Below are positions 1 to 64,000 of a DNA stretch of 64,000 nucleotides, piece after piece. Source of the stretch: an uncultured Desulfobacter sp. Its GTDB lineage: Bacteria > Desulfobacterota > Desulfobacteria > Desulfobacterales > Desulfobacteraceae. The notes beneath the pieces are model-generated. The model was given only the letters and a program-made list of their open reading frames with translations, searched no databases and was not told where the DNA came from. Both the position numbers and the translations under genes were made by a program. Positions within the stretch are counted from its first letter, which is position 1, and each line of letters opens with the position of its first letter. The stretch covers positions 3,648,001-3,712,000 of the forward strand of contig OY762069.1 of the NCBI GenBank assembly GCA_963665095.1, written 5' to 3'.

Positions 1-1371
1 CGGATGAACTTCCACCAGCGTATCGTTGTCCAGGATCTTCCGTATATAGGAGACTGCAAACAGCGGTTCAATGCCCGAGGATGTGTTGGCAATGATGGAT
101 AGGGTACCGGTGGGGGCGATGGTCGTGCAGGTGGCGTTACGCCGGGCAGGTTCTCCTCTTTGCTGTGAAAGGCTTCCTTCGAAGTTGGGAAAGGCCCCGC
201 GTTCCCCGGCAAGGGTCTGGGACGCCTGCCTTGCCTCCCGGGAGATGAAGGCCATAAGCCGTTCTCCAAGTTCCAGGGCCTTTTGGCTGTTGTAGGGGAT
301 TCCCAAAAGAATCAGCATATCGGCCCAGCCCATGATACCCAGTCCGATCTTGCGATTGGCCCGGGTCATTTCCTTGATCTGGGGCAGCGGGAAGCGATTA
401 ACTTCAATGACGTTGTCCAGAAAGCGGCAGGCCAGGCGAACCGTACGGCCAAGTTTTTCCCAGTCCACCTTTGCCCCGGAAGTCAGCATGGCAGAAAGGT
501 TGACAGATCCCAGGTTGCAGGACTCAAAGGGCAGAAGCGGTTGTTCGCCACAGGGGTTGGTGGCCTCGATATTGCCGATGTGGGGGGTGGGGTTGTCTTT
601 ATTTATGCGGTCCAGGAAGATAATGCCGGGCTCGCCGTTGTGCCATGCCATGTCCACGATCCGGCTGAATACCTTGCGTGCGGACAGCGGTTTGACCCTC
701 TCCTGGGTGCGGGGATTGATAAGATAATAGTCTTCGTCCCTTTCCACGGCATTCATGAATGACTCTGTCAGACCTACTGAGATGTTGAAATTGTTCAGGA
801 CTAAGGGATCCTTTTTTGCCATGATGAAATCCATGATATCGGGGTGATCCACCCGCAGGATGCCCATGTTGGCCCCGCGCCGAGTGCCTCCCTGTTTAAT
901 GGTTTCCGTTGCTGCATTAAACACCTGCATAAAGGAAAGAGGACCCGAAGACACGCCCTGGGTTGAAAGTACCACATCCTTTGCGGGGCGGATCCGGCTG
1001 AAGGAAAAGCCCGTGCCACCGCCGCTTTTATGAATAAGAGCCGTCTGCTTGATGGCTTCGAAAATACTTTCCATGGAGTCTTCCACCGGGAGAACGAAAC
1101 AGGCTGAGAGCTGGCCCAGTTCCCTTCCTGCATTCATCAGGGTCGGGGAATTCGGCAGGAATTCAAGAGATGAGATGAGTTGAAAAAATTCGGTTTCAAG
1201 TTCCCGGAGATCTTTGGCCGTGTCAAAGGTTGCTTCGGCCTGAGCAATTGTCTTGGCCACCCGGCAAAACATCTTTTCAGGCGTTTCAAGCAAGTGGCCG
1301 TCAGCATCGCGTTTGAGGTAGCGTCTCTCCAACACGGTCACGGCATTGGACGACAGGTCAGTGGTACTCAT
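1..1371 (-). CDS. nrdJ: Class II (B12-dependent) ribonucleotide reductase, 5' part; runs off the window edge
   Basis: Manual minus-strand translation from ATG 1371: [22 protein letters not shown]...[12 protein letters not shown]...QLSACFV...GGGTG...[11 protein letters not shown]...[20 protein letters not shown]. Absent from the ORF track because it has no stop in the window. Confidence 0.93.
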
Positions 1372-1401
1372 ATCAGTTATGTCCTTTTCAATATCGTTAA
1401 A

Positions 1402-1449
1402 GCCCAATATATAGCGCTCGAATAACGAATTAAACACAACATATTGTTA
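1402..1449. promoter_or_regulatory. Tandem NrdR boxes
   Basis: gccCaAtATaTaGcgc (1402-1417) and acaCaAcATaTtGtta (1434-1449) match the acaCwAtATaTwGtgt consensus. Their starts are 32 bp apart, directly upstream of nrdJ. Confidence 0.8.
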
Positions 1450-1768
1450 ATGTCAAGTAATAGGACATACAGGGTAACCGCATTTATAATAATACACAGA
1501 ATCTCCAATTAAATTTATTCCAGGTGTTCAAAAACAGACACAATGGTGTCCTGGGAATTTCGGAAAAAGCGTTCATTCATACCATTTTGTGAACCCTGGT
1601 ATTACTTGATCGTATTATGGAGATCCTCCAAATCTCAGAGTGCCAAGAGAAAATAGTTTGATGAAAGAGTTATTGAATTTTCGGTATCATCATTCTTTTG
1701 AAGTTCATTCTTGTTCAATCTTTGTTTAACCGATATTTTGTTCAACAAGTTGGGTAAAATCTGAAGAG

Positions 1769-2037
1769 ATGATGATATTGGGACATAACAGTTTAAAATG
1801 CTACATTATTTCAGGGCCTAATGGAGCTGGGAAAACCACCTTTGCAGAAAACTATCTTCCAGTAGAGGCTGAATGCTTGAACTTTATAAACGCTGATATG
1901 ATTGCAAAAGGGCTTGCTCCTTTCAACCCGGAAAGCGTTGCCATAGAAGCGGGAAAAATATTTTTAAAGCGTATTGAAACATTGGCCCATTTGCCTTTGA
2001 GACAACGCTAAGTGGATTGAATTTCATTGATCGCATT
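1769..2037 (+). pseudogene. Zeta-toxin/AAA_33-like P-loop kinase, 5' part (frameshifted and transposon-interrupted)
   Basis: [14 protein letters not shown]...[11 protein letters not shown], then a frameshift near 1985 into [16 protein letters not shown], then the transposon end. Confidence 0.8.
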
Positions 2038-2330
2038 TGTTGAGTCGCATTTTATCCTGACTTAAATTTTCTAATTATTTTGAACAGATTAAATCTTTTC
2101 CATATTATTTAAGACAGCTACAGAAGTCGCTGCGCTCCTTCTCAGTAGGTTTTTAAGGCATAGGCAGAACAGCTTGAATAAAGCAGAAAGGGGAAGCAGG
2201 TAATCCCCACTTCCCCTGGCGCATTATTCAATGCTGCCTGCTTCCGGCTATCCCTTACCAGGTTGCTCCTCAGCAGAGCCCGGCTCCGTTTCACCGAAAT
2301 CGTAATATTCTGCTCTATGGCTGTTTTTTC

Positions 2331-3140
2331 TTAAAAAATTTCCGATGAAGCAATGCGGACATGCTCTGCAGATACCGTCATTGATTTTTCTGCCGCAGCA
2401 GCAATCAATGAGCCTCTGGCAAGATTATTCGCCTTTCGTAAAAGGCCGCCGGAGCCTTGATGAATCGCAGTCACCGCCTGGTCAGAAAAAAAGTTGGTGT
2501 CAACACCGCATAGTTTTAAATGATGGATCAGGTAAGTTTTCATTCCAGCCACATCCAGACCATCCAGATGGCTTTTAGCCACAATCCTGGATGCAAACGG
2601 GATTGACGTCCGGTACTGAAGCTTATCTATCAATGTCGGCTGACCTGCAAGGATCACAGGCAGCCAGGGCATGGCGTCTTTTTCAAATTGAACCAGGGTG
2701 TGAAGTTCGGCAAAGACTTCCATGCGAAGCAGAGATGCCTCATCTATAATCAAAACGGTTTTGATCTTTTTTCCCAGGACGAATTCACGTATTTCATTTT
2801 TAATAATGGAGATCATAACAGCGCGGGACGTCGATGTCCGCTCTATGCCCAGTTCTTCAACAATCTGCCGGTAAAGTTCCATGATGGAACCGCTTGAGGC
2901 CGTAACATAAAAGACTTTGTATTCCGAAGGGTGTAGGGATGAGGCGGCATACCTTAAGGCGGTGGACTTTCCGCTGCCCACATCCCCTGTGATAACCGCA
3001 CTGCAGCCAAGTCTTAAGGAATAATCAATCCGATTTTTAACGCCCGAGACCTCCGGGGTGACCAGGATATCATTGATTTCTATCTGTGCCGGGAAGGCCT
3101 CCCTATATAAGCCAAAAAAGGTACGATACATTTCACTCAT
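2331..3140 (-). CDS. ExeA/AAA_22-family ATPase (transposition helper)
   Basis: Walker A GDVGSGKST, Walker B LIIDEA, ILAGQP, SRI and GLLRKAN. Overlaps the transposase stop. Confidence 0.9.
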   Translation of the reverse strand: MSEMYRTFFGLYREAFPAQIEINDILVTPEVSGVKNRIDYSLRLGCSAVITGDVGSGKSTALRYAASSLHPSEYKVFYVTASSGSIMELYRQIVEELGIERTSTSRAVMISIIKNEIREFVLGKKIKTVLIIDEASLLRMEVFAELHTLVQFEKDAMPWLPVILAGQPTLIDKLQYRTSIPFASRIVAKSHLDGLDVAGMKTYLIHHLKLCGVDTNFFSDQAVTAIHQGSGGLLRKANNLARGSLIAAAAEKSMTVSAEHVRIASSEIF

Positions 3141-4393
3141 AACAGTTGCCCTCCCTTGTAATTTGAGGGTTCAGGCATAATCCGGATATCATTTTCGTTC
3201 CAGCGGTGCCGCTTGACCCGACAGTTCACAGCAAGGTCCACCGGGGTTAACAAGCCATAAGACTTTGCTTTATAGATAACTTCAGCCTGCAAAGGGGTGT
3301 CCTCATGGTACTTTACATCCACATGTCTGCCGATCAGCGCAACCGGGGCCTCAAACATGTTGCCGTCAAGGGTGATGGTTCGGTCCTTTGCCACCTTGCG
3401 CCGGGCGGTTTTGCGGAAGTGGTCTTTCAGATCCGGTGGGGCGGTACGGATGCACTCCATGGCCGAGGTAAATCTTTTAAACGGTGATTCGCCTGTGGAA
3501 CTGTGTTTACGCTGATGGTACTCATTATGAAGCCACTTCTCAAACGCCCCATTCAGATCATCCAGGGTCTTACCTGTAAATCTTTGCAGAAACTGAAGCC
3601 GAACCGTTCTGAACCAGCGCTCGATTTTACCTTTCCCCTGGGGTTTATATGGCCTTGCATGGATTAAAGCGATGGACAGAGACGCGGCTACATATTTTAA
3701 ATGATGGGATCTGAACGCAGGACCGTTATCTACATACAGCTTGCGGGGAAGCCCGCGGCTCAAAAAAGCTTGCTCCAGTACCATAAGATAGGTCTTCAGA
3801 TTCTCAGATAAATAAAAACCTGCAGCCGTAACCAGCCTGGAATGATCGTCCATAATGGCAATCAGGTACGTTTTTCTTTGCTTATCCTGAACCAGGACTG
3901 TAGGGCCGTGCATGACGTCGCTTTGCCACATATCATTGGGGTGCGGGGCTTCAAACTTTCTTCTATCCTCTGGCCGGGCCGTGTTCATTAGCCCCCGGCC
4001 GCGTAAAAAACGGTATACACTGGATGGACTGTATGTCTGGCATGTAGTTTTTTGAAGTGAACAGATCAATGTATCGACTGTCGCATCAGGCTGGTCTAAC
4101 CGGAGTTTGATTAGTTGAGATGCAGTCTCGTCATCGAATACCCTTGATTTTCCCTGGTCTGAACGGTCTTTGGGGTAAAGAGATTCTATTCGACCGTTAT
4201 ACTGCCGGACCCATCCCAGAATCGTACTTCTGGAAAGCCTGGTCCTTCCAGAATACGGGATGGACCATTTGCGGGCGCATTTCTGCTGTAAAATTCGTTC
4301 TTTTTCACCGTAATCAAAATTTGTTCCGGTCACAAATTCACAAATGACCCCAAACCTGAACACGGCAACCTCTTTTTTCTGATTTTCTGTCAT
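3137..4393 (-). CDS. DDE transposase (rve core, N-terminal HTH, Mu-transposase-like C-terminus)
   Basis: WQSDVM, IMDDHSR, YVDNG, GKIERWF; C-terminal RRKVAKDRTITLDG. Confidence 0.92.
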   Translation of the reverse strand: MTENQKKEVAVFRFGVICEFVTGTNFDYGEKERILQQKCARKWSIPYSGRTRLSRSTILGWVRQYNGRIESLYPKDRSDQGKSRVFDDETASQLIKLRLDQPDATVDTLICSLQKTTCQTYSPSSVYRFLRGRGLMNTARPEDRRKFEAPHPNDMWQSDVMHGPTVLVQDKQRKTYLIAIMDDHSRLVTAAGFYLSENLKTYLMVLEQAFLSRGLPRKLYVDNGPAFRSHHLKYVAASLSIALIHARPYKPQGKGKIERWFRTVRLQFLQRFTGKTLDDLNGAFEKWLHNEYHQRKHSSTGESPFKRFTSAMECIRTAPPDLKDHFRKTARRKVAKDRTITLDGNMFEAPVALIGRHVDVKYHEDTPLQAEVIYKAKSYGLLTPVDLAVNCRVKRHRWNENDIRIMPEPSNYKGGQLL

Positions 4394-4496
4394 ACTTCCT
4401 CCTTAAAATTTGGTTCTAAGGGCTTGTATGACAGTATGATCCTTCGGTAAATCACAGCCTTCGGTAGGGTGGTTTAAACCTGATCCAGCCCCATGG

Positions 4497-4943
4497 TTAA
4501 ATTGAACTGGTAACCGGGATTTTACCCATACCGATTAGCTTGATAAAACCAGCAACCACACCTTTGTCCCAACTGTTGGACAGGTAGGCCGCTATATTTC
4601 GTTTCAATGCAGTAAACCAAAAATGCTGTCGACTCCAGGAGAGTTCCGGCAGATACCGGTCTGTGTATAGACGACTCATAATGCTGGTAAGGATTTGCCA
4701 GATACTGGCCTGGAACCTCTTGAAAAAACCATATGGCTTCAATTTGAATACGGTTTTGCAATAGGGGCAGCGATATCGCTTCAAATACACCCCTTGATCA
4801 AATCCATCAAAAAAGGAGAGTACAAAGCCGTGTCCCCACAGCCTGGAGTCGTTGCAATGTGGACATCGTGACGGTTTTGGCCATGTAAAATTTTTGCCCT
4901 GCTTGAAAATTTGCTTGATATCAGCTTTGACCTTTATTATCAT
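4497..4943 (-). CDS. Small Zn-finger accessory protein of the transposon (DUF6431-like)
   Basis: CPHC...WGHG...RYRCPYC; first gene inside the element. Confidence 0.7.
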   Translation of the reverse strand: MIIKVKADIKQIFKQGKNFTWPKPSRCPHCNDSRLWGHGFVLSFFDGFDQGVYLKRYRCPYCKTVFKLKPYGFFKRFQASIWQILTSIMSRLYTDRYLPELSWSRQHFWFTALKRNIAAYLSNSWDKGVVAGFIKLIGMGKIPVTSSI

Positions 4944-5140
4944 TTTTATGGTTGTTTTGGGATTTTATAAATCCCGGTCTTAAGGGCGAGGCTCTGCAAA
5001 GCTTTTCGCCCTTTTCATTTTTGTCAGAATGCTTTGATCAGAACCTGTACAGGATAATTTGAGAAAAATGGAACTTTGTCAATTTAATATGAAAAATTTG
5101 GCGGGTTTTTGTTCAGATTATTTCGGGAATCTACAGCATT

Positions 5141-5194
5141 AATAAATGGCGGACAGTTGGTTACGAAGTAATAAAGGGTGTTGAAACCATTTAA
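5141..5194 (+). pseudogene. Continuation of the zeta-toxin-like gene, truncated
   Basis: After the TSD it reads NKWRTVGYEVI, the expected next segment, then diverges and stops. Confidence 0.65.
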
Positions 5195-5396
5195 ATCATA
5201 ACGGAGTTATAATTGCCTCACAGGTTTGAATTTTTTCTTTTTCAAAATCCAGTAGTTCATTTTTACCGTCGTATAATCTGAATTTGATTTTTACCGCGTG
5301 TTTTCATCTTATGAAACGGCCTTGGTGAGGTTTCAGATATACCGGTATTGTCCGAGCTATCGGTTTTATGAAAAATTCAATGTCGAATTTTTTGAT

Positions 5397-5972
5397 TTAT
5401 CCTGTGGCTGCAAACAACTCCTTTTGTTTATTATATTTTTTCTGAGGCGTCTGCCTTGTACCAGCCATTTCAAGCAACAAGGTTGCAATTGTTGTCAACG
5501 CTGATCGAACAACTACACCATGCTGGCTTCTTACCCTTGTTTGTTCGAGGCCTTCCCTTTTTTTCATCAAATTGAAAGGACGTTCGCAGTTCTTCCGAAT
5601 CTAGATTGATTCTTGAGAACCTTGATGAAACGTCGGCATTGGCTGGAAATAACCACTATCAAAAGCCAGGACTCTTGATTTGGGGCATCTTGATTCGAAC
5701 ATACACTCACCGGGTGTTGTACCGCAGCCAATAACATAATACGACTTATCTCTTTTCTTCCGGCGCTTTCCACAATCACAATCCATGTCGGAATAGATTC
5801 GTACCTTTTTGCCCTTGATCTCAATTGTGCAAAGGGGATAGTTGATCTCTGATGGCAACTCAGTAGAATCAACGCCATGAATAACTGCGTTTTCAAGACA
5901 ACCAGATTTATAAAAATGATGGCCGTTCCCACCCGGTTCAGCACGGTTGCCCCTAAACAAAGGCACAAACAA
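5397..5972 (-). pseudogene. Degenerate DDE transposase (IS4/IS5-like superfamily)
   Basis: HGVDST motif, in-frame stop at 5601-5603, then RKNCERPFNLMKKREGLEQTRVRS. Too short for an intact enzyme, so an internal deletion is likely. Confidence 0.65.
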
Positions 5973-6310
5973 TGCCCGGGTTTACGATTTGGTTTCAGAA
6001 AGCAGCAATCCCAGCCATTTCACATGAAATACTCCCCTAAAGGGTGTGCAGGTATAATCTTCCCTGGCAAACAGCTCAAAGCAAGGCAGGCAAAGAAGAT
6101 CAGGCTTGTTTTAATAAGGTGACCCCTCCCTGGCTCTGCTCTATATTTTTTTGCAAACCATGGCAGATAATAGCAAGGTCCTAATATTAAAACAAAAAAC
6201 CAGATGAATTGAATTTTGATAAAAGATCAGGAAAAGTGAAACCCTGGTGACCGGGATGCAGGTTTTGTAACCGGTTTGATAAAGCAGTCCCGGGACTGCT
6301 GCCTGCCTGA

Positions 6311-7864
6311 TTACAAATCCCTGGCAGCTCCCCGTGAACGGACTTTTTTTCTGCCAAAAGGGACCTTAAGTTTTTTCATACGGTTGCGCAGGGTGTTGGC
6401 ATTGATCCCAAGCAGCACTGCGGCACCGCCAGGACCGTCGATACGGCCCTTTGTCATCTCCAGGACCTGTTTGATATGAATGGCATTGACCCTGTCCAGG
6501 TTCAACTCCTGACTCATGGTTGTATCAGCCGGGGAGGGAGCCTTTTTTCCAAATGCATTGACCTCAAAATCCAGCAGCCCCCCCTGGTTCATAATCAGGG
6601 CTCTTTCCACAACATTTTCAAGCTCACGCACATTGCCCGGCCAGGAATAGGCCATGAGCCGGTCAATGGAATCCGGTGCAAGCCTGGGGATAATTCTCTT
6701 TTTCAGTTCCCGGGATTTTTTCTGTATCAGATACTGAACCAGCATGGGAATATCAGCCTGACGCTGCCGCAAGGGGGGAATCTGCACGGGAAACACTTTT
6801 ATCCTGAAGTAGAGGTCCTGCCGGAACTGCCCTTTTTTCAGCATGGCTTCCAGGTCCCGGTGGGTTGCCGCAATCACCCTGACATCCACTTTGATCTGGG
6901 CGGTACCACCCACACGCTCCAGCTCCTTTTCCTGGAGAACCCGCAGCAGCCGGATCTGGGCGTTCAATGGAAGCTCGCCGATCTCATCCAGAAACAAGGT
7001 TCCGGTATGGGCTCTTTCAAAACGCCCCCTTTTTCCCTGAACCGCACCGGTAAAGGCTCCTTTTTCATGGCCGAACAACTCACTGTCCAGAAGAGAGTCA
7101 GGGATGGCACCGCAGTTGATTTTTATAAACGGCCTGTTTCTTCTTCTGGATAAATTATGGATGGCATTGGCAATCACCTCCTTGCCTGTTCCGGTCTCTC
7201 CAAGCAGCAGCACAGGGCTGTCATGGTCTGCCACCTGGTGCACCATCTCCATTGCCGCACAAAGCCCTGAGTCCTGCCCCACAACCTCCTTGCCGGTCAT
7301 GCCGTATAATTCATCCTGGAGATACCGGTTGTCGTCTGCCAGGGCGTCTTTAATGCTGACAAGCTCCCTGTAGCGAAGTGCATTGGTAATGGCAACAGCA
7401 AAGGGTTTATTTAAAAGACGGATCAAATTAACATGGTCATCTGTAAACTGCCCTGGTTTTTCATTAAAAACAGTGACCATGCCCACTTCTTTGTTTTCAA
7501 GCATCAAATCCATGATAATGGCGGATCCATTGGAAAGGTCAAAAGAGTCCAGAGCAACTTTCGTATAGATATTTTCCTTCAGATTTTCAATATAGTGAAT
7601 CCCCTGAACCCAGTTCTCCTTTACGGATGCCCGCAGGTCCGGGGGCAGCTGTATCTGCTCTGACAAGGCCTGGCCGCAGGTTTGCGAAGCCATGGCAATG
7701 GTCTCTAAAATCCCTAGTTCATAATCATGCACATGAAAAGCCATGCGGTCGGCAGGCATGAAACCCTTTAGATACAAAAGGCACTTGTGCAATGCTGTTT
7801 CAATATCAAGGCTTGAACAGATCCTTAATATAGCTTTCATGAAAAATTCGGTTTTATCAACCAT
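6311..7864 (-). CDS. Sigma-54-dependent activator, GAF-AAA-HTH (FhlA/NifA-like)
   Basis: GETGTGKE, ELFGHEKGAFTGA, LFLDEIG, WPGNVREL, C-terminal Fis HTH. Confidence 0.95.
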   Translation of the reverse strand: MVDKTEFFMKAILRICSSLDIETALHKCLLYLKGFMPADRMAFHVHDYELGILETIAMASQTCGQALSEQIQLPPDLRASVKENWVQGIHYIENLKENIYTKVALDSFDLSNGSAIIMDLMLENKEVGMVTVFNEKPGQFTDDHVNLIRLLNKPFAVAITNALRYRELVSIKDALADDNRYLQDELYGMTGKEVVGQDSGLCAAMEMVHQVADHDSPVLLLGETGTGKEVIANAIHNLSRRRNRPFIKINCGAIPDSLLDSELFGHEKGAFTGAVQGKRGRFERAHTGTLFLDEIGELPLNAQIRLLRVLQEKELERVGGTAQIKVDVRVIAATHRDLEAMLKKGQFRQDLYFRIKVFPVQIPPLRQRQADIPMLVQYLIQKKSRELKKRIIPRLAPDSIDRLMAYSWPGNVRELENVVERALIMNQGGLLDFEVNAFGKKAPSPADTTMSQELNLDRVNAIHIKQVLEMTKGRIDGPGGAAVLLGINANTLRNRMKKLKVPFGRKKVRSRGAARDL

Positions 7865-8065
7865 GTCACCTGCCCTTTAATAAATCACCGGATTTGGTAA
7901 AACCTTCTATCCCCCCCGACAAAACAAATATAAGCTGCAATATATTAGATACACTAATACCATATTTGATATAAATTAAATTTTTCACCATATATCACAG
8001 AAATCTCATGTCCCAATCTATCACCAAACACACAATATATTGACATTAAAGCATTTAGTATCCAA

Positions 8066-8081
8066 TGGCACACCCATTGCT
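8066..8081 (+). promoter_or_regulatory. Sigma-54 -24/-12 promoter
   Basis: TGGCAC-ACCCA-TTGCT about 40 bp before the aminotransferase ATG, divergent from an enhancer-binding protein gene. Confidence 0.88.
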
Positions 8082-8122
8082 ATATAAATTTAAATTTGAA
8101 AAACAGCAAACCCGGAGGAAAC

Positions 8123-9499
8123 ATGACATCAACACACCCCGGACAGGTGAGCAGAAAAACAAAAACCCAGGTATTTAAACAATTCGGAGATCACATCTCC
8201 AGGGGACAGATCCGGTTTTTAACTGCCGGACACCTGGATATCCTTGAAAGAAAAAGAAAAGGGATCTGCTTTTCAGAAGCACAGACAGAAAGAACATTTC
8301 TGGACTGCTTTTCCTCTGCAGGTTCATTTAACACGGGCAGGGGAAACCAGAGTATTGCCCGGGCGGCCTGCGATCACGCCGGGGTAAGCGACATGGGCTC
8401 CTCCATGCTCCTCTCCCCTTTAAAGATCAGGCTTGCCCAGAAACTTGCAGACCTTGCGCCCGGGGACATGAATAAAGTGGTGCTTACCGGCAGCGGGGCT
8501 GACTCCATCGAAGCGGCCATAAAACTTGCCAGGGGCGCCACAGGAAGGGATGAAGTCATATCCATGGTAAAGGCGTACCACGGACATTCCGGATTCAGCC
8601 TGTCCGCAGGGGGAAAGGACTACTATAAAGAGTTGTTTGAGCCGCTCATGCCGGGGTTCCGGCTTGCTGCGTTCAACGATCTTGCCGCCGTAACCGCCAT
8701 GGCCTCGGAAAAGACCGCTGCCATCCTGCTGGAACCGGTCCAGGGAGAGGGCGGTATCCATGTGGCCACAGACGAGTATTTAAAAGGTTTAAGAAATCTT
8801 TGCGACAAACTTGGAATCATCCTTATTTTTGACGAAATCCAGACCGGGTTCGGACGCACCGGCAGGTTGTGGTTTTCCCAGCATTCAGGTGTTGTGCCCG
8901 ATATCATGGCCCTGGCCAAATCCATTGGCGGCGGCATATGCCCCAATGGCGCCATGGTGTACAGAGGCACAGAACAATTGACCGGGTATGTAAACAGATT
9001 TCCTTTTTTCCACAGGTCTTCCGGCGGGGGAAGCGATCTTGGGTGTGCCGTATCCTTAAAGGTTATTGACCACCTCATGGAAACCAGGCTGTGGGAAAAT
9101 GCCGAAAAAACAGGGGGGATGTTAAAGGCAGGACTGAACCGCATTATGGCCGAAAACAGCCGGATCATCAGGGAAGTCCGGGGCAAAGGGCTTATGATAG
9201 GCATTGAATATACCCAGGAGTTCATGGGAGTGCTCATGGCGGACTGCCTGTCCAAAAGCGGTATTTTTGCGGCCTATTCAGGCAATGCCCCCCAGGTCAT
9301 GAGGTTTATGCTCCCTTTAACAGTCACGGAACATGAGGTTAATGATTTTTTAGCCCGGTTTAAAAAAGCGCTGGCCCTTCAAAAGCGTTACCTGTTTTTC
9401 CTGCTGCCCCTGAGCAAAATCCCCATTGTGCGAAAATGGTTGAATGAAGACGATATTCTTGTTCCCATCAATGTCTTTGCCAGGAAATTCGGTCTTTAA
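8123..9499 (+). CDS. Class III PLP aminotransferase (putrescine/ornithine AT-like), Lys-bearing subunit
   Basis: SGADS, YHG, EPVQGEGG, DEIQTGFGRTG, PDIMALAKSIGGG. ATG 8123 follows GGAGG. Confidence 0.9.
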   Translation: MTSTHPGQVSRKTKTQVFKQFGDHISRGQIRFLTAGHLDILERKRKGICFSEAQTERTFLDCFSSAGSFNTGRGNQSIARAACDHAGVSDMGSSMLLSPLKIRLAQKLADLAPGDMNKVVLTGSGADSIEAAIKLARGATGRDEVISMVKAYHGHSGFSLSAGGKDYYKELFEPLMPGFRLAAFNDLAAVTAMASEKTAAILLEPVQGEGGIHVATDEYLKGLRNLCDKLGIILIFDEIQTGFGRTGRLWFSQHSGVVPDIMALAKSIGGGICPNGAMVYRGTEQLTGYVNRFPFFHRSSGGGSDLGCAVSLKVIDHLMETRLWENAEKTGGMLKAGLNRIMAENSRIIREVRGKGLMIGIEYTQEFMGVLMADCLSKSGIFAAYSGNAPQVMRFMLPLTVTEHEVNDFLARFKKALALQKRYLFFLLPLSKIPIVRKWLNEDDILVPINVFARKFGL

Positions 9500-9572
9500 C
9501 CCTGATATTCTAAACAAACCCCCGGCTGGATTTGAAATTCCATGAACGATCCGGGTCAAAGGAGTCTTCCCC

Positions 9573-10826
9573 ATGAAAGATACTGCCACAACGGCTCAAG
9601 CAGGCAATCTTGAACAATCGTTATTACACCAGGCCAAAAATCTTTTTTCCCAAAGCCTTGTTGATAATTTAACTGCTGCAGGCCATGATATCATTGAAAC
9701 CCGCAGCCAGGGGATCTATCTTTTTGATATAAACGATAAAGCCTATATTGACTGCTATTGCGGTGCAGGCACATACAATCTTGGCAGGAACTGCAAAAAG
9801 GTGCAGGCCGAACTTCAAAATGCTGTCCTGAATACAGATTGCGGCAACTTTATTCTTATTTCCGAAGAAAAAGCTGACCTGGCCTCACACCTTGCCCGGT
9901 TCACGGGCAACGACCTTTCCTGCTGCCTTTTTACCGTAGTCCGGGGGGAGGCCATGGATGCAGCCTGTAAAATTGCCAGGGGCCATACCGGTAAAAAGCA
10001 GTTAATTGCTGCCGACGGAGGGTGGCACGGGGAGACCGGTTTTGCCTTGGGGCTTTCCCGGCGCCCGGACAAGGAGCAGTTCGGCAGGCTGATCCCGGAA
10101 CAGACAATTGTTGAATTCAACAATATAAAGGAGGCTGAAAAAGCCATCACCCATGACACTGCTGCATTTATCCTGGAACCGGTCCAGGCGGAAAACGCCT
10201 GCTGCATTGCAGATAAAGAATATCTGGAAGCTGTGAGGCAGCTTTGCAGCGAACACGGGGCATTGCTGATTTTTGATGAAACCCAGACCGGGTTCGGCCG
10301 CACCGGCCACAAATTTGCCCGGGATTATTCTGGTGTTGAACCGGACATCCTTTTATTTGGAGAAGCGGTTACATCCGGGGTTTTCCCCATGACAGGGCTT
10401 ATGTTTACCCCCCGGGTCAAATCTTTTTTTGATCTGCATCCTTTAATTCACCTGTGCACCTTTGGCGGGCATGATGTGGGGTGCAGGGTTGGTGTCAGGG
10501 CCCTTGAGGTCTATACAGAAACCCGGCCCTGGGAAAATGCCGCAAAACAGGGCAAAACACTGCTCAATCACCTTACATCCCTGAAAAACGATCATCCTGA
10601 TTTGATGACCCGGGTAAACGGACTTGGACTTTTAATTTCCGCAACCTTTGCAGATGAACCCCTTGCCCGGTCATTCTGCATACATGCAAAAAACAATGGA
10701 TTTTTTGTTGCCCAGGGCCTGGTTGACCCCAAATCTGTTATTTTCCGGCCTGCCCTGACCATGACAGATGAAGAAACCGGGCTGTTAATCCAGGCTGTGA
10801 CTGCGGCCGTACAGGCGTTGCCATGA
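9573..10826 (+). CDS. Class III aminotransferase homolog lacking the catalytic lysine
   Basis: EPVQAE and DETQTGFGRTG are kept, but PDILLFGEAVTSG has Glu at the Lys position. TFGG is kept. Confidence 0.85.
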   Translation: MKDTATTAQAGNLEQSLLHQAKNLFSQSLVDNLTAAGHDIIETRSQGIYLFDINDKAYIDCYCGAGTYNLGRNCKKVQAELQNAVLNTDCGNFILISEEKADLASHLARFTGNDLSCCLFTVVRGEAMDAACKIARGHTGKKQLIAADGGWHGETGFALGLSRRPDKEQFGRLIPEQTIVEFNNIKEAEKAITHDTAAFILEPVQAENACCIADKEYLEAVRQLCSEHGALLIFDETQTGFGRTGHKFARDYSGVEPDILLFGEAVTSGVFPMTGLMFTPRVKSFFDLHPLIHLCTFGGHDVGCRVGVRALEVYTETRPWENAAKQGKTLLNHLTSLKNDHPDLMTRVNGLGLLISATFADEPLARSFCIHAKNNGFFVAQGLVDPKSVIFRPALTMTDEETGLLIQAVTAAVQALP

Positions 10827-12514
10827 AAATCCTGTATAATATCAAGGCCTTTGCCATGGACAAAGAGTGCACCCGAGCCACGGCCATTGCCTGGGAAAAC
10901 GGAACCATCACCAGGGTGGGAGAAAAACAGGATCTGATCAGGGAGTGCAAAGATGCGGAAACAATAGACGGCCAGGGCCTTACCCTGGTTCCGGCCTTTA
11001 TTGATCCGCATATCCACTTTATGGACGGAACTGTTTACCAGGGTGCACTGGATTGTTCCCCTGCTGCTGCACCCGACATCCAGGCCCTGAAAGTATTATT
11101 GGCAAAAGAGGCTGCAAAACACAAAAAAGGAGAGTGGATTGTTGCCCAGGGCTATGACCCCTGGGCATATCCCCAAAAAAGGACCCCGTTGCGGCACGAC
11201 CTTGACCAGGCCTGCCCGAACAACCCTGTGGTAATTATTCACTACTCATTTCATGAATGCGCTGCCAACTCCAGGGCCCTTGCCCTGGCAGGAATTGACA
11301 GGGATTCACTGCCCCCGTTTGCAGGAATTATTAAAAAAGATCGCCAGGGCAATCCCACAGGACACCTTATTGAAACTGCCATGGAAAAGGTGCTGCGCCT
11401 TTCCAAAAAAGAATTGATTGCCCGGTCTGACCAGAAGATTTTGCAGCGGACCCAGACAGCCCAGCAAAAATTGTTTGAATTTGGCATCACAAGAATCGGG
11501 GATCCTGCCGTGGATCATTTAAGCCGTAAATTATACCAGCAGGCATTTGAACAAGGCATGCTGAAACTAACGGTCTTCATGTTCCCATGCAATGAACAAA
11601 ACATGCTCAAGCTCCCTTTGGACAAGCTTGACCAGCCGTTTCAATACAGAGACAATGAATGCCTGAAAACAGGGCATTTAAAAATTTTTCTGGACGGGGC
11701 AGACCGGACCGCCATGGCGTTAACCGGGAAGCAGCTTTTCCAAACCATTGCAATGACATTCTGGGATGCTGTCAGAACCATGTCCCTGACACCAGTTAAG
11801 ACAACCATGAGAAGCCCGGTAAAACTGAAAAAAGACGGATTGTTCCACTTTGGACTGATTCTGGCAGAACCGGACAAGTGCGGGCAGCTGGTTCAGAAAG
11901 CGGTTAAAAAAGGATTTTCTCCTGCCTTTCATGCCATTGGTAATGAGGCGGTTCAACTGGCGGTTGAATTGATTTCCCAGAACATGCCAAAGGCTTCCCG
12001 GTCCGGCAAAACCGTCCCCCCTCCCAGGATTGAACATGGTCTGTTCCTGAACAATGACCTGATCCGCCGGATTAAGGAGTCCGGGGCTGCAGTGGTGACC
12101 CAGCCCCTGTTTTTAACCCATATGGACAAGGAAAACCTGCCCCACATGCCGGAAATAAAGAAACTGCCCCTGCGTTCCATGATCGACCAGGGCATCCCTG
12201 TGGCCGGAAGCTCGGATTTCCCGGTGGTATCCTGCAACCCGCTGCTGGGAATTGAGCATGCGGTCACAAGGGTGACAAAAGGAAGTGAAACCCTGGATCA
12301 GCAGGAAGCTGTTACAGTGGAACAGGCCTTTGCCATGTACACCAGGCAGGCGGCTTTTGTGCTTGGATGCCTGGATGACACCGGCACCCTTTCACCAGGA
12401 AAACGGGCTGATTTTATTTTATTGTCCGGCGATCCTCTGGACAGCAGCAATGTCTGCTGGCATAAGGTCAAGGTGCAGAAAACCTATATGAACGGAAAAG
12501 TGGTGTTTCCGTAA
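10823..12514 (+). CDS. Amidohydrolase 3 (YtcJ-like) metal-dependent hydrolase
   Basis: PAFIDPHIH, KIFLDG, HAIGN, RIEH, GSSDFP, GKRADF. Start overlaps the upstream stop (ATGA). Confidence 0.9.
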   Translation: MKILYNIKAFAMDKECTRATAIAWENGTITRVGEKQDLIRECKDAETIDGQGLTLVPAFIDPHIHFMDGTVYQGALDCSPAAAPDIQALKVLLAKEAAKHKKGEWIVAQGYDPWAYPQKRTPLRHDLDQACPNNPVVIIHYSFHECAANSRALALAGIDRDSLPPFAGIIKKDRQGNPTGHLIETAMEKVLRLSKKELIARSDQKILQRTQTAQQKLFEFGITRIGDPAVDHLSRKLYQQAFEQGMLKLTVFMFPCNEQNMLKLPLDKLDQPFQYRDNECLKTGHLKIFLDGADRTAMALTGKQLFQTIAMTFWDAVRTMSLTPVKTTMRSPVKLKKDGLFHFGLILAEPDKCGQLVQKAVKKGFSPAFHAIGNEAVQLAVELISQNMPKASRSGKTVPPPRIEHGLFLNNDLIRRIKESGAAVVTQPLFLTHMDKENLPHMPEIKKLPLRSMIDQGIPVAGSSDFPVVSCNPLLGIEHAVTRVTKGSETLDQQEAVTVEQAFAMYTRQAAFVLGCLDDTGTLSPGKRADFILLSGDPLDSSNVCWHKVKVQKTYMNGKVVFP

Positions 12515-12702
12515 AAAAACATCTTTCATATATCGCAGCTGGCTGCACAGCCGGGATCAATTCTCTTTGCCTGACCAGTACTATTTTAAATGAATGACCC
12601 CGACTGATCCGTTAAAAATACCCAGTTTACTGAAACAGCAGATGGATAAAAGAACACCCATAATCTGCGTATTCCGTATCCTTTAAAACACCAAGCTGTT
12701 CA

Positions 12703-14187
12703 ATGGTTTTCTCACCCACCTTTTTGTTTTTCGTAAAAAAGCGCTGCAAGCGGAATTGGGATGAACATTCGATCCCCATGTTTAAAGCATCCAACATTCA
12801 ATACGAGATTGACGGTCGCCTCCAAGGCGTTGCTCCAGGTGGCATAGGGCTGATTCATATGCTTGCAAAAAGGACCGGTCTTCTGAAAGAAATTGATAAG
12901 GAGCTCGAACTGCTTAAACGTCATTTGCCCTATCACGAATCAGATCATGTCGCCAACATGGCGTATAATATTCTTGCCGGAGGCTCCTGCCTTCAGGATA
13001 TTGAACTGCTCAGAAACAATGAAGCCTGGTTGAATGCTCTCCATGCAGAAATTATCCCAGATCCAACTACAGCGGGAGACTTTTTGCGCCGGTTTACCAA
13101 AAAAGATATCATAGCACGGCTTGACGTCAAAAATACCATCCGAAAAAAGGTATGGGAAAAGCAGCCGCAAAACTTCAAGAAAGAAGCCATTATCAATATC
13201 GACGGCACCATCAGTGAGACAACCGGCGAGTGCAAACAGGGCATGGACATCTCCTATAATGGAAAGTGGGGATATGCCCCGCTGGTGGTTTCTCTGGAAA
13301 AAACAAGGGAGCCTCTTTATATTATCAATCGATCCGGCAATGCTCCGTCCCAGCTCGAATCTGCAGGGTGGGTGGACAAGGCCCTTGATCTGCTGGAGGG
13401 CACTTTTAAAAAATTATACGTTCGGGGAGATACTGATGTCAGCCTTACTTCCAACTTTGACAAATGGGATCAACGCTGTACCTTTGTCTTTGGCATGGAC
13501 GCCAGATCAAACCTGATAAAACTGGCCGATGGCCTTTTAGATGCCGAATGGGAGATGGTTGAAAAACAGCCACAAACAATCAAAACAAGCCCCAGAAAAC
13601 GTCCTGAAAATGTTAAACTTCAGGTGGTCAAAAAACGGGACTTCAAACGTCTTGAGACCGCCTGTGAACATATAGCCGAGTTTGAATATAAACCCGGTAA
13701 ATATCGAAACTCCTACAGGATGATCGTCCTGCGTAAAACAATAAACGAGTGCAGAGGCGAACGTCTGCTGTTTGACGATATCCGTTACTTTTTTTACATC
13801 ACCAACGATTGGAAAAAATCGGCCAGGCAGCTGGTCGATTTTTACCGAAAACGGGCTGATCACGAAAATGATATTGATCAGTTGAAACATGGCGTACATG
13901 CTATGGATAACCCCTCTGATCCTCTGAATGCCAACTGGGCCTATATGGTTATTGCATCTTTGGCATGGGATCTGAAGGCCTGGTATGGAATGATGATGCC
14001 ATATCGATCATTAGGGCTTTCGATTGTCCGTATGGAATTCAAACGTTTCATCCAGACATTTATAAATATCCCCTGCCTGATCATACGGTCCGGCAGGGCT
14101 AGTAAATACCGAATCATTGGTTATAACAACAGGCTCGCAAGCGTGTTCAAGTTTTTTAACTCTTTAAAGACTGTCTGGGTTACATGA
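12703..14187 (+). CDS. IS1380-family transposase, possibly 5'-truncated
   Basis: PYHESDH, IPDPTTAGDF, INIDGT, GYAPL, VRGDTD, YRKRADHENDIDQLK. The N-terminal residues look non-native and no matching left inverted repeat was found. Confidence 0.85.
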   Translation: MVFSPTFLFFVKKRCKRNWDEHSIPMFKASNIQYEIDGRLQGVAPGGIGLIHMLAKRTGLLKEIDKELELLKRHLPYHESDHVANMAYNILAGGSCLQDIELLRNNEAWLNALHAEIIPDPTTAGDFLRRFTKKDIIARLDVKNTIRKKVWEKQPQNFKKEAIINIDGTISETTGECKQGMDISYNGKWGYAPLVVSLEKTREPLYIINRSGNAPSQLESAGWVDKALDLLEGTFKKLYVRGDTDVSLTSNFDKWDQRCTFVFGMDARSNLIKLADGLLDAEWEMVEKQPQTIKTSPRKRPENVKLQVVKKRDFKRLETACEHIAEFEYKPGKYRNSYRMIVLRKTINECRGERLLFDDIRYFFYITNDWKKSARQLVDFYRKRADHENDIDQLKHGVHAMDNPSDPLNANWAYMVIASLAWDLKAWYGMMMPYRSLGLSIVRMEFKRFIQTFINIPCLIIRSGRASKYRIIGYNNRLASVFKFFNSLKTVWVT

Positions 14188-14600
14188 TGCTTTTGCTCCG
14201 GACAGTTATTGCAAACGGGTTGCAATGGCGAGTCAAAAACCTGTAGATTTCAAAAGGGAATTTAAGCAATGAACCACAATACAATCGGCAGTATTCCAAA
14301 AAATATCAGGACTCGTGCGTCTGTTTGATGGGGATTGGAGACACAAAATAATAGCTCGGGTCGCCGATTGCTTATGAGAAATTCATTTTTTATAACACGC
14401 TTGTTTTGGGGCTAAGCTGATACACGGATGTTTAACTTCTGATAAATCTATTTTTCAAAGCATTTACCCTGAATCTTCTTTACACGATCTATCCATACTG
14501 ATATGCAGTTCTGGTAAATACTAAGATGATAACCGACCAGGTTATCGGTTGATTCTTCATGATATGCGGTTAGATATCAGAATGCTCAAGATAACCGGAC

Positions 14601-14623
14601 AACCGGAGAATAACTTGTTAAGC
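14601..14623 (+). other. Possible attI-like simple site
   Basis: ...ccggagaataactt-GTTAAGC, a GTTRRRY core about 20 bp before the first island ORF and upstream of two attC-like sites. attI has little consensus, so this is weak. Confidence 0.3.
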
Positions 14624-14642
14624 CCATAAAAATGAGGTTTCT

Positions 14643-15692
14643 TTGAAAATATTTTACTCCTGGCAGAGCGATATTGAAGGTAAATACAATCGCAATTTCA
14701 TTAAAGACTGCCTTGAAAAAGCTATAAAGCAGATAAACAATGAGTTGAAAATTGAAGAAGCTATCAGGTTAGACCATGACACAAAAAATGTGTCAGGCAC
14801 ACCTGATATAGTAACAACCATTTTATCAAAAATTGAAGAAAGCGATATTTTTATCGGAGATTTAACCTTTGTAGCAAAAAGTATTCATAATAACAAATTA
14901 AATCCAAACCCAAATGTTCTCATTGAGTTAGGTTACGCGCTAAGTACACTTGGAGACTCAAGAGTCATCAATATCATGAATACTGCCTATGGCAAACCAG
15001 ACAATAATTTACCCTTCGACCTTGCCCACAAACGATGGCCTATCCAGTACAATCTATCAGAGGTTAATTACAGTGAAAAAACAGAAATTAAAACCTCACT
15101 CATTGTTTCGATAAAGTCAGCATTATTTCCATTTTTAAACAAACCCAAAGCTTCTACCCCACAATTTCAATCTCAAGCTGACAAAATTTTGCATAGAGAA
15201 AAGCTGAGAAAAGAGTTTGATAATGAGTTTCTTAAGATAAGATCACAGAATCTAAGAAGAGACTCAATTATAAGGGATGTAGACCGGGTTGATGGGTATC
15301 CAAATATTGACGATGATGAAACAGGCATTTCGCCTTGGTTTAAGGTTGCTATTCTCGAAACATACACCAAAGGAGTACGTGTTGGTTTACAGGTCGTAGG
15401 TCTAAAAGAATGTGAAGGTGGCTATAGATTTGTCGATTACAAGACAAAGGAAGAAAGTGATTTAAGAGCTTATTTGGTGGGCGAAATTCCTTTTGACTCA
15501 ATAGTTACTGTAAACTGGGAAGGCGATGAATATTACTACTTTCCACACCTCTATTGCCACTTCAACAATGACGGCGAGCCATATGAAAAACTAATGTATT
15601 GTGAGAAGGTCGACATGGGAAATGGTATTGATTATTACAAGGAAATTTCTGATTATAATTCTGTAAGAAGCAATACAATGTCATTAACTTAA
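14643..15692 (+). CDS. NDT/TIR-like nucleotide-processing domain protein with unknown C-terminal domain; 3' end clipped by IS4
   Basis: IFYSWQSD, SDIFIGDLT, NPNVLIELGYA, LPFD. AT-rich. The last codons (MSLT-stop) come from the IS4 inverted repeat. Confidence 0.7.
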   Translation: MKIFYSWQSDIEGKYNRNFIKDCLEKAIKQINNELKIEEAIRLDHDTKNVSGTPDIVTTILSKIEESDIFIGDLTFVAKSIHNNKLNPNPNVLIELGYALSTLGDSRVINIMNTAYGKPDNNLPFDLAHKRWPIQYNLSEVNYSEKTEIKTSLIVSIKSALFPFLNKPKASTPQFQSQADKILHREKLRKEFDNEFLKIRSQNLRRDSIIRDVDRVDGYPNIDDDETGISPWFKVAILETYTKGVRVGLQVVGLKECEGGYRFVDYKTKEESDLRAYLVGEIPFDSIVTVNWEGDEYYYFPHLYCHFNNDGEPYEKLMYCEKVDMGNGIDYYKEISDYNSVRSNTMSLT

Positions 15693-17171
15693 GAATGAAC
15701 AGGATTTAACTCGCTGAATTTATATGTAAATATTGAAATTTTAAGATCGACATGATATACTCAAATCTAATAATAACAGCGAATTATCAAAAAGAAAGGA
15801 GCATATCATGCCGAAACTTTTTAACCAATCTAACAGCGTTGACACGGAACCTGATTTCCAATATCTGTGCCAGGTTGATCGGATTTCTTCAAGAAATCAT
15901 CAACTCTGATCAATTTATCAAGCAGCACCACCAAAGTCCAACCGATTTTATCCGCCAACGAAAACTTCCTTTTTCAACCCTGATATTTTTTCTCATAAAT
16001 ATGGTAAAAGGCTCATATCAGGACGAACTTGATCATTTTTTCAAATCTATCTTTGGATTTGAAGTGGTTAAACGAATTGTCTCCAAAGCCGCTTTGACTA
16101 AAGCAAGAATGAAGCTGAAATATGAAGCTTTCATAGACCTCAATATGCGTTTGACCAGCTACTTTTATGAAAATTTTAAACCAAAGGAATGGCACGGGTT
16201 CAATTTGCTTGCCATAGACGGAACAACTGTTCGTTTGCCTCGAATAGAAGCTATCTCGGAGCATTTCGGGGCCTGGAATCCAAGGCAGGGAGACAAATGC
16301 CCCATGGCGAGAGTTTCACAAATGTTTGACCCCTTAAATAAAATCTCAGTGGATGCCATCATTGAATCCAAAAGCAGTGGAGAACGTGAATTGGCAGCAT
16401 TCCATTTCTTGAATTTAATGCCAAACGATTTAGTCTTCCTTGATCGAGGCTACCCGGCCTATTGGCTTTTTAATCTCATCTTGTCCCGTGGTGCTAATTT
16501 TTGTGCTCGAATCCAGCGTAAACGATGGAAAGTGGTCCGCCAGTTCTACAATTCAGGCAAAAAGGAAAAAATCATATCTTTGTCCGTATTCCCAAGTTCT
16601 ATCAAGCCCTGTAAAGAGATGGGCCTGGATCTCATCTCCTTGAAATTGAGATTAATCCGAGTGGAACTGGAAACCGGAGAATCCGAGGTTCTGATCACCT
16701 CCTTGCTTGATACACAGAGCCACCCACGCGAACTATTTGCAGATCTTTATCATCTCAGATGGCCTGTGGAAGAAGATTACAAAACAATGAAACAGTGGAT
16801 TGAAATAGAAAACTTCTCCGGCAAATCGATTCTTTCAGTGTATCAGGATTTTCATGCTAAAGTGTTTTCAAAAAACCTGATCTCAGCATTGATATACCCG
16901 ACTCAGGCCGTAATTGACAAAAATACCGAAGATCGACTTTATCGATATCAAAGAAATTTTGCCCAGACGTTATCAAAGATAAAGGATGTGCGCCCTCTCT
17001 TGTTCCTCAGGCCTTTAGAGACCGTGACCAGGTTGATATCCGATATCCAAGAGATAGTGGTAAAAACTATTGAACCGGTAAGGCCGGGACGAAAGTACCC
17101 GAGGAACTTTAATAATAGGGGCGGTCGTTTTCACTATGGATACCAGCCGCTCCGTTAAGTTAATGACATTG
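15676..17171 (+). mobile_element. IS4-family insertion sequence, 1496 bp
   Basis: Perfect 17-bp inverted repeats CAATGTCATTAACTTAA (15676-15692) and TTAAGTTAATGACATTG (17155-17171). No flanking duplication. Confidence 0.92.
15752..17158 (+). CDS. IS4-family transposase
   Basis: AIDGT, LDRGY, YHLRWPVEEDYKTMK (YREK motif). Start position uncertain. Confidence 0.9.
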   Translation: MIYSNLIITANYQKERSISCRNFLTNLTALTRNLISNICARLIGFLQEIINSDQFIKQHHQSPTDFIRQRKLPFSTLIFFLINMVKGSYQDELDHFFKSIFGFEVVKRIVSKAALTKARMKLKYEAFIDLNMRLTSYFYENFKPKEWHGFNLLAIDGTTVRLPRIEAISEHFGAWNPRQGDKCPMARVSQMFDPLNKISVDAIIESKSSGERELAAFHFLNLMPNDLVFLDRGYPAYWLFNLILSRGANFCARIQRKRWKVVRQFYNSGKKEKIISLSVFPSSIKPCKEMGLDLISLKLRLIRVELETGESEVLITSLLDTQSHPRELFADLYHLRWPVEEDYKTMKQWIEIENFSGKSILSVYQDFHAKVFSKNLISALIYPTQAVIDKNTEDRLYRYQRNFAQTLSKIKDVRPLLFLRPLETVTRLISDIQEIVVKTIEPVRPGRKYPRNFNNRGGRFHYGYQPLR

Positions 17172-17227
17172 ACTGACAAATAATAAAAAAATTGTTACCT
17201 TGGCAATTAAAGAAAATGTGGCCTAAT

Positions 17228-18268
17228 ATGTTCAATCCCAAATTCACCATAACCAACCGCATGACATCAGCCATCACCCAAATTGAACGAGCTCGGGGTT
17301 TTCTGGAAGCGGCAATATTATCCGATGACTGGGTGAGGGATATGGGAAATCAGGCCCTTATAAAAGAGGCCCATCATACCACCCATATCGAAGGGACACG
17401 GCTGACATTGGATCAGGCAGAACGTTTATGGAAAGGTGAAGCTGTACCTGAAGCCGATCCGGATGATACCAGAGAACTGTTGAACTACCGGACTGCTTTT
17501 GAATTTGTATCCCAATGTCTGGATAGTGGTGATCCAATTACTGAAGGAATGGTACGTGAAATTCACCGAAAGCTGGTTGAGGGGGTTCGGGGCGGCAAAG
17601 CAGGTCCGGGCAACTATCGGCGGATTCAAAATTATGTGGCCAATTCATCTACAGGTAAAGTGATTTATACACCACCATCTGCGGTGGAAGTGCCGATCAT
17701 GATGTCTGAATTGGTAAAATGGCTGAATTCGAATCTTGAAATCCACCCGGTCTTGATCAGTGGGATTGCCCAATTCCAACTGGTCCATATCCATCCGTTC
17801 CTTGATGGTAACGGGCGAGCTTCAAGGCTGTTATCAACCCTCTGTCTTTACAAGGCCGGATATGATTTCAAACGGTTGTTCACCATCAGTGAATATTATG
17901 ACCGTGACAGACCGACTTTTTATAAAAAAATACAGAGTGTTCGTGAAAACGACATGGATATGACCGGATGGCTGGACTATTTCATCACCGGTCTGGAAAC
18001 TCAAATGATTGAGGTTAAAAAGCGTGGCGAACGGGTAATCCGAAGAGATGTTATGGTTCAAAAACACGGGTTGAATGAACGGCAAGGAAAGGCCATAGAG
18101 TTTTTATTAACCCATGGAAAACTCTCTATAAAAGACTTTGAAGAACTTTGTCCGGAAGTGAACCGACGAAGTTTACAGCGAGACCTAAAAGCATTTTCCG
18201 ACAAAGGTTTGGTCAAAGAAGCCGGAACCGGCCCTACAGATCCAACACGCTATTATATTCTATCATAG
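17228..18268 (+). CDS. Fic-domain protein with C-terminal winged HTH
   Basis: [27 protein letters not shown]. Confidence 0.93.
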
Positions 18269-18322
18269 CTATGACAAGCTATGACACCGAGCTGTGACAC
18301 TACTATGACAAACACTGTGACA
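18269..18322 (+). repeat. Five direct repeats of CTRTGACA
   Basis: Copies start at 18269, 18279, 18292, 18303 and 18315. Confidence 0.85.
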
Positions 18323-18336
18323 CCTGAATAGAAGGA

Positions 18337-18386
18337 TTCCAACAAAATAATGAACCGGATGTAACCGGTTATTTTTGTGGTTAAAA
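18337..18386 (+). other. Short attC-like integron recombination site
   Basis: TTCCAAC-5 nt-AATGAACC-10 nt-GGTTATT-6 nt-GTTAAAA. Canonical box spacing, with one extrahelical base in L''. Confidence 0.65.
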
Positions 18387-18429
18387 ATGGTCAAAATTGC
18401 TATGTTTAATCAATTAATAAGGAGACAAT

Positions 18430-19563
18430 ATGAAGATGAATCGGATCAATTTAACATTCTGGCAGGTGCTGTTGGTATCAGCGCTGTTGATTAACGCTTT
18501 CTCACTCCCTGCTACTGCCTGTACAGGCATTCGATTAACCGCTAAAGACGGAGGTGTTGTCTATGGCAGAACTATGGAATGGGGAGCTTTCGACCTACAT
18601 ACAAGAGTCGCCATCATTCCGAGAGGGTACAAGTATGTCGGCTTAACGCCGGATGGAAACAATGGAAAAACTTATACCACAAATTATGGTATTGTTGCGC
18701 TCGACATGGTTGGAAAAGATTTCATCTCGGATGGAATGAATGAAAAAGGTTTGGCGCTGGGTATGTTTTACCACCCCGGATATGCCGTGTACCCCGAATA
18801 CAAAAAAGAGAATGCCCAAAACAGTATTTCAAGCCAGGAGCTTGCAAACTATATTTTAGGTGAATTTGCAAGCGTGCAGGAAGTGCGTGATGGCTTGCCC
18901 AATGTAACTGTAGTAGGCGTTGTTGAAAAAGCTATTGGTATAATTGTTCAAGGCCATTGGATGGTTACTGACAAAACCGGAGAATCGATTGTCATTGAAT
19001 ATACTGAAGGGAAATTAAAGATTCATGATGCCCCTCTTGGAGTTATTACCAATGCCCCAAACTACGATTGGCACATGACCAATTTAAGCAATTATGTAAA
19101 CATATCTATGTTTTCCGTAGAACCTAAGGAATTAGAAGGAGTCAAGTTTTCACCAACCGGAGCAGGTTCGGGTATGATAGGCTTGCCAGGTGACAACACG
19201 CCACCTTCGCGTTTTGTCAGAGCTGTTGCCTGGACACAAACAGCAAGAAAAACCGAAACAGCCGATGAAACTCTTTATGAGGCTTTCAGGATATTGGATA
19301 ATTTTAATCTCCCACTGGGCCCCGATGGAGCAGAAGGCGCGGGCCACGCTGGCGACACTGACTTGATGCGTTCATCAACTATCTGGACCAGCGCCTGGAA
19401 CCTTAAAGACTTGACATTGAATTACCACACACAGCACAATCGACGTATAAGGCAAGTCGATATGAAAGCTATAAATTTTGGTGAACTTGATGGTGAGATA
19501 GTGCATGTCGTTTTGGATGATAAAAAAGAACAGGATCTAAAAGATATAACGCCAAAAAAATAG
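18430..19563 (+). CDS. Choloylglycine hydrolase/penicillin V acylase-family Ntn hydrolase, secreted
   Basis: Signal peptide ending ATA-CTG (N-terminal Cys nucleophile), GRTMEW, DGMNEKGL, ITNAP, LPGDNTPPSRF. Confidence 0.92.
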   Translation: MKMNRINLTFWQVLLVSALLINAFSLPATACTGIRLTAKDGGVVYGRTMEWGAFDLHTRVAIIPRGYKYVGLTPDGNNGKTYTTNYGIVALDMVGKDFISDGMNEKGLALGMFYHPGYAVYPEYKKENAQNSISSQELANYILGEFASVQEVRDGLPNVTVVGVVEKAIGIIVQGHWMVTDKTGESIVIEYTEGKLKIHDAPLGVITNAPNYDWHMTNLSNYVNISMFSVEPKELEGVKFSPTGAGSGMIGLPGDNTPPSRFVRAVAWTQTARKTETADETLYEAFRILDNFNLPLGPDGAEGAGHAGDTDLMRSSTIWTSAWNLKDLTLNYHTQHNRRIRQVDMKAINFGELDGEIVHVVLDDKKEQDLKDITPKK

Positions 19564-19592
19564 AATACGAAGAATAATTGAACACAACAAAT

Positions 19593-19718
19593 GGCTAACA
19601 ACCGCTCCAGCCGACCCGGGGGTCTATCGACTTTTCAAAGACCTTGGTTTATGAAAGGATTTGGCTTTTACAACGCGCTCGGCGACTTGCCCCCGGTCGG
19701 CTGAGCTTATCGTTAAAG
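19593..19718 (+). other. attC-like integron recombination site, 126 bp
   Basis: GGCTAAC-aacc-GCTCCAGC-cgacccggggg...cccccggtcg-GCTGAGC-ttatc-GTTAAAG, about 30 bp after the Ntn-hydrolase stop. Confidence 0.78.
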
Positions 19719-19850
19719 TGGAATAAATTCGTGATGATGGGAGTGTAAGAACCGGATGAATCGCCACTGAGTCATTTAAATCTGTCATGAAACCTGATAT
19801 CAAGGATATTGTCTGATTTTTAAAACTGAAAGGAAACGAGTAAAGGACGT

Positions 19851-20789
19851 ATGTTATTTTTTAAAGACAAGAAAACCGGTAAAGAGTGCCTTTCTCTTGT
19901 CGAGGATGGTAGCAAGCAAGACTATGAGTGTGTCTTTTCTGCTTGTCCCAATCCGACTTGTACCTGCCTGACCATAGACATTGATCTTACCTTCATGACA
20001 GGTCAGAACCGTGGGAATCTGCCCAAACTTGGCCACAGTGTTACAATTGATCTGGACAAAAGAAAACTGCAGACGTCACCCGAAATAAAATTACCGCCTG
20101 AGGAAAAGGCTTTTGGAGATCTGCTTTTATCCCAGCTTGGAGAAGATGATTTTAAATTCCTGGAAACCAAGCATTTTGCCTATAAAAATAAGATTACAAA
20201 AGAAGCAGACATCAACGAAATAGAGGGCTATTTTGACTATGATGAAGTAGAGCTGAATGGGTTGATGTATGCTTACAATGGTATTTTACCGTATGGCGAC
20301 CGGATTCTGGTCGATATAAAAAAAGAAAAATACCTGATTGTAGACCAATTCTGCCTGGTGCCAAAGTGTAAATGCACGGATACAATCCTGGATTTAGTAG
20401 CTGCCGGGGAAGATGCAATGACGGCGGAACCCTGGTGTGCCGTTCAACTGAAATATGCAAAAAGGCACTGGGCCGCGATGGAGGATTCTTTTCCTCCCAT
20501 CCCCATAGAAGAAATTCGAGCCGCCATTGAAGCACAACATCCGGACTTTTACAAACAGCTTCTAAAGCGCCATGAAAAATTAAAAAAGATCTATTTGAAT
20601 TGCCGCAGGAAACATTATTTACCTCCACAGATCGTAACAGACCCGAAAGTTGGCAGAAACGATCCCTGCCCCTGTGGCAGCGGGAAAAAATATAAAAAGT
20701 GTTGTTTAAAATCGACCACACCGGTTGGATTCCCAGACAACCGATCGGACATTTCCGACTTTCAATTTCCCGGCGATTTTAAATTATAA
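19851..20789 (+). CDS. SEC-C motif protein
   Basis: [20 protein letters not shown] plus two CxxPxCxC motifs. Confidence 0.85.
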
Positions 20790-20847
20790 TGTTTTGTTGC
20801 ATCAGGGTTAAAAAGTATGAATGAGTTTTTGAAAAGGTATAAACAAC

Positions 20848-21138
20848 ATGGACGGTTCTTTTCCACAGTATGAAGCTGAATGCCAGGGCTGTGATACCTT
20901 TTTGCCGGTTAATGATTTAGGACTGTGTGAAGATTGTGCGGGCAAACTTGACCGCGATATGATCCGTAAACGAGATTGGGCGTATTCCGTCCTTGCATTT
21001 GGATGTCCAAAAGACAAACTTGAAGATTTAAGGAACGATATTATCAAAAAGCACGGTAAAACATTTGAACTGATTGCTGATGAAAAACCTAAAAAGAAAA
21101 AACAGGGGAATAAACGCAAACGAACTCGAAAAAAATAA
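20848..21138 (+). CDS. Small Zn-binding hypothetical protein
   Basis: CQGC...CEDC and a basic tail; same strand as its neighbours. Confidence 0.6.
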   Translation: MDGSFPQYEAECQGCDTFLPVNDLGLCEDCAGKLDRDMIRKRDWAYSVLAFGCPKDKLEDLRNDIIKKHGKTFELIADEKPKKKKQGNKRKRTRKK

Positions 21139-21198
21139 TCAGCCGCCAAAAATTAAAGGCAATAGGAAATAAGCACCGGGCAACTTAGTGGGTTTATA

Positions 21199-21566
21199 AT
21201 GATTCATTCAATTTCAATAAATGATGTGGCAAGTTTCGATGCTTCCGGTGTCTGTATAACCGATTTAAAAAAATAAATTTCGTATATGGTGCCAATGGGA
21301 GTGGTAAAACAACCATTTCAAATTTGATTGCCAACCCGGGCAATGAGGATTATCAGGAATGTACTGTATCCTGGCAGCACGGCATGCCGCTTAAAACGCT
21401 TGTTTATAACAAACAATTCCGGGATCATAACTTCGGCCGGGGTAAAATTGAGGGTGTTTTTACCCTGGGGCAGGCAACCAAAGTTGACATTGAACGAATA
21501 AAACAGAAGCAGGAAGAATTATCAGAACTGAAAACATACGTCTATCAGTGGTCGCCTCAAGCCTGA
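21199..21566 (+). pseudogene. AAA_13/RloC-like ATPase N-terminal remnant
   Basis: MIHSISINDVASF..., frameshift in the A7 run near 21270, NFVYGANGSGKTTIS...LVYNKQF...GVFTLG, then truncated. Confidence 0.75.
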
Positions 21567-21756
21567 ATTCTGGAACCACAATATATTGGGGTGGCCTTCC
21601 GGGTCGAAAATTCAATTAAATACTTAATATTTAATTTAGAAATGAGATTCTAATATTATCCCGGATTATAAATACTGAGACCCTGACAGGACAAATCCTT
21701 TGACGGACCATTTTGGATAATTCAGCCCTGATATTTAAGGTAGGTCTAAAAACAAA

Positions 21757-21785
21757 CGGCACCGGAGATCTCTTTCCGGTGCCGT
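21757..21785 (-). terminator. Hairpin downstream of hbd
   Basis: acggcaccgga...tccggtgccgt stem followed by T-rich sequence on the minus strand. Confidence 0.65.
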
Positions 21786-21813
21786 ATATATTTAAACCGC
21801 CTTACTGAATCAA

Positions 21814-22665
21814 TCAGTTGTAGTCATAAAACCCTTTGCCGGACTTGCGTCCCAGCCAGCCGGCTTCCACATATTTGCGCAGCAGCGGGCAGGGTCTGTA
21901 TTTGGAGTCTTTGAATCCGTCATACAGGGTCTCCATAATGGCAAGGCAGGTATCCAGACCGATGAGGTCGGCCAGGGCCAGCGGGCCCATGGGATGGTTC
22001 ATGCCAAGCTTCATGACGGTGTCGATATCCTGGGCTTTACCCACGCTCTGGTAGAGGCAGAAAACCGCTTCGTTGATCATGGGCATCAGGATCCGGTTGG
22101 CGATAAAGCCGGGAAAATCATTGGCTTCAGCCGGGACCTTGCCGAATTTTTCAGACAGCTCCCAGGTCAGTTTAAAGGTCTCTTCGCTGGTGGCAATGCC
22201 CTTGATTACCTCAACCAGTTTCATCATGGGCACGGGATTCATGAAGTGCATGCCGATGACTTTGTCCGGACGACTGGTCTGGGCCGCAATTCTGCCGATG
22301 GGAATAGACGAGGTGTTGGTTGACAGAATGACATGTTCCGGACAGGCTTCATCCAGTTCCCGGAAAATATTGAATTTCAGGTCTTCGCGCTCAACCGCCG
22401 CTTCCACCACAAAATCAGCCTTGGCCATATCCTTTAAATCCGTGGTGGTGGTAATTCTTGCAAGGATGGCATCCTTGTCAGCCTCGGTCATTTTTTCTTT
22501 TTTCACCAGACGGCCCAAAGAGTTTGCAATGGTGGCAAGGCCTTTTTCACAGAACTCTTCTTTGATATCGCTCATGATAACGTTCAGGCCCGCTGCTGCC
22601 GCCACCTGGGCAATACCGTTGCCCATCTGGCCGGAACCAACCACACCAAAGGTTTTAACTTCCAT
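21814..22665 (-). CDS. hbd: 3-hydroxybutyryl-CoA dehydrogenase
   Basis: GSGQMGNGIA, SNTSS-like STNTSS, GMHFMNP, GFIANR, HPMGPL. Confidence 0.95.
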   Translation of the reverse strand: MEVKTFGVVGSGQMGNGIAQVAAAAGLNVIMSDIKEEFCEKGLATIANSLGRLVKKEKMTEADKDAILARITTTTDLKDMAKADFVVEAAVEREDLKFNIFRELDEACPEHVILSTNTSSIPIGRIAAQTSRPDKVIGMHFMNPVPMMKLVEVIKGIATSEETFKLTWELSEKFGKVPAEANDFPGFIANRILMPMINEAVFCLYQSVGKAQDIDTVMKLGMNHPMGPLALADLIGLDTCLAIMETLYDGFKDSKYRPCPLLRKYVEAGWLGRKSGKGFYDYN

Positions 22666-22763
22666 TTTACATATCTCCTTAACGTTCAACTTGGAACAAT
22701 TTGACCCGGCGCCGGGGGAGATACCGGGTTGAAAATACAGCCCCCACCCTGACGGGATGAAGA

Positions 22764-23939
<1,176 letters not shown>

Positions 23940-24005
23940 ATCCAACTCCTTTAAATTATAATAATATTCATTCTGAATTAAATTTTTATGTCTGAACAAG
24001 GGTCC

Positions 24006-24130
24006 ATGTTTGGGTGGCAAGTTGCCCAGATGCAAGGCGCAGAAAAATTTACAACCGGAGCAACCTCACGGTTGTGAGGATTGTAAATTTTTCTGCAATG
24101 CCGCAGGTGGGTGACTTGCCGCCCAAACAT
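24006..24130. repeat. 125-bp palindromic intergenic repeat, copy 1
   Basis: atgtttgggtggcaagt...acttgccgcccaaacat with inner stem agaaaaatttacaa/ttgtaaatttttct; homolog at 43516-43640. Confidence 0.85.
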
Positions 24131-27100
24131 TACATATTTCTGCGGTATTTTCCACCCACTTCATATAATGCATTGGTAATTGTTCCTAAAGAACAGTTCT
24201 GAACCGTCTCCATAAGCTGCTCAAACATATTGCCACCGGTAAGCGCCGTCTCTTTCAGGGCTGCAACTGCCGGGTCAAGCGCTTCCTCATGCGCCGTTTT
24301 AAACGCCTCAAGGCGGTCCAGCTGGGCCTGTTTCTGTTCGTCCGTGGCCCTGGCAAGATCCAGATTATTGGCCATGGCAGCATAATCGGCATCCGGGTTT
24401 TCAAAGGTGTTCACGCCAATGATAGGGTGCTTGCCCGTATGCTTGAGGTACTCGTAATAGATGGACTCTTCCTGGATTTTACCGCGCTGATAACCGGTTT
24501 CCATGGCCCCGAGCACGCCGCCGCGTTCGGTGATCCGCTCAAATTCGCACAGGACCGCCTCTTCCACCAGGTCAGTCAGCTCATCCACAATAAATGCCCC
24601 CTGAAGCGGGTTCTCATTTTTCGCCAGGCCCCACTCCCGGTTGATGATGAGCTGGATGGCCAGAGCCCGCCTTACAGACTCAGGACTTGGCGTGGTGATG
24701 GCTTCGTCATAGGCATTGGTGTGCAGGCTGTTGCAGTTGTCGTAAATGGCGCAAAGCCCCTGCAGTGTTGTTCTGATATCGTTGAACTGAATCTCCTGAC
24801 AATGCAGGGAGCGGCCTGATGTCTGGATATGATATTTGAGTTTCTGGCACTTTTCATTGGCCCCGTATTTGTACCGCATGGCCACGGCCCAGATGCGGCG
24901 GGCCACACGCCCAATCACTGTGTATTCCGGGTCCATGCCGTTGGAGAAGAAAAAGGAGAGGTTCTGGGCAAAATCATCAATGTGCATGCCCCGGGAGAGA
25001 TAATACTCCACATAGGTGAACCCGTTGGCAAGGGTGAGTGCGAGCTGGGTGATGGGGTTGGCACCGGCCTCGGCAATGTGATACCCGGAGATGGAGACGG
25101 AATAGAAATTCTGCACATTATGGTCGATAAAATACTGCTGGATATCACCCATCATCTTCAAAGCAAACTCAATGGAGAAAATACAGGTGTTCTGGCCCTG
25201 GTCCTCTTTCAGGATATCTGCCTGGACCGTGCCCCGGACATTGGACAGGGTGAATGCCTTGATCTCCTCTGCTTCCTTTTCATTGGGATCACGGCCGTTT
25301 TCCTGTTTAAATTTATCTGTCTGCTGGGCAATGGCCGTGTTCATGAACATGGCCAGCATCATGGGGGCCGGCCCGTTGATGGTCATGGAAACCGAGGTAT
25401 TGGGCGCACACAGATCAAAACCGGAATAGAGTACTTTGACATCTTCCAGGGTGCAGATACTCACGCCGGAGGTGCCGATCTTGCCGTAAATGTCCGGGCG
25501 GACATCCGGGTCAAACCCGTACAGGGTGACGGAGTCAAATGCAGTGGAGAGGCGCTTGGCCGGATACGCGGCAGACAAAAGCCGGAACCGTTCATTGGTA
25601 TCGGCAGGACCCCCTTCTCCGGCGAACATCCGGGTGGGATCCTCGTCAGCGCGTTTAAGCGGAAACACCCCGGCCGTGTATGGGAAATTGCCGGCAAAAT
25701 TCTCCTTGCGCATCCAGGAATACTGCTCTCCGGGGTCCTTGAAACCAGGAACGGAAATTTTCGGGATTTTGGAATGGGACAGGGACTGGCTGTATAAAGG
25801 CAGTCTGAACTCTTTGCCCCTGACATGGTAGACCAGCTCATCTTTTTTATAGTCACTGGTGAATTTTGAGAAATCCTCGATAATCTGGTCTGTCTCCTTG
25901 TCCACGGCCTCGGCTGCCACAGCCACGGCTGCTTTCAGGTCTGCAAGGGAGTCCCGTCCTTCCAGGGCGACCAGGGCCTGTTCCAGGTGCCAGCGCTGGC
26001 GCACGGCATCGGCCTGCGTTTCCGTGTCCTGATGGTACTGGCGCACGGTGTCTGCAATCTCAGCCAGGTATCTTACCCGCTCACCGGGAATGATGATGGT
26101 TTTGGAGGATGACTCCTTGACCCCGGTCCTGGGTATGGCGGATGTGTAAGTAACGCCTGTCTTATCGGCAATGCAATCCAGGATGCCGTGGTAAAACGCA
26201 GTAACGCCGTCGTCATTGAACTTGGAGGCGATGGTGCCGTACACCGGCATCTCACCCGGGGCTTTGTCAAAGGCTTTGCGGTTGCGCTGTACCTGTTTTC
26301 TGACATCCCGTAAGGCATCTTCGCTGCCCTTTTTCTCATATTTATTCACCGCCACAATATCGGCGTAATCAAGCATGTCAATCTTTTCCAGCTGGGAAGG
26401 CGCACCGTATTCAGCGGTCATGACATAGACGGAGAGGTCCACCAGGTCAACGACCCTGGAATCGCCCTGGCCGATACCGGCGGTTTCAACAATAACGATA
26501 TCAAACCCGGCGGCCTTGGCCACCTCCACGGCGTGGGGCAGTGCTTCGGGAAGCTCCGTCTGGGAGCGCCGGGTGGCAAGGGAGCGCATGTATACCCGGC
26601 CGGTCTCTATGGAGTTCATGCGGATACGGTCGCCAAGCAGCGCCCCACCGGTTTTTCGCCGGGATGGATCGCAGGAGATCACAGCCAGATGAATATCGGG
26701 AAAATCCCGCAAAAACCGGTTGATCAGCTCGTCCATCAAAGAGGACTTCCCTGCTCCGCCCGTGCCTGTGAGCCCGATAACCGGAACTTTCAGGCCGGCA
26801 GTTTTTTCGCGGACCTTTGCCATGATTGTCTCAAGCAGGTCACTGCCCCTGGTGCTGGCCTCCTGCACCGCAGAAATAAAATTGGCCGTGACCCGTTTAT
26901 TGTCTTTGTTCAGGGCCTCGTAATCCAGATTCTCAAAATCCACGGACGGTGCATCCATGGTCTCAAGCATGTGGTTGATGATCCCCTGAAGTCCCATTTT
27001 GGCCCCATCCTCCGGGGAGTAGATCCGGGCCACGCCATAGGCATGAAGTTCATCTATCTCCAATGGAATGATCACGCCACCGCCGCCACCGAACACCTTG

Positions 27101-27387
27101 ATATGGTCTGCCCCTTTTTCCCTGAGCATATCCACCATGTATTTGAAATACTCCACATGTCCCCCCTGGTAGGAGGAGACCGCAATTCCCTGGGCATCTT
27201 CTTCAATGGCAGCATCCACCACCTCGCTGGCCGATCGGTTGTGCCCGATGTGGATCACTTCGGCACCTGAATCCTGCAGGATTCTTCGCATGATGTTGAT
27301 GGATGCATCATGACCGTCAAACAACGAGGTGGCAGTGACGATCTTGACAGGATTTTTCAGGGAATAGACTTCGGGTTCTGCGCTCAT
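24130..27387 (-). CDS. icmF: Fused isobutyryl-CoA mutase/MeaB GTPase
   Basis: N-terminal B12-binding [15 protein letters not shown] GTPase, C-terminal mutase barrel ([18 protein letters not shown]); about 1085 aa. Confidence 0.95.
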
Positions 27388-27508
27388 AACATCTCCTTTA
27401 AAATTTGATGCCGGAAAAGTTTGATCAGACCAAACCAAGTTTATATTTCTTGTGATGTCACATCTCGCCGGAAAAATAAATACAATTTTTTAAATTATTT
27501 TAATTTTT

Positions 27509-28153
27509 TTAATAAAGCAGACCCAGGATAAAATCTGTCTGGATGGCGATGTACTGGTCCAGGGTAAAATTATTTTTGACGTACCATCGCCTGAAGGCCC
27601 ACATGTGTCCGAGAACGGATATATTGTGGGCCACCAGGTGGCATTTTCCCTCATCCAGATTGGGGAAATCATTGTTTCCTGAGATATGCGACAGGGCTTT
27701 TACAAAAGTCTGGGTGATATCCAGTTCATTCTCCAGAACCCGTTTTTTCCATTTGTCCGGCAGGAACTGAGTCACCTGGTACATCAGAAGCACATGATCC
27801 GCCATGTCATCGCACACAATAAAATACCGGCGAATAGCTTCGGCCAGCTGTTCTTTTTCCTGGATACCATGGGACAGAGCCTCCTCCACAGCCACCTGGA
27901 CAGCTTCGTGGATGGCACTGCACACAAGATAGAGCAGATCCTCCTTGGAAGAGACATACTCATACAAAGATCCGATGGAAAAGCCGGCCGCTCTGGCAAT
28001 CATGCGGGTGGTGGTGTTGTGGTACCCGTGCTCGATAAACAGCTTGACCGCAGCATCAATGATCTGCCTGCGCCGCTCACGCACAAGATCGGCATTTTTT
28101 ATCTGGGTGGGAACATCGTTTTCAATGCCGGGCTTTGGTTTTTGGGTGGGCAT
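27509..28153 (-). CDS. TetR-family regulator
   Basis: IIDAAVKLFIEHGY...IARAAGFSIGSLYEYVSSKEDLL. Confidence 0.93.
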   Translation of the reverse strand: MPTQKPKPGIENDVPTQIKNADLVRERRRQIIDAAVKLFIEHGYHNTTTRMIARAAGFSIGSLYEYVSSKEDLLYLVCSAIHEAVQVAVEEALSHGIQEKEQLAEAIRRYFIVCDDMADHVLLMYQVTQFLPDKWKKRVLENELDITQTFVKALSHISGNNDFPNLDEGKCHLVAHNISVLGHMWAFRRWYVKNNFTLDQYIAIQTDFILGLLY

Positions 28154-28172
28154 GGCAGATCCTTTTTTAATC

Positions 28173-28188
28173 GAACGAGCGCTCAGTC
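28173..28188. promoter_or_regulatory. Candidate TetR operator
   Basis: Imperfect palindrome gaacGAGCGCTCagtc 20 bp upstream of the TetR start, downstream of a minus-strand TTGACA (28218-28223). Confidence 0.4.
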
Positions 28189-28230
28189 TGTATCAATTAC
28201 GCATGAAACCCGCGTTTTGTCAACGGGTTA

Positions 28231-29028
28231 TCAAAAAAACACAGAAAACAGCATCCGGGTGCCCACCACAAGCAGCAATACCGCAAAAACACGTTTCAGT
28301 TTATCCACGGGCAGACTGTGAGCCAGCTTCACCCCAATGGGTGCCGTACACACGGACGCCGCCACAATACCGGCTAACGCCACCAGATTGACAAAGCCTA
28401 AGGAGTAGGGCGGCAGGTTAGGCTGGCCAAGTCCGTTGATCACATAGCCTAAAAAGCCTGCGGCTGCAATGGGAAACCCGATGGCTGAAGAGGTGCCGAT
28501 GGCCTTGTGAATCTTGACATTGCACCAGCTCAGAAAGGGTACGGACATGGTGCCCCCGCCAATGCCCACCAGACTTGAAAATAACCCAATAATACTGCCT
28601 GCGGCAAAAATACCGGCCCTGCCCGGAACATCCCGGGTGGGTTTGGGTTTCATACCAATGAGCATCTGGGTGGCCACATAGTATAAAAAAATACCAAAAA
28701 AGGCCTTAAGAAAATTGGTGGAAAGCATGGAGGCAATACAGGTGCCGCCAAAGGTGCCCACCAGAATTCCCGGTGTAATGCTGAAAACAACCGGCCAGGC
28801 CACAGCCCCGCGCTTGTGGTGGGAACGCATGCTGGAAACCGAAGTAAACAGAATGGAGGCTAAAGAGGTGCCAAGGGCCATGTGAAGAATGACTTCATGG
28901 GCCACGCCCTGGGAAGTAAAGACAAAGGTAAGCATGGGAACGATCACCAGCCCTCCGCCAATGCCCAAAAGTCCGGCCAGGACGCCTGCAACACCACCCA
29001 CGGCCAAGTATAATAATATATATGTCAT
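28231..29028 (-). CDS. TauE/SafE sulfite-exporter-family membrane protein
   Basis: Two GIGGG motifs, ALGTSLA and AIGTS; hydrophobic. Confidence 0.9.
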   Translation of the reverse strand: MTYILLYLAVGGVAGVLAGLLGIGGGLVIVPMLTFVFTSQGVAHEVILHMALGTSLASILFTSVSSMRSHHKRGAVAWPVVFSITPGILVGTFGGTCIASMLSTNFLKAFFGIFLYYVATQMLIGMKPKPTRDVPGRAGIFAAGSIIGLFSSLVGIGGGTMSVPFLSWCNVKIHKAIGTSSAIGFPIAAAGFLGYVINGLGQPNLPPYSLGFVNLVALAGIVAASVCTAPIGVKLAHSLPVDKLKRVFAVLLLVVGTRMLFSVFF

Positions 29029-29240
29029 TTTTTATTTTCCTTTATTAAAACGAACCAGGTTAGATGGATATATAAATTCAGCCCAAAAAGCAATAGAGAC
29101 CTCGCCTGATGTCCAGGATACAGACAATAATAGCCGGACGGCTGTTAGACTTGATTTTCGACATGGTAATTCGGAATTCGTTTTAGCTGCATCCGATTTG
29201 CATTTGGGAAAGTTTTACTTTAAAGGATGACATGGATGAA

Positions 29241-29729
29241 TCAGAGATTGACCCGTTTGCCCAGAATGGACAGGCTGTATTCCCTGCCATCCATCTCAGC
29301 AATATCAGGCAGACGCCCCCACTCTTCAAACCCAAAGGATTGAAACAATTTCAGGCTCGGGGTGTTATGTGAAAAAATAAATCCCACCACATGCTTGATA
29401 CCAAGTGATCCTGTCATCTCCAGAGCGTCTGCAAGCAATTGTCTGCCAAGCCCATGGTGACGGAAATTTTCCTTTACATAAATGCTGATTTCAGCCGTTC
29501 CCTGGTAGGCAGGCCGGCCATAAAAGGATTGAAAACTCACCCAGGCGGCAATCTCGTCATCCTGCTCATGAACCATCAAGGGCCGGCTGCCCGGGGTATG
29601 CTGCCGAAACCACGTAAGCTTTGATTCTACCGTCACAGGCATGGTATCAGCTGTGGCCAGCCGCGATGGTACTGTGGAGTTATAGATGTCAACGATCTCT
29701 TTTAAATCATATTCCCTGGCAATTCTCAT
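29241..29729 (-). CDS. GNAT N-acetyltransferase (YncA/phosphinothricin AT-like)
   Basis: IVDIYN, TAEISIYV, HGLGRQLL, NTPSLKLFQSFGF. Confidence 0.88.
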   Translation of the reverse strand: MRIAREYDLKEIVDIYNSTVPSRLATADTMPVTVESKLTWFRQHTPGSRPLMVHEQDDEIAAWVSFQSFYGRPAYQGTAEISIYVKENFRHHGLGRQLLADALEMTGSLGIKHVVGFIFSHNTPSLKLFQSFGFEEWGRLPDIAEMDGREYSLSILGKRVNL

Positions 29730-29847
29730 CAGCGCTACTCCTATTCTTTGGTAGAAGTAAACTATACAACCACACACAAGGCATTGGAAACAAAAAACCG
29801 GTTATTAAAAGCATAAAGATCCCTGGTAAACGAAAATCACGAAAGAT

Positions 29848-31263
29848 CTACATGTCTTCCAGCTCCCGGCCCTTGGTCTCTTTCACGAAAAGATACACAA
29901 AAAAGACAGAGACACCTGCAAACAGGGCATACCCGCCATATGCAACGCTTAGCCCGAAACTTCCGATAATGGGCGGAAAGGTGGTGGAAACCAGAAAATT
30001 GGAAATCCACTGCATGGCGGCAGCCAGGGAGAGTGCGGCCGCGCGGATACGGTTGGGAAACATTTCGCCTAAAAGCACCCACACCACAGGTCCCCAGGAA
30101 AATCCAAAGAAAAACACATAGAGATTGGCAGATACCAGGGCCATGATGCCGGTGAGATGAGACAGAACCGGCTGGCCGGTATCCGGGCTGATATCTGCTG
30201 TGCCAAACACCACGGCAAGAAGACCCAAAGTTACGGTCATGCCAATGGACCCCACCAGAAGCAGAGGTTTGCGTCCCCACCGGTCCACATACCGGATGGC
30301 GATCAGGGTGGTAACGATGTTGACGATCCCTGTGATCACTGCAATCTTAAGGGAGTCTGACTCTGCAAACCCCACCACCCGCCAAAGGGTTGTGCCGTAA
30401 TAGAAAATCACATTAATGCCCACCAGCTGCTGGAGCATGGACAGAATCGTGCCAACCCAGACAATGGGCAGAAGGCCGAATTTTCCCACAAGGTCTAAAA
30501 ATCGAGGTTTGTACTCGGCATCCAGGCTGTTTTTAATGTCAGTGACCTTTGCGCGGGCCTGGGCACCCATCACCTTTTCCAGCACCTGCCGGGCCTCATC
30601 GTCCCGGCCCTTTGCCACAAGATAACGCGGCGATTCAGGGATCACCAGGGAAAAAGCCCCGTAAATAAAGGCAGCCGGAATTTCAGACCAGAACATCCAC
30701 TGCCATCCCTTGAAACCAAACCAGGCCACACCTTCGGCCGATCCCCCGGCAGCCCTGGCCACCCAGAAGTCTGACAAAAGGGCAATAAAAATCCCCACAA
30801 CAATGGCCAGCTGCTGCAAAGAGGCAAGCCGGCCCCGCATGGCTGCCGGAGAGACCTCGGCAATATAAGCAGGGGCAATCACGGAGGCCGCGCCCACGCC
30901 AATGCCGCCCAGCACCCGCCAGAAGATAAAATCGTACAGCCCAAAGGGCATCCCACTTCCCAGGGCACTGATAAAAAAAAGGCCTGCCGCAATGGTCATG
31001 GTGCGGGTTCTGCCGATGCGGTCGGCAAGGGGCCCTGCGATAAAGGCCCCGGCAGCAGATCCTAACAGTGCCAGAGAGACGGCCAGCCCGATCTGAAGTG
31101 CGGATGCATTGAACGCCTTTTGTACGGCCATGACCGCTCCGCTGATCACAGCGGTATCAAATCCGAATAGAAAGCCGCCAAGGGCGGCGGCTGAGGCAAT
31201 CAGGATCACAAACCCTGTTCCAGGGGAATCATTTTCGCCGGGTGCTGCATTGGTGGGCACCAT
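29848..31263 (-). CDS. MFS sugar porter (GlcP-like)
   Basis: GGFLFGFDTAVISG, DRIGR, PESPRYL, QQLVGINVIFYY, ETKGRELE. Confidence 0.93.
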   Translation of the reverse strand: MVPTNAAPGENDSPGTGFVILIASAAALGGFLFGFDTAVISGAVMAVQKAFNASALQIGLAVSLALLGSAAGAFIAGPLADRIGRTRTMTIAAGLFFISALGSGMPFGLYDFIFWRVLGGIGVGAASVIAPAYIAEVSPAAMRGRLASLQQLAIVVGIFIALLSDFWVARAAGGSAEGVAWFGFKGWQWMFWSEIPAAFIYGAFSLVIPESPRYLVAKGRDDEARQVLEKVMGAQARAKVTDIKNSLDAEYKPRFLDLVGKFGLLPIVWVGTILSMLQQLVGINVIFYYGTTLWRVVGFAESDSLKIAVITGIVNIVTTLIAIRYVDRWGRKPLLLVGSIGMTVTLGLLAVVFGTADISPDTGQPVLSHLTGIMALVSANLYVFFFGFSWGPVVWVLLGEMFPNRIRAAALSLAAAMQWISNFLVSTTFPPIIGSFGLSVAYGGYALFAGVSVFFVYLFVKETKGRELEDM

Positions 31264-31374
31264 TTTTAATTGTCCTTATCTTGGTGAAAAGATGAGAAAT
31301 TGCTCTGTACCACATTTTTAATCGTTTATTACAGCAATCCCGGATGGGGAAACCGGGCACAATCCTAAATTACG

Positions 31375-32367
31375 CTATCTGCCTGCCATTGTTTCAAAAC
31401 CATACCAGGCAGCCCCGTGCAGGGCGGCACCGGGATCAAGAATCACATGAACGGGCATGCTGGAGCAAAGTTCAAAAAACCGGCCCTTGTCCGCAATGGC
31501 ACTTAAAAAATCAGGCCGGGCAAGCCTGTCTATAATCCGCAGAGGGATACCGCCGCCGAGATAAATACCGCCGGTGGGAAGCAATGTCACGGCCATGTTG
31601 CTGGTCACGGTTCCCAAAGCCCGGACAAACATGTCCAAAGTGGCCTCGCAGATATCCGCCTTGTTTTCCATGGCAGCCGACACAATTACAGGGGTTTTGT
31701 CTTTGGCCCCGGCCAGCTCCTTTTTCAACCATTCAGGCTCCGGAAAAATCCCTTTTTCAAGAAAAAACTCGTAAATATTGGGCAACTGACTGCCGGAACA
31801 AACCCGTTCAAAACTGACATGACCGTAGCGCCGGCTTAAAAATTCCAGAAGTTCCACCTCCTGGGGCTCCCTCGGGGAAAAGGCAATGTGCCCGCCCTCG
31901 CTGGCACAGGCCCGGTAACGCTTACCGGTCCACACCAGAAATGCAATGCCAAGCCCGGTTCCCGGCGCGATAACCGCCAGGTTTCCCCTGGGTTCCGCCT
32001 TGCCTGGATTCAGAGTATGAAGATGGCCCACAGGAAGATAAGGGACTGACACGGCAATGGCTTTCAGATCATTCAACAGCCTGACTTTTGGAATGTGGCA
32101 GACCTCCTGAATTGTTTTGCCGTCAATGATCCAGGGCAGATTGGTGATCTGGGAACGATGGTCTTTCACCGGGCCTGCCACACCAAAACAGGCGGCCTCG
32201 GGCGCAACATCGATCTGCTCAAGGAACTTATTTACAATGGCTTCAAGAGACGGATAGTCTCCACTTGGAAACCGGGCCTCATGGACCGGATTACCCGGCA
32301 CCTGCTCTTTTCCGGTATAAATCGCAAGCACGGTTTTAGTGCCGCCAATATCCCCTGCAAGAATCAT
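31375..32367 (-). CDS. glk: Glucokinase
   Basis: GDIGGTK, GVAGPV, LLND, PGTGLG, SEGGH, ERVCSG, GGIYLGGG. Confidence 0.93.
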   Translation of the reverse strand: MILAGDIGGTKTVLAIYTGKEQVPGNPVHEARFPSGDYPSLEAIVNKFLEQIDVAPEAACFGVAGPVKDHRSQITNLPWIIDGKTIQEVCHIPKVRLLNDLKAIAVSVPYLPVGHLHTLNPGKAEPRGNLAVIAPGTGLGIAFLVWTGKRYRACASEGGHIAFSPREPQEVELLEFLSRRYGHVSFERVCSGSQLPNIYEFFLEKGIFPEPEWLKKELAGAKDKTPVIVSAAMENKADICEATLDMFVRALGTVTSNMAVTLLPTGGIYLGGGIPLRIIDRLARPDFLSAIADKGRFFELCSSMPVHVILDPGAALHGAAWYGFETMAGR

Positions 32368-32426
32368 GGGTTGTTCTCCGTGTTATCCTGAGTATGTTGC
32401 AAAAAATAGTGGGGAAATAATTGCCT

Positions 32427-34867
32427 CTATTTCCAATCCCCGGTCACTTGAAATGCAGCCCAATAAAAAGGATGATTAAATTTTGTATTGGATGATTTCT
32501 GGTTGATGGACATGCCCCGATTTATCAGGTTTTGCGTATCTGTCTGTATGCCTAAAAGGGATAGCTGAGCTAATTGAAGTGCTTTGGTCGGCCGCTGACC
32601 CGTCAACAGGTGTTCATAAAAGTTAATCATCAGCAAGGATGTGGCCTCATCGGAAACCTTCCAGAGAGAGGACATCAAAGCTGGTGTACCCGCATAGAGC
32701 ATACCCCGGGTAAGGCCGACCACCTCATCCCCGACACTGATTTCACCAATTCCGGTTTCACAGGCTGACATAGTGACAAAACGAGCGTTCAGGGCAACTT
32801 TCATTATTTCCCAGGCTTCAAGCCGGCCATCCGTATGATTGTCCCTGGCCAACAGCATTGCACTGCGACTCGGGCTTTGCCGGTTAAACTCACCATGGCA
32901 GGCCAAATGTACAACATCTGCCCGGGGGGCTTGTTCTATAAACGCAGATTCTGTGGCATCCGAACCTGTCAGTATTGTTACTTTGGGATTGCTTTTACCC
33001 TTAAAAAACAGGGCACCTAACTGGTTGGCCTCTTGTGCCGCCCCCGGAAGGGCCCACTGATCCTCCGTCATACCCGGTAGTGTTACCGAAAGATCCGGAT
33101 TTCCAAAAGCCAGAAAGCTGTCAATGGGGCGGCCTGTTCTTTCCCTGCAAAAGGGTAAGATTCCGGCTGCCGGCAGAATTGAAATTTCAGACCGTTCAAT
33201 CAGCCATCCCTGACCGTCATGCAGGGAGGTGAACGGCAGGGTGTGCAATGGCCCGTGGGGAACGATGACCACGCGCCGGGGCAGCCCTTCAGGAAAGGCA
33301 TCCCCGAACAAGGCTTTGTATAGGGCCCGGGCTTTGGGACTGGGATCACCGGTACCGGTGCAGATACTCTTACGAAGCTCAGCAACCATGGCTGAAATTC
33401 TGCGCTCCGGCTGCGCAATGTGATGCACTTGAAGGCCGGAGGTATTGCCCACAAACATCAGCCCCTGATTTTCATTAAGCATAAATTCCACCAGGGTAAC
33501 ATTATCGAAGTAGGGCTTCATCGTGTTCCAGGAGGGGGACTGGGCTGTGACAAAAGAGGCCAGTTCCTTATCACTGGAGGTTAATGCATCCTGGGCGTTT
33601 TGAACACTTCGATTAGCCGCCTCCCGGCTTTCAAGGCTCTTTTTACCACCGTCGGCAAAAACAGATCCAATGGAAGATTTAAATACATTTTCGGTCCGGA
33701 AAGCCAGATAACTGGCCTCCACTTCCTTGTTTTTTCCCAGGGTTTTGCCTTCCAGCAAATCTGCCAGAGCCCGGGCTTTTGATTTTTCAACGATGGCAAA
33801 TGCCTTTTCTATTTCACCATGCATGGCATACCTGATGGCCAATCGTTCATAAGGACGGCCACGGTCTTTTAAAAAATGCCGCTTATAGGAATCTTTCTGC
33901 AAGGCGCTTCGTTCGGTTTCAGCGATGCTGACTGCCTTTTCATAGTGTTCAACAGCCGTTTCAGGCTGTCCCAGATTTTCATAACAATCACCCAGGGCAT
34001 CATGGGCAGTCCATAGGTACTCTCCGCCCAGGGCCGGTGATTGGTGTATGGTTTGGCAATAGGCTTCCAGCTGGGAAGCCGCAGCTTGATAGCTGCCTTC
34101 GAGATAATCTGCATAACCAAAGTAAAATTGTTTTTTGGTTCTGAAATAAAGATTGCTCTCGTTCATTATGCTTCCGGGCACATAAAAGGCTTCTGTGCCG
34201 CCGACAGCCAATATCATGGGAAATGCCACAACCGTCAGGGCAGCCACGCCCGTATCCCCTTTAAAATCTTTTTGATCAATATGTTCTGCGTATTTTCTCA
34301 GCAACCTCGGATCTTTCAGGTGAACGCCAAGGTTCAGCAACCCGGCGTTATAGCCTGGCTTGGCCCACTGCCACTGCTTTTTACTCATGCACCGTTCCAT
34401 CTTCGCCATTGAGATACGGATATCTTCCAGTGCCCTGAAGGTTTTAAGGTCATCGCCATCCAGCAACGATCGCTGCACCATCAGCGGGTGAGCCACCCCA
34501 TAGCTGTAGGAATACCGGCAATCCTCTAGAGTGGGATCGCTGCCATCCGTCATATCCATGGAGTACTCCATGGCTGACAAGGCTGTTTTCAACGCCCTGT
34601 CAAACCGTTCGATTTCACCGGTTTTCAAGGCCGATTCCAGATACGGTGTGATAACTTCCGGCATATTACGAAAATCAATTTGTATTACAATATCCGACCA
34701 GCCCCCTTTCACACTCCTGCTTTCCTGGTCCTTGAGAACATTTTCAATGTGGGCAATGAATGCATCACCGATCAGAAATACTTTTTCATGGTTTCCCAAT
34801 TGTGTATACACCCGCATCAAAGCATCTATCTCCTCTTGCCGCAGCTTTAAGGCCATTTGTTCGGGGG
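32427..34867 (-). pseudogene. TPR-CHAT (caspase-like) lipoprotein, 3' part, interrupted by IS110
   Basis: TPR segments, EKSKARAL, IVPHGPLHTLPF, catalytic HLACHG and MSACETG, HPFYWAAF. Confidence 0.88.
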
Positions 34868-34979
34868 TCACCCATTAAAGGCCGGGTCAAGAGAAAAAAC
34901 ACCTCCCCGTGAAAAAAATTCCTTTTTTTCTTGACCCTCGCACTATTTGTAATTTTTCAAAATCGACAGCTTTTTTCCC

Positions 34980-35285
34980 TGTCCGCGCCTGTTATTTCGT
35001 CGTGTGGTTCACGGAAATGATCCGCACCAGTCACCCATCAGGTTCAAGGCAGATGTGTACCAGGCAAAATGCGTGGTACACGGCCCCTGGTCCGTTCGGA
35101 CCCCAGAAAATCTTCAGTGCCGTACCGTGGCTAATTGTTTGTTTTCAAATCTTATGGTTGTTAACCAACCCCTTACAGGCTCACGGCACAGGCGAATCAG
35201 GATATAAAAAACTGTGTGGCTGCAGCAGTTGCCAATCAAACCTAATGGTTCATACCAACCCCTGAAATGGTTCGCTGCTGCAGCC
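34980..35285 (-). ncRNA. Predicted bridge/seek RNA of the IS110 element
   Basis: Stems GGCTGCAGCAG/CTGCTGCAGCC, GTGCCGT/ACGGCAC and GTGTACCA/TGGTACAC; 8-nt matches to the target flank and to the element end. Boundaries approximate. Confidence 0.7.
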
Positions 35286-35290
35286 TTAAT

Positions 35291-36307
35291 TTACCGGCAA
35301 AAAAGACCTACCTCATCAAAGGGGATCTGATCCCGCATGATATAGTAGGATGCACGGCAAATTTTGTTGCTCAACGCTTTGGTGGCTACAATCCCGTTTC
35401 GTTTGGCATTTTTGCGCTGGAAAAATTTTCTTGCTTCCGGGCAATACCTTTTTGCAAAATTTGCAGCTTCTACATATGCCCAGGCAAGATACTTGTTTCC
35501 GTTTTTTGTATTATTTCTTCCTTTCTTCTTCCCATTGGATATTTTTTCACTTTTAACACAACGGCAATAGGAAGAATAGCATCCTACCTTGGCAAACCGT
35601 TTGATCTCGCCAACCTCAAGCATGATAGTCAGTGCCAGAATATTGCCGACACCCGGTATTGTTTTAAGCATTTCAAAGGCTTTTTTCATTTTAACCTGGG
35701 AAAGCGCCTGTCGTTCAATCGCTTTGATGGAATTACTCAGGTCCTTGATGGTCCTGATCTGAAGTGCTGCCATGAACCCCTGATTTGAATCAAACATTTG
35801 ATGAACCTCAGGTTCCTTCAATTTTTTGATCGCATTACCTGACATTTTTATGCCAAGTTGCCTTGTTACCATGCTTTGTAAACTCAAAATTTGAGTTGTT
35901 CTTTGCTGCACAAACAAAAGTCTTCGGCGTAAAATATCCCGGACAGCTCTTTCTTCCCGAGGATAAATGTAGCCTTCCGGCAGAATGTTTAACCGCCTCA
36001 TGTGTGCGAGCCAGAAGGAGTCCCACTTGTCGTCGGTATACTTGAGCCCTTCGTACTGTTGAATGGCTGACGGGTTGGCCAGATGAACTCTATAGCCGTT
36101 TTCCTCAAGGCCATCAACCAGCCAGTACCAGTTGTAGGTTGATTCTACCACGATACCTTCCAGATTTTGTCTGAACGGTTCCAGAATTTGAAGTACATCC
36201 GGCAAATTATTGTCAAGCCGTTTTCCAAATAACCGTTTGTCATTTTCATCAATGATTCCTACGTAATTATTGCTTGAATGCAAATCAATTCCAGCGTAGA
36301 GTTTCAT
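35291..36307 (-). CDS. IS110-family recombinase/transposase
   Basis: DEDD domain (YAGIDLH, VVES, TDDKWDS), TIPGVG, ISNGK, GNKYL. Confidence 0.95.
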   Translation of the reverse strand: MKLYAGIDLHSSNNYVGIIDENDKRLFGKRLDNNLPDVLQILEPFRQNLEGIVVESTYNWYWLVDGLEENGYRVHLANPSAIQQYEGLKYTDDKWDSFWLAHMRRLNILPEGYIYPREERAVRDILRRRLLFVQQRTTQILSLQSMVTRQLGIKMSGNAIKKLKEPEVHQMFDSNQGFMAALQIRTIKDLSNSIKAIERQALSQVKMKKAFEMLKTIPGVGNILALTIMLEVGEIKRFAKVGCYSSYCRCVKSEKISNGKKKGRNNTKNGNKYLAWAYVEAANFAKRYCPEARKFFQRKNAKRNGIVATKALSNKICRASYYIMRDQIPFDEVGLFCR

Positions 36308-36489
36308 TTGGCACCTCCTAAATCCAAAGTGTTCTTGTTGAACTGGTACTATAGCAATCGTTGCTATAGTTAGGGAGGTGTCACTTTTTTTTCTAATTTG
36401 CGAGGACCTGCCATCATACGATTCTATGAAAAATATCTGTGATGACAGGTAGCTTTCGTTCCTGCTTTCGCCTGGCCTTTATATGATTA

Positions 36490-36673
36490 TCAAACCTTTT
36501 TCCATCTTTTTGGCCAGGGTCAAAGCCTCGGTCCATTTTCCGCTCATGGCCAATTCCTGGCTCATGGCTTTTAGCCGCTGTCCACGCATTTGCCCCCCGG
36601 CGCAGCCGGTAATAAGCATCAGGGCGGCCCCAAAAGAGGCTATTGAAAACAGGCAGTATCTAAAATTGTTCAT
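36490..36673 (-). pseudogene. TPR-CHAT lipoprotein, 5' part
   Basis: Lipoprotein signal LMLITG-C; joins in frame to 34867 (KGLTPEQM) when the IS is removed. Confidence 0.78.
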
Positions 36674-36703
36674 GAAGTCCTCCAGCACAGCATACTTTGA
36701 ACT

Positions 36704-37669
36704 CTAATTTTGAAGTGCAGCATAACGGGTCACCAACTTATGACCGGCTCGTTCCATGGCATTCAGCAACTTTGCTGAAAATTCGATGTTATCACAGAAA
36801 GATACAACCACAGCCCCGCTGGCCGTATCAATCATATCCAGATTGATAAGAATGGTATCGCCTTGCAGAAGAATGGATCCACCAACCATTTTGGAGACAC
36901 CCAGTGCCTTTCCCATCTCCATCAGGCAGGATTGATTACAGGGGATTACCGGTTTATTTTGCTGCTCCGAGAGGAGCAGGTTCATCTCCTTAACACCAAG
37001 AATATTAAAGTAAGCGGTTCTTTCCAGCACCGAACGAAAATAGTTACTGAGAATAACTTCTTCTGTTTTAGACAGCCCTGCAGCGCCAATATCTGCCACG
37101 GCAATCATTTCAGGTGAATCCATGGGTTTGGGTAAATTTTCAGCCAGAGCCGTTTTGTAGCCTGAGGACGACAAGGTGGTCTCTTTGTGCTTCAATTCCC
37201 TTTCGATCTCCCTGAAAACCTCGCGAACCATCATTTCGGTGGTACCCATGTACACCAAGGCCACATTTGAGGTCCCGCCGGCCAGTTTCTCGCCGGTTTT
37301 CCGGTCTGATATTTTCACCCGGAACCGGTTGAGCTTCAAACCTAGAAGGTCTCTATTGCAATCATACCTGAACATGGCGATCATTTCTGCATCCTGCTCT
37401 GATGTGACAAATCTAAAACCCATTTTTTCCAACTCATCCACCACAAAGGGCTTTAAATTCATTTTGTCGTCATGGGAATATTTCATAAAAATTGTTTTAT
37501 TGAAAAATTGAAATATCTCTGATGCCACCTCCGTTGAGACAGTGGCGCCGGCAGCAGACACGCTTGAACTCGTGAGAAATATCATGCCAGCAACGCACAG
37601 GATCATGTATTTGGCAAAATAGAAAAGCCTGTCTACAGTTCGAAATTTTGTTTCAGCCGGATGAATCAT
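36704..37669 (-). CDS. Hypothetical exported two-domain protein (CsgG/TolB-N-like fold possible)
   Basis: Long ORF with N-terminal hydrophobic segment; CNQSCLMEMGKALGVSKMVGGSI; directly upstream of the CHAT gene. Confidence 0.65.
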   Translation of the reverse strand: MIHPAETKFRTVDRLFYFAKYMILCVAGMIFLTSSSVSAAGATVSTEVASEIFQFFNKTIFMKYSHDDKMNLKPFVVDELEKMGFRFVTSEQDAEMIAMFRYDCNRDLLGLKLNRFRVKISDRKTGEKLAGGTSNVALVYMGTTEMMVREVFREIERELKHKETTLSSSGYKTALAENLPKPMDSPEMIAVADIGAAGLSKTEEVILSNYFRSVLERTAYFNILGVKEMNLLLSEQQNKPVIPCNQSCLMEMGKALGVSKMVGGSILLQGDTILINLDMIDTASGAVVVSFCDNIEFSAKLLNAMERAGHKLVTRYAALQN

Positions 37670-38316
37670 AGGATCCTCTTCAAGAAAATGGCGCATTAAA
37701 AGCAAAAAAATTGCTTTTTGTTAAAAACTTAAAAAAAAGGGACAGGAACTTGATAGTTTAAAAAATATTGAAAACTTTTTATATAAATAGTGCCTGGACG
37801 AAAACCCCGTGTGACTTGCTTTATCAGAAGGAAATAATTGAAGTCAAGCCTCAAATCCACCTCCTAATTTGAGGATGCCCCTGTGCATATCATTTTCAGG
37901 GTGGCGCAAATCCGGGGGTAATGGCCGCCTGAATCAAGCCCTGCTTCACCCCCTTGAAAATGTGCTCAGGGATTTAAAGCGACGCCTGGAGATCCACCGT
38001 ACAAACATCACAGCAAAAATTCGATGATTTTGTATATTTAATATAATTTTTTGGACAATTAATTTATTATCCACATATTTTTTGATTTTTTATGAGTTTG
38101 ATGCAATTTTTTATTGACTCGCTTTATTTTAAGTATATAAAGTATTATATATGTAACTGATGCCGAATGAATAATACCCCGGCAATCTGCCATTATCTCC
38201 GGCATTGCAAAAATCACGGCCCTGTCCGATTTCCAATAGTCGGTCAGATCCTCAAAAACAGGCATGAACGCGGTCTAACGGCGTCTGGTGGTTCATGCAG
38301 ATAAAAAGGAGACTAA

Positions 38317-39165
38317 ATGGATACCTATTACATCAATGGCGAATTTGTACCCGAAGACAAAGCCGTTCTCAGCGTAAAGGATATTACCGTCCTGCGGGGA
38401 TTCGGTGTTTTTGACTTCCTCATCACCTATAACAAACGCCCGTTCCGCCTGGAAAAGCATGTGGCACGCCTTGAAAATTCCGCCTCTCACATCGGACTGA
38501 AACTGAACCATACCAATGCTGAGATCTGCGATATTGTCAGACAGAGCATTGAAAAAAATCCCCAGCATGACGAGTATAACATCCGTATTGTCTATACCGG
38601 CGGCATCAGCCCGGACGGTGTTACACCCCAGGGTAACGGCGAACTGATGGTCATGGTTACGGGCAGGCATAAACTGCCCGACTGGTGGTACACAAAAGGG
38701 GCCAAGGTTATCACCGTTGACATGGAACGGTTCATCCCTGAAGCCAAAAGCACCAATTACCTGTCCGCAGTATTTGCCCAGCAGAAAGCCTTAAGTCAGG
38801 ATGCCATTGAAGCCATTTACAAAGACCGGGAGAACCGCCTTCTTGAAGGCACTACCACCAACATTTTCTGCTTCAAGGATGGCAAGCTGATCACCCCGCC
38901 TGCAGATATTCTTCCCGGCGTCACCCGGGGTGCGGTCCTGGAACAGCTGGAAAACAAATATGACATTGTCCTGGACTACATTCCTTATTCAAATTTGGCT
39001 GATATGGATGAAGTATTCATTACCGCGTCCAACAAAGAGATTGTGCCCATTGTCCAGGTGGACGATATCACCATTGCAGACGGCAAACCCGGAAAGAATA
39101 CGTTAGACCTGATGGCAGACTGGAAAAAATACACCACTGCCTATGGACTCGGAGAGGCAGACTGA
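38317..39165 (+). CDS. Class IV PLP aminotransferase (D-amino-acid/branched-chain type)
   Basis: RGFGVFD, HVARL, AKSTNY, EGTTTNIF, ILPGVTR, DEVFIT. Confidence 0.9.
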   Translation: MDTYYINGEFVPEDKAVLSVKDITVLRGFGVFDFLITYNKRPFRLEKHVARLENSASHIGLKLNHTNAEICDIVRQSIEKNPQHDEYNIRIVYTGGISPDGVTPQGNGELMVMVTGRHKLPDWWYTKGAKVITVDMERFIPEAKSTNYLSAVFAQQKALSQDAIEAIYKDRENRLLEGTTTNIFCFKDGKLITPPADILPGVTRGAVLEQLENKYDIVLDYIPYSNLADMDEVFITASNKEIVPIVQVDDITIADGKPGKNTLDLMADWKKYTTAYGLGEAD

Positions 39166-40334
39166 TGAAGCAGACAGAGACCACCGCACTTTTACCCCAG
39201 AGCCGGGTGAACGTGGATCTGTCCGCCTTTGCCCACAATATAAAAACACTTAAAGCCCGTATCCCGTCCACCACCCGGTTCTGTGCGGTGGTAAAGGCCA
39301 ATGCCTACGGCCATGGTGCGATCCAGTCTGCCAAAACCGCCACGGAGAACGGGGCTGATTTCCTGGCTGTTGCCCGGATTTCAGAGGCAGTGACCTTAAG
39401 AGAGGCGGGCCTCACCCTGCCCATTCTTCTCCTTGGCGAAGTGCTGCCCGAACAGGTGACCTATCTGGCAACCAACGGCATCCGTGCCAGCATCGGGGAT
39501 ATTCAGACGGCCAAAGCAGTGTCCGATGCCGCCCGTGCCGCCGGCCTTAAATTGAAGGCGCACATTAAGCTTGATACCGGTATGGGACGATTAGGTTTCA
39601 TTCCGGAGGATATGGTTGCCGGAGATGGCGCTGCTTCCTGCGGCATCCGCCAGGCCGATTTGATTGCCGGCCTCAAAGGCCTGGAGGTTGAAGGGGTGTA
39701 TACCCATTTTGCCAAAGCCGATATCAGGGACAAAAACCATGTCAAAGGCCAGCTGGCCCGGTTTAACAACATGGTGTCCGTGCTGGCGGATATGGAAATC
39801 CGACCTGCCATCCGCCATGCAGCAAACTCTGCCGCCCTTCTTGAGCTGCCCGCAGCCCATTTTGATATGGTTCGTCCGGGAGTTGCCATGTACGGCATGG
39901 CCCCGTCCGACGAGGTGGACATTGAAGGCCCCGGACTGAAACCGGTTATGTCCATCTCCTCAAAAATCATTTATGTCAAAACCGTGCCTGCCCATTTTAC
40001 CGTCAGTTACGGCGCCACCCATGAAACCCAGACCACAACCACCATTGCCACAGTGCCCATCGGATATGCCGACGGCTACAGCCGGCTGTTGTCCAACAGG
40101 GGCAGGATGCTGGTAAAAGGGCAGACAGCTCCCATTGTGGGGCGGGTCACCATGGATTTTACCATGATTGATGTAGGTCATATTCCAGGGGTGGAGATCG
40201 GAGATGATGTGATGGTCATGGGTACTCAGGACGACGAATGCATCCTGGCTGACGATATCGCCGACCTCACTGGGACCATCAACTACGAGGTGACAGCGGG
40301 TCTCACCGGCCGGATGCCCCTGTCATTTATTTAA
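39165..40334 (+). CDS. alr: Alanine racemase
   Basis: AVVKANAYGHG, HIKLDTGMGRLG, HAANS, VRPG, VSYG, GYADG. Confidence 0.95.
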   Translation: MKQTETTALLPQSRVNVDLSAFAHNIKTLKARIPSTTRFCAVVKANAYGHGAIQSAKTATENGADFLAVARISEAVTLREAGLTLPILLLGEVLPEQVTYLATNGIRASIGDIQTAKAVSDAARAAGLKLKAHIKLDTGMGRLGFIPEDMVAGDGAASCGIRQADLIAGLKGLEVEGVYTHFAKADIRDKNHVKGQLARFNNMVSVLADMEIRPAIRHAANSAALLELPAAHFDMVRPGVAMYGMAPSDEVDIEGPGLKPVMSISSKIIYVKTVPAHFTVSYGATHETQTTTTIATVPIGYADGYSRLLSNRGRMLVKGQTAPIVGRVTMDFTMIDVGHIPGVEIGDDVMVMGTQDDECILADDIADLTGTINYEVTAGLTGRMPLSFI

Positions 40335-40347
40335 AAGGAGGCCTGTC

Positions 40348-41592
40348 ATGCAGGCAAAACAGGAATTTAACTTTCAGACAGGCTCGTGGTTTAAGGAGAA
40401 TGCCGCTCCCGGGGATGCGTCTGTGATCATTGCCGGAGACTGGGCGCCCATCCGGGCGTTTGCGCCATTGATCGAATCAAATCCCGAAGCCATTTACGGA
40501 AATCTTCTCCCCCTTCTCCGGGATGCAGACGCAACCCTTGTCAATCTGGAGGCCCCTTTAAGCGATATCGGCCGCGAAGTCTGTAAAAGCGGGGCTGTCT
40601 TCAAGGGAGAGACCTGCCATGTCCAGGGGCTTTCCACTGTGCCGTTCACAGCGGTCACCCTCGCCAACAACCATATGTTTGATTTTGGCGTTGAGGCGTT
40701 TCAACAGACCGCAGAGGTTCTGGAACGGCACGGTATTGCCCACACCGGTGCCGGCATGAACAAAGAAGAGGCCGAATCTCCACTGATCATGGAGGCCAAC
40801 GGCCTGAAAGTTGCCATTATCAATATCAGCGAGGGCGAAGACCTGACAGGTGCCGGCCCCGGACCGGGTGTGGCAGGCTGGGATATCAAGGGGGCAGCTG
40901 CCACCATTGCAGAACTGAAAGCAAATCAGGCAGACAGCGGTATCTGCGCTGTCATTGCCGTGGTTCATTGCGGGCTTGAGTATGTTCCCTTTGCACCGAC
41001 CTATGTCACAACTGCATTCAGGGATCTTGCCGATGCTGGTGCAGACGCGGTGATCGGCCACCACCCCCACGTCCCCCAAGGGATTTTCTTCCACAACCAC
41101 ACCCCCATCTGCTGCAGCCTGGGCAATTTTGTTTTTTACCAGCCCACCCGTTTTTTCTGGCGCAAGCTGGGATATATGGTACGCCTGCATCTGTGTGAAA
41201 ACGGGCTTAAAGGCATTGATATCCTTCCCTACCAGATTCATGACAATGGGGTGGACATGCTTTCAGGCAGTGCAAAGGAATATTTTTTCCAACGGTTTAA
41301 AGAGATCAGCGACCCTTTGTCAACGCCTAAGGGATGTGAGACAGCCTGGCAGGGATTCCTGGATTATTACGGGGTTACAGGCCTTAAAAACGAGGTCGGC
41401 ATGATCCTGAACAAACTGGACGAAACCCCCGGCAAAGGTGCGGCCATGTTCCGGAACCGCCTGACAACGGCCCAGCACTATTACCACTGGACCGATCTTT
41501 TTACCCGGATCGTTAGCAATCAGATGGGAACCAGTCCGGACTGGGCACAGAAAATTGCCGAAGAGTGGATGACAAGACAGGTGGAAATATGA
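40348..41592 (+). CDS. CapA/PGA_cap-family metallophosphoesterase-fold protein, no signal peptide
   Basis: AGD, VNLEAP, LANNHMFDFG, VHCGLE, IGHHPHV, SLGNFVF. Confidence 0.9.
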   Translation: MQAKQEFNFQTGSWFKENAAPGDASVIIAGDWAPIRAFAPLIESNPEAIYGNLLPLLRDADATLVNLEAPLSDIGREVCKSGAVFKGETCHVQGLSTVPFTAVTLANNHMFDFGVEAFQQTAEVLERHGIAHTGAGMNKEEAESPLIMEANGLKVAIINISEGEDLTGAGPGPGVAGWDIKGAAATIAELKANQADSGICAVIAVVHCGLEYVPFAPTYVTTAFRDLADAGADAVIGHHPHVPQGIFFHNHTPICCSLGNFVFYQPTRFFWRKLGYMVRLHLCENGLKGIDILPYQIHDNGVDMLSGSAKEYFFQRFKEISDPLSTPKGCETAWQGFLDYYGVTGLKNEVGMILNKLDETPGKGAAMFRNRLTTAQHYYHWTDLFTRIVSNQMGTSPDWAQKIAEEWMTRQVEI

Positions 41593-42506
41593 GCGACAGG
41601 AAACAGACTAGGTTGCTGGTGACCGATTCCGGTTTAGGCGGACTGTCCGTGTGCGCCGGTATGGCCGCAAGGCTTGCGGACGATGTCCGGTACGACCGGG
41701 TGCACCTGATTTATTTTAATGCCTGGCCTGAGCAGTATAAGGGGTACAACCACTATCCGGACCCAACCGACCGGCCCAAGGTATTTCACAATGCCCTGGA
41801 TGCCATGGCCCGATTCAACCCGGACCATATTTTCATCGCCTGTAATACGTTATCAGTGATCTACCCTTTTACCCGGTTTGCAAAACAGACGCAAATCCCT
41901 GTTACCGGCATTGTGGATTACGGGGTGGAGATGATTTTCAATGCCCTGACCCGTGATCCGGACGCATCGGCCGTAATTTTTGCCACCCCGGCCACGATCC
42001 AGGAGGAGAGTCACAAAAAAGCCCTGATCCACAAGGGCATTGATCCTGACCGGATTATCACCCAGGGATGCCTGAATCTTGCCGGAAAAATTGAGCGAAG
42101 TCCCTTCAGCGATGAGGTCGGGGACCTCATTGATGACAATGCCGCACAGGCGGCTGGCAAACTGGGCGAAAGCAGGGGGGCACAATCAAGCGGTACTGTC
42201 TACGCCGGGCTTTGCTGCACCCATTTCGGCTATCGAAAAAAGAGTTTTGAACAGGATCTGGCCCGCCATACCGGCAGGCAGGTGCAGGTTCTCAACCCCA
42301 ACGAGGCCATGACCGACGGAGCCTGCCAGGGAATTATCCCGGGCGGGACACCGCAGATATCCATTGATATTGTATCCAGAGTTACCTGGGAGCCATCCAG
42401 AATTGAGGCCTATGACCGCCTTTTGTCACCCGTGTCTGAAAGTGTGGTAACGGCCCTGAAAAATTACCGGCTGGACAGCAATCTGTTCAGCATAGACATT
42501 GATTAA
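41589..42506 (+). CDS. Glutamate racemase-like Asp/Glu racemase
   Basis: DSGLGGLSV, IACNT, CCTHF (two-Cys racemase). Start overlaps the upstream stop (ATGA). Confidence 0.85.
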   Translation: MSDRKQTRLLVTDSGLGGLSVCAGMAARLADDVRYDRVHLIYFNAWPEQYKGYNHYPDPTDRPKVFHNALDAMARFNPDHIFIACNTLSVIYPFTRFAKQTQIPVTGIVDYGVEMIFNALTRDPDASAVIFATPATIQEESHKKALIHKGIDPDRIITQGCLNLAGKIERSPFSDEVGDLIDDNAAQAAGKLGESRGAQSSGTVYAGLCCTHFGYRKKSFEQDLARHTGRQVQVLNPNEAMTDGACQGIIPGGTPQISIDIVSRVTWEPSRIEAYDRLLSPVSESVVTALKNYRLDSNLFSIDID

Positions 42507-42518
42507 ATGAGGGGAAAA

Positions 42519-43508
42519 ATGAGCCGAATTTTACTGATTACCGGTCCGGGCGGAGATGCCCAGGGCTGGGGGAATATGGCTGTAACCGAAGAGATGGCAA
42601 AGGCCATTAACGCATCCGGCAAATCTGCTGAGATTGCATCCGTGTCAAATATGGACGAATTGATCAAAGAGCTTTCTTCGCGTAAGTTCGACCTGATCTG
42701 GAGCGCTTTGTACCATGTCACGGAAAATGAAGCCACCATTGGTATGGGAGATAGCGGGGAAGACTGGGTGGCCGATGTTCTGGATAAACGCCAGATTCCC
42801 TATATCGGCCCGGATGCCGCCACCATGAAGGCCCTGATACACAAAACCACCACCCACAATATCATGGATAAGGCAGGCGTCCCCGTGCCCTACCATTACC
42901 AGATTGCCCCGGGAGAGGCCCTGCCGGACCTGGTTTTCCCTGCTTTTGTGAAACCCAGTTATGAAAGCAGGTCCGTGGGCATCAATGACAACAGTGTGGT
43001 AAATACCCCTGAGGAACTGGCAGCCCAGGTCCGGTTTATCCATGAAAACTATGACCAGCCCGCCCTGGTGGAAGAGTACCTGCCGGGCCAGGAGTATACG
43101 GTATTAATGCTGGGAAACGGAGAATATCAGGAATTTCTGCCGGGCATGGTCACGGTGGACCCCAAACTTTTAGGCAAATACCCAATCTTAAAGGCCGAAC
43201 TTCGCGGGGTGGGCGCCACCAAAATCAAACCGGTGGGAGCGTTATCCGAAAAAACCATCGACGCCACGGCCAAGGCCATGGAAGCCCTGAACTGCCTGGA
43301 TCATGTCAGGGCGGATATGCGCCTGGACAGCCAGGGGAATGTAAAAATCATTGAGGTGAACGGCATTCCGGGCCTCAAGCCCGTTAAAAGCTGGAGCCCC
43401 CAATTGTACACCCTGCATCATGCTTCAGAAAAAGGGGAAATGGAAGATTACCGCGCCCTGATTGACCACATTGTGACTTCCGCACTGGCCCGGTACGGCA
43501 TTGCCTGA
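42519..43508 (+). CDS. Divergent D-Ala-D-Ala-ligase-family ATP-grasp enzyme
   Basis: IPYIG, FVKPSYESRSVGI, LVEEYLPGQEYTV, RADMR, IEVNGIPGL. Confidence 0.85.
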   Translation: MSRILLITGPGGDAQGWGNMAVTEEMAKAINASGKSAEIASVSNMDELIKELSSRKFDLIWSALYHVTENEATIGMGDSGEDWVADVLDKRQIPYIGPDAATMKALIHKTTTHNIMDKAGVPVPYHYQIAPGEALPDLVFPAFVKPSYESRSVGINDNSVVNTPEELAAQVRFIHENYDQPALVEEYLPGQEYTVLMLGNGEYQEFLPGMVTVDPKLLGKYPILKAELRGVGATKIKPVGALSEKTIDATAKAMEALNCLDHVRADMRLDSQGNVKIIEVNGIPGLKPVKSWSPQLYTLHHASEKGEMEDYRALIDHIVTSALARYGIA

Positions 43509-43515
43509 CCCAATG

Positions 43516-43640
43516 GTGTTTGAACGATACGTCGCCCACCTGCTGCGCTTCAGGGAAATCTGTAATCCTCACAACCCCATGGGTGCTCCGGTTACAAATT
43601 TCCCTGCCCCCTGCATCCGGGCAACTTTTCGCCCAAACAC
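43516..43640. repeat. 125-bp palindromic intergenic repeat, copy 2 (inverted relative to copy 1)
   Basis: Its reverse complement aligns end to end with 24006-24130. Confidence 0.82.
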
Positions 43641-43702
43641 AGGACTTTTGCTTGGGCGTGATTTTAATTTCCGGGAAGTTCAGGAATTAAAAACAAAACG
43701 GC

Positions 43703-44578
43703 TTAAACCAGACTGCTCAGAGTATTTTCAAAGGCTGCTTTAACCATGTCGGTGATCATCTGATTCACTTTCTTGGAAGCTGTTTCCAGCAGTTCGGACA
43801 AGGAGGGTTCTGTCTCATCGGCAACCGCCTCAGACTCCTGGGTCTCTTCCTTTTCCGCCAGGCTGCTCATATAGTGATCAAATAGTTCGCTCAAGGGCTG
43901 GGTGGCCCGGGCCAGCGCTTCTTCTTCCTGCTCCTCAAGCAGCTCGGCCAGCTGTTCCATCAGAGACGTTTCCAGATCTCCGGCAGCGTCATCCGTGGTA
44001 TCTGTTTCATCGGTATCATCGTTTACAGCATCCAGAAGCGATGAGGTCATATCCTGACCCAGTGCCCCGGCACCGGAGGTCCGTTCTTCACTGTACATGG
44101 CATAGGACCGCTCCACCGTGATATCGGCCTGGTAGGTGGAGATGGAGTCGTAATACCCCATGGTCAGGGCCTTGGCCAGTGCCCCCTGCATATCCCCTTC
44201 CATCATTTCACCGATAATGCCGTCAACCCCGGATACAATGGACTCAATATCTTCAAGCTCCTCTTCGCTTAAGTCCCCTTCCACGGTAAATGTAAAGGTT
44301 TCTCCGGAACTTAGAGTAATCTCTCGCACATTATAGGAGGAGGCCGTATACCCGTCTTCATCATAAAGCACACCCTGGCTGCTGTATTCATAGGCATCCA
44401 GCTCTGAATACCGACTGGTGGACAGGGTGACCACATCCCCCTCCCGGGTCTGGATGGTCAGGCCCGCATCAAGGCTTGAATAGGAATTGACGTAAAGCTG
44501 GCTTGAAGCGGTACTGGCGTTTATCAATGCGGCCTGATTCTGCAGACCATTGGAGGTGACTTGCGGTATGCTGGTCAT
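43703..44578 (-). CDS. Highly acidic hypothetical protein
   Basis: 291-aa ORF with RBS; LTIQTREGDVVTLS and FTVEGDLSEEEL; very Asp/Glu-rich. Confidence 0.75.
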   Translation of the reverse strand: MTSIPQVTSNGLQNQAALINASTASSQLYVNSYSSLDAGLTIQTREGDVVTLSTSRYSELDAYEYSSQGVLYDEDGYTASSYNVREITLSSGETFTFTVEGDLSEEELEDIESIVSGVDGIIGEMMEGDMQGALAKALTMGYYDSISTYQADITVERSYAMYSEERTSGAGALGQDMTSSLLDAVNDDTDETDTTDDAAGDLETSLMEQLAELLEEQEEEALARATQPLSELFDHYMSSLAEKEETQESEAVADETEPSLSELLETASKKVNQMITDMVKAAFENTLSSLV

Positions 44579-44790
44579 TATCCCTCTCCTAACTTAAGGT
44601 TGTTCACGATAGCCTTTTAATCCTGTTTATGATTATCGGTTGCGGTCGTAAAAATCTGAATACTTTTAAACTTTTTTTTTAAACCGGCCTGCCCTATAAT
44701 TTAAAAAATTATGTATTCTGCTTTCCCTAAGCGACCTATTACAAATGACAGGAAAATTCAGTTTTTACATATACTTACAGTGGATCGGAA

Positions 44791-47700
44791 ATGAGCCTAC
44801 GAAAAAAAACATTGATCACCATTAGCATTACCCTGACAATTATGGTTTTTTTCATCTATCTTTTCACCAGCGTCATCCTGCTTGACGGATACAAAGGCCT
44901 AGAGGGACAGGATATTCTTCATGATGCAACCCAGGCTGAAAAAATAATCATCGCCGAAATGTGTCAACTGAAAAGCGTTGTTGGTGACTGGGCGCCATGG
45001 GATGATACATATCAGTTTATTCAAAATGAAAATCCGGCTTATGTCATAAACAATTTAATGGATTCAGTGTTAATCAACCTGAATATCAGTTTTCTGATTT
45101 TCATAAATACTAACGGGGAAATAATCCATTGCAGCCATGTAAACCTTGAAAGCGGCAATGGGAAGAGTTGCCCGGCCGCGCTGAGGGATTATATCACCGC
45201 CACGCCATCACTGTTAAGAGATGAACAGCATCTCAACACTCTGGCAGGTCTGGCGCTGCTGCCGGAAAATCCGGTTTTTCTGGCAGCAGCGCCCATTCTC
45301 ACGAGTCAATTTAAAGGCCCTGTTATGGGCACACTTGTGGCAGGACGATATCTGAATGAAACGGAAATTAAAAAAATCGCTGACAAATTGAATCTTTGCA
45401 TTTCGTTTCACCGTCTGGACGATCCGGAACTACCCGATGAAATCAAGCGTGGCGGCCAGTGGCAGGCCTCTTCTGACACCGATACGGTTATAAAGCATTA
45501 TGAAGATACCATTGCCGCATATACCATGCTGACAGATTACAATGACCGCCCGGCGCTCATATTCCGGATTGAAAAAATACGCAGCATATACAGGCAGGGA
45601 AAGACCAGCATGTATTCCTTAATTTTTTCCATGCTGGCCATCAGCGTTATGTTTATCATTGTTGTGATGCTGCTTCTTGAACGTACAATTCTGTCAAGGA
45701 TCCTGCAACTGAGCCATGAAATTAAACATATTGAGACCACCGGAAATCTGCTGGACCGGACAACTGTCAGCGGCAAGGATGAACTGGCTGATTTATCCGT
45801 GCAGATTAATCGTATGCTTGAATCTCTAAGGGTGAGTACCGAAAGGGACCTGGTTATTCTTGATTCAATTGAGGATGCCTATTTTGAATTTGATCTTGAG
45901 GGAAATCTTGTCTTTTTTAATCAATATGCAGCCACACTTATGAAAGACAGAATCACAGACTTAAAAAATTTAAATTATCGACATTTAATAGATAACGATA
46001 CATTGGATCAGGTAGATGATGCCTTTAACCAACTGTATAAAACCGGTGAGCCCATTAAAGGCCTTGAGACCCAGCTTATTTTTAAAAACGGAGATAAAAA
46101 ACTGCTGGAATCAAGGGTGTCCCTGATTAAAGACACCGAGGGGAAAAGAACCGGATTTCGTGGAATAGCCAGAGATATCACCGAGCGTAAAAATGCTGAA
46201 GAGCGGCTGAAAAAAAGTGAACAGAGACTGTCTCTTGCCCTGGAGGTCAGCCTTGCAGGACTGTGGGAAGCCAACCTGGCAACTAAAGAGTTCTCGTTTG
46301 ACAAAAAACTGTTCCATGCGTTTGGTTATTTCACCGAAGACTTCCCAAAAGAGATAACCGACATTATCAACTTTATTGATCCCCAGGACGCCCCGAGAGC
46401 CCGGAGATGTTTTTTAACATTTATCAAAGGCGTCTCCTCCTTTTACAGAGATGATTTCCAGGTGCTCACAAAAACCGGTGAAAAAAGGTGGATACATAAC
46501 CGGGCCAGAGCCATTGAGCATTTTGACGACAACAGGCCCAAAATGATTATTGGAACAGCCATTGACATAACAGATTTGAAACGGGCGGAAAAAGAACTCA
46601 GGGACAATGAAGAGCGGTACCGCACCATCCTGGAAAACCAGAAAATTGGTTATTTTGAAACAGATCTCTCCGGCAATTTTCTTTTTTTTAACAATGCCCT
46701 GTGCGCCCTTACGGAATATGATTCATACCAGTTGCAGGGTCTGAATTATAATGCCTATACAGATGCAGAAACAGCCCAAAAGCTGGAGGCCCTGTATAAA
46801 ACAATTTTTCAAACCGGTAAGCCGCTGTCAGGTATCGAATATTCAGTGGTCACAAAAAATAACCGCCAGATCACCCTTGAAACATCTATTTCCCTGATAA
46901 AGGATCCCAATGAAAATCCAGTTGGTTTCTGTGGATTGGCCATGGATATTACGGACAAAAAAAATGCCGAAATCGCAAAAAGAAACGCTGAGAGGGAAAA
47001 TCGACAGGCCCATAAAATGGAAGCAATTGGGACACTGGCCGGCGGAATTGCCCATGATTTCAATAATATTTTGACCAGCATTTTCGGATATGCCCAGTTG
47101 GCAAAAAATGCGATCCATATCCCTGCCAAGGCAGAGGGACATATTGACCAGATTATGAAAGGAGCCGGCAGGGCAGCGGGTTTAATTCAGCAGATACTGA
47201 CATTTTCAAGGCAAAAAGAGCAGGAAAAAATCCTGATCAATATCGCCATGGTGGTCAAAGAGGCGGTTCATCTGATGAGAGCATCAATTCCAACCACCAT
47301 TGATATACAGGAAAATATCTTTTCAAAGGCAAATGTATCCACAGATCCCACCCGGATTCATCAGCTGATCATGAATCTGTGTACAAATGCATACCATGCC
47401 ATGCGTAACCAGGGCGGGGTATTGACAGTTGAGCTGTCTGATGTGTACCTGCCGGATTATCAAAGCTATCCGGAGATCAACCTGCCGGCCGGGGATTATG
47501 TTCAAATCACTGTAAAAGATACCGGTTGCGGCATGGATGAAGATACATTGCAAAAGGTATTCGACCCGTACTTTACCACAAAGCCCATCGGGGAAGGCAC
47601 AGGGCTTGGACTGTCCATCGTATACGGTATTGTTGAGGATCATGACGGCCTGATAAAAGCATACAGTTCCGAGAATCAGGGTGCTGTTTTCAGAATATTT

Positions 47701-48144
47701 CTTCCTGTGGCAAAAGAGACTGCCACCCTGAAAGAAGCCGGCCCCAAACTTGTTACCCCTGGAAATAATGAAACAGTGATGCTGGTTGATGATGAAGAAG
47801 GCATCCTTTTGTCGGTCCAGCAAAATCTGCAAAATCATGGATATAGGGTCAGGGCATTCAGCAATCCGGAAGAGGCATTAAAAGCGTTTAAAGAAAATCC
47901 GTCACTGGTTGATCTGCTCATAACCGACATGACAATGCCTGGCATGACCGGGGATCTTCTGGCAAAGGATGTCTTAAAAATTCGGCCTGGAATGCCTGTG
48001 ATTCTATGCACCGGATACAGTGAAAAAATATCCGACGCCAAAGCTTTTAAGATGGGTGTCAGGCGGTTCCTCCAGAAGCCGTTGGGCATCAATAAACTGT
48101 TACAGATCGTTCGTGAAGTCCTGGATGAACCTTCAAAATTTTAA
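44791..48144 (+). CDS. Hybrid sensor histidine kinase (CHASE4-HAMP-3xPAS-HisKA-HATPase-REC)
   Basis: DWAPWDDTY, GKDELADL, PAS/PAC repeats, AGGIAHDFNN, GTGLGL, LITDMTMP. Confidence 0.93.
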   Translation: MSLRKKTLITISITLTIMVFFIYLFTSVILLDGYKGLEGQDILHDATQAEKIIIAEMCQLKSVVGDWAPWDDTYQFIQNENPAYVINNLMDSVLINLNISFLIFINTNGEIIHCSHVNLESGNGKSCPAALRDYITATPSLLRDEQHLNTLAGLALLPENPVFLAAAPILTSQFKGPVMGTLVAGRYLNETEIKKIADKLNLCISFHRLDDPELPDEIKRGGQWQASSDTDTVIKHYEDTIAAYTMLTDYNDRPALIFRIEKIRSIYRQGKTSMYSLIFSMLAISVMFIIVVMLLLERTILSRILQLSHEIKHIETTGNLLDRTTVSGKDELADLSVQINRMLESLRVSTERDLVILDSIEDAYFEFDLEGNLVFFNQYAATLMKDRITDLKNLNYRHLIDNDTLDQVDDAFNQLYKTGEPIKGLETQLIFKNGDKKLLESRVSLIKDTEGKRTGFRGIARDITERKNAEERLKKSEQRLSLALEVSLAGLWEANLATKEFSFDKKLFHAFGYFTEDFPKEITDIINFIDPQDAPRARRCFLTFIKGVSSFYRDDFQVLTKTGEKRWIHNRARAIEHFDDNRPKMIIGTAIDITDLKRAEKELRDNEERYRTILENQKIGYFETDLSGNFLFFNNALCALTEYDSYQLQGLNYNAYTDAETAQKLEALYKTIFQTGKPLSGIEYSVVTKNNRQITLETSISLIKDPNENPVGFCGLAMDITDKKNAEIAKRNAERENRQAHKMEAIGTLAGGIAHDFNNILTSIFGYAQLAKNAIHIPAKAEGHIDQIMKGAGRAAGLIQQILTFSRQKEQEKILINIAMVVKEAVHLMRASIPTTIDIQENIFSKANVSTDPTRIHQLIMNLCTNAYHAMRNQGGVLTVELSDVYLPDYQSYPEINLPAGDYVQITVKDTGCGMDEDTLQKVFDPYFTTKPIGEGTGLGLSIVYGIVEDHDGLIKAYSSENQGAVFRIFLPVAKETATLKEAGPKLVTPGNNETVMLVDDEEGILLSVQQNLQNHGYRVRAFSNPEEALKAFKENPSLVDLLITDMTMPGMTGDLLAKDVLKIRPGMPVILCTGYSEKISDAKAFKMGVRRFLQKPLGINKLLQIVREVLDEPSKF

Positions 48145-48265
48145 AGGTCAATAATTTTTACAGTCAATAACACTGACAGTCATCTCATCCTGCTATATTT
48201 TAATAAAAATTAAATGCCAGGGTCCACGAAGTCGGGCCCTGGTTCAACTTTTTTAGGAAGATGAA

Positions 48266-48751
48266 ATGACGGAAGATTTCAAATCCAAGGTCGCTTTTAT
48301 TGTCGAGACCGATGGTCTGTTAAAATATTATCTGGAGTCGGTAATTATAAAAGACATTAAATCCCAAATGGAGGACGATACCTTCAGGCGCTTAAATACC
48401 AACCATATCCATGCCTCCCTGGTTTTAAAAACCATTGCACCCTGCTCTTTGAAAACATTTGCAGCAACCCTGAGGCTGTCCAAAGCAGCGGCATCTGCTC
48501 TGGTAGACCGGATGGTCAAGGCGGGGGTCGTTCGCCGTGAGGCCAACCCTGAAAACAGGCGGGAGGTTTTATTGACTGTCAGCCCTGAATTCGCAGCCCA
48601 TACCGAATATGTCCGTTCCCAATTGACGCTATGGTTTGAAAGCCTTGCAACCACCATAGGCATGGAGACGTTTGAAAAATGGCATACCGTCATGCGCACT
48701 ATTAACGAGGTGATTCAAAAGGAGATTAATTCAGCTGATGCAGCATCTTAA
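48266..48751 (+). CDS. MarR-family regulator
   Basis: LSKAAASALVDRMVKAGVVRREANPENRREV. Confidence 0.88.
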   Translation: MTEDFKSKVAFIVETDGLLKYYLESVIIKDIKSQMEDDTFRRLNTNHIHASLVLKTIAPCSLKTFAATLRLSKAAASALVDRMVKAGVVRREANPENRREVLLTVSPEFAAHTEYVRSQLTLWFESLATTIGMETFEKWHTVMRTINEVIQKEINSADAAS

Positions 48752-49949
48752 TCCAGGCAGCTCTGTTCTACAGAATACCAGTACCACATGGTATTCTAAA
48801 ATATTTTTACCTGTGTTACTTGTGATCATGGGTGCTTATCCGCCCCTGTCAACAGATATGTACCTGCCGGCTCTGCCAGATATTGCCAGGTCATTCAACA
48901 CGTCCGAAGCCATGGTCAATCTGACCCTTGTCCTTTTTTTTGTTTTTTTTGCATTTTCAACCCTGATCTGGGGACCGGTATCGGATAAATTCGGCCGCCG
49001 TCCGGCACTGATTGCAGGCATTGGCCTTTTCAGCCTGGCCAGTGCCGGATGCGTCTGGTCGGATTCCATCAGGCAGCTGATCTTCTGGAGAACGCTCCAG
49101 GCTTTAGGGGCAGGAGCGCCTGTTACTATTTCCATCGCCATTGTTCAGGATACCTATACCGGCACTGCCAAAAAGAAAATCCTGGCAACCCTCACGGCCC
49201 TGATGATGATTGCTCCGGTTGCCGCACCAACCTTAGGGGCTGTCATCATAACTTTTGCCCAGTGGCGTATGGTGTTTGTTATACTTCTGCTTCTTGGTCT
49301 GGTATCCCTGGCCGGATGCTTTGTTATCAGTGAAACCATACCTGAAAAGAGTGAGGCGTCCGCTTTCCAGGCCTTTGGCAGCCTTTTTCAGGTACTCAAT
49401 GACCCCGTTTTTCGAAAATCCCTGGCTGCATTTTCTCTGCCTGCCCTGTATGCGCTCGGTTTTGTCGGCGGCTCAGCCCTTATCTTCATGACTGAATTTG
49501 GCGTTTCCTCCTCCTATTTCAGCATCTGTTTTGCCACCAATGCTATGTTTGCCATCCTCGGGGCCGCTATTTATGTCCCTTTACTGCGATGGATTTCCAA
49601 CGAGAAAATGATTTTGCTCTCTTTTCTGTCCATTTCAGTCAGCGGTTGTCTTATCCTTTGTTTCGGCAGTATCAGCGCCCTTGTATTTCTGATCTGTGTG
49701 CTCCCGGGAACAACCCTGACAGCATTGCTCAGGCCGCTCAGTGTGGACCTGATGATGGACTCCGGTGGCCCGAAATCCGGCGCCATCGCCTCAATGATCA
49801 ATTTCTTTTTCACCATTATCGGAAGCATCGGGATGCAGATTCTGGCCATGGACTGGGACAGCCGGGTCAAGATTTACGGAATCATGGCGATAATGACAGG
49901 GGCCGCCTGCCTGCTGATATGGGCAGAAAAAAAAAGGGCAGTCCGATAA
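48738..49949 (+). CDS. Bcr/CflA-family MFS efflux transporter
   Basis: DMYLPALP, GPVSDKFGRRP, QALG, APTLG. Confidence 0.9.
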   Translation: MQHLNPGSSVLQNTSTTWYSKIFLPVLLVIMGAYPPLSTDMYLPALPDIARSFNTSEAMVNLTLVLFFVFFAFSTLIWGPVSDKFGRRPALIAGIGLFSLASAGCVWSDSIRQLIFWRTLQALGAGAPVTISIAIVQDTYTGTAKKKILATLTALMMIAPVAAPTLGAVIITFAQWRMVFVILLLLGLVSLAGCFVISETIPEKSEASAFQAFGSLFQVLNDPVFRKSLAAFSLPALYALGFVGGSALIFMTEFGVSSSYFSICFATNAMFAILGAAIYVPLLRWISNEKMILLSFLSISVSGCLILCFGSISALVFLICVLPGTTLTALLRPLSVDLMMDSGGPKSGAIASMINFFFTIIGSIGMQILAMDWDSRVKIYGIMAIMTGAACLLIWAEKKRAVR

Positions 49950-50015
49950 CCCAACCGCGACCAACCCGTTGAGGTGTTTGAGGATCAGGCAGATACCTGA
50001 CCTGCGCATGGACAT

Positions 50016-50975
50016 TCAGCAGGTCAAAAAGCCTGCCCGGTCAGGCCCCGGATCGCTGTAACGACAGCCAATGGCATCTTTACCCGTCTCTTTGATTTTA
50101 AACATTGCCTGGTCAGCCAGGCACAGCAGATTTTTTACATCCGTTGCATCATCAGGATACGCCGAGATACCAAAACTGGCACTTAAACTCACGTTACACT
50201 TTTCTTCACTCAGGTAAACAGTCTGCTTCATACGGGTTTGAATCCTTTTTGTCATTTTAATTGCCTCTTCTTTATCAAACCCCGGCAAAACAATAACAAA
50301 TTCATCCCCACCGTAGGCAACCCCGTAACTAGGATGTGTAATGGATTCTCTGATGGTTTGCGCCACTTCCTGAATCGCCCGGCTGCCGTTCAGATGCCCG
50401 TAAGTATCCACGACATGTTTAAAATTATCGATATCCATAAATAGCAGGGCCAGAGAGGTACCGTCAGCCCGGCTGCTTTCAAGCATCTGCTCAAGTGTAT
50501 CGTAAAGATAACGTGTGTTGTAAAGGCCTGTTAAATCATCATGAATGGCCAGGTATTTAAGCTGATGGTTAATTTTTTCCAGCGCTTTCCGCGAATGGCT
50601 TAACTCCAGTTGCGTTTTAACCCGGACCAGTAATTCCGTGACATTGAAAGGCTTGGCAATATAGTCCACGGCACCGGCCTTAAACCCCTCAACTATACTT
50701 TGGGTATCGATTTTTGCCGTAAGAAAAATAATCGGAATATCCCGGGTGGCGGCACCCTGTTTCAGCCTTTGACACACTTCAATGCCATCCATTTCAGGCA
50801 TCATGATATCCAGTAATATCAGATCCGGAGGATCCGCAGCAATAAACTCCAGAGCTGACTTGCCGTCCATGGCCACACTAACCTGATAGACCTTGCTGAG
50901 AATGGACACAAGTATATCAATATTTGTCTTTGTATCGTCCACTACCATGACAGTAAAGTTTTGATTCGTATCCAT
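50016..50975 (-). CDS. REC-GGDEF diguanylate cyclase
   Basis: LLDIMMP, DDLTGLYN, DIDNFK, YGGDEF. Confidence 0.93.
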   Translation of the reverse strand: MDTNQNFTVMVVDDTKTNIDILVSILSKVYQVSVAMDGKSALEFIAADPPDLILLDIMMPEMDGIEVCQRLKQGAATRDIPIIFLTAKIDTQSIVEGFKAGAVDYIAKPFNVTELLVRVKTQLELSHSRKALEKINHQLKYLAIHDDLTGLYNTRYLYDTLEQMLESSRADGTSLALLFMDIDNFKHVVDTYGHLNGSRAIQEVAQTIRESITHPSYGVAYGGDEFVIVLPGFDKEEAIKMTKRIQTRMKQTVYLSEEKCNVSLSASFGISAYPDDATDVKNLLCLADQAMFKIKETGKDAIGCRYSDPGPDRAGFLTC

Positions 50976-51216
50976 CGATATACCCCTCTTGTTGATTGCG
51001 ATGGCAACGCCTGCACCTGAGGAAAAAATTCAATAATTTGGATACTACGTCTGTAGAATAGGAGTACCTGTTCTGTCAAGACCTAATCGGCGATTCTGCA
51101 GAGCAATCGCGTGCAACGCGTCGATAGCCGGAGGCTGATTTCTATGGGTATAATGATAATTATGTTTTATCGTTAGCAAAATGTCGTGTGGCAGTGCTTC
51201 TCACCAAGAAAACGTT

Positions 51217-51969
51217 TTATCCCGATTGAGCAGTGATTGTCCTTCTTCCATCTGTTCCACGTTCATGACAGCCCTCTTCTGTTCTTTGAACATTCAACAC
51301 TTCGAGAATGGCTTTGATAACTGATTCAGGTTGTTCATCGGGAATACCGTGACCGCTGTCTACCCAGATTTGTTTAGAACCCGGATAAAGACGGGCAATA
51401 TCTTTTCGCTTTTGGTTTGTATCATCCGCTAACGCTGATTTGTCTTTCATCGGCCGTAAAGCACTCAATACAATCACCGGCTTTCCTGTAAAAGAGGGCA
51501 GGGCCAATACCTCATCTCCCGTTCTATTAATCAACTCCAGTTCTGCTTTTGCAGTTAAGGACAAGTGCCAGCTAAAAGCGATACGAAACAAGGCAGGCCA
51601 GTTATCAATACTTCCTTTGCCTTTGAACTGATTTGGGTGGGTCGAATCAACAAGAATAAGCCCGGTTACCTCTTCAGGATATCGGCGGGCAAATAATTGC
51701 ATGTATAAGCCGCCAAGGGAGAGACCGACCAGTATATATGGGGGTGAAACCTCTGAAATAATTTTGCTCCAGCAATACATTTTCCCGTCAAGACCATTCT
51801 CAAAAATGACCGTATGGGATACGTCCGTATTTCTGATTAATGAATATTCAACCTGGCAATGATCAAAAACACCAGTTTATTTGTTAGGAACGGCTGTACA
51901 TCCGGAGACAAGTATCATTAACAAAATCCCAAAACAGATAAAATTGCGATTGAAATTTACGCTATTCAC
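51217..51969 (-). pseudogene. Alpha/beta hydrolase lipoprotein pseudogene
   Basis: GTG at 51969 after GGAGG, lipobox LVSG-C, in-frame TAA at 51877-51879, VIFENGLDG then directly YILVGLSLGG (the segment between is missing), SGH. Confidence 0.7.
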
Positions 51970-52097
51970 GGCACTCCTCCTGAATACGTACCAGATAATT
52001 ATGCAGAATAAACTGAAATAGTTTGAAGCAAATGCTATCTGCCAAAAGCCACAACCTGAAGATGGCCGTTATAAGCCATTGGCAGATACCAAATTCC

Positions 52098-53198
52098 TTA
52101 ATCCATAATCCTGACAGCCGCCTCCCGGGCCTGCTGCTGCATCATCACATCAACCAGCACAAGTGCTGCCATGCTTTCAACAATGGGAACCGCCCTTGCC
52201 ACCACACAGGGGTCATGACGGCCTTTGGCTTCAAGTGTGGCCGATTGCCCCTGAAAGTCGGCTGTTTCCTGGGCCTGGCCAATGGTAGCCGGCGGTTTAA
52301 ACGCCACCCGGAACACAATGGGTTCGCCGTTGGATATCCCGCCCTGGATACCGCCGCTGAAATTGCTTTTTGTGCCCAGCCGGTTCCCCTTTTGAACAAA
52401 GGGGTCATTATGTGCCGAACCGCGCATCCTGGCACCGGCAAACCCCGATCCGATCTCAAATCCCTTGGTGGCGGGAATGGAGAGCATGGCGTGGGCCAGA
52501 ATCGCCTCAAGCTTATCAAACACAGGTTCGCCAAGGCCAGCAGGAACATTTCTGCAGACACAGGAGACAACACCTCCAAGGGAATCTTTATCCTCTTTGG
52601 CCTTTACCACAGCAGTTTCCATGGCCTTTGCCGTTTCAGGCTCCGGACACCGGATCATGGTCTGATCCACCATGGACCGGGTTAAAGCCGTTATATCCGG
52701 TTCCGGGGATTCAATATCCGCCACCTGGCTCACCCAGGCCACAATATCAATATTCAGAGCTGTCTTAAGTATCTTATCCGCAATGGCCCCGGCACTGACC
52801 CGTCCAATGGTCTCCCGGGCAGAAGATCGCCCTCCGCCACTGGAAGCACGAATCCCGTATTTGGACTGATACGTGAAATCGGCATGGGAGGGGCGGGGAA
52901 TATCCGCCATGGACTTATAATCCCCGGGACGCTGGTCTTTGTTGGGGACAAACAGGCTGATGGGGGTACCAAGGGTAAGGCCATTTTCCGTACCGGACTG
53001 GATTTTTACCGTATCTGACTCCTGACGGTCCGTTGCCACGGCACTTTGTCCCGGTTTTCTTCTGTCCAGCTGCCATTGAATGTCGGATTCGGTCAACGGC
53101 ATGCCGGGCGGGCAACCATCCACCACCACGCCCACCCCCGGGCAATGGGATTCGCCAAAGGTGGTTATACGAAACAGTGTTCCAAATGAACTTGACAT
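52098..53198 (-). CDS. aroC: Chorismate synthase
   Basis: [38 protein letters not shown]. Confidence 0.97.
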
Positions 53199-53356
53199 GG
53201 GTGCTTCCTTTTTTTGCATTGAAAATGCAAGTTAAGTTTAAACAAAACATTAAAACGTTCATACCTGTATTTGTCACTTTGATTTTTTAAATACAGACTG
53301 ACAGTTTTACATGAAATCAGCTGAAAATCCAGTATTGGATATGTATATGGGCGGCC

Positions 53357-53390
53357 AAAAAAAAACGTCCCGAAGACTTTTCCGGGACGT
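53357..53390 (-). terminator. Intrinsic terminator after the betaine-binding protein gene
   Basis: acgtcccg...cgggacgt stem followed by a T run on the minus strand. Confidence 0.75.
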
Positions 53391-53411
53391 CGTCAAAATA
53401 TGGGGAAAAGG

Positions 53412-54368
53412 CTATTTTGATATTTTAGCAAGCGCGGCTTCAAACGCAGGTGCCGCTTTTTTGCCGTCAACGGTGGTCACGCCTGTCAGCCACCGGCGGT
53501 ACGTATCAGGATGCTGTTTCAGCCATGCCAGACCAGCCTCTTTGGGGCTTGTCCCGTTCTGAGTGTGGATGGTGGTCATGATCTGGTTGACCATGGAAAT
53601 GGGAAACGTGAAATTCTTCAGGAATGCCGCCACATTGGGCAGATCCTTTTCAAATCCTTTGCGGGTATTGGTCCAGACCGTTGCTGTGCCGTCGTTTCCT
53701 CCAAAGGTTTTATCTGTGCTGCCGGTCAGATAGGACATATCAATGCGTTCGTTCATACTGTGGGGAGCCCATCCGAGAAAAACAATGGGTTTCTTCTGCT
53801 GCACAAAAGACTGAACCTGGGCCAGCATTGCCATTTCGCTGGAGGCCACAAGGCTGAATTTTCCCAGGCCGAACAGATTTTTGTCGATCATGTCCTGGAT
53901 AATCATATTGCCGTCGTTTCCGGCTTCAATCCCGTAAATTTTCCATTCCAGCGCATCCCCGAATTTGACAATATCGCTGAAATCTTTAAGGCCCTCCTTG
54001 ATGCAGTAACTTGGTACAGCCAGGGTATATTTGGCACCGATCATATTCGGTATGTATTTGATGACAGTGCCGTTGTCAAAATGTTTACCTGCAATATTGG
54101 CCATGGAGGGCATCCAGTTGCCCAGGAAAAAATCGGCATCTCCTTTGGACAGGGCCATGTAAGTAATGGGAACGGACATGGTCAGATTCTTGGCCTCATA
54201 TCCCAGGCTGTTGAGAATGGCCACGGCGATTTCAGTTTTTATGGTAACACCGGTCCAGCCGACACTGGCGATATTTATTTTTACAGGTTTACCGGCAATG
54301 GCCGTTCCCCAGGCAAGGATGACGGACAGCGTGATAATGATGAGCATTCGATTGATTCGGTGGAACAT
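53412..54368 (-). CDS. Choline/glycine-betaine ABC substrate-binding protein (OpuAC/ChoX-like)
   Basis: Signal peptide, VGWT, LGNWMP, YGIEAG, FLGWAPHSMN. Confidence 0.9.
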   Translation of the reverse strand: MFHRINRMLIIITLSVILAWGTAIAGKPVKINIASVGWTGVTIKTEIAVAILNSLGYEAKNLTMSVPITYMALSKGDADFFLGNWMPSMANIAGKHFDNGTVIKYIPNMIGAKYTLAVPSYCIKEGLKDFSDIVKFGDALEWKIYGIEAGNDGNMIIQDMIDKNLFGLGKFSLVASSEMAMLAQVQSFVQQKKPIVFLGWAPHSMNERIDMSYLTGSTDKTFGGNDGTATVWTNTRKGFEKDLPNVAAFLKNFTFPISMVNQIMTTIHTQNGTSPKEAGLAWLKQHPDTYRRWLTGVTTVDGKKAAPAFEAALAKISK

Positions 54369-54535
54369 GGTATCTCCTTTACTTTTGTTTTTATGAAAGT
54401 TTTTGGGCAACCAGGTGCCCCGCTTTCATATTCTGCTGCAGCCCTGCCAGGACAAGAACAGGCCCGGCAAGCGTCGCAGCTGTTATATTAAAACGACTGC
54501 ACCAGCGTATTCGACGGTACAGCCGCGGGTGAACA

Positions 54536-56200
54536 TCAGGCTGTAACAGCGCCGGTTTTGTGGCGGTGGTACTGGATATGCTGCGGTGGCAGGGGCGTAT
54601 TGCCCAAAATCAGATCTGCGGCTTTTTCGGCAATCATCATCACAGGCGAGTAAATATTGCCGTTGGTGATATAGGGCATCACCGAGGCGTCTACCGCATA
54701 AAGGCCTTCAAGACCGTGGACCGCCATAGTGTCCGGGGAGACCACCGACATGTCGTCGGTGCCCATTTTACAGGTGCATGAGGGATGCAGGGCTGTTTCG
54801 CCGTCAGCCGCCACCCAGTCCAGAATCTCCTGGTCGGTCTCCACGCCGGGCCCGGGCGAAAGTTCGCCGGAATTAAACGCCTCAAATGCCGGCTGGTTCA
54901 TAATCCTGCGGGCGGACCTTACCGCTTCCACCCATTCCCTGCGGTCCTGATCAGTGGAAAGGTAATTAAACCTTAAAGCCGGATGCTGGAACGGATTCTG
55001 GGATTTGATGCTGACTTCCCCACGGGAATTGGAGTACATGGGACCGATATGAACCTGGTACCCATGGTCTGTATTGGGCGATGATCCGTCGTACCGGATG
55101 GCCACCGGCAGAAAGTGAAACTGAACATTGGGGTAGGCAACCTCATCATTGCTCCGGACAAACCCTCCTGCCTCAAAGTGGTTGGTGGCTGCCGCCCCCT
55201 TTTTATGAAACAGCCACTGGTAACCGATCCAGGGCTTGTTATACCACTTCAGGGCAGGCGCCATGGAGACCGGTTGTTTGCACCCGTACTGAACATAGAC
55301 TTCCAGATGATCCTGCATATTCCGACCGACTCCGGGCAGATCCTGAACCACGGGGATTCCCAGCCTGTTCAGCAGGTCAGGGGCCCCGACACCAGACAAC
55401 TGGAGCAGCTGGGGAGTATTTATCGCCCCGCCGCAGCAGATAATATGGCGGCCATGGGCGGTGCGGGTCCTGTTTTTCCCAAGGGAATAGGTCACGCCCG
55501 TGGCCCGGCTGCCGTCAAAAAGAATCCGGGTGGCCAGAGCATGCATCATCAGTTTGAGATTTTTCCGGTGCTTGACCGGATGGTAATATGCCCGGGCTGC
55601 ACTCCACCGTTTTCCCTGTCTGACGTTGCGGTCAAAGGGGGCAAAGCCTTCCTGGGAATATCCGTTCACATCCTTTGTCAGCGGGTATCCTGCCTCCTGA
55701 ACCGCTTTAAAAAACGCCTGGAACAACGGGTTGGTGCAGGGCCCGATCTCCAGATTCAAAGGACCGTCTTTGCCATGAAAGGGATCTGCCGGCGCAATGC
55801 GGTTTTCAAGCCGTTTAAAATAGGGCAGACAATGGGCATAATCCCAGGCCTCCATGCCCTTGTCCCCGGCCCATTTTTCATAATCCAGGGGATTGCCGCG
55901 AATATAGATCATGCCGTTGATACTGCTTGAGCCGCCCAAAACCTTCCCCCTGCCATGAAAAATCCGCCGGTTGTTCATAAACGGTTCGGGTTCTGACTCA
56001 TAGCACCAGTCATACCAGCGGTTTCCCAGGGGCACGGTGAGACCTGCCGGCATATGGATAAACAGATCCCAGATATAATCGGGACGACCGGCATCCAGCA
56101 CCAGTACCTGATTTTTTCTGTCAGCGCTCAGCCTGTTGGCCAGCGCACAGCCGGCTGAGCCGCCCCCGATAATAATATAGTCATACTGCATTTGACTCAT
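54536..56200 (-). CDS. betA: Choline dehydrogenase
   Basis: [47 protein letters not shown]. Confidence 0.94.
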
Positions 56201-56215
56201 AAAGACTTATACTCC

Positions 56216-57010
56216 TTAATCTTGCTTTAAATTACTTAAACCGTCACAGGCGTCCGGGCCTGACGTACCGTGTTGAAATGCCGCTGCCCCAAACTGTTCT
56301 TTCAGGCATTGTTCGAGCAGAACATACCAGTGACCGTAAAGCCGCATGGCTTTTTGAAAATTCCGCGTTTTAAGGGCATCCGCCGTGCTCTTCCAGTTCA
56401 AAGCGATTTCCATCCGTACATCCGGGGTCTTGTAAACCACAAATTCGTAGGACCGGAAGGCCAGCTGCACCGACCGCATCATCCATTCAAAAAAAGGATT
56501 ATCCGTCATCTCCACCATAAGCAGGTTCAGGCTTTTATCCGTGGCGGAGATCTGTTCATAATCCGGTTCCGGACTACTGCAAAGACGGACCAGGTCATCG
56601 GCCAGCCTGGCAAGCCGCTCAATGTGATGAAAAGAGGCATTGGTGACAGCGGCACATAGAACCGCCTGGTCCATGGCATATTGGAATTCCAGCAGTTTGC
56701 CCAAAGGAATTTCCTGATGCTTGATCATCACGGCCAAAAGGTCGATTGTCTCGTTAATATCGCGCTCCTTGACATAATAGCCGCCTTTAGCCCCCTTTCT
56801 GGCATCCAGCAGGCCCTTTTGCCTGAGCGTGCGCAGGGCTTCCCGAACCGATCCCCGGCTTGTCTGAAAGGCTTCCTGAAGCTCCCGCTCGCTGGGAAGC
56901 CTGTCTCCGGGTTTGAAAACTTTATCCAGAATGGCCGCCTCAATCTGCACCCCAATGGCCTCGGCTTTGTTGGTCCCGATGACCGGATGAAATCGGTGTA
57001 AGCTATCCAT
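56216..57010 (-). CDS. GntR/FadR-family regulator
   Basis: PGDRLPSERELQEAFQTSRGSVREAL. Confidence 0.9.
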   Translation of the reverse strand: MDSLHRFHPVIGTNKAEAIGVQIEAAILDKVFKPGDRLPSERELQEAFQTSRGSVREALRTLRQKGLLDARKGAKGGYYVKERDINETIDLLAVMIKHQEIPLGKLLEFQYAMDQAVLCAAVTNASFHHIERLARLADDLVRLCSSPEPDYEQISATDKSLNLLMVEMTDNPFFEWMMRSVQLAFRSYEFVVYKTPDVRMEIALNWKSTADALKTRNFQKAMRLYGHWYVLLEQCLKEQFGAAAFQHGTSGPDACDGLSNLKQD

Positions 57011-57428
57011 AAATGTCCTACCTTTGACTAATCGAAAAATTCATTATTCGCATTGAAATAGGATATATCTCAATTTATTGTATTAAAAATAGAATTATAT
57101 ACAAAATAATTCATTCATAACCGTCCATACCACACAAACAATACGCACAATCGTTTAGTTTGGTTCGACCTTAAGAAAAGTATAGAGACAGCTACACGAA
57201 GTCAAGACTTTTTTAAAATCGTTTTTGACGAAAATTCACCGAAATGTGGGGTGTGATCAGAAATATATAATTATCAGAAAGCCCTATAAATTCAGATATG
57301 GGCCAGACCAAGGCCGTGCCAACCCAAACGGTGACAGGCGTGAAAACAGCATCGAGACGGGAGAAAGGGACAATTGGGAAACATATTCGTTTTATAGCGG
57401 CTGTAGCGATTCGGAAAAAAGCATGTCA

Positions 57429-57872
57429 CTATATCTCTTCCCAGATAACTTTATCCCCAACGGTTTCAATAAGCTGATCCAAAATCCCCGCATCCTGCCT
57501 GTCCGCAGGGCGCCAGGAATTTAGAAGAACCCAGTCTCCCTCATTATCTAATTTCAGATCTTTTATCACGATCTCCGTGTATTTCAGCATGGATTCACCC
57601 TTGTGCGGCCAGACCTCAAAAGCACGCAAATCAGATATTTCCAAACCAAATTCAGTACAAATCCTGGGGAGAATATACTCAATACAATTGGTGGCCGGCT
57701 CGCCGGCATCATCCCCCTGGTCAATTAAAAGCACCCAGAACTTTCGGGCAGTTGCCTCCCGGGCAATAATCAAGTGGCAAAAGGAGTCAATAAGTTTTGG
57801 ATCGTTCTGCTCTTTTTCTGTACCAGACCCTTTCCAACTGTAAATAGCTGAATATATCACCTTAAAATACAT
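57429..57872 (-). CDS. Hypothetical protein
   Basis: 147-aa ORF co-oriented between betB and the regulator; no recognised motif. Confidence 0.55.
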   Translation of the reverse strand: MYFKVIYSAIYSWKGSGTEKEQNDPKLIDSFCHLIIAREATARKFWVLLIDQGDDAGEPATNCIEYILPRICTEFGLEISDLRAFEVWPHKGESMLKYTEIVIKDLKLDNEGDWVLLNSWRPADRQDAGILDQLIETVGDKVIWEEI

Positions 57873-58008
57873 GAGCGACTCTATATACCCCGCGGATGTT
57901 TCATGGCTGACCCTGCCAATTATATGTTTTTATGTACACCAGAACCTGATCGCCCGTCCGGGAAACACCCAAACGTCCCTCCCATAAAACGGACGGACAC
58001 AGGTTCAG

Positions 58009-59475
58009 CTAAAAGGGAGATTCCAGGGGCATCATACCCATATATACGGATTTAACCTGGGTATAGTGGCGGATGGTTTCCACACCATTTTCTCTGCCGA
58101 TGCCGGAATTTTTATATCCCCCCACCGGCATCTGGGCAGGGGAGTTGCCATAGGCATTGATCCAGCAGATCCCGGCACTGATCTGATGAATAACCCTGTG
58201 GGCCCGCTGTATATCCCGGGTAAATACGCCTGCAGCCAGGCCGTAGGAGGTGGCATTGGCACGCCGGATCACCTCATCTTCACCGGTAAACCCTAAAACC
58301 GCCATGACCGGGCCAAACACCTCCTCTTTGACAAGGGCCATCTCATCGGTGCAGTCGGTAAACACGGTTGGCGGAACAAAGTACCCGTTGCCATTGGCCT
58401 CCGGTAGCGGCGGCAAAGACTCCCCGCAGAGCCGGGTGGCACCCTGGGCCATTGCCGAGTCGATATAAGAGACCACCTTGGCCCGGTGCTCGGAGGAGAT
58501 CAACGCCCCGAAATTGGTGTCCGGATCCATGGGATCCCCCATTTTAATATTATTTAAAACCCGGGTCAAAAGCCGGTCCAGGAAGTCGGACTTAACAGCC
58601 TCATGGACAAAAACCCGGGTGCCGTTGGTGCAAATCTCGCCCTGGGTGTAAAAATTACCCAGCATGGCAGCACTTACCGCCTGGTCCAGATCTGCATCCT
58701 CAAAAATAATCAGGGGGGATTTCCCTCCCAGCTCCATGGTCACATCCTTAAGTGTTGTAGCAGCCCCTGCCATGACTTTCTTACCAGTGCCCACTTCACC
58801 GGTAAAGGAGACCTTTTCAATACCCGGATGCCTGGTAAGCCACTGCCCTACCTGGGCTGCCCCCTGCACCACATTGAACACCCCGTCCGGAACACCGGCT
58901 TCGGTAAATATCCGGGCCAGTTCAAGAGCCCCCCGGGGCGTCTCCTCGGATGGTTTAAAAATCATACTGTTGCCGCAGGCAAGGGCTGGTGCGGACTTCC
59001 AGCAGGCGATCTGCAACGGGTAATTCCAGGCGCCGATCCCGGCACAAACCCCCAAAGGCTCCCTGCGGGTATAGTAAAAATCCCCGCCCAAATCCTGCTG
59101 ACTCCCCTGGATCGCCGGGGCAAGTCCGGCATAAAATTCAATGACATCCGCTCCAGTAACCACATCCACAGCAGCTGCCTCCTGGATCGGTTTTCCAGTA
59201 TCCAAAACCTCTATGCGGGCCAGTTCATTATTGCGTTCCCGCAGCAGGGCCACCGCCCTTAACAGGATTCGGCCCCTTTTTACGGCATCCATGGCCGACC
59301 AGATTTTATATCCCTTTTCAGCGCTTTCAACAGCAGCCTCAAGGATAGTGTCATCTGCTATCTCCACGGAATAGATCTCCTCGCCTGTGGCCGGATTCAT
59401 CACGGGAAAGGTCTTTCCGGTTGTGTTGTCAGTCAGCCGGCCATCGATATAATTCTTACAGCAAAAATCTGTCAT
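58009..59475 (-). CDS. betB: Betaine aldehyde dehydrogenase
   Basis: [37 protein letters not shown]; next to betA. Confidence 0.93.
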
Positions 59476-59637
59476 ATGTTTCCTGCTCCTTTGGTTACTG
59501 ATTCGGTCAGGACCATACTAGGAAGCGACCTGGATGTCAAAAACCACCAGACCTGCCACTTGCCGGCTATCATCTCAGACAGAAACTGAGGGAAACCGGC
59601 TGCGGCCAGAAAGGGCGTTGAGCCCGGGGGGAATAAA

Positions 59638-61107
59638 TTAAAGCGTTATATATTTTTTGACAGTCCGCCGGTCCAGATTAGCAACACGGGATACGGCTTC
59701 ATAGCTGCCGTGCTTTTCATAAAGCCGGGTGCAGTAACGACTGAGCAGGACCTGGGCATTCATGGATCCATCTGCAATCTGCCGGTCAAAGGCATCATCT
59801 GCCGGAAGGGTTTTAAGAATCTCATCCGATTCATAGGAATTCCGGAGCACTACACGCCGCACACACTGTTCCAGTTCCCGGACATTGCCCGGCCAGGGGT
59901 ATTCCAGAGACAGGTGATTTTTAATGTAGTGAAGCACGTGTTCAGCAATTTCAGGTGAAGGGCGCCCCACAATGCGGTTTACCGTATGGGCCAGCAGATC
60001 GGAAAGCTCCTTGGGATCCTGGGCGATGCGCTGCCGCAAAGGGGGGACTGTAATCACATCGGAGCAGAGCCGGTAGTAGAAGTCATCCCTGAAAATCTGC
60101 CGTTCACGGATCTCCCGGATGCTGCGGTTCGTGGCGGCAATGATCCGGCCATGAAACCGATGTTTTTCATTGCTTCCCACAGGGGTATACACCCTTTCCT
60201 GCAGCACATTGAGCAGTTTAATCTGAACATGGGTGGAGAGTTCGCCGATTTCATCAAGAAGGATCGACCCATGGGGACTGCAGCGGTGAAACACCCCTTT
60301 GTGGTCCTTCACCGCCCCGGTAAACGCCCCACGGACATGGCCGAACAGCTCTGATTCAATGATGGTTTCAGGAAACTGGCTGATATTGAGCGTGTTAAAG
60401 GTGTTTATAAAATTGTGGGTAAAGACGTTTTCCTTTTCATTGTAGGGGATATAGCCGGAGCGACCAATGGCAAGGGCAGCTGTACCTTTGCCTGAGCCGG
60501 TCTCACCGAACAGCAGGGTGGTAAAATCCTCCATGCGGTCCCATAAATACTTTTCATACATCAGGATGTTATGGGTAAACACGTTCTGCCACAGGGCTTT
60601 ACGCAACTGCTGGATGCAGTCGCTTCGGCCCACCAGGTGTCGGAAAATAAAATAATAAGCCCGCCGGAACTGAAAGGCCAGGGCCACAAACCGCTGGCTC
60701 TCCTCGACAGTAAACCCCCAGCCTCTCAGCCGTTCCAGGGCCGGGGGGGCAAAATCAACCGTGATGGTCTCTGTGGGGGTACTCAACTGACGGGTGATCA
60801 GGGTATCAATATCTTTTCGGAAGGCATGGAAATAGTCAAACAAAAGGGCGGACCGCAAAAAATAACCATCCTCACCCTCAATGTGCTGAATGTTAATTCT
60901 GCCACGTTTTTCCAATTGTTCCAGGCGCTTTTTAACAATCTGACAAGTTTTACTGACCCTGACATCCCGCTTGATGTCCGGCCGGACACCGGCAATTTCA
61001 GCCTCAAGGCGCACCCGCTCCTCCCCAAACGGATTGGCAGCACCGGCCTCATGCACGCATCTAAAAAAGCCCCGCTCTTCAGGCAGAAGCGATGTAATCT
61101 CTTTCAT
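59638..61107 (-). CDS. Sigma-54-dependent activator with unrecognised N-terminal domain
   Basis: GETGSGKG, ELFGHVRGAFTGA, LDEIG, WPGNVREL. Confidence 0.9.
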   Translation of the reverse strand: MKEITSLLPEERGFFRCVHEAGAANPFGEERVRLEAEIAGVRPDIKRDVRVSKTCQIVKKRLEQLEKRGRINIQHIEGEDGYFLRSALLFDYFHAFRKDIDTLITRQLSTPTETITVDFAPPALERLRGWGFTVEESQRFVALAFQFRRAYYFIFRHLVGRSDCIQQLRKALWQNVFTHNILMYEKYLWDRMEDFTTLLFGETGSGKGTAALAIGRSGYIPYNEKENVFTHNFINTFNTLNISQFPETIIESELFGHVRGAFTGAVKDHKGVFHRCSPHGSILLDEIGELSTHVQIKLLNVLQERVYTPVGSNEKHRFHGRIIAATNRSIREIRERQIFRDDFYYRLCSDVITVPPLRQRIAQDPKELSDLLAHTVNRIVGRPSPEIAEHVLHYIKNHLSLEYPWPGNVRELEQCVRRVVLRNSYESDEILKTLPADDAFDRQIADGSMNAQVLLSRYCTRLYEKHGSYEAVSRVANLDRRTVKKYITL

Positions 61108-61355
61108 GAATATTCTCACAAAGGTTTATGTTGTTTGTGACGGCACCCCCCTTTCTATTCACCGCCCACAAGATACCTTTCTTGTATATCATGAATACAA
61201 ATTATGCACACACTCTGTTTAATTTTCGGGCAAAATAATGAAACGGAATTTACTCGGGCTTGATGCCCATTCCCAATTGGACATTGGTGCAATTCCGGTT
61301 ATGATACAGTCCTTACGCTGGAATACTAAAGATACCCCCAAAAATCCAATAACCG

Positions 61356-62096
61356 TCAGCCCAGTTTAGCGTCTATTTCCTGAACCATGACATGGCGCAC
61401 TTTTTCCATAAGCACAGTGATATTATCTTTTGTATACCCTTCCACGCGGATGGGGGGATGAATTTTCATCTCCACTTTGCCCGGAAACAGATCCAGGGTT
61501 TTGCAGGGAAGCACATCTCTGGTTCCACTCAAGGTCACCGGCAGAATAGGCAAATTCAAATCCAAGGCCATCTTGAACCCGCCCTTTTTAAACGGCATGA
61601 TCCGGCCATCCATGCTGCGGGTCCCTTCGGGGAAAAAAATCACCGAGGTGCCGTTGACGATTTTTTTCTTGGCAGCGTTAATGGAAGCAAGGGCTGCCTC
61701 ATGGTTGCTGCGGTCTATGAAAATATGGCCCACTTTTTCACAGCCTATGCCGATCCCAGGCACTTTTCTGAGTTCCTGTTTCATCACCCATTTAAAATCA
61801 ATGTTTAAAAATCCGTACAAAACAAAGATGTCAAAGGCACTTTGATGATTGGCAATGACCACATAGGACTGGTTTTTAACAATGTGCCTTCGTCCTGTAA
61901 CCTTTACATAGATGGGTACCAGCCAGGCATGGATTCGCGACCAGATAACCCCGCCGAAAAAACTTGCCACCCGGTCATTAAATACAAAGGCCGTTACCAC
62001 AGCCAACGCACCGAAAAACAAGGTGGAAATAAAGAAAAAGGGAATATAAAAGATCCACTTATAAGGTTGGTAAAGCAAGTATAAAAATTTTTTCAT
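61356..62096 (-). CDS. plsC: 1-acyl-sn-glycerol-3-phosphate acyltransferase
   Basis: NHQSAFD, FIDR, FPEGTRS. Confidence 0.9.
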   Translation of the reverse strand: MKKFLYLLYQPYKWIFYIPFFFISTLFFGALAVVTAFVFNDRVASFFGGVIWSRIHAWLVPIYVKVTGRRHIVKNQSYVVIANHQSAFDIFVLYGFLNIDFKWVMKQELRKVPGIGIGCEKVGHIFIDRSNHEAALASINAAKKKIVNGTSVIFFPEGTRSMDGRIMPFKKGGFKMALDLNLPILPVTLSGTRDVLPCKTLDLFPGKVEMKIHPPIRVEGYTKDNITVLMEKVRHVMVQEIDAKLG

Positions 62097-62459
62097 ACAT
62101 CACCTTTTTTCCAGGGGCAGCAAAGAGGTCAGCATATATCTTTCCGGCACAAAACACAGTTAATAATGGTTAAAATATTGCAATATAGGATGTCAATACT
62201 CTTTGCATTATTTGGGGCTTCTCGACCGATTCAAACCAATACCCGCATTTTCCACCGCAGGCAGTTCAACCGCCGGCTCAAACGGCCTGTGGCTGCGATG
62301 GGCAATCAGGTGTCCAGTCAAGGTCCTTTTCAAAAACAGGCACGTATGCGGGATCTAATGATCTTTTATCTTTTCCGAAGGATTCCTTTCTGCTAATTAA
62401 TTTTGATTACATACGCTGTGACGAAAAGACGACAACAATACAGTTTCAGGAGATCTTTT

Positions 62460-63755
62460 ATGAGAAATTCTCGCATCTGTTTTTCTATTATATCAAGCTT
62501 TATATACGTCCTGCTGGTTTGCCTTTGTTTTATTATGACTGGATGCTCCCTGATGGAAATTCATAAACAGACCACCCTGGTGGAAAAGGTTGGAACAATC
62601 AAGGGACGCATTATCAACCAGGGCGGTCAGAAAGGACCGGTCATTGTCTTGAGGTTTATTGATCAGCAGGGGGTTCCGGTGCTCATGCAAAGCGTTATTG
62701 CCAATGAAAAAGGAGAGTATGAACTGATTGCTGCTCCGGGCCGGCATTACATTGCCGCGTTTATAGATGCCAACAACGACAGAAAATTCCAGAGCCGGGA
62801 ACATGGCAATTTCTATGGGAATCAACCAAGTTTGATACAGGTTGACGCCCAGAAAGTGACAGCCCTTGAGCCCGTTGTCATCACAGGTTGTTTTCCGAAA
62901 ATTTCAGCAGATTTCCGGCCCATTGATCACATGGTGGGGATGGTAAAAAATATTGGAAAGCTGGCGAGTTTAGACGACCCTGAATTTACCCCGGAAAATT
63001 ATGAAAAGGGATTCTGGAAACCGGTTGATTTCCTGAAAGACGGAGACGGGGGGGTATTTCTTCTCGAGCCCTATCACAAAGAAAAAATCCCGGTGTTGCT
63101 GATACATGGTGTCAACAACGGGCCGACGCTTTGGAAACCGGTGGTTGCGGCCATGGACAGGCAGGCGTTTCAGCCATGGGTTGCCTTTTATCCATCCGGC
63201 CTCCGGCTGGACATGATCAGTGATTTTCTTTCCCAGGCCATGGTCATCCTGCAAAACAAATACGGGTTTAAAAAATTTTATGTGGTTGCCCACAGCATGG
63301 GTGGTCTTGTGGCAAGGTCGTTTATTAAAAAATATATTGCCCAGGATTCAAACAATGTGAATCAAATCGGCCTGACCATCACCGTCAACAGTCCCATGGC
63401 AGGCATGGCATCTGCGTCCGCCGGGGTCAACCACTCTCCCATTGTGGTGCCATCCTGGCGGGATGTGGCTCCGGACAGTGCGTTCCTCCACGGCATCCAC
63501 AACTGGCAATGGCCGGCACAGGTACCTTACCATTTAGTCATATCACATCTGGAATCTGAAGGCTCTGACGGGGTTGTGCCGCTGGAAAGCCAGGCCCGGT
63601 GGAAACTGCAGACAGAAGCCGCCCGTATCTATCTTTTCACAGAGGAACATACCCACATCATCAGCAACAGCCGGTTTCATGATCTTTTGAACCACATTTT
63701 TGAACGGCCACGGGCCGACCTGACACATCATCTGCCAGGCTTCGACCCACAATGA
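62460..63755 (+). CDS. Alpha/beta-hydrolase (lipase-like) lipoprotein
   Basis: Lipobox IMTG-C, LIHG, AHSMGG, DGVVP, EHT. Confidence 0.85.
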   Translation: MRNSRICFSIISSFIYVLLVCLCFIMTGCSLMEIHKQTTLVEKVGTIKGRIINQGGQKGPVIVLRFIDQQGVPVLMQSVIANEKGEYELIAAPGRHYIAAFIDANNDRKFQSREHGNFYGNQPSLIQVDAQKVTALEPVVITGCFPKISADFRPIDHMVGMVKNIGKLASLDDPEFTPENYEKGFWKPVDFLKDGDGGVFLLEPYHKEKIPVLLIHGVNNGPTLWKPVVAAMDRQAFQPWVAFYPSGLRLDMISDFLSQAMVILQNKYGFKKFYVVAHSMGGLVARSFIKKYIAQDSNNVNQIGLTITVNSPMAGMASASAGVNHSPIVVPSWRDVAPDSAFLHGIHNWQWPAQVPYHLVISHLESEGSDGVVPLESQARWKLQTEAARIYLFTEEHTHIISNSRFHDLLNHIFERPRADLTHHLPGFDPQ

Positions 63756-64000
63756 AGTTGGGAAAGTATTTCAGTAACTTATTGAGACTTTGGTATAAAC
63801 ACCCCTGATCCTTATTTTTAGACCCGCTCCTCTCCGACATATCCTAGGCATTTCGATGCTTAGGATATGCATATTTTGTACATAATGAGTGCAAAATATG
63901 CATAAACCCCGATTTTAATCCGAATCGTCCTGATATCAAAACAGACCTTTTTCCAAAATAATTTCAAGGGACTGCACACATTCTTCTCCTCGATGGCACG

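Follow-up and report, generated by a model that had tools for sequence, protein, structure and literature searches.

Reciprocal loss of active-site residues in paired class III aminotransferases suggests a two-subunit enzyme with a single active site

Introduction

Class III aminotransferases are, to our knowledge, treated as homo-oligomers, and we found no case of a heteromeric member of this class in the literature searched. Two subunits contribute to the active site of PatA (YgjG) from Escherichia coli, the partner donating Thr332* and Phe327* (PMC4244111). SerTA (Ser4/Ser5) of Serratia sp. ATCC 39006, presented in 2024 as the first heteromeric aminotransferase, has a heterodimer unit with one active site, to which the dead chain supplies phosphate contacts and a gate (PMC11726168). 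Eukaryotic serine palmitoyltransferase (SPT1/SPT2) is a heterodimer of paralogs that has the Lys in one subunit and requires both (PMC6148460). In engineered Fcy1, duplication and complementary losses led to an obligate heterodimer (PMC10888846). In FumI of Sphingopyxis sp. MTA144, the amine of a long-chain amino-polyol freed by a hydrolase is transferred to pyruvate, giving alanine (PMC3136697).

Here we describe two adjacent genes, A and B, within a 64,000-nucleotide stretch of an uncultured Desulfobacter sp. genome (the window, to which all coordinates refer). PatA (PDB 4uox) is the best solved relative of A, of B and of an intact family, C; it shares their class III fold, and its Glu-Arg switch is kept in A. 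However, PatA is described as a homo-oligomer in which all sites are complete. SerTA resembles A/B in its tandem genes, one of which lacks the Lys, but it belongs to the sugar-aminotransferase family, its Ser4 is a truncated chain of 24.6 kDa, unlike the full-length B, and it acts on a carrier-bound substrate within a biosynthetic AmCP cluster of a kind not seen among the A/B neighbors. The parts of the SerTA report drawn on here describe no loss of partner loops for Ser5, unlike what is seen in A. SerTA and SPT1/SPT2 are one-site heterodimer precedents of the same fold-type I as A/B, the single site of SPT1/SPT2 being presumed; the latter is, however, an AOS-family eukaryotic membrane complex catalyzing a decarboxylative condensation.

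Gene pair and locus

Gene A (8123..9499, + strand, 458 aa) and gene B (9573..10826, + strand, 417 aa) are separated by 73 nt and encode PatA-like class III proteins that match PF00202 over the full domain (269 and 231 bits, respectively; Pfam gathering cut-off 30.5). A starts at the ATG at 8123 with GGAGG ahead of it, AGGAG precedes B, and a search for repeats in the intergenic DNA returned only short AT-rich pairs. We assign A as the catalytic subunit from its profile match, conserved residues and AF2 model (pLDDT 87.9, pTM 0.89), and B as a putative non-catalytic partner from its conserved losses and AF2 model (pLDDT 90.7, TM 0.92 to 4uox).

Positions were mapped on PatA (4uox) by alignment. 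A carries the phosphate loop SGADS (residues 124-128) and the Schiff-base Lys266 (codon AAA at 8918), and in its motif HRSSGGGS, Ser300 (9020) aligns with PatA Thr332*. It retains Gly125, Tyr152, Glu209, Asp237, Gln240, Lys266, and Arg394. In B, the Schiff-base position is Glu264 (codon GAA, 10362..10364, + strand), and the altered phosphate loop VVRGEA has Arg124 (9942) in place of Gly. The B motif HLCTFGGH holds Thr296 (10458); Phe93, Leu291, and Thr296-Phe297-Gly-Gly are retained, and the ring-stacking aromatic and the keto-acid Arg are gone. All the motifs that a first-pass annotation had quoted for the two proteins are present in the sequence.

Reciprocal conservation across the two families

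We scored conservation in about 176 A and 180 B sequences at the PatA sites named in the structural report (PMC4244111). The Schiff-base position is Lys in 176/176 A sequences and Glu in 180/180 B sequences, and every one of the 180 B proteins has the phosphate-loop Gly replaced by Arg. Lys266, Asp237, Gly125, and Tyr152 are invariant across 175-176 A sequences. At the ring-stacking position Tyr152 is found in 176/176 A, against a mostly lost aromatic in B (W 91, C 47, S 20 of 180), and the Arg394 position is Arg in 176/176 A versus 0/178 B. The partner-donated Thr, on the other hand, is present in 180/180 B versus 4/176 A (Ser 48, His 59, and others). His, Leu, Phe, Tyr, Met, or Trp occupies this position in 117/176 A sequences, and Ser or Thr in 52/176. 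The following residue is Phe in 0/174 A, while B keeps the Thr-Phe-Gly-Gly loop; Phe93 occurs in 179/179 B, and Phe at the same position in 15/174 A. Variability is highest, at an entropy of 2.7-3.0 bits, in the A loops that would complete the pocket of B. We call the Thr position unconstrained in A because the family alignment shows it to be so, which a single A with Ser would not. The A protein of the window carries Ser there, a conservative change.

Thus, the reciprocal degeneracy proposed earlier is seen across both families, and at more sites than the motifs first quoted. The description of B as degenerate held for the Lys, the phosphate loop, the aromatic and the Arg, but not for its own-site residues Asp235 (179/180), Glu207 (180/180), and, mostly, Gln238 (170/180), which are kept. 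None of the B orthologs retains the Lys; since Glu264 and Arg124 are both invariant (180/180), the change is not an error. The Glu codon is GAG in 41 and GAA in 28 of the homologous loci (69/74 scored), and contigs from three runs in three studies, one of which is possibly the source, span the Glu264 stretch with the codon unchanged. With an invariant Glu, mixed codons and agreement of the contigs, a sequencing error or private mutation was ruled out.

We favor the reading, at a probability of roughly 0.78, that A and B form an obligate heterodimer in which only one PLP site works and which would transaminate a hydrophobic amine likely freed by the neighboring amidohydrolase; the pair is likely a previously uncharacterized two-subunit enzyme. 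Site 1, composed of the A core and B loops, would bind PLP, with A giving its own Gly125, Tyr152, Asp237, Gln240, Lys266, and the Glu209-Arg394 switch, and B giving Thr296, Phe297, and Leu291, as well as Phe93 if its loop acts in trans. Site 2, made of the B core and A loops, would be dead, possibly plugged by Arg124 and Glu264 of B. The entrance is predicted to be wider and more hydrophobic than the narrow one described for PatA, in which Phe91, Leu419, Phe327*, Gln119, and Lys183 correspond to Ala66, Gly387, Leu291 (B), Phe93 (B), and His155. The last of these is found in 174/176 A sequences; AcOAT, OAT, and GABA-AT are described as having an alpha-carboxylate-binding Arg at this position.

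The residues that B has kept would allow another use for its pocket. Asp235, Glu207, and Gln238, together with Glu264, Arg124, and the gained Arg392, could accommodate an effector, the amine substrate or PLP/PMP bound non-covalently, so that a second working pocket would regulate A. Gains at Arg124, Asn208, Cys210, Arg211, Glu264, and Arg392 are near-invariant in B, and P0372, a sister of B, carries the Arg with the Lys retained. Nevertheless, we regard two working pockets as improbable: B varies at the stacking residue and at the positions of His155, Gly387, and Arg394, the A loops needed to complete the B pocket are the most variable ones, and the kept acids may be structural.

Neighboring genes and candidate pathway

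Downstream of B is an Amidohydro_3 metallo-amidohydrolase gene (10823..12514, + strand; PF07969, 251 bits). Its start codon overlaps the B stop (ATGA, 10823-10826), in line with the translational coupling named in the first-pass annotation. The metal motifs are in place (DPHIH at 61, HYSFHE at 140, LKIFLDG at 286, FHAIG at 369, RIEHG at 402, and SSDFP at 463), with metal-ligand roles that we take to be those of the family. The protein shares a hydrophobic insert with the amidohydrolases of other A/B loci, to which it is only 24-27% identical.

Neighbors were annotated at 80 loci by scanning 26 representatives of recurrent clusters; shadow ORFs in GC-rich loci were left out when they had no Pfam family or lay opposite real genes. 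Amidohydrolases occur at 27/80 loci (Amidohydro_2 at 15, Amidohydro_3 at 12, never both), and neither family was seen at the other 53 within the DNA available per locus. Alanine dehydrogenase is encoded at 32 loci and a Zn-alcohol dehydrogenase at 10; three queries found no alanine dehydrogenase in the window's genome. Gene content makes a pathway of amide hydrolysis and transamination plausible. An N-acyl amine would be split into amine and acid, the amine and pyruvate, the predicted usual acceptor, would give a carbonyl compound and alanine, and alanine dehydrogenase, where present, would release ammonia. The order of hydrolase then aminotransferase recalls FumI; however, FumI is a single gene product and is not among the listed PDB matches of A or B.

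The lead substrate candidate is a long-chain lipid amine, perhaps a sphingoid-type base. SCP2 and an APC permease lie beside 17/18 regions encoding family C or the related family D, and one locus with a single C gene (L198) has the TetR, alanine dehydrogenase, and Amidohydro_3 families as at A/B loci. The lipid hint is borrowed from these relatives because SCP2, permease, and transketolase genes adjoin A/B at 0/80 loci. SCP2, SCP2-like proteins, and close transketolase orthologs were not found in the window's genome (best 30-35%).

That the same heterodimer acts instead on a polyamine of the N-acyl-putrescine type, as for PatA, is similarly improbable. Both proteins find their best PDB and NCBIfam match in PatA, but their scores against NF008570/TIGR03372 (311 bits for A, 237 for B) compare with an equivalog cut-off of 612, and PatA Phe91, Gln119, Lys183, and Leu419 are all replaced. 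The permease beside the relatives would suit a polyamine, as would an Amidohydro_3 gene located directly before another PatA-like gene in the window's genome; yet this genome already has a PatA-like gene, with the Lys and an HGK motif, separate from A/B.

Transamination is reversible, and the heterodimer might run in the synthetic direction, with alanine from alanine dehydrogenase used to aminate a fatty aldehyde or ketone, as in the related PigE. Among the NCBIfam matches of A, PigE ranks second, and alanine dehydrogenase is found at two-fifths of the loci (32/80). We consider synthesis slightly less likely still than a polyamine substrate, given that the neighbors are hydrolases and TetR repressors, with permeases in relatives, and that no acyltransferase or carrier-protein family recurs among the annotated clusters (≥3 loci).

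Distribution and origin of the pair

Conservation of the gene pairing, proposed as a check in the first-pass annotation, was found in both directions. A lies directly upstream at 74/80 B loci and the remaining six begin at a contig edge, leaving 74/74 informative cases. Among 400 genomes of the window's own phylum, all five A matches have B downstream; of the 13 matches from the phylum of G404 (351 genomes), 11 do, and the other two are cut by contig ends (16/16 informative A loci overall). A/B neighbors are found in bacteria of many phyla, and cultured carriers, going by record names, include Desulfoluna spp. and Desulfosudis oleivorans. A metagenome scan with the A alignment, covering 2 of 64 parts, yielded a single A-type locus, carried by a 1.9-kb contig. 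In one MAG (L068), A and B are fused into a single 937-aa frame with a repeat linker, the B half being short by about 55 N-terminal residues, and at 4/74 loci (L001, L059, L067, and L075) A is split into two frames. Distances among A and among B proteins co-vary (Spearman 0.81, 67 pairs); over 27 loci, the values are 0.62-0.67 for alanine dehydrogenase versus 0.76 for A/B.

Family C has both the Lys and the Thr in 120/120 sequences, combining the motifs of A and B in one protein, and family D combines an intact Lys with Ser in place of the Thr. Two Hydrogenedentota genomes (loci L218 and L219) contain a second reciprocal pair, in which a gene with Lys replaced by His overlaps one that has the Lys but lacks the Thr loop. 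Grouping its catalytic subunit with A was rejected (AU p=9e-47, trait columns removed), and by these sequence trees that subunit arose separately from A. With four candidates scored per genome, a search for this second pair found it in 2/135 genomes of the phylum of G401, and in 0/351 and 0/401 genomes elsewhere, counts that do not imply absence. Grouping of the Lys-less subunits, B with B2, was not rejected (p=0.32), and one or two origins both fit; nor was B with E (p=0.34). A and B are sisters with 95/85 support in one tree, without resolution in two others.

Because Ser or Thr occupies the Thr position in 52/176 A, and family D presumably works with Ser, as found in the window's A and 48/176 A, some A homodimers might work, and A co-varies with alanine dehydrogenase not much less than with B; but an active A homodimer, with B a separate pseudo-enzyme inherited alongside it in the operon as a chaperone, scaffold, or sensor, is very unlikely given the other residues at that position in 117/176 A, the loops kept by B, which are exactly those pointing into the partner site, and the repetition of the reciprocal pattern in the second pair.

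The heterodimer likely originated when the gene of an intact homodimer resembling family C was duplicated and the two copies decayed in complementary ways. It would be a widespread, natural and directly testable example of this process, in which the halves are cleanly partitioned, intact relatives survive and another pair evolved separately, whereas Fcy1 is a laboratory cytosine deaminase. More speculatively, and with considerable doubt, the shared site of a long-chain lipid-amine homodimer may have been split into obligate one-site heterodimers at least twice, with the stages still extant (intact in C, a tandem with both genes intact in C plus D, intermediate in P0372, and fully split in A/B and the Hydrogenedentota pair), in an undescribed anaerobic route to the nitrogen and carbon of sphingolipids or fatty amides (sphingoid-type bases from ceramide-like amides). 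The A/B genes are labeled as putrescine or acetylornithine aminotransferases. For biocatalysis, A or B expressed alone is predicted to be inactive, so that a transaminase whose pocket is wide and hydrophobic would stay hidden.

Regulation and C-terminal extension

Divergent from A is a gene for a GAF-domain sigma-54 enhancer-binding activator (6311..7864, - strand; 517 aa, with a GAFTGA motif and Fis HTH), likely the local regulator. An ortholog (67%) occupies the corresponding place in L001, and L050 has a 48% relative. A sigma-54 -24/-12 element (TGGCAC-N5-TTGC, 8066..8080, + strand) lies 43 nt ahead of A and is the sole exact match in the window, where 0.18 were expected and 18/100 shuffles gave one. 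Upstream of 75 A reading frames from related loci, no element was found at ≤1 mismatch (0/75), and TetR, which adjoins 39/80 A/B loci, is the usual regulator. The sigma-54 control suggested in the initial reading is therefore consistent with the element and activator at the window locus but was rejected as a general feature of A/B loci. In L001, visual inspection showed no better than a 3-mismatch element.

Finally, A has a specific C-terminal extension (9380..9496, + strand; residues 420-458) that is helical and hydrophobic or amphipathic. Helices near the C-terminus of the A model span residues 403-431, 434-441, and 443-455, and the median C-terminal tail is 49 aa in A versus 2 aa in B and 11 aa in C. 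This extension is possibly a lid or a membrane contact.

Division of active-site residues between A and B

Gene A (8123-9499) and gene B (9573-10826) of the window both encode class III aminotransferases (PF00202) and share 31% identity. E. coli PatA (4uox) is the nearest relative of both, with scores well under the PatA cut-off, and no nearer solved structure was found for A, B or the related family C. We placed the PatA residues named in PMC4244111 on A and B via alignments to 4uox (PatA numbering; asterisks mark residues donated by the partner subunit). Counts cover 176 distinct sequences of A and 180 of B, taken from the best 120 matches of each protein search and the full-length frames of 80 genome loci, excluding split or short frames. 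Four own-subunit positions are invariant in A, with Lys at Lys300, Tyr at Phe180 and Arg at Arg426 (176/176 each) and Gly at Gly150 (175/175). B instead has Glu at Lys300 and Arg at Gly150 (180/180 each), varies at Phe180 and shows no Arg at Arg426 in any of 178 sequences. The partner-donated positions show the opposite: every B (180/180) keeps the Thr of Thr332*, against 4/176 A, where His (59), Ser (48), Leu (17), Phe (17), Tyr (11), Met (9) and others occur. At Phe327*, 171/180 B have Leu, and A varies. Gln119, unstarred in PMC4244111, would also act in trans; all 179/179 B have Phe there, and A again varies. The reciprocal degeneracy reported by the first-pass annotation thus extends across both families, and the Lys-to-Glu change in B is genuine: contigs from three runs, each of a different study and one possibly the source, agree on the Glu codon. 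Counter to a clean split, B retains Asp235, Glu207 and mostly Gln238, and the window's A carries Ser at the Thr position. The predicted fold of B is normal (pLDDT 90.7, TM 0.92 to 4uox), A has a hydrophobic helical extension at its C-terminus, and A keeps the Glu-Arg switch characteristic of true transaminases.

Conservation of the gene pair

Pairing was evaluated in the best 80 of 167 confirmed B relatives from species-representative genomes, recorded as Desulfobacterota, Spirochaetota, Myxococcota, Bacteroidales, Hydrogenedentes, Nitrospiraceae, SAR324 and Thermovirgaceae. A lies directly upstream of B in 74 of the 80 loci, including one fused frame and four with a split A, and the remaining six start at a contig edge; the pairing noted in the window is therefore conserved. 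Searches based on A, with four candidates scored per genome and loci partly repeating the 80-locus set, gave 5 matches in 400 genomes of the window's own phylum, all with B, and 13 in 351 genomes from the phylum to which another genome (G404) belongs, 11 with B and two cut by contig ends. Distances among A sequences track those among B (0.81, 67 pairs); A and alanine dehydrogenase also co-vary (0.62, against 0.76 for A and B on the same 27 loci). The fusion, from a single MAG (L068:6345-9158), encodes both subunits as a single 937-aa frame with a GTEPGS repeat linker; its B half lacks about 55 residues, including the first helix, and the frame may be an artefact of assembly or read-through.

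The reciprocal pattern is real and conserved, and on residue conservation and gene pairing we favour, at a probability of about 0.78, the proposal that A and B form an obligate heterodimer with one composite site; binding, stoichiometry and substrate are predicted. No class III heteromer was found among the papers listed by full-text searches of largely open-access literature, and an aminotransferase review (PMC9309667) gave no relevant match to the terms searched. SerTA (PMC11726168) is a one-site heteromer of the kind proposed, but from another family and with a truncated partner; SPT1/SPT2 (PMC6148460) offers a eukaryotic precedent for the arrangement, and PMC10888846 an evolutionary model for such a split.

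Intact relatives and a second reciprocal pair

The A search exposed family C, in which one chain unites the motifs of A and of B and Lys and Thr both occur in 120/120 best matches to one query. Some C genes stand alone and others form a tandem with a gene of family D, whose members retain Lys and carry Ser at the Thr position. Among the 170 columns conserved at 90% or more in C, a narrow sample, both A and B keep 54, A alone 48, B alone 18 and neither 50. Each of A and B forms a monophyletic group, and both fall with C and the related family E, away from PatA-like outgroups. One careful tree makes them sisters (95/85); this sisterhood is absent from a larger quick tree and from a tree without the trait columns, and an alternative survives a topology test (p=0.34). 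The sister of B, P0372 (3-kb NCBI contig), has the phosphate-loop Arg with Lys still intact, and is possibly a half-way stage toward B.

A profile search of 1.84 billion representatives brought up three more proteins in which Arg or His replaces the Lys; one type has loci in 2 of 135 genomes of the phylum of genome G401. This second pair (L218, 7956-10591, plus strand; L219, 6120-8752, minus strand) belongs to the E branch (P0381, P0388, P0389, P0513; Lys replaced by His or Arg). Its Lys-to-His gene retains HISTFGG; the gene it overlaps has the Lys and reads HYTESAGS, the order being the reverse of A/B. The pair lies behind a gene similar to the DUF6206 genes that adjoin family E. The catalytic subunit nests within E, and grouping with A is rejected (p=9e-47), so loss of the donated loop from a Lys-bearing subunit beside a Lys-less partner occurred at least twice; a shared origin of both Lys-less groups survives a topology test (p=0.32). 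Further split pairs may exist among Lys-bearing relatives with an altered Thr-Phe-Gly-Gly loop (P0378, P0380, P0399, P0410, P0397, P0408, P0415).

Other E-branch aminotransferases (L108-L110; P0393, P0409, P0433, P0458, P0501) have no Glu-Arg switch in the members viewed and adjoin or are fused with DUF6206, APH-type kinase or NAD-binding reductase domains; they may not be plain transaminases.

Putative pathway and substrate

Neighbours in the 80 loci, many of them short, include TetR (39), alanine dehydrogenase (32), either Amidohydro_2 (15) or Amidohydro_3 (12) but never both, Zn-alcohol dehydrogenase (10) and molybdopterin oxidoreductase (6). These recurrent families point to the amide hydrolysis and transamination suggested by the first-pass annotation: an amide would be hydrolysed, the amine group moved to pyruvate and ammonia released, analogous to the pathway of FumI (PMC3136697). 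Three queries found no alanine dehydrogenase in the window's own genome (97% complete, single contig).

The A/B entrance is predicted to be wider and more hydrophobic than in PatA and to lack the carboxylate-binding Arg. Of 18 C/D regions, 17 include SCP2 and an APC permease, and eight C/D genomes of one family add a split transketolase and an SCP2-like protein. The order TetR-C-SCP2-D-APC permease-split transketolase-SCP2-like-permease-alanine dehydrogenase is found at L194-L197, L203 and L206-L208 (family f21 of the window's phylum) and at L116. Given transketolase chemistry, such gene content could serve to deaminate and cleave a 2-amino-1,3-diol lipid. At L198, a lone C gene is accompanied by TetR, alanine dehydrogenase and Amidohydro_3 genes of the families seen at A/B loci. 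SCP2, permease and transketolase stand beside 0/80 A/B loci, and thus the A/B substrate remains a guess: a hydrophobic amine has roughly even odds, and a sphingoid-type base is unlikely.

Elsewhere in the genome (G000:C1:6429515-6439715), another Amidohydro_3 gene directly precedes a PatA-like aminotransferase that retains its Lys; by eye, the cluster resembles polyamine catabolism.

Genomic surroundings of the cluster

The only exact -24/-12 element in the 64 kb (8066-8080; 0.18 expected) precedes gene A, with a GAF/sigma-54 activator gene (6311-7864, minus strand) divergent from it. The Amidohydro_3 gene (10823-12514) overlaps the stop of B. An integrase-core transposase and AAA ATPase lie upstream (2331-4943, minus), an IS1380 transposase directly downstream (12703-14187, plus) and a second DDE transposase at 15752-17158 (plus); no A or B ortholog was found in 11 searched genomes of the same family or order. 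The flanking transposases and this absence suggest that the cluster sits in a mobile region.

Downstream of the activator, a 123-aa Cys-rich ORF (CDCG...CG...CPK; 5601-5972, minus) has no match in Pfam or NCBIfam. Downstream of the cluster are genes for a TIR-like nucleotide-binding protein (14643-15692; weak match below cut-off), a Fic protein (17192-18268) and a linear amide C-N hydrolase of the CBAH family (18430-19563).

Follow-up and report, generated by a model that had tools for sequence, protein, structure and literature searches.

A gene for a predicted TPR-CHAT lipoprotein (32427-36673) is interrupted by an insertion element in the 64,000-nucleotide stretch of DNA from an uncultured Desulfobacter sp. 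that we analyzed (contig OY762069.1, positions 3,648,001 to 3,712,000; hereafter the window). What is this element, and how was this site chosen? We consider it probable that this is an intact ISGsu4-like IS110 element with a three-part guide RNA, in which one target-binding loop (T1) would pick the site, a second target-like loop (T2) would also pair with the target, and a donor part would match the joined element ends. Unless stated otherwise, coordinates are window positions, and the parts of the element and of the interrupted gene lie on the minus strand.

Element boundaries and the empty allele

The IS110-family element is 1,622 bp long (34871..36492), starts with TGATAATC... and ends with ...TAATGGG. 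The 5' part of the interrupted gene (36493..36673) encodes a predicted lipoprotein signal (LITGC), and the 3' part (32427..34870) is an 814-aa ORF with TPR (288-324) and CHAT (513-812) regions. The gene product matched the Csx29 profile weakly (39 bits vs a cut-off of 300), and the ORF upstream (36704-37705, 333 aa) had no Pfam match. A first-pass annotation of this DNA had removed 34868-36489, which is the same 1,622-bp excision in a different register. Whichever of the four equivalent registers is used, deletion of 1,622 bp leaves ...AAAAAGGTTTGACCCCCGAA..., with the open frame of 874 aa that the annotation had described (873 codons from 36670, 874 aa with the ATG at 36673). Excision of 1,621 or 1,623 bp leaves a frame that closes after 66-87 codons.

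Among 40 relative genomes, the best matches to the CHAT gene reach 30-36% identity and none is a close ortholog, so we searched for the empty allele in run contigs. The empty site predicted by the annotation was found exactly in contigs of two of the four runs compared, X10 and X11, which belong to different studies: 34867 is joined to 36490, with 1,622 bp skipped and 3 shared letters. This joint was absent from runs X9 and X4. The empty allele reveals a scarless insertion around a short core, with no target duplication beyond the core. We had also considered CCCC as element sequence, which the empty allele rules out. Run X11 contains a second joint at 34867-36497, where 1,629 bp are replaced by 7 other letters (depth 3, one contig); this may be an error or an imprecise scar. 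No end-to-start circle junction was present among the 15 of 19 run-contig joints listed.

The genome carries a second full, identical copy of the element, with ...TCAAGGTT preceding TGA on the left and CCCCAGG following TGA on the right. It also holds several fragments and one copy with a deletion, whose right flank is CCCC. Both AGGTTTGACCCC sites in the genome are occupied, and none is intact. Remnants in G000 (contig C1) include a 25-bp right end at 6303841-6303865, bordered on each side by target-like sequence, and a 5'-truncated copy at 4586877-4587772 with a 230-bp internal deletion that is also seen in three runs (joint 35326-35557). At eight loci (L001, L034, L037, L040, L091, L248, L257, and L283), the sequence of the element's right end (CCCGCCCTTT..., CCCGGCCT...) occurs again in the right flank, as either an assembly artefact or an end duplication would produce.

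The recombinase and its predicted downstream RNA

The element encodes a 338-aa DEDD recombinase (35291..36307) that matches PF01548 (50.9 bits), PF02371 (50.6 bits), and NF033542 (178 bits vs a cut-off of 140). The gene is intact, and its product has the N-terminal DEDD RuvC domain and the C-terminal Tnp domain with a serine that define the IS110 family. The catalytic D/E/D/D and the Tnp serine align with those of IS621, the serine being followed by N, not G, and phmmer searches against the solved structures of IS621 and ISCro4 (IS622) gave an E-value of 4e-7 to both.

The assignment to IS110/IS1111 in the first-pass annotation holds for IS110 and for an IS1111-like layout. The non-coding sequence is longer downstream (~420 nt) than at the left (~185 nt), the protein length falls within the range of 330-350 aa, the top-strand guide GGGGT lies 5' of the bottom-strand guide, and there are sub-terminal inverted repeats (8 bp perfect, 10/11 extended). 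The transposase is not of the typical IS1111 type, as the motif GL-P----S(T)G is missing (the aligned stretch is RCVKSEKISNG). The nearest named transposase label is ISGsu4, and a 46%-identical protein annotated as 'ISGsu4 family' has the same ends and a three-module RNA region. Because of the missing motif and the nearest label, we file the element as IS110 with an IS1111-like layout and not as an IS1111 member. In its published matrix row, ISGsu5 shares 15-26% identity with the 199 elements listed there.

At the left end, GACACCTCC (36382-36374) is complementary to the transposase RBS GGAGGTG (36318-36312), and this pair (36312..36382) is predicted to hide the RBS. The motif recurs in many homolog left ends when inspected by eye, and the predicted pairing likely blocks translation of read-through transcripts.

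For comparison, we collected about 170 transposase loci (173), which form 92 clusters at 90% nucleotide identity. Comparisons of target-loop left guides with flanks contain one row per 90%-cluster (n=62), and each table covers the loci with the flank, end, or guide concerned; tree-independent pairs were counted on a FastTree tree. The element ends are conserved in these homologs as TGATAATCATATAAAGGG ... CCCTTTAATGGG.

The predicted fold of the element's right end is better than that of every one of 100 shuffles (z -3.5). In the structure that we named over 43 aligned sequences, 93% of cells are paired and 30 of 46 pairs show two-sided, compensatory change; this exceeds 500/500 shuffles and all slid controls (~35% paired in the latter). 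Helices 8 and 9 are weaker (78% and 72% paired). Our analyses predict that this non-coding end makes a three-part guide RNA. Rfam returned nothing above threshold and one chance match, and a promoter scan of the linear element gave counts at chance level. A 3' hairpin with 15-bp arms (34884..34937) finishes with TTGACC (34890-34885), which could act as the -35 of a promoter at the circle junction: joined ends would place GATAAT 15 nt or TAATCA 17 nt from it.

Guides, core, and target sites

T1 (35218..35285) comprises a right guide (GGGGT, 35262-35258), a hairpin, and a left guide (AGGTTTGA, 35243-35236). The left guide matches the left target flank AGGTT (36493..36497), and the right guides match the target-derived core TG with the right target flank ACCCC (34864..34870); in T1 the right guide continues with UG, wobbling on the core. 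The motifs that had been described for this RNA are all in place. On the minus strand, AGGTTTGA recurs at the target (36497-36490), ATGGGTGA lies at 35038-35031 and 34875-34868, and GGGGTTGG lies at 35262-35255; the 11-bp stem pairs 35285-35275 with 35228-35218, and TTGG and CTGG directly follow the target and donor 8-mers. That description overlooked the T2 module and the right-donor guide. In 3,000 dinucleotide shuffles of the 400-nt right end, there were 48 occurrences of the target 8-mer and 35 of the donor 8-mer, and the two never occurred together.

The annotation had also proposed a covariation check among homologs, and the guides do vary with target sites and element ends. Counting back from TGA, the T1 left guide and the flank are identical at -1, -2, -3, -4, and -5 in 58, 52, 51, 59, and 56 of 62 clusters, respectively, and the match drops beyond -5 (19/62 at -6, 13/62 at -7). 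A guide U over a flank C, which allows U-G wobble with the bottom strand, is found three times at -1 and seven times at -2; the reverse is found 0 times at both. Among the first 37 clusters, none of 5,000 permutations of guides against flanks reached the observed match. Counts of independent pairs that changed in the same vs the opposite way were 8.7 vs 0 at -1 (p 0.004), 12.4 vs 0 at -2 (p 0.0005), and 8.6 vs 2.0 at -3 (p 0.065 only). The right flank and the T1 right guide barely vary in the main clade (flank CCCC in 42/62, guide GGGG in 79/87), and the right arm is therefore supported mainly by the distant classes.

T2 (35120..35191) is homologous to T1 and likewise has a right guide (GGGGT, 35172-35168), a hairpin, and a left guide (AGATTTGA, 35152-35145). 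It shares the build of T1 (GA[AG]CC, 5-6 nt, GGGGT, TGG hairpin CCA, AGATTTG) and sits between T1 and the donor guides in a covarying stem of its own (helix 4, two-sided change in 8/10 pairs). We found T2 in 133 of 134 loci, 129 by pattern and 4 more by eye, and the T1 profile detects T2 in its own genome (E 8e-5 genome-wide). Two loops are visible by eye in two relatives that are ~31% identical, where the A1 profile gave no match.

The T2 base at -1 follows the flank (50/62 identical; 12 pairs, 6.5 vs 0, p 0.03), the base at -3 lags (16/62 non-pairing A:G cases), and the module ends in TGT rather than TGA in 53/75. Over 98 distinct sites, T1 pairs fully at 80 and T2 at 49, and T2 is better than T1 at 1; the T2 of the window has one mismatch to both occupied sites. 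The T2 right guide changes with target class, being GGGGT for ACCC, ATGGC or ATGGT for TGCCA, and TTTGAC for TGTCAA, and it is rewritten in relatives of 46-54% identity that have other targets. By eye, it pairs at only ~3/5 in L213 and L216. In our reading, T2 would be a working target-pairing loop of secondary rank that belongs with the donor part, and T1 would be a separable specificity module. Three elements (L003, L004, and L005) have neither T1, T2, nor the right-donor guide, yet lie at proper target sites (AGACT, AGATC). The genome that holds them also carries the two-loop element L023, and they were either guided in trans or lost their loops after insertion.

In the predicted multi-branch donor part, the left-donor guide ATGGGTGA is presented in a hairpin loop closed by CCTG/CTGG (35027..35042). 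At the varying column, this guide and the right end agree as A/A in 6 and as G/G-type in 48 cases, with 1 discordant (n=55), and there is one further GAG/GAG case; the independent pairs number 5 only (p 0.125). A likely right-donor guide, GATTTTC (35106..35112), pairs with the element left end GATAATC with one mismatch and has two compensatory columns. It carries G at the second place with TAACC ends (3/4) and A at the third with TATTC ends (3/3); 7 TATTC-end clusters keep the common form. Tree tests of this guide were not significant, with too few independent changes. The left sub-terminal inverted repeat TAAAGGCC (36474..36481; 10/11 with extension) changes together with the right repeat GGCCTTTA (34876..34883) in most of the listed homolog pairs.

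Several breaks fall at the left-donor guide. A decayed relative in G000 (contig C1, 3402022-3402481) stops exactly at left-donor-guide DNA, with ATGGG next to TGA and then CCCC, as if the guide-coding DNA had acted as the element right end. Contigs of X11 and X4 share a loose end at window position 35030, and L008 and L212 break at the left-donor guide likewise. Such breaks would fit donor half-match recombination.

The junctions locate the core. The left triplet is TGA at all 119 distinct sites with both junctions, and the right triplet is TGA at 84, CGA at 18, TGC at 13, TGT at 3, and TGG at 1; in this survey, the T was outside the search pattern for the first 173 loci and inside it for later loci. 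Four copies in one genome (G193) are identical over 1,559 nt and have CGA as the right triplet once and TGA three times, and near-identical copy pairs in three other genomes also differ there. Because the left TGA is constant and the right triplet varies between identical copies, we assign the left triplet to the element and the right triplet to the target, which means that the top strand is crossed just 5' of TG. The right guides end in a base that pairs with the core G, and they treat the position after TG as the start of the right target, with U opposite A, G opposite C, and A opposite T. Since they read this position, the core is TG and the following A is shared by coincidence. The TGA/GA core of the first-pass annotation thus gives way to TG. 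A GA core, suggested by right ends GGGCGA, was dropped since identical copies differ there and distant relatives show TGT or TGC.

At 111 of 115 sites, the left-donor guide ends in the same letter that follows TG in the target (A at 98, C at 11 from few lineages, and T at 2), and this final guide base is a predicted handshake base. A double-strand staggered exchange would be expected to leave the target-core C at either junction, and the observed 18 to 0 fits top-strand transfer followed by copying. We interpret this asymmetry as suggesting top-strand-only insertion with the other strand copied; biased repair could give the same pattern. The accessible parts of two reports describe top-strand-only transfer for CazIS110-1 (10.1101/2025.10.25.684509) and argue for top-strand transfer in IS621 excision (10.64898/2026.08.31.748434). 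Coming from a branch distant from IS621, the asymmetry offers genomic evidence on the current debate between cut-and-paste and top-strand copy-in.

A hairpin joins the left flank to the insertion site in 42 of 133 distinct flanks, compared with 2% of 4,684 genomic TGACCC sites. A RAYT-like motif is nearby in 13/133 flanks vs 1.25% per control window, and all 9 tested ORFs with this motif match Y1_Tnp. The site in the window lies outside any hairpin and is a sequence match inside a gene. As part of the reading favored here, and with the same good confidence, the usual target of the clade would be a TGACCC palindrome arm, often beside RAYT-like genes, and the window copy would have hit a look-alike in a gene. 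REP targeting is known for IS110 elements from the accessible text of PMC11208160. In G000, TACTCTGACCCC occurs 37 times, 29 of them with GGGGTC upstream, forming a REP-like palindrome family, and a fragment of a relative (6041507) starts inside one of these palindromes. A sub-branch of 52-54% identity (L241-L246, L272-L275, L278, and L279) targets ...CT^TGCCAWW with all guides rewritten; its T1 left guide ends in G, and five copies are found in G418.

The element in the window carries one T1, and 23 of 134 loci have two T1-type modules by the T1 profile, some of them decayed. The two-T1 state corresponds to four changes on the tree. Of the 17 listed sites occupied by two-T1 elements (9 guide pairs), 9 are matched best by the first loop and 8 by the second; full pairing is confined to a single loop at 14 of them. 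These counts exclude L055, which has a false second loop; L231/L280 (loops AGGTT and AGGTC, both sites AGGTT) escaped the two-loop search pattern, and one site may have been counted twice as L169/L173, and possibly another as L182/L187. The G193 element has guides AGGTT and AGATC. Two of its four copies are at AGGTT, where only loop a pairs, and two are at AGACC, where loop b has 4 identical bases and 1 wobble and loop a needs three wobbles. In some relatives, added loops with different guides likely let one element use two kinds of site. We lean slightly toward viewing the whole as a natural multiplexed guide array, that is, a three-module RNA with two working target loops whose specificities are gained by tandem loops. 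In such an array, found in a deep branch of bridge recombinases, a single recombinase with one donor loop would insert at several programmed targets. A literature search, with figures, bioRxiv supplements, and subscription papers outside its scope, found no relevant paper on several target loops in one element; the accessible text of one report mentions tandem non-coding units beside IS110 genes and does not name target loops (10.64898/2026.08.14.744561).

Proposed insertion mechanism and related systems

The empty site and the guide covariation support the claim of the first-pass annotation that this is an intact RNA-guided recombinase system, as far as sequence comparison can tell. By analogy with the known chemistry of IS110 elements, excision would yield a circle in which ATGGG is joined to TGATAATC. 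Recombinase dimers bound to the target and donor loops would then cut the top strand just 5' of TG (AGGTT^TGACCCC), and the cut strand would be joined to the element. The other strand is likely copied and not exchanged, because the left junction always has element bases and the right junction has target bases. The last base of each left guide would likely pair with the partner DNA after exchange, as in a handshake. Specificity would rest mainly on T1, a module that changes fast, that some relatives have duplicated with new guides, and that may work as a separable target-only (seek) RNA. T2 would change more slowly and stay fixed to the donor part, most likely as a one-piece target-plus-donor bridge. 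This division of labor between T1 and T2 is our suggestion.

The role of T2 is where other accounts have to be weighed. The element could use an ordinary two-loop bridge RNA, with T2 an old T1 duplicate that serves as a protein-binding scaffold and whose guides follow by descent or gene conversion. In keeping with this, T2 tracks T1 (7.0 vs 0 pairs) no less closely than it tracks the flank (6.5 vs 0), is needed to explain one site only, and mostly ends in TGT without the closing TTGG register of T1. However, T2 guides are rewritten to the local target in the 46-53% and ~31% branches despite diverged scaffolds, and in L213 and L214 the left guide of T2 matches the flank at least as well as that of T1 does (by eye). 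The T2 base at -2 also stays U (59/62), the sole letter that pairs with both flank variants. We regard the scaffold account as unlikely on this evidence. Relatives of the L214 protein were absent from viral contigs.

Alternatively, T1 and T2 could be two independent and equal target loops that widen the range to AGGTT and AGATT sites, an account to which we give about half the weight of the scaffold account. Both loops have the same layout and target-like guides, tandem T1 copies appear to widen the range, and no intact AGATTTGACCCC site is listed in the genome either. Against it, 1 of 98 sites is better explained by T2 than by T1, and the close copies that are full or nearly full and have a left flank, three in number (those in the window, L090, and L091), are all at AGGTT, as is L282. 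It is highly improbable that the guide-flank matches arose without RNA pairing, through a protein-read target, guides copied from flanks, or chance. The guides are short (5 + 3 nt) and main-clade targets are alike, but the one-way U-G wobble, the sharp end of the match at -5, the tree-independent covariation, and donor guides that track the element ends all argue for pairing, and the accessible parts of PMC11208160 and PMC11187229 establish the mechanism.

The basic guide mechanism is already known (published in 2024); what appears to be new here, at the level of sequence, is the three-module RNA and the tandem guides. The conserved second target-type loop and the tandem loops with different guides suggest how bridge RNAs may gain targets without losing old ones, and multiplexed insertion could build on them as a natural scaffold. 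Each of the four guides, the core, and the empty allele is now mapped for an ISGsu4-like recombinase of predicted activity, which makes it ready for a bench test. No paper on the RNA of the ISGsu4/ISGsu5/ISShfr7/ISShwo5 group was found in the literature; by eye, ISGsu4 (ISfinder) has a CR(L/C)VK motif similar to that of our element.

Comparisons with published systems refer to the accessible parts of the cited papers. IS1111-type RNAs lie downstream, have the top-strand match first, and carry donor guides in a multi-loop (PMC11208160, PMC11187229). Like the IS1111-group elements ISEc11, ISKpn4, ISPa11, and ISPst6 (Siddiquee 2024, PMC11187229; Durrant 2024, PMC11208160), the element has a long non-coding end downstream of tnp and sub-terminal repeats. 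It also resembles the seekRNA elements of that group in its 338-aa transposase, top-strand guide 5' of the bottom-strand guide, overlapping matches, multi-loop donor guides, and, in some relatives, REP-like targets. It differs from them in its ISGsu4-like transposase without GL-P----S(T)G, its ~300-nt RNA region, its two target-type loops, and the tandem loops of its relatives; those parts of the two papers describe no element with more than one target loop.

With IS621 and ISCro4 (IS622) (PMC11208160; 10.1101/2025.05.14.653916; PMC13626964), the element shares DEDD and serine residues, a 2-nt core, four guides, handshake-type bases, and, in some relatives, probable REP targeting. Unlike in those elements, the RNA is downstream, the guide order is reversed, there are three modules instead of two loops, and the handshake-like base ends the left guides and is not beside the right guides. 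The proposed top-strand-only transfer and use of donor half-sites alone resemble CazIS110-1 (Sun 2025, 10.1101/2025.10.25.684509) and IS621 half-match recombination (Xie 2026, 10.64898/2026.08.31.748434), where an abundant RNA with the target loop only occurs beside the full bridge RNA, and we predict a counterpart here. In CazIS110-1 and IS621 that target-only RNA is a piece of one bridge RNA, whereas the DNA of this element encodes two target-type loops with different guides.

Follow-up and report, generated by a model that had tools for sequence, protein, structure and literature searches.

What would a mobile element do with a bridge RNA that has two target-binding loops instead of one? 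The question is raised by an insertion sequence in a stretch of 64,000 nucleotides from an uncultured Desulfobacter sp. (this whole stretch is called the window here). A sequence-only reading had noticed two tandem target-loop-like modules in the predicted bridge RNA of this element, here called M1 and M2, and had proposed either that they give two specificities or that M2 is a decaying duplicate. What the locus carries is a real, conserved variant of the predicted bridge RNA with one site-selecting target loop, which is sometimes duplicated, and one specialised target loop.

The element and its insertion site

The element is of the IS1111 type, intact, and lies on the minus strand of the window (34871-36492; Table 1). 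Its bounds are confirmed by an empty site in run X14, where 1622 bases are skipped at a joint between 34867 and 36490 (3 letters are ambiguous). A second, identical copy and several fragments are found elsewhere in the same genome, and a comparison of the genome copies gives the junctions AAGGTT-TG-ATAATC and ATGGG-TG-ACCCC. The target of the window element is AGGTT-TG-ACCCC. Both identical copies sit at AAGGTT-TG-ACCCC, which is the site-specific insertion around a short shared core that characterises IS110 elements, and distant relatives narrow the core to TG.

The recombinase combines a DEDD RuvC domain with a Tnp domain carrying the catalytic serine, as IS110 proteins do. D8, E55, D93, D96 and S257 are likely the catalytic residues; D8 was read from the GIDLH motif and the other four were placed by alignment to ISCro4. 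The available text of two papers (PMC11187229; PMC11208160) gives a long right end, sub-terminal repeats and a top-strand-first guide order as IS1111-type traits, and the element has them all: a long noncoding region 3' of the gene (a right end of 420 nt vs. a left end of 183 nt), 8-bp sub-terminal inverted repeats (GGCCTTTA / TAAAGGCC), and a top-strand match that precedes the bottom-strand match, GGGGT coming before AGGTT in M1. M2 and the donor loop have the same guide order.

Table 1. Features of the element and its flanks, in window coordinates
Feature	Coordinates	Strand	Composition	Basis
Left target and core (host DNA)	36491..36497	-	AGGTT + TG	Divergence point of the two identical copies; empty site in X14
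Left end, 183 nt	36308..36490	-	Right-donor half ATAATC; sub-terminal inverted repeat TAAAGGCC (36481-36474)	Copy comparison
IS110-family recombinase, 338 aa	35291..36307	-		PF01548 and PF02371; NF033542, 178 bits (cut-off 140)
M1, predicted site-selecting target loop	35218..35285	-	GGCTGCAGCAG 35285-35275; AGGGGTTGGT-ATGA-ACCAT-T-AGGTTTGA (AGGTTTGA 35243-35236); CTGCTGCAGCC 35228-35218. Guides: top-strand GGGGT 35262-35258, bottom-strand AGGTT 35243-35239; core TG 35238-35237; handshake-like AT 35236-35235	Fold; covariation with insertion sites
M2, second target-matching loop	35117..35190	-	GTGCCGT 35189-35183; AGGGGTTGGT-TAACA-ACCAT-A-AGATTTGA (35152-35145); ACGGCAC 35123-35117. Guides: GGGGT 35172-35168, AGATT 35152-35148; TG 35147-35146; no handshake match	Compensatory stem; own-target match in distant relatives; insert and dinucleotide counts
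Predicted donor-binding loop	35030..35116	-	GATTTTC 35112-35106; ATGGG-TG 35038-35032; handshake-like AC 35031-35030	
Predicted helix	35021..35200	-	CTGATTCGC (35200-35192) with GCGGATCA (35028-35021)	RNAalifold, 67 sequences
Right terminus	34871..34890	-	TTGAC; sub-terminal inverted repeat GGCCTTTA (34883-34876); left-donor half ATGGG (34875-34871)	
Core and right target (host DNA)	34864..34870	-	TG + ACCCC	Copy comparison and empty site

The element splits a TPR-CHAT gene (window 36673-36491 and 34870-32427, minus strand). An open frame of 61 codons with a lipoprotein-like start reaches the left junction, and the CHAT ORF on the far side of the right junction apparently continues its reading frame; the uninterrupted TPR-CHAT site is seen in run X14. 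An internally deleted copy without the left end lies at G000:C1 4586877-4587776 (+), and the 5' guide of its M2 reads GGGAT. Just inside the right end, TTGAC (window 34890-34886, minus strand) is kept in relatives and could be the -35 box of a circle-junction promoter; against this, the nearest -10-like GATAAT would sit only 15 nt away. A sigma-70 promoter scan of 34800-35400 returned no site. The joints listed for DNA contigs, in which rare forms are dropped, included no circle junction, and the RNA runs (X5-X7 and X1) yielded contigs of relatives only.

Three homologous loops

As the sequence-only reading had described, both modules lie on the minus strand, each in its own stem. They sit 3' of the recombinase stop codon, and in our own fold check the 436-nt region forms both hairpins (z = -3.5; none of 100 shuffles was as stable). 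The module pattern occurs six times in the 6.9-Mb genome and is not due to chance, because every occurrence belongs to a pair inside one of three IS copies. The claim that M2 lacks the YTGG that should follow it needs correcting: the motif is displaced rather than lost. TTGG, TTGA or TTAG is found 11-13 nt further on in M2 of 122 of the 131 rows of relatives, where it pairs with GAGCC or GAGTC and shows compensatory changes. The window has TTAG, preceded by an A-rich insert.

Beyond the segment covered by that reading lies a third homologue, the donor loop (35112-35030). All three loops follow a common plan: a CC-bearing motif, the 5' guide, TGG-hairpin-CCA, a 3' guide whose last letters are the TG core, then TGG. 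As in IS621, the guides of the donor loop covary with the circle junction. For the left-donor guide this is clear (ATGGA with ATGGA in 10/11 rows, ATGGG with ATGGG in 74/77), and for the right-donor guide it is weak, since GAATTT is found only with ATATTC (3/3), yet 13 ATATTC rows keep GATTTT. A search of Rfam gave two weak matches below the gathering score and no bridge RNA family.

The consensus fold adds a helix of nine pairs (Table 1), each formed in 55-67 of 67 sequences, that encloses M2 and the donor loop. In a single-sequence fold the same 5' strand pairs with another 3' strand, likewise enclosing both. M2 is hence predicted to share one domain with the donor loop, and M1 to be a free hairpin of seekRNA size outside it. 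Separately, both target modules are absent from a remnant of a related element (G000:C1, about 3402020-3402490, plus strand). This remnant stops exactly at the donor loop's ATGGG-TG and continues with ACCCC, as if guide DNA had been used as the right end; a matching loose end is present at window 35030 in all four runs compared for joints.

M1 fits the landing site

To ask which module matches the site, one needs rows in which the two disagree. From 172 loci, 137 had both module types, 131 remained after removal of duplicates, and 95 of these had a clean left flank. In 56 of the 95 the guides differ. With wobble (G-T, U-G) allowed in the scoring, 27 of the 56 discordant sites fit M1 only, one fits M2 only, 15 fit both and 13 fit neither; exact matches number 30 for M1 and 2 for M2. 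Position by position, among the 63 discordant positions of rows with a single M1, the site agrees with M1 at 51 and with M2 at 8. Across 40 independent pairs on the tree (built with FastTree, with weak deep nodes), the site changes along with M1 at 29 of the 43 positions where M1 differs (one opposite), and along with M2 at 11 of 23 (none opposite). The guides of M1 covary with the target as those of the IS621 target loop do.

The idea of M1 and M2 as two equal specificities finds little in these counts to sustain it. The sequence-only reading had suggested asking whether copies insert at both sites, and the genome answers for one of them: both copies with a left end sit at AGGTT, which is exact for M1 and one mismatch from M2. 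A milder version of the idea, in which M2 is an independent, weak fallback guide for the consensus AGAT(T/C)-TG-ACCCC, seems to us improbable. A full guide pair is kept in M2, in 101 of 131 rows it has AGATT or AGATC as its 5-mer, these letters resemble the ends of REP-associated tyrosine transposase genes, and single loci do fit (M2 alone for L086, an exact M2 match for L042). Yet only one of the 56 sites is M2-only, 43 of 116 rows have the same 5-mer in M1 and M2 where divergence would be expected, and M2 is without the handshake that aids IS621 insertion. A genome scan found no free AGATTTGACCCC site in the host, so that the host offers no place where such a fallback could show.

We also considered whether M2 pairs with the invariant donor end, and rejected this, as a constant donor is accompanied by M2 guides that vary with the target. 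In one genome (L003, L004, L005, L023), three copies are deleted for both target modules and the 5' donor guide and sit at three different fitting sites; a three-module element in that genome could supply RNA in trans.

M2 is old and follows the target

Were M2 a recent decaying duplicate, as the sequence-only reading had offered, one could point to the window's TTAG in place of TTGG and to GGGAT in place of GGGGT in the deleted genome copy. We consider this extremely improbable, for the following reasons. First, M2 is present in 117 of the 118 loci, among the 172, that have the donor-loop motif: 94 are M1-M2, 22 are M1-M1-M2 (six of these with a degenerate first M1), one has M1 alone and one M2 alone. 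This count is not deduplicated and includes two rows that are the window genome's own copies. Second, its stem is kept by compensation. In 45 nonredundant sequences 94.6% of the cells pair, against at most 49% in slid controls, and 10 of the 12 pairs of the outer helix have changed on both sides, a score that none of 500 shuffles reaches. Third, both modules persist in plasmid relatives with 46-53% and 30-33% protein identity, which have quite different targets. Exactly one target and one donor loop, the IS621 arrangement, is thus not what this clade has, as 116 of the 118 loci carry two or three target modules. The sequence-only reading was right to take both modules for paralogous target-binding loops of the predicted bridge RNA that depart from that layout.

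M2 also changes with the target it sits beside, at a slower pace than M1. In 16 loci (the window and relatives of 30-53% identity) the guides of M2 match their own target at 101 of 176 positions, where shuffles give a mean of 64 and a maximum of 87; M1 scores 121 in the same test. With one locus per clade M2 still matches at 79 of 143 positions vs. 51 when shuffled; kin are not independent, so the shuffle counts overstate the effect. The distant set keeps three mis-parsed entries (the right target of L265, the M2 guide of L241 and M1 of L267), which count against the reading we favour, and L240, which has no right end, was dropped from the shuffle.

Could M2 instead be a structural or protein-loading arm of the donor domain, with guide-like letters left over from ancestry or copied from M1? 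Its predicted place inside the donor domain and the rarity with which it explains a site would fit, but we hold this to be quite improbable, because the M2 guides change with unrelated targets across 30-53% identity. Wholesale copying from M1 is argued against by the hairpin loops, identical between M1 and M2 in 0 of 116 rows, and by the agreement between the modules, which exceeds shuffles mainly at guide positions -1, -3 and -5. At position -1 the two are equal in 100 of 116 rows (60 when shuffled). To judge from the letters, such a pattern is better explained by selection for target reading by M2 than by wholesale copying, with shared ancestry contributing.

In three more distant loci (L268, 22%; L269, 30%; L271, 26%) no module pair was seen by eye, so any limit to the clade is provisional. 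Other relatives vary the plan. In four loci with 30-33% identity (L265, L266, L267 and L270) the M1 hairpin is enlarged by a long insert with both guide halves in place. L120 has one hybrid module, with the 5' half of M1 and the 3' half of M2, as expected from a deletion between GGGGTTGG repeats, and L057 has M1 only. Viral contigs held no relative by protein or by motif, phage records gave two matches, and a second search of the phylum returned largely the same genomes.

M2 lacks the handshake

For IS621, one paper (PMC11208158) describes base pairing, once the strands have been exchanged, between the partner DNA and two RNA bases that lie 3' of the second guide. Both M1 and the donor loop of the present element can be read in this way. 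In M1, the dinucleotide after TG equals donor positions +1 and +2 in 14 of 17 mostly distant loci, of which only 4 have a non-AT donor: AG goes with AG and AA with AA in three of these four, two of the three being from one clade. The bases after the TG of the donor loop equal target positions +1 and +2 in 13 of 16 loci, with three states (AC, TC and TT). Handshake dinucleotides of the IS621 type are present in both loops and absent from M2, whose dinucleotide equals the donor in none of the 17 loci and, among close rows, is AT in 4 of 131 and AC in 1 of 131. In close relatives the search patterns fix the donor AT, the target A and also the first base of the M1 dinucleotide; with the DNA side fixed, the covariation is tested by the distant set alone. 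Because the M2 dinucleotide matches neither the donor nor the re-formed target, we describe M2 as having a null handshake, not one optimised for excision.

A duplicated M1 and the targets

Two specificities from M1 and M2 are mostly unsupported; in relatives they do appear, through a second copy of M1. The guides of the two M1 copies differ in 15 of 15 rows. Elements with two M1 copies form eight separate pure groups on the FastTree tree, several of which may share one origin, and one of them, L095, branches next to the window's own clade as its sister (support 0.99). The first M1 fits the site best in six loci (L025, L063, L127, L129, L133, L157), the second in four (L020, L095, L142, L147), and the site of L149 mismatches both. 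Genome G403 contains four copies of one element, which differ at 0-1 of 1922 bases; the guides are AGGTT, AGATC and, in M2, AGATT. Two copies sit at AGGTT, fitting the first M1 only. The other two sit at AGACC, where the second M1 is best (one wobble, vs. three for the first M1 and two for M2), and the right flank mismatches all guides. These letters are suggestive of an element that uses two site types through its two M1 copies.

What the elements land in may explain why M1 changes. The genomes of several relatives carry the target motif as inverted pairs with a spacing of about 1 kb. Three of five retrieved pairs were scanned for ORFs, and two of them enclose Y1 transposases, which score 79.6 and 83.9 against a model for REP-associated tyrosine transposases (cut-off 80). 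A GTCAA-type arm lies upstream in 42 of 92 reconstructed sites. The variable ends of REP-associated elements may hence drive the turnover of M1. For the window's own host a REP-like target family was considered and rejected (0 free AGGTTTGACCCC, 0 AGATTTGACCCC), and the target motif is not clearly enriched in that genome. As a separate observation, TACTC-TGACCCC occurs 37 times in the G000 genome, far above other 5-mers, and resembles a REP-type repeat; one of these palindromes harbours a related element's left end (C1, about 6041620, minus strand).

What M2 may do

Our preferred reading, to which we give a probability of about 0.47, is a three-loop bridge RNA in which M1 matches insertion sites and M2 is an old, conserved target-matching loop that likely serves excision to the circle. 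The reasoning leans on IS621, for which one study (PMC13626964) reports that every altered RNA that inserted better excised worse, and that direction was governed by handshake pairing. By this analogy, both handshakes would draw recombinase loaded with M1 and the donor loop towards the integrated state. If loaded with M2 and the donor loop instead, the recombinase would still read the flanks and, because one handshake is absent, would oppose excision less, so that the M2 route would ease the trade-off between insertion and excision. M2 would then be under loose, lagging selection to match the flanks that M1 has made: new targets would be gained through mutation or duplication of M1, and M2 would catch up later, first beside the core. 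Against the excision reading count the null handshake of M2, the 13 of 56 discordant sites that fit neither guide, the one mismatch between the window's M2 and its own flank, and the lack of a circle junction among the listed joints.

The literature points both ways. For ISEc11, circle formation requires intact target flanks (PMC11187229), and a preprint reports IS621 excision to be independent of target pairing (10.64898/2026.08.31.748434), which would remove the need for an excision loop. More tentatively, we picture a broad IS1111 clade with forward and reverse gears, in which a target loop with a handshake inserts and one without it excises, both with one donor loop, and in which several duplications of the insertion loop have made a small natural guide array through which one element can use two targets.

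The main rival keeps M2 in insertion, as a second reader of the same site in a second step. M1, perhaps processed into a short seekRNA, would capture the target and one junction, and the domain of M2 and the donor loop would complete or proofread the other. M2 does follow M1's target and is tightly coupled to it beside the core (position -1, above). The accessible text on CazIS110-1 describes a two-step, direct-transfer route with a target-loop-only RNA (10.1101/2025.10.25.684509), and that on IS1111 elements describes a short target-only RNA of 82-96 nt (PMC11187229). Nevertheless, 27 of 56 sites truly mismatch M2 and none of those mismatches M1, so M2 would filter only weakly, and the loss of its handshake is left unexplained. 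We therefore think this rival unlikely, if still worth keeping in mind.

Relation to known systems

The comparisons below draw on those parts of the cited papers that were accessible. A close likeness is to the IS1111 seekRNA elements ISEc11, ISKpn4, ISPa11 and ISPst6 (Siddiquee 2024, PMC11187229), which share the noncoding region 3' of the gene, the sub-terminal repeats and the guide order; M1 alone (68 nt) is close to their short seekRNA in size. Those seekRNAs are described with one target-match pair in 145-170 nt, whereas here two target modules and a donor loop take up about 265 nt, and some relatives add another M1. With IS621 and ISCro4 (Durrant 2024, PMC11208160; Hiraizumi 2024, PMC11208158; PMC13626964) the element shares a DEDD and serine recombinase (E about 4e-7 to both structures, PDB 8wt6 and 9t56), four guide halves around a 2-nt core, and a handshake 3' of the second guide in a loop. 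These two carry their one target loop and one donor loop in the left end. The present element encodes its RNA in the right end, with the opposite order of guides and a donor loop of the multi-loop kind, and nested with the latter is an additional target loop that has no handshake.

A likeness to the ISGsu4 / ISGsu5 / ISShfr7 / ISShwo5 group of ISfinder is suggested by L239, 46% identical, which its depositor labels ISGsu4 family and which carries the two modules. The supplements of both 2024 papers list ISGsu4, and the one mention found in running text comes from a paper about cytochrome filaments. A further likeness is to TIGR-Tas arrays (PMC12045711), which have tandem dual-guide units and a related RNA-binding domain, a repeated M1 being a short array of this kind. 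Unlike TIGR-Tas, the element has a full IS110 recombinase (NF052498 gives 21.7 bits, cut-off 100), a donor loop and mobile ends, and its 2-3 unlike units do not form a long array of like units. For IS1111, the literature mentions donor regions built of several loops, and also a set of 86 models whose structures diverge, and names no second target loop; in the running text of the papers covered, no bridge RNA with two or more target loops is described.

Implications for the family

How IS110 elements excise with an RNA tuned for insertion is unsettled, and the papers, as far as their text was accessible, disagree on whether a target loop is needed. The clade described here offers a test set up by nature: its two target loops are unlike at the handshake, and each can be altered on its own. 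If our reading is true, direction could be set by the choice of loop. Methods for guide prediction that assume one target loop may misread the clade. The reprogramming of guides seen among the relatives is natural only, and the duplicated M1 indicates that a single bridge RNA can probably accommodate several target guides, which would make it a natural scaffold for multiplex insertion.

Follow-up and report, generated by a model that had tools for sequence, protein, structure and literature searches.

A two-layered D-amino-acid operon of Desulfobacter: an aminotransferase–alanine racemase pair followed by an accessory CapA-like/racemase/ligase cassette

The operon at positions 38317–43508 (+ strand) of the window, that is, of the whole 64,000-nucleotide stretch of DNA analysed from an uncultured Desulfobacter sp., a sulfate reducer, consists of two layers: a pair of genes for a class-IV aminotransferase (AT4) and an alanine racemase (Alr), and then an accessory cassette of genes for a CapA-like protein, a MurI-like racemase and a Ddl-like ligase. 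We consider the chances about even that the pair supplies D-Ala and D-Glu to the cell wall, while the cassette makes or converts a small D-Glu-containing peptide. The first-pass annotation had regarded all five genes as one dedicated module; this did not hold, since AT4 and Alr occur in 23 of 25 Desulfobacter genomes regardless of the other three genes, and the alr is the only one in the genome. Its view that the operon centres on D-Ala/D-Glu chemistry was borne out, and, as it had suspected, no published description of the cassette or the operon was found in the literature.

The five co-oriented ORFs are tightly packed, with overlaps or gaps of at most 13 nt, and the ORF coordinates and the junctions read from the DNA agree with the earlier description. 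AT4 (38317–39165) and Alr (39165–40334) overlap by 1 nt (TGATG), and 13 nt, with AGGAGG among them, separate Alr from the CapA-like gene (40348–41592). The racemase ORF opens with GTG at 41565; however, the in-frame ATG at 41589 is the likelier start (41589–42506), because it overlaps the stop codon of the CapA-like gene (ATGA). The ligase gene (42507–43508) may start at 42507 (TAAATG) or, more probably, at 42519, with GAGGGG located 5 nt upstream. On the 5′ side of the operon lies an AT-rich non-coding leader (37706–38316, + strand, read from the DNA), in which the promoter-like hexamers at 38052–38143 are consensus matches only, and the count (13 found versus 8.1 expected in shuffled sequences) is a weak excess. 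No Rfam family was found at E ≤ 0.1 across positions 30000–50000. The absence of mur/dcw genes nearby, previously noted, was also confirmed: no such family was found among the 48 non-overlapping ORFs of at least 100 aa scanned over the entire 64-kb window.

Alr carries both the Ala_racemase_N and Ala_racemase_C domains, exceeds the cut-off of TIGR00492 (365.8 bits against 168), and is the sole alr above the cut-off in the genome. AT4 matches Aminotran_4 (PF01063, E 1.6e-44) and is predicted, from its pocket residues, to be a D-amino-acid transaminase (DAAT) of the Haliscomenobacter type: R27, F32, R90 and the loop GGISPDGVTP fall in the same alignment columns as R28, F33, R90 and GYSPDGYTP of the Haliscomenobacter hydrossis enzyme (Halhy, chain 7p8o). 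The roles of these O-pocket residues of Halhy (R28, F33, R90 and the short SPDG loop) are described in PMC8401098. Halhy R179 is not kept in AT4, which has Thr instead. The branched-chain aminotransferase (BCAT) motif YxxxxF[ED]Gx[KR] is not matched by AT4. Its score for the DAAT model TIGR01121 lies below the cut-off (138.8 versus 277.45 bits), its best NCBIfam model is the BCAT subfamily NF006185 (190.7 versus 363), and its best PDB sequence matches are also branched-chain aminotransferases, the best matches overall being BCATs of the archaeal type.

AT4 orthologs (67–82% identity) were found in 23 of the 25 Desulfobacter genomes, the same 23 that each have one alr above the cut-off, and in the genomes compared Alr adjoins the AT4 ortholog by coordinates. 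Both genes are present whether or not the cassette genes are, and the pair occupies the same position in all four trio-less genomes inspected: in two of these (G006 and G002) a conserved DUF445-like gene directly follows it, in another (G008) a CapA-like fragment (residues 91–191), and in the last (G019) a truncated CapA-like gene. Canonical MurI above the cut-off is missing from 23 of the 25 genomes, occurring in two only, and eight have no MurI-like match whatsoever; as a Bacillus-type DAAT paralog is found in only five, there are six genomes in which the pair is present with neither a MurI-like gene nor another DAAT candidate found. The source genome itself has a Bacillus-type DAAT (267.1 bits, cut-off 277.45), and thus AT4 is not the sole possible source of D-Glu there. 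Most likely, to judge from these gene contents, the AT4–Alr pair is the housekeeping supply of D-Ala and D-Glu.

The cassette is distributed differently. The 17 of the 25 Desulfobacter genomes that have the ligase are also those that have the racemase; the trio is absent from eight, and remnants of it were found in two genomes beyond the 17. The genes on either side are the same throughout, and the cassette between them is there or missing as one block; it looks like an accessory unit appended to the housekeeping pair. Among 400 other sampled genomes of the Desulfobacterota, no ligase ortholog was found. The cassette recurs in distantly related bacteria of the gut, namely in a Leptospirales MAG and in many Lentisphaeria. 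Of 49 related loci belonging to three phyla (Desulfobacterota, the Leptospirales MAG and Lentisphaerota), 35 have the three genes side by side, so that their clustering is not due to chance. In the Lentisphaeria genomes with a lone ligase, the CapA-like and racemase genes form an abutting pair elsewhere (5/5). The ligase is the best conserved member, with 50–57% identity across phyla as compared with 28–37% for the racemase.

In a draw of 121 genomes from the class Lentisphaeria, all 12 ligase holders also have the racemase. Canonical MurI exceeded the cut-off in none of the 16 racemase holders but in 38 of the 105 others, related genomes here not being independent and the lack of canonical MurI being common in the class (65 of the 121 have no MurI-like match). 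MurD was over the cut-off in 109 of the 121, including all 12 ligase holders. In the lineages outside the Desulfobacterota that have the cassette, no MurI-like gene other than its racemase was found. Hydrolase-family clusters recur among the neighbours in the 49 loci, namely C26 (15 loci), Amidohydro_3 (13) and FGase (6), these names being taken from two, one and two scanned members, respectively; the C26 genes, of the gamma-glutamyl-hydrolase family, lie 3′ of the ligase, and a beta-lactamase-family protein (PF00144) is encoded in the Leptospirales locus. No recurring transporter was seen among the neighbours. The cassette in the window has no hydrolase, and a search with one query found no FGase homolog in the genome; "make and turn over" is therefore not a fitting description of the locus in its present form. 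The first-pass annotation had let its reading depend on the alr, murI and ddl not being the only ones of the genome and on the cluster being conserved: the alr and the MurI-like gene are indeed the only ones, whereas a separate Ddl exists and the cluster is conserved, as the above loci demonstrate.

The ligase matches Dala_Dala_lig_C (PF07478; 67.4 bits, E 1.6e-18), but it scores 75.4 bits for the Ddl model TIGR01205 (cut-off 245.65), and all the Ddl/Van NCBIfam models score it far below their cut-offs. The canonical Ddl of the same genome (304.7 bits) is located 1.36 Mb away, and such a Ddl also exists elsewhere in 5/5 other cassette genomes tested; the first-pass annotation was right to set the ligase apart from the housekeeping Ddl. 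The predicted structure (pLDDT 87.3) found only Ddl/VanA proteins among the top Foldseek matches listed (best E 2e-20, TM about 0.7). R268, D270, E283 and N285 do not vary across 25 aligned rows, the genome's own Ddl among them, and the C-terminal Ser (S295) is likewise invariant. In contrast, alignment with this canonical Ddl agreed with the earlier observations that the GGxSxE motif is absent, that LYH stands for LHG and that the usual omega loop is lacking: GPGGDAQGWGN and WSALYH are present instead, and the region YGKYPILxxxLRGVG gives no alignment with the K-Y pair. The motifs GGDAQGWGN, WSxLY and YGKYPILRxxLRGVG are conserved across 24 members and characterise a distinct family. In Ddl, GGxSxE and the omega-loop Lys-Tyr hold the first D-Ala. 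Judged from its sequence and predicted structure, the ligase retains the fold and the catalytic core of Ddl while lacking the residues with which Ddl binds this D-Ala.

The racemase is a divergent member of its family (Asp_Glu_race, E 1.1e-5): it scores 49.7 bits for TIGR00067, under the cut-off of 146.65, as compared with 212–228 for the canonical MurI of two genus members. It is the sole MurI-like match in the genome. It keeps every catalytic motif of MurI (DSGxGG, ACNT, T134/T137, E170 and CTH), as in those two canonical enzymes, and D14, S15, G16, G18, G19, C86, N87, T88, T134, T137, E170, C211, T212 and H213 are invariant among 18 cassette racemases and the two. It is annotated as a predicted glutamate racemase of the two-cysteine type.

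The CapA-like protein matches PGA_cap (PF09587) with 174.5 bits (cut-off 27, E 3.7e-51). Two comparisons point to MslH: it is the only PDB sequence match, and it is the top Foldseek match of the predicted structure (pLDDT 92.8), with E 3.5e-20 over 433 columns, the next match being at 1.9e-9. Six residues that are invariant in 19 homologs (D31, E68, N108, H109, D112 and H241) align with the His88/Asp91 and His295/Asp11 dyads and the Glu44/Asn87 metal ligands of MslH, while the alignment does not show which residues correspond to His259/His261. The first 40 residues contain no hydrophobic stretch (best 19-residue Kyte-Doolittle mean, 0.65), in line with the previously reported lack of a signal peptide; by this measure, the protein is soluble and cytoplasmic, without a membrane anchor. 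MslH epimerises the C-terminal residue of a peptide (PMC10406935), and a corresponding role for the CapA-like enzyme is suggested by analogy to this one characterised relative, with which it shares 18% identity.

Taken together, the following scheme may be considered. The Halhy-type transaminase would convert D-Ala and 2-oxoglutarate to D-Glu, and the MurI-like racemase would convert L-Glu to D-Glu. At the expense of ATP, the ligase would activate a carboxylate as an acyl phosphate and couple it to an amino acid whose own carboxylate stays free; D-Glu and D-Ala are the favoured candidates for its substrates, and we infer, as the first-pass annotation did, a product such as D-Ala-D-Glu or a similar compound. 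The CapA-like enzyme may then perform a metal-dependent epimerisation, like that of MslH, at the free C-terminal residue of the product, and the product may be cleaved in other lineages by a hydrolase of the C26, FGase or Amidohydro_3 family. A bolder form of this scheme, which we regard as unlikely, is that the cassette represents an unknown early branch of wall precursor synthesis, in which MurI-less lineages feed D-Glu into the wall in the form of a ready-made dipeptide, its C-terminal residue being determined by a soluble epimerase of the CapA family. If true, the long-enigmatic CapA/PgsA family would for the first time have a general biochemical function beyond lasso peptides.

Several other explanations were weighed against the small-peptide scheme. 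Plain wall housekeeping would let Alr make D-Ala, the transaminase and the MurI-like racemase make D-Glu, and the ligase act as a second, divergent D-Ala-D-Ala ligase with the CapA-like protein as a passenger. Apart from those of the operon, the genome has no alr or MurI-like gene, the ligase keeps the catalytic residues and fold of Ddl, and the Lentisphaeria racemase appears to replace MurI. We nevertheless find this explanation quite unlikely: a canonical Ddl is encoded elsewhere here and in the five other cassette genomes, the trio is missing from eight of the 25 genus genomes, the ligase lacks the N-terminal motif and falls far short of the Ddl cut-off, and the CapA-like gene is a constant neighbour of the racemase, unlike a passenger. 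Salvage or catabolism of D-amino-acid peptides such as wall fragments, in which hydrolases free D-Glu and D-Ala and the racemases and the transaminase return them to the L-pool, is improbable to a slightly lesser degree. Racemases and transaminases are reversible, and clusters represented by amide hydrolases (C26, FGase and Amidohydro_3) adjoin the trio in other lineages, as does the PF00144 protein in the Leptospirales locus; however, the best conserved member is an ATP-consuming ligase, for which catabolism has no need, no transporter recurs near the cassette, and the copy in the window is without a hydrolase.

An intracellular gamma-glutamyl oligomer or polymer, with the ligase in the place of PgsB and the CapA-like protein in the CapA/PgsA role of poly-gamma-glutamate synthesis, would account for a PGA_cap member together with a glutamate racemase and for the C26 genes 3′ of the ligase in 15 of the 49 loci. 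It seems very doubtful, given that the CapA-like protein lacks a membrane anchor, that PgsB (TIGR04012) was not found in the genome in a search with B. subtilis as the positive control, and that the top structural relatives listed for the ligase all make a dipeptide or depsipeptide. A similarly slim chance is assigned to a route in which the ligase adds an L-amino acid, the CapA-like enzyme inverts this C-terminal residue and a hydrolase frees the D-form. Inversion of a C-terminal peptide residue by MslH (PMC10406935) and the MurD2/MurL logic, reported as post-ligation epimerisation in D-Glu supply (PMC8788868), are precedents for it, and hydrolase-family genes accompany the trio. Against it, the cassette already contains a racemase with all the catalytic motifs of MurI, which makes the indirect route redundant, and the copy in the window is without a hydrolase.

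Comparison with known systems shows partial likeness in each case. As in the Ddl/Van clusters (VanC with the VanT racemase and the VanXY hydrolase), the gene for an ATP-grasp ligase of the Ddl fold, in which the catalytic Arg, Asp, Glu and Asn and the C-terminal Ser are conserved, lies next to a racemase gene and, in other lineages, next to hydrolase-family genes. The differences are that the cassette ligase has family-specific motifs in place of GGxSxE and the omega-loop K-Y and lies far under the model cut-offs, that the racemase is MurI-like and not PLP-dependent, and that the neighbours are C26, FGase and Amidohydro_3, with no VanX-type match among those scanned; nor was any match to VanH, VanX or VanRS found among the neighbouring window ORFs scanned. 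MslH, the epimerase of a lasso-peptide C-terminal Trp and a PGA_cap member, resembles the CapA-like protein in being its top sequence and structure match, in the dyads and Glu/Asn metal ligands, and in being soluble and about 415–440 aa long. It differs in the low identity, in the score for the MslH model NF038314 (63.6 bits, cut-off 700), in the gene surroundings, the scanned window ORFs including none for lasso peptides, and in the partners, the cassette combining the CapA-like gene with those for a racemase and a ligase.

CapBCA/PgsBCA similarly links a PGA_cap member, which the CapA-like protein is at well above the Pfam cut-off, to glutamate racemisation, but here the membrane anchor is lacking, PgsB was not found in the genome, and no PgsC-like gene was found among the window ORFs scanned. 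The Alr + DAAT route to D-Glu (Bacillus Dat and the H. hydrossis DAAT) has a parallel here in an Alr beside a fold-type-IV transaminase with a Halhy-type pocket in a mostly MurI-less genus, whereas AT4, its activity being a prediction, stays under the DAAT cut-off and is closest to archaeal-type BCATs. Finally, in Enterococcus faecium, the D-aspartate ligase Aslfm, an ATP-grasp enzyme, is encoded next to Racfm, an aspartate racemase of the Asp/Glu family that supplies its D-amino acid. The cassette shares with this system the adjacency of an ATP-grasp ligase gene and an Asp/Glu-family racemase gene, and it is distinguished by a ligase that is Ddl-like, a racemase with the MurI motifs, and the CapA-like protein as a constant third member.

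Five ORFs of the same orientation (forward strand) were called in the region 38317-43508 of the window. They encode a class-IV aminotransferase, referred to as AT4 hereafter (38317-39165; PF01063, 1.6e-44 in Pfam); an alanine racemase, Alr (39165-40334; TIGR00492, 365.8 bits against the NCBIfam cut-off of 168); a CapA-like protein of the PGA_cap/CapA family (40348-41592; PF09587, 174.5 bits), which also matches the model of MslH, a lasso-peptide C-terminal Trp epimerase, at 1.1e-17; a weakly MurI-like racemase (41589-42506; TIGR00067, 49.7 bits against the cut-off of 146.65); and a Ddl-like ATP-grasp ligase (42507 or 42519 to 43508; PF07478, 67.4 bits), which lies far under the cut-off of every Ddl and Van model in NCBIfam. 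The gene junctions are of the operon type: the AT4 stop codon overlaps the Alr start in TGATG, the CapA-like gene is preceded by a 13-nt spacer carrying AGGAGG, and the in-frame racemase ATG overlaps the CapA-like stop in ATGA (41589-41592). For the ligase, two starts can be read, at 42507 and at 42519, the latter with the better ribosome-binding site. No mur or dcw family was found among the 48 ORFs of at least 100 aa scanned across the window. The first-pass description of five co-oriented, tightly packed genes with no mur/dcw genes nearby is confirmed. The window scan gave 13 promoter-like sites (8.1 expected) and 8 terminator-like sites (9.0 expected), none of the latter directly behind the ligase stop, and Rfam gave nothing at E ≤ 0.1 in 30000-50000.

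The closest named relatives of the source organism belong to Desulfobacter; between the ligase and its counterpart in D. curvatus DSM 3379, identity is 82%. The first-pass annotation had proposed a dedicated D-amino-acid module, for which canonical ddl, murI and alr genes elsewhere would be expected. This held for ddl but not for the other two: a canonical Ddl (304.7 bits) is encoded at 2.33 Mb of the 6.9-Mb genome, while the operon Alr is the sole alr over the cut-off and the operon racemase is the sole MurI-like match of any strength. PgsB was not found in this genome. Two other loci of the same genome were observed. One encodes a Bacillus-type D-amino-acid transaminase (DAAT) at G000:C1:1162473-1163360 (TIGR01121, 267.1 bits against the cut-off of 277.45). 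The other, G000:C1:3988255-3993651, carries a class-IV aminotransferase (128 bits, PF01063) about 4 kb from an alr-like protein, a weakly matching fold-type-III PLP protein (39.5 bits), and may be a second D-amino-acid-related locus.

When 25 genomes of the genus were searched, the operon was found to consist of two layers. A single alr over the cut-off and an AT4 ortholog (67-82% identity) occur in the same 23 genomes; the two lacking both are G001, which is 56% complete, and G009, which has 13% contamination. The ligase and the MurI-like racemase occur together in the same 17 genomes. Canonical MurI over the cut-off was found in 2 genomes, no MurI-like match of any kind in 8, and a Bacillus-type DAAT in 5, one copy (G017) having an internal TAG. 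The alr region was examined in four genomes without the trio of CapA-like, racemase and ligase genes. In G006 and G002, the next gene after AT4-Alr is the same DUF445-like gene as stands behind the ligase in the window; a CapA-like fragment (residues 91-191) persists in G008, and a truncated CapA-like gene with nothing further in G019. The trio is therefore an accessory block behind the conserved AT4-Alr pair, lost, partly by decay, from a fixed site. The window contributes a clean within-genus series of presence and absence with decay remnants, and this series is a natural set of comparison strains. A horizontal-transfer island, considered from composition, was ruled out: GC is 0.49-0.56 in all five operon genes and both conserved flanking genes, so the trio is not marked as foreign by its base composition, and the low-GC stretches are IS110, a hypothetical gene and a histidine kinase gene. 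Upstream of the operon, about 5.3 kb (32427-37705) are inserted between the glucokinase gene (31375-32367) and AT4, with genes for an 814-aa TPR-CHAT protein (weakly Csx29-like), a transposase of the IS110 family and a 333-aa protein without family; in other genomes of the genus, the glucokinase and AT4 genes are no more than about 1 kb apart.

The best overall matches of AT4 are archaeal-type branched-chain aminotransferases (BCATs), and the motif YxxxxF[ED]Gx[KR], which marks BCAT specificity, is broken in it at three positions. On the structure of the Haliscomenobacter hydrossis DAAT (Halhy), AT4 R27, F32, R90 and GGISPDGVTP are aligned with R28, F33, R90 and GYSPDGYTP, respectively; Halhy R179 is not conserved. 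According to PMC8401098, Halhy is a strict DAAT that works best with D-Glu/2-oxoglutarate, and R28, F33, R90 and the SPDG loop replace the classical carboxylate trap. Five further class-IV aminotransferases are encoded in the genome of the window. One of them, about 45% identical to AT4, has counterparts in all 25 genus genomes, so that AT4 need not fill the BCAT role. In six genomes that carry AT4-Alr (G002, G006, G008, G010, G015 and G019), neither a MurI-like gene nor a further DAAT candidate was found. AT4 is probably the D-Glu source of the genus, working from the D-Ala of Alr; this Halhy-type assignment is added by the present window.

Outside the genus, a pattern scan with one genome per species yielded 49 related loci. 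The CapA-like, racemase-like and ligase genes were found together by tblastn in 35 of them: 8 from Desulfobacterota (Desulfobacter, Desulfobacula, Desulfobacterium and MAGs), 1 Leptospirales MAG and 26 Lentisphaeria/Victivallales MAGs. Conservation of the cluster, on which the first-pass reading depended, is thereby upheld for the trio; AT4 and Alr stand beside it in 8 loci. The Leptospirales locus is among these, in the order ligase, N-formylglutamate amidohydrolase-family gene (FGase), AT4, Alr, CapA-like gene and racemase, and its Alr is the sole alr of that genome. The full trio is lacking in 14 loci, two of which are very short contigs. In the ligase-alone group, an abutting CapA-like and racemase pair was found elsewhere in all five genomes tested. 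This window also brings to light a constant pairing of these two genes even where the ligase is unlinked. The distribution is patchy: 400 other genomes, drawn evenly from the phylum of the window, yielded no ligase ortholog at E ≤ 1e-60. In the ligase tree, the sequences from Desulfobacteraceae and Leptospirales fall into a single clade with support 98/99, and the Lentisphaerota groups lie outside it. The Leptospirales locus itself (L035:2319-11736) has eight co-oriented genes, with Amidohydro_3 and a PF00144 protein of the beta-lactamase family ahead of the ligase; its racemase appears split over two ORFs, and a canonical MurI is encoded elsewhere in that genome.

The racemase keeps the MurI signature: DSGxGG, ACNT, GT..T, E170 and CTH account for every invariant residue of the alignment with two canonical MurI of the genus. 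The C-terminus differs from MurI, as does the stretch equivalent to the MurI 'PYG' region. In the four Lentisphaeria genomes first tested, the cassette racemase was the sole MurI-like match in every case; canonical Ddl and one Alr were found elsewhere, and an AT4 homolog was not found. Among 121 genomes drawn evenly from this class, the ligase was found in 12 and the racemase in 16, including all 12 ligase holders. Canonical MurI was found in none of the 16 racemase holders vs 38 of the 105 other genomes. These counts fit the racemase standing in for MurI in Lentisphaeria; this reading is weakened because the genomes are related and 65 of the 121 lack any MurI-like match at E ≤ 1e-5, MurD nonetheless being over the cut-off in 109, all 12 ligase holders among them.

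For the ligase model (pLDDT 87.3), the top matches listed are all Ddl or VanA structures. R268, D270, E283, N285 and S295 are invariant when 24 members of the family are aligned with the canonical Ddl of this genome. In that alignment, family-specific motifs stand in place of the N-terminal GGxSxE and of the omega-loop Lys-Tyr of Ddl; the missing GGxSxE motif and YDY omega loop had been noticed on first reading. Judged from the roles of the Ddl residues, the acceptor site for a free-carboxylate amino acid would be kept and the first-D-Ala site remodelled; R155, R233, H266 and K291 are basic residues specific to the family. The ESM Atlas returned only clusters automatically named 'D-alanine-D-alanine ligase family', from several phyla. 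The CapA-like protein has no hydrophobic N-terminus, consistent with the earlier remark that it lacks a signal peptide. MslH entries are its sole solved sequence relatives, and its model (pLDDT 92.8) matches MslH over the whole length (E 3.5e-20), followed by a nucleotidase (1.9e-9). The residues that form the catalytic dyads and bind metal in MslH according to PMC10406935 align with D31, E68, N108, H109, D112 and H241, which are invariant in 19 homologs. The prediction of a complex with the racemase (alignments A2 and A3) scored 0.00 against a mark of 0.32 and gave no verdict. In five Lentisphaeria genomes (G044 and G046-G049), the CapA family is unusually expanded in soluble form: each has 3 to 7 PGA_cap-family matches, the cassette copy counted, that are 28-37% identical to the CapA-like protein of the window.

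When all ORFs of the 49 loci were clustered, three gene clusters proved to recur beside the trio: one downstream of the ligase in 15 loci (two members scanned, both Peptidase_C26, the gamma-glutamyl-hydrolase family), one upstream in 13 loci (one member, Amidohydro_3, whose best NCBIfam match is NF006560 at 150 bits against the cut-off of 340) and one adjoining the ligase in 6 loci (two members, FGase family). Some enzymes of these families cleave N-acyl or gamma-glutamyl amides. The window's cassette has no C26, Amidohydro_3 or FGase gene, and one protein query, run without a positive control, found no FGase homolog in its genome. The Amidohydro_3 gene at 10823-12514 was rejected as the missing hydrolase, its likeness to the cassette-linked amidohydrolase being marginal (best segment 27 bits). 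It belongs to 6311-12514, where a sigma-54 activator is divergent from two class-III aminotransferases and this 563-aa protein; these genes form a cluster of their own for amine or amide utilisation, with no relation to the amidohydrolase linked to the cassette. Elsewhere in the window, 24130-27438 encodes a 1102-aa protein of IcmF-like architecture, in which a B12-binding domain, a MeaB-like GTPase and a methylmalonyl-CoA-mutase domain are fused; thiolase and 3-hydroxyacyl-CoA dehydrogenase genes adjoin it.

Upon the observed gene content, conservation, motif retention and folds, a scheme can be built in which every substrate assignment for the operon enzymes is putative. Alr forms D-Ala, whose amino group AT4 likely transfers to 2-oxoglutarate, yielding D-Glu. 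The cassette likely spends ATP to join D-Glu from its own racemase to another small amino acid, for which D-Ala is the leading guess because the linkage to Alr recurs. The CapA-like enzyme would next work on the C-terminal residue left free in the product, as MslH does on its peptide, and the hydrolases of other lineages would cleave the product. Among the rival explanations, a salvage route for D-peptides carries the most weight, ahead of a plain housekeeping role in which the ligase is a second Ddl. Less weight still is given to synthesis of a gamma-glutamyl oligomer and to ligation followed by epimerisation and release, as with MurD2/MurL (PMC8788868).

If the proposed scheme is true, a sulfate-reducer genus, and possibly many Lentisphaeria, would make cell wall without the textbook glutamate racemase, D-Glu coming from a Halhy-type transaminase or from a divergent racemase clade missed by annotation cut-offs. 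A distinct Ddl-like ligase family would make a D-amino-acid peptide other than D-Ala-D-Ala, which would bear on Ddl-family annotation and on the D-amino-acid metabolism of anaerobes. The cassette would also offer a soluble, expressible CapA-family enzyme with defined partners, a direct route to the function of that family. The operon had not been recognised as a described one, and our literature search, with subscription journals outside its coverage, likewise found no publication on this gene set. Its parts belong to known superfamilies. Compared with CapBCA, the trio lacks the defining partners; compared with Ddl, MurI and MslH, it keeps the catalytic residues and misses the curated thresholds. 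In their logic, the nearest systems are the Van-type clusters of ligase, racemase and hydrolase and the route from Alr and Dat to D-Glu.
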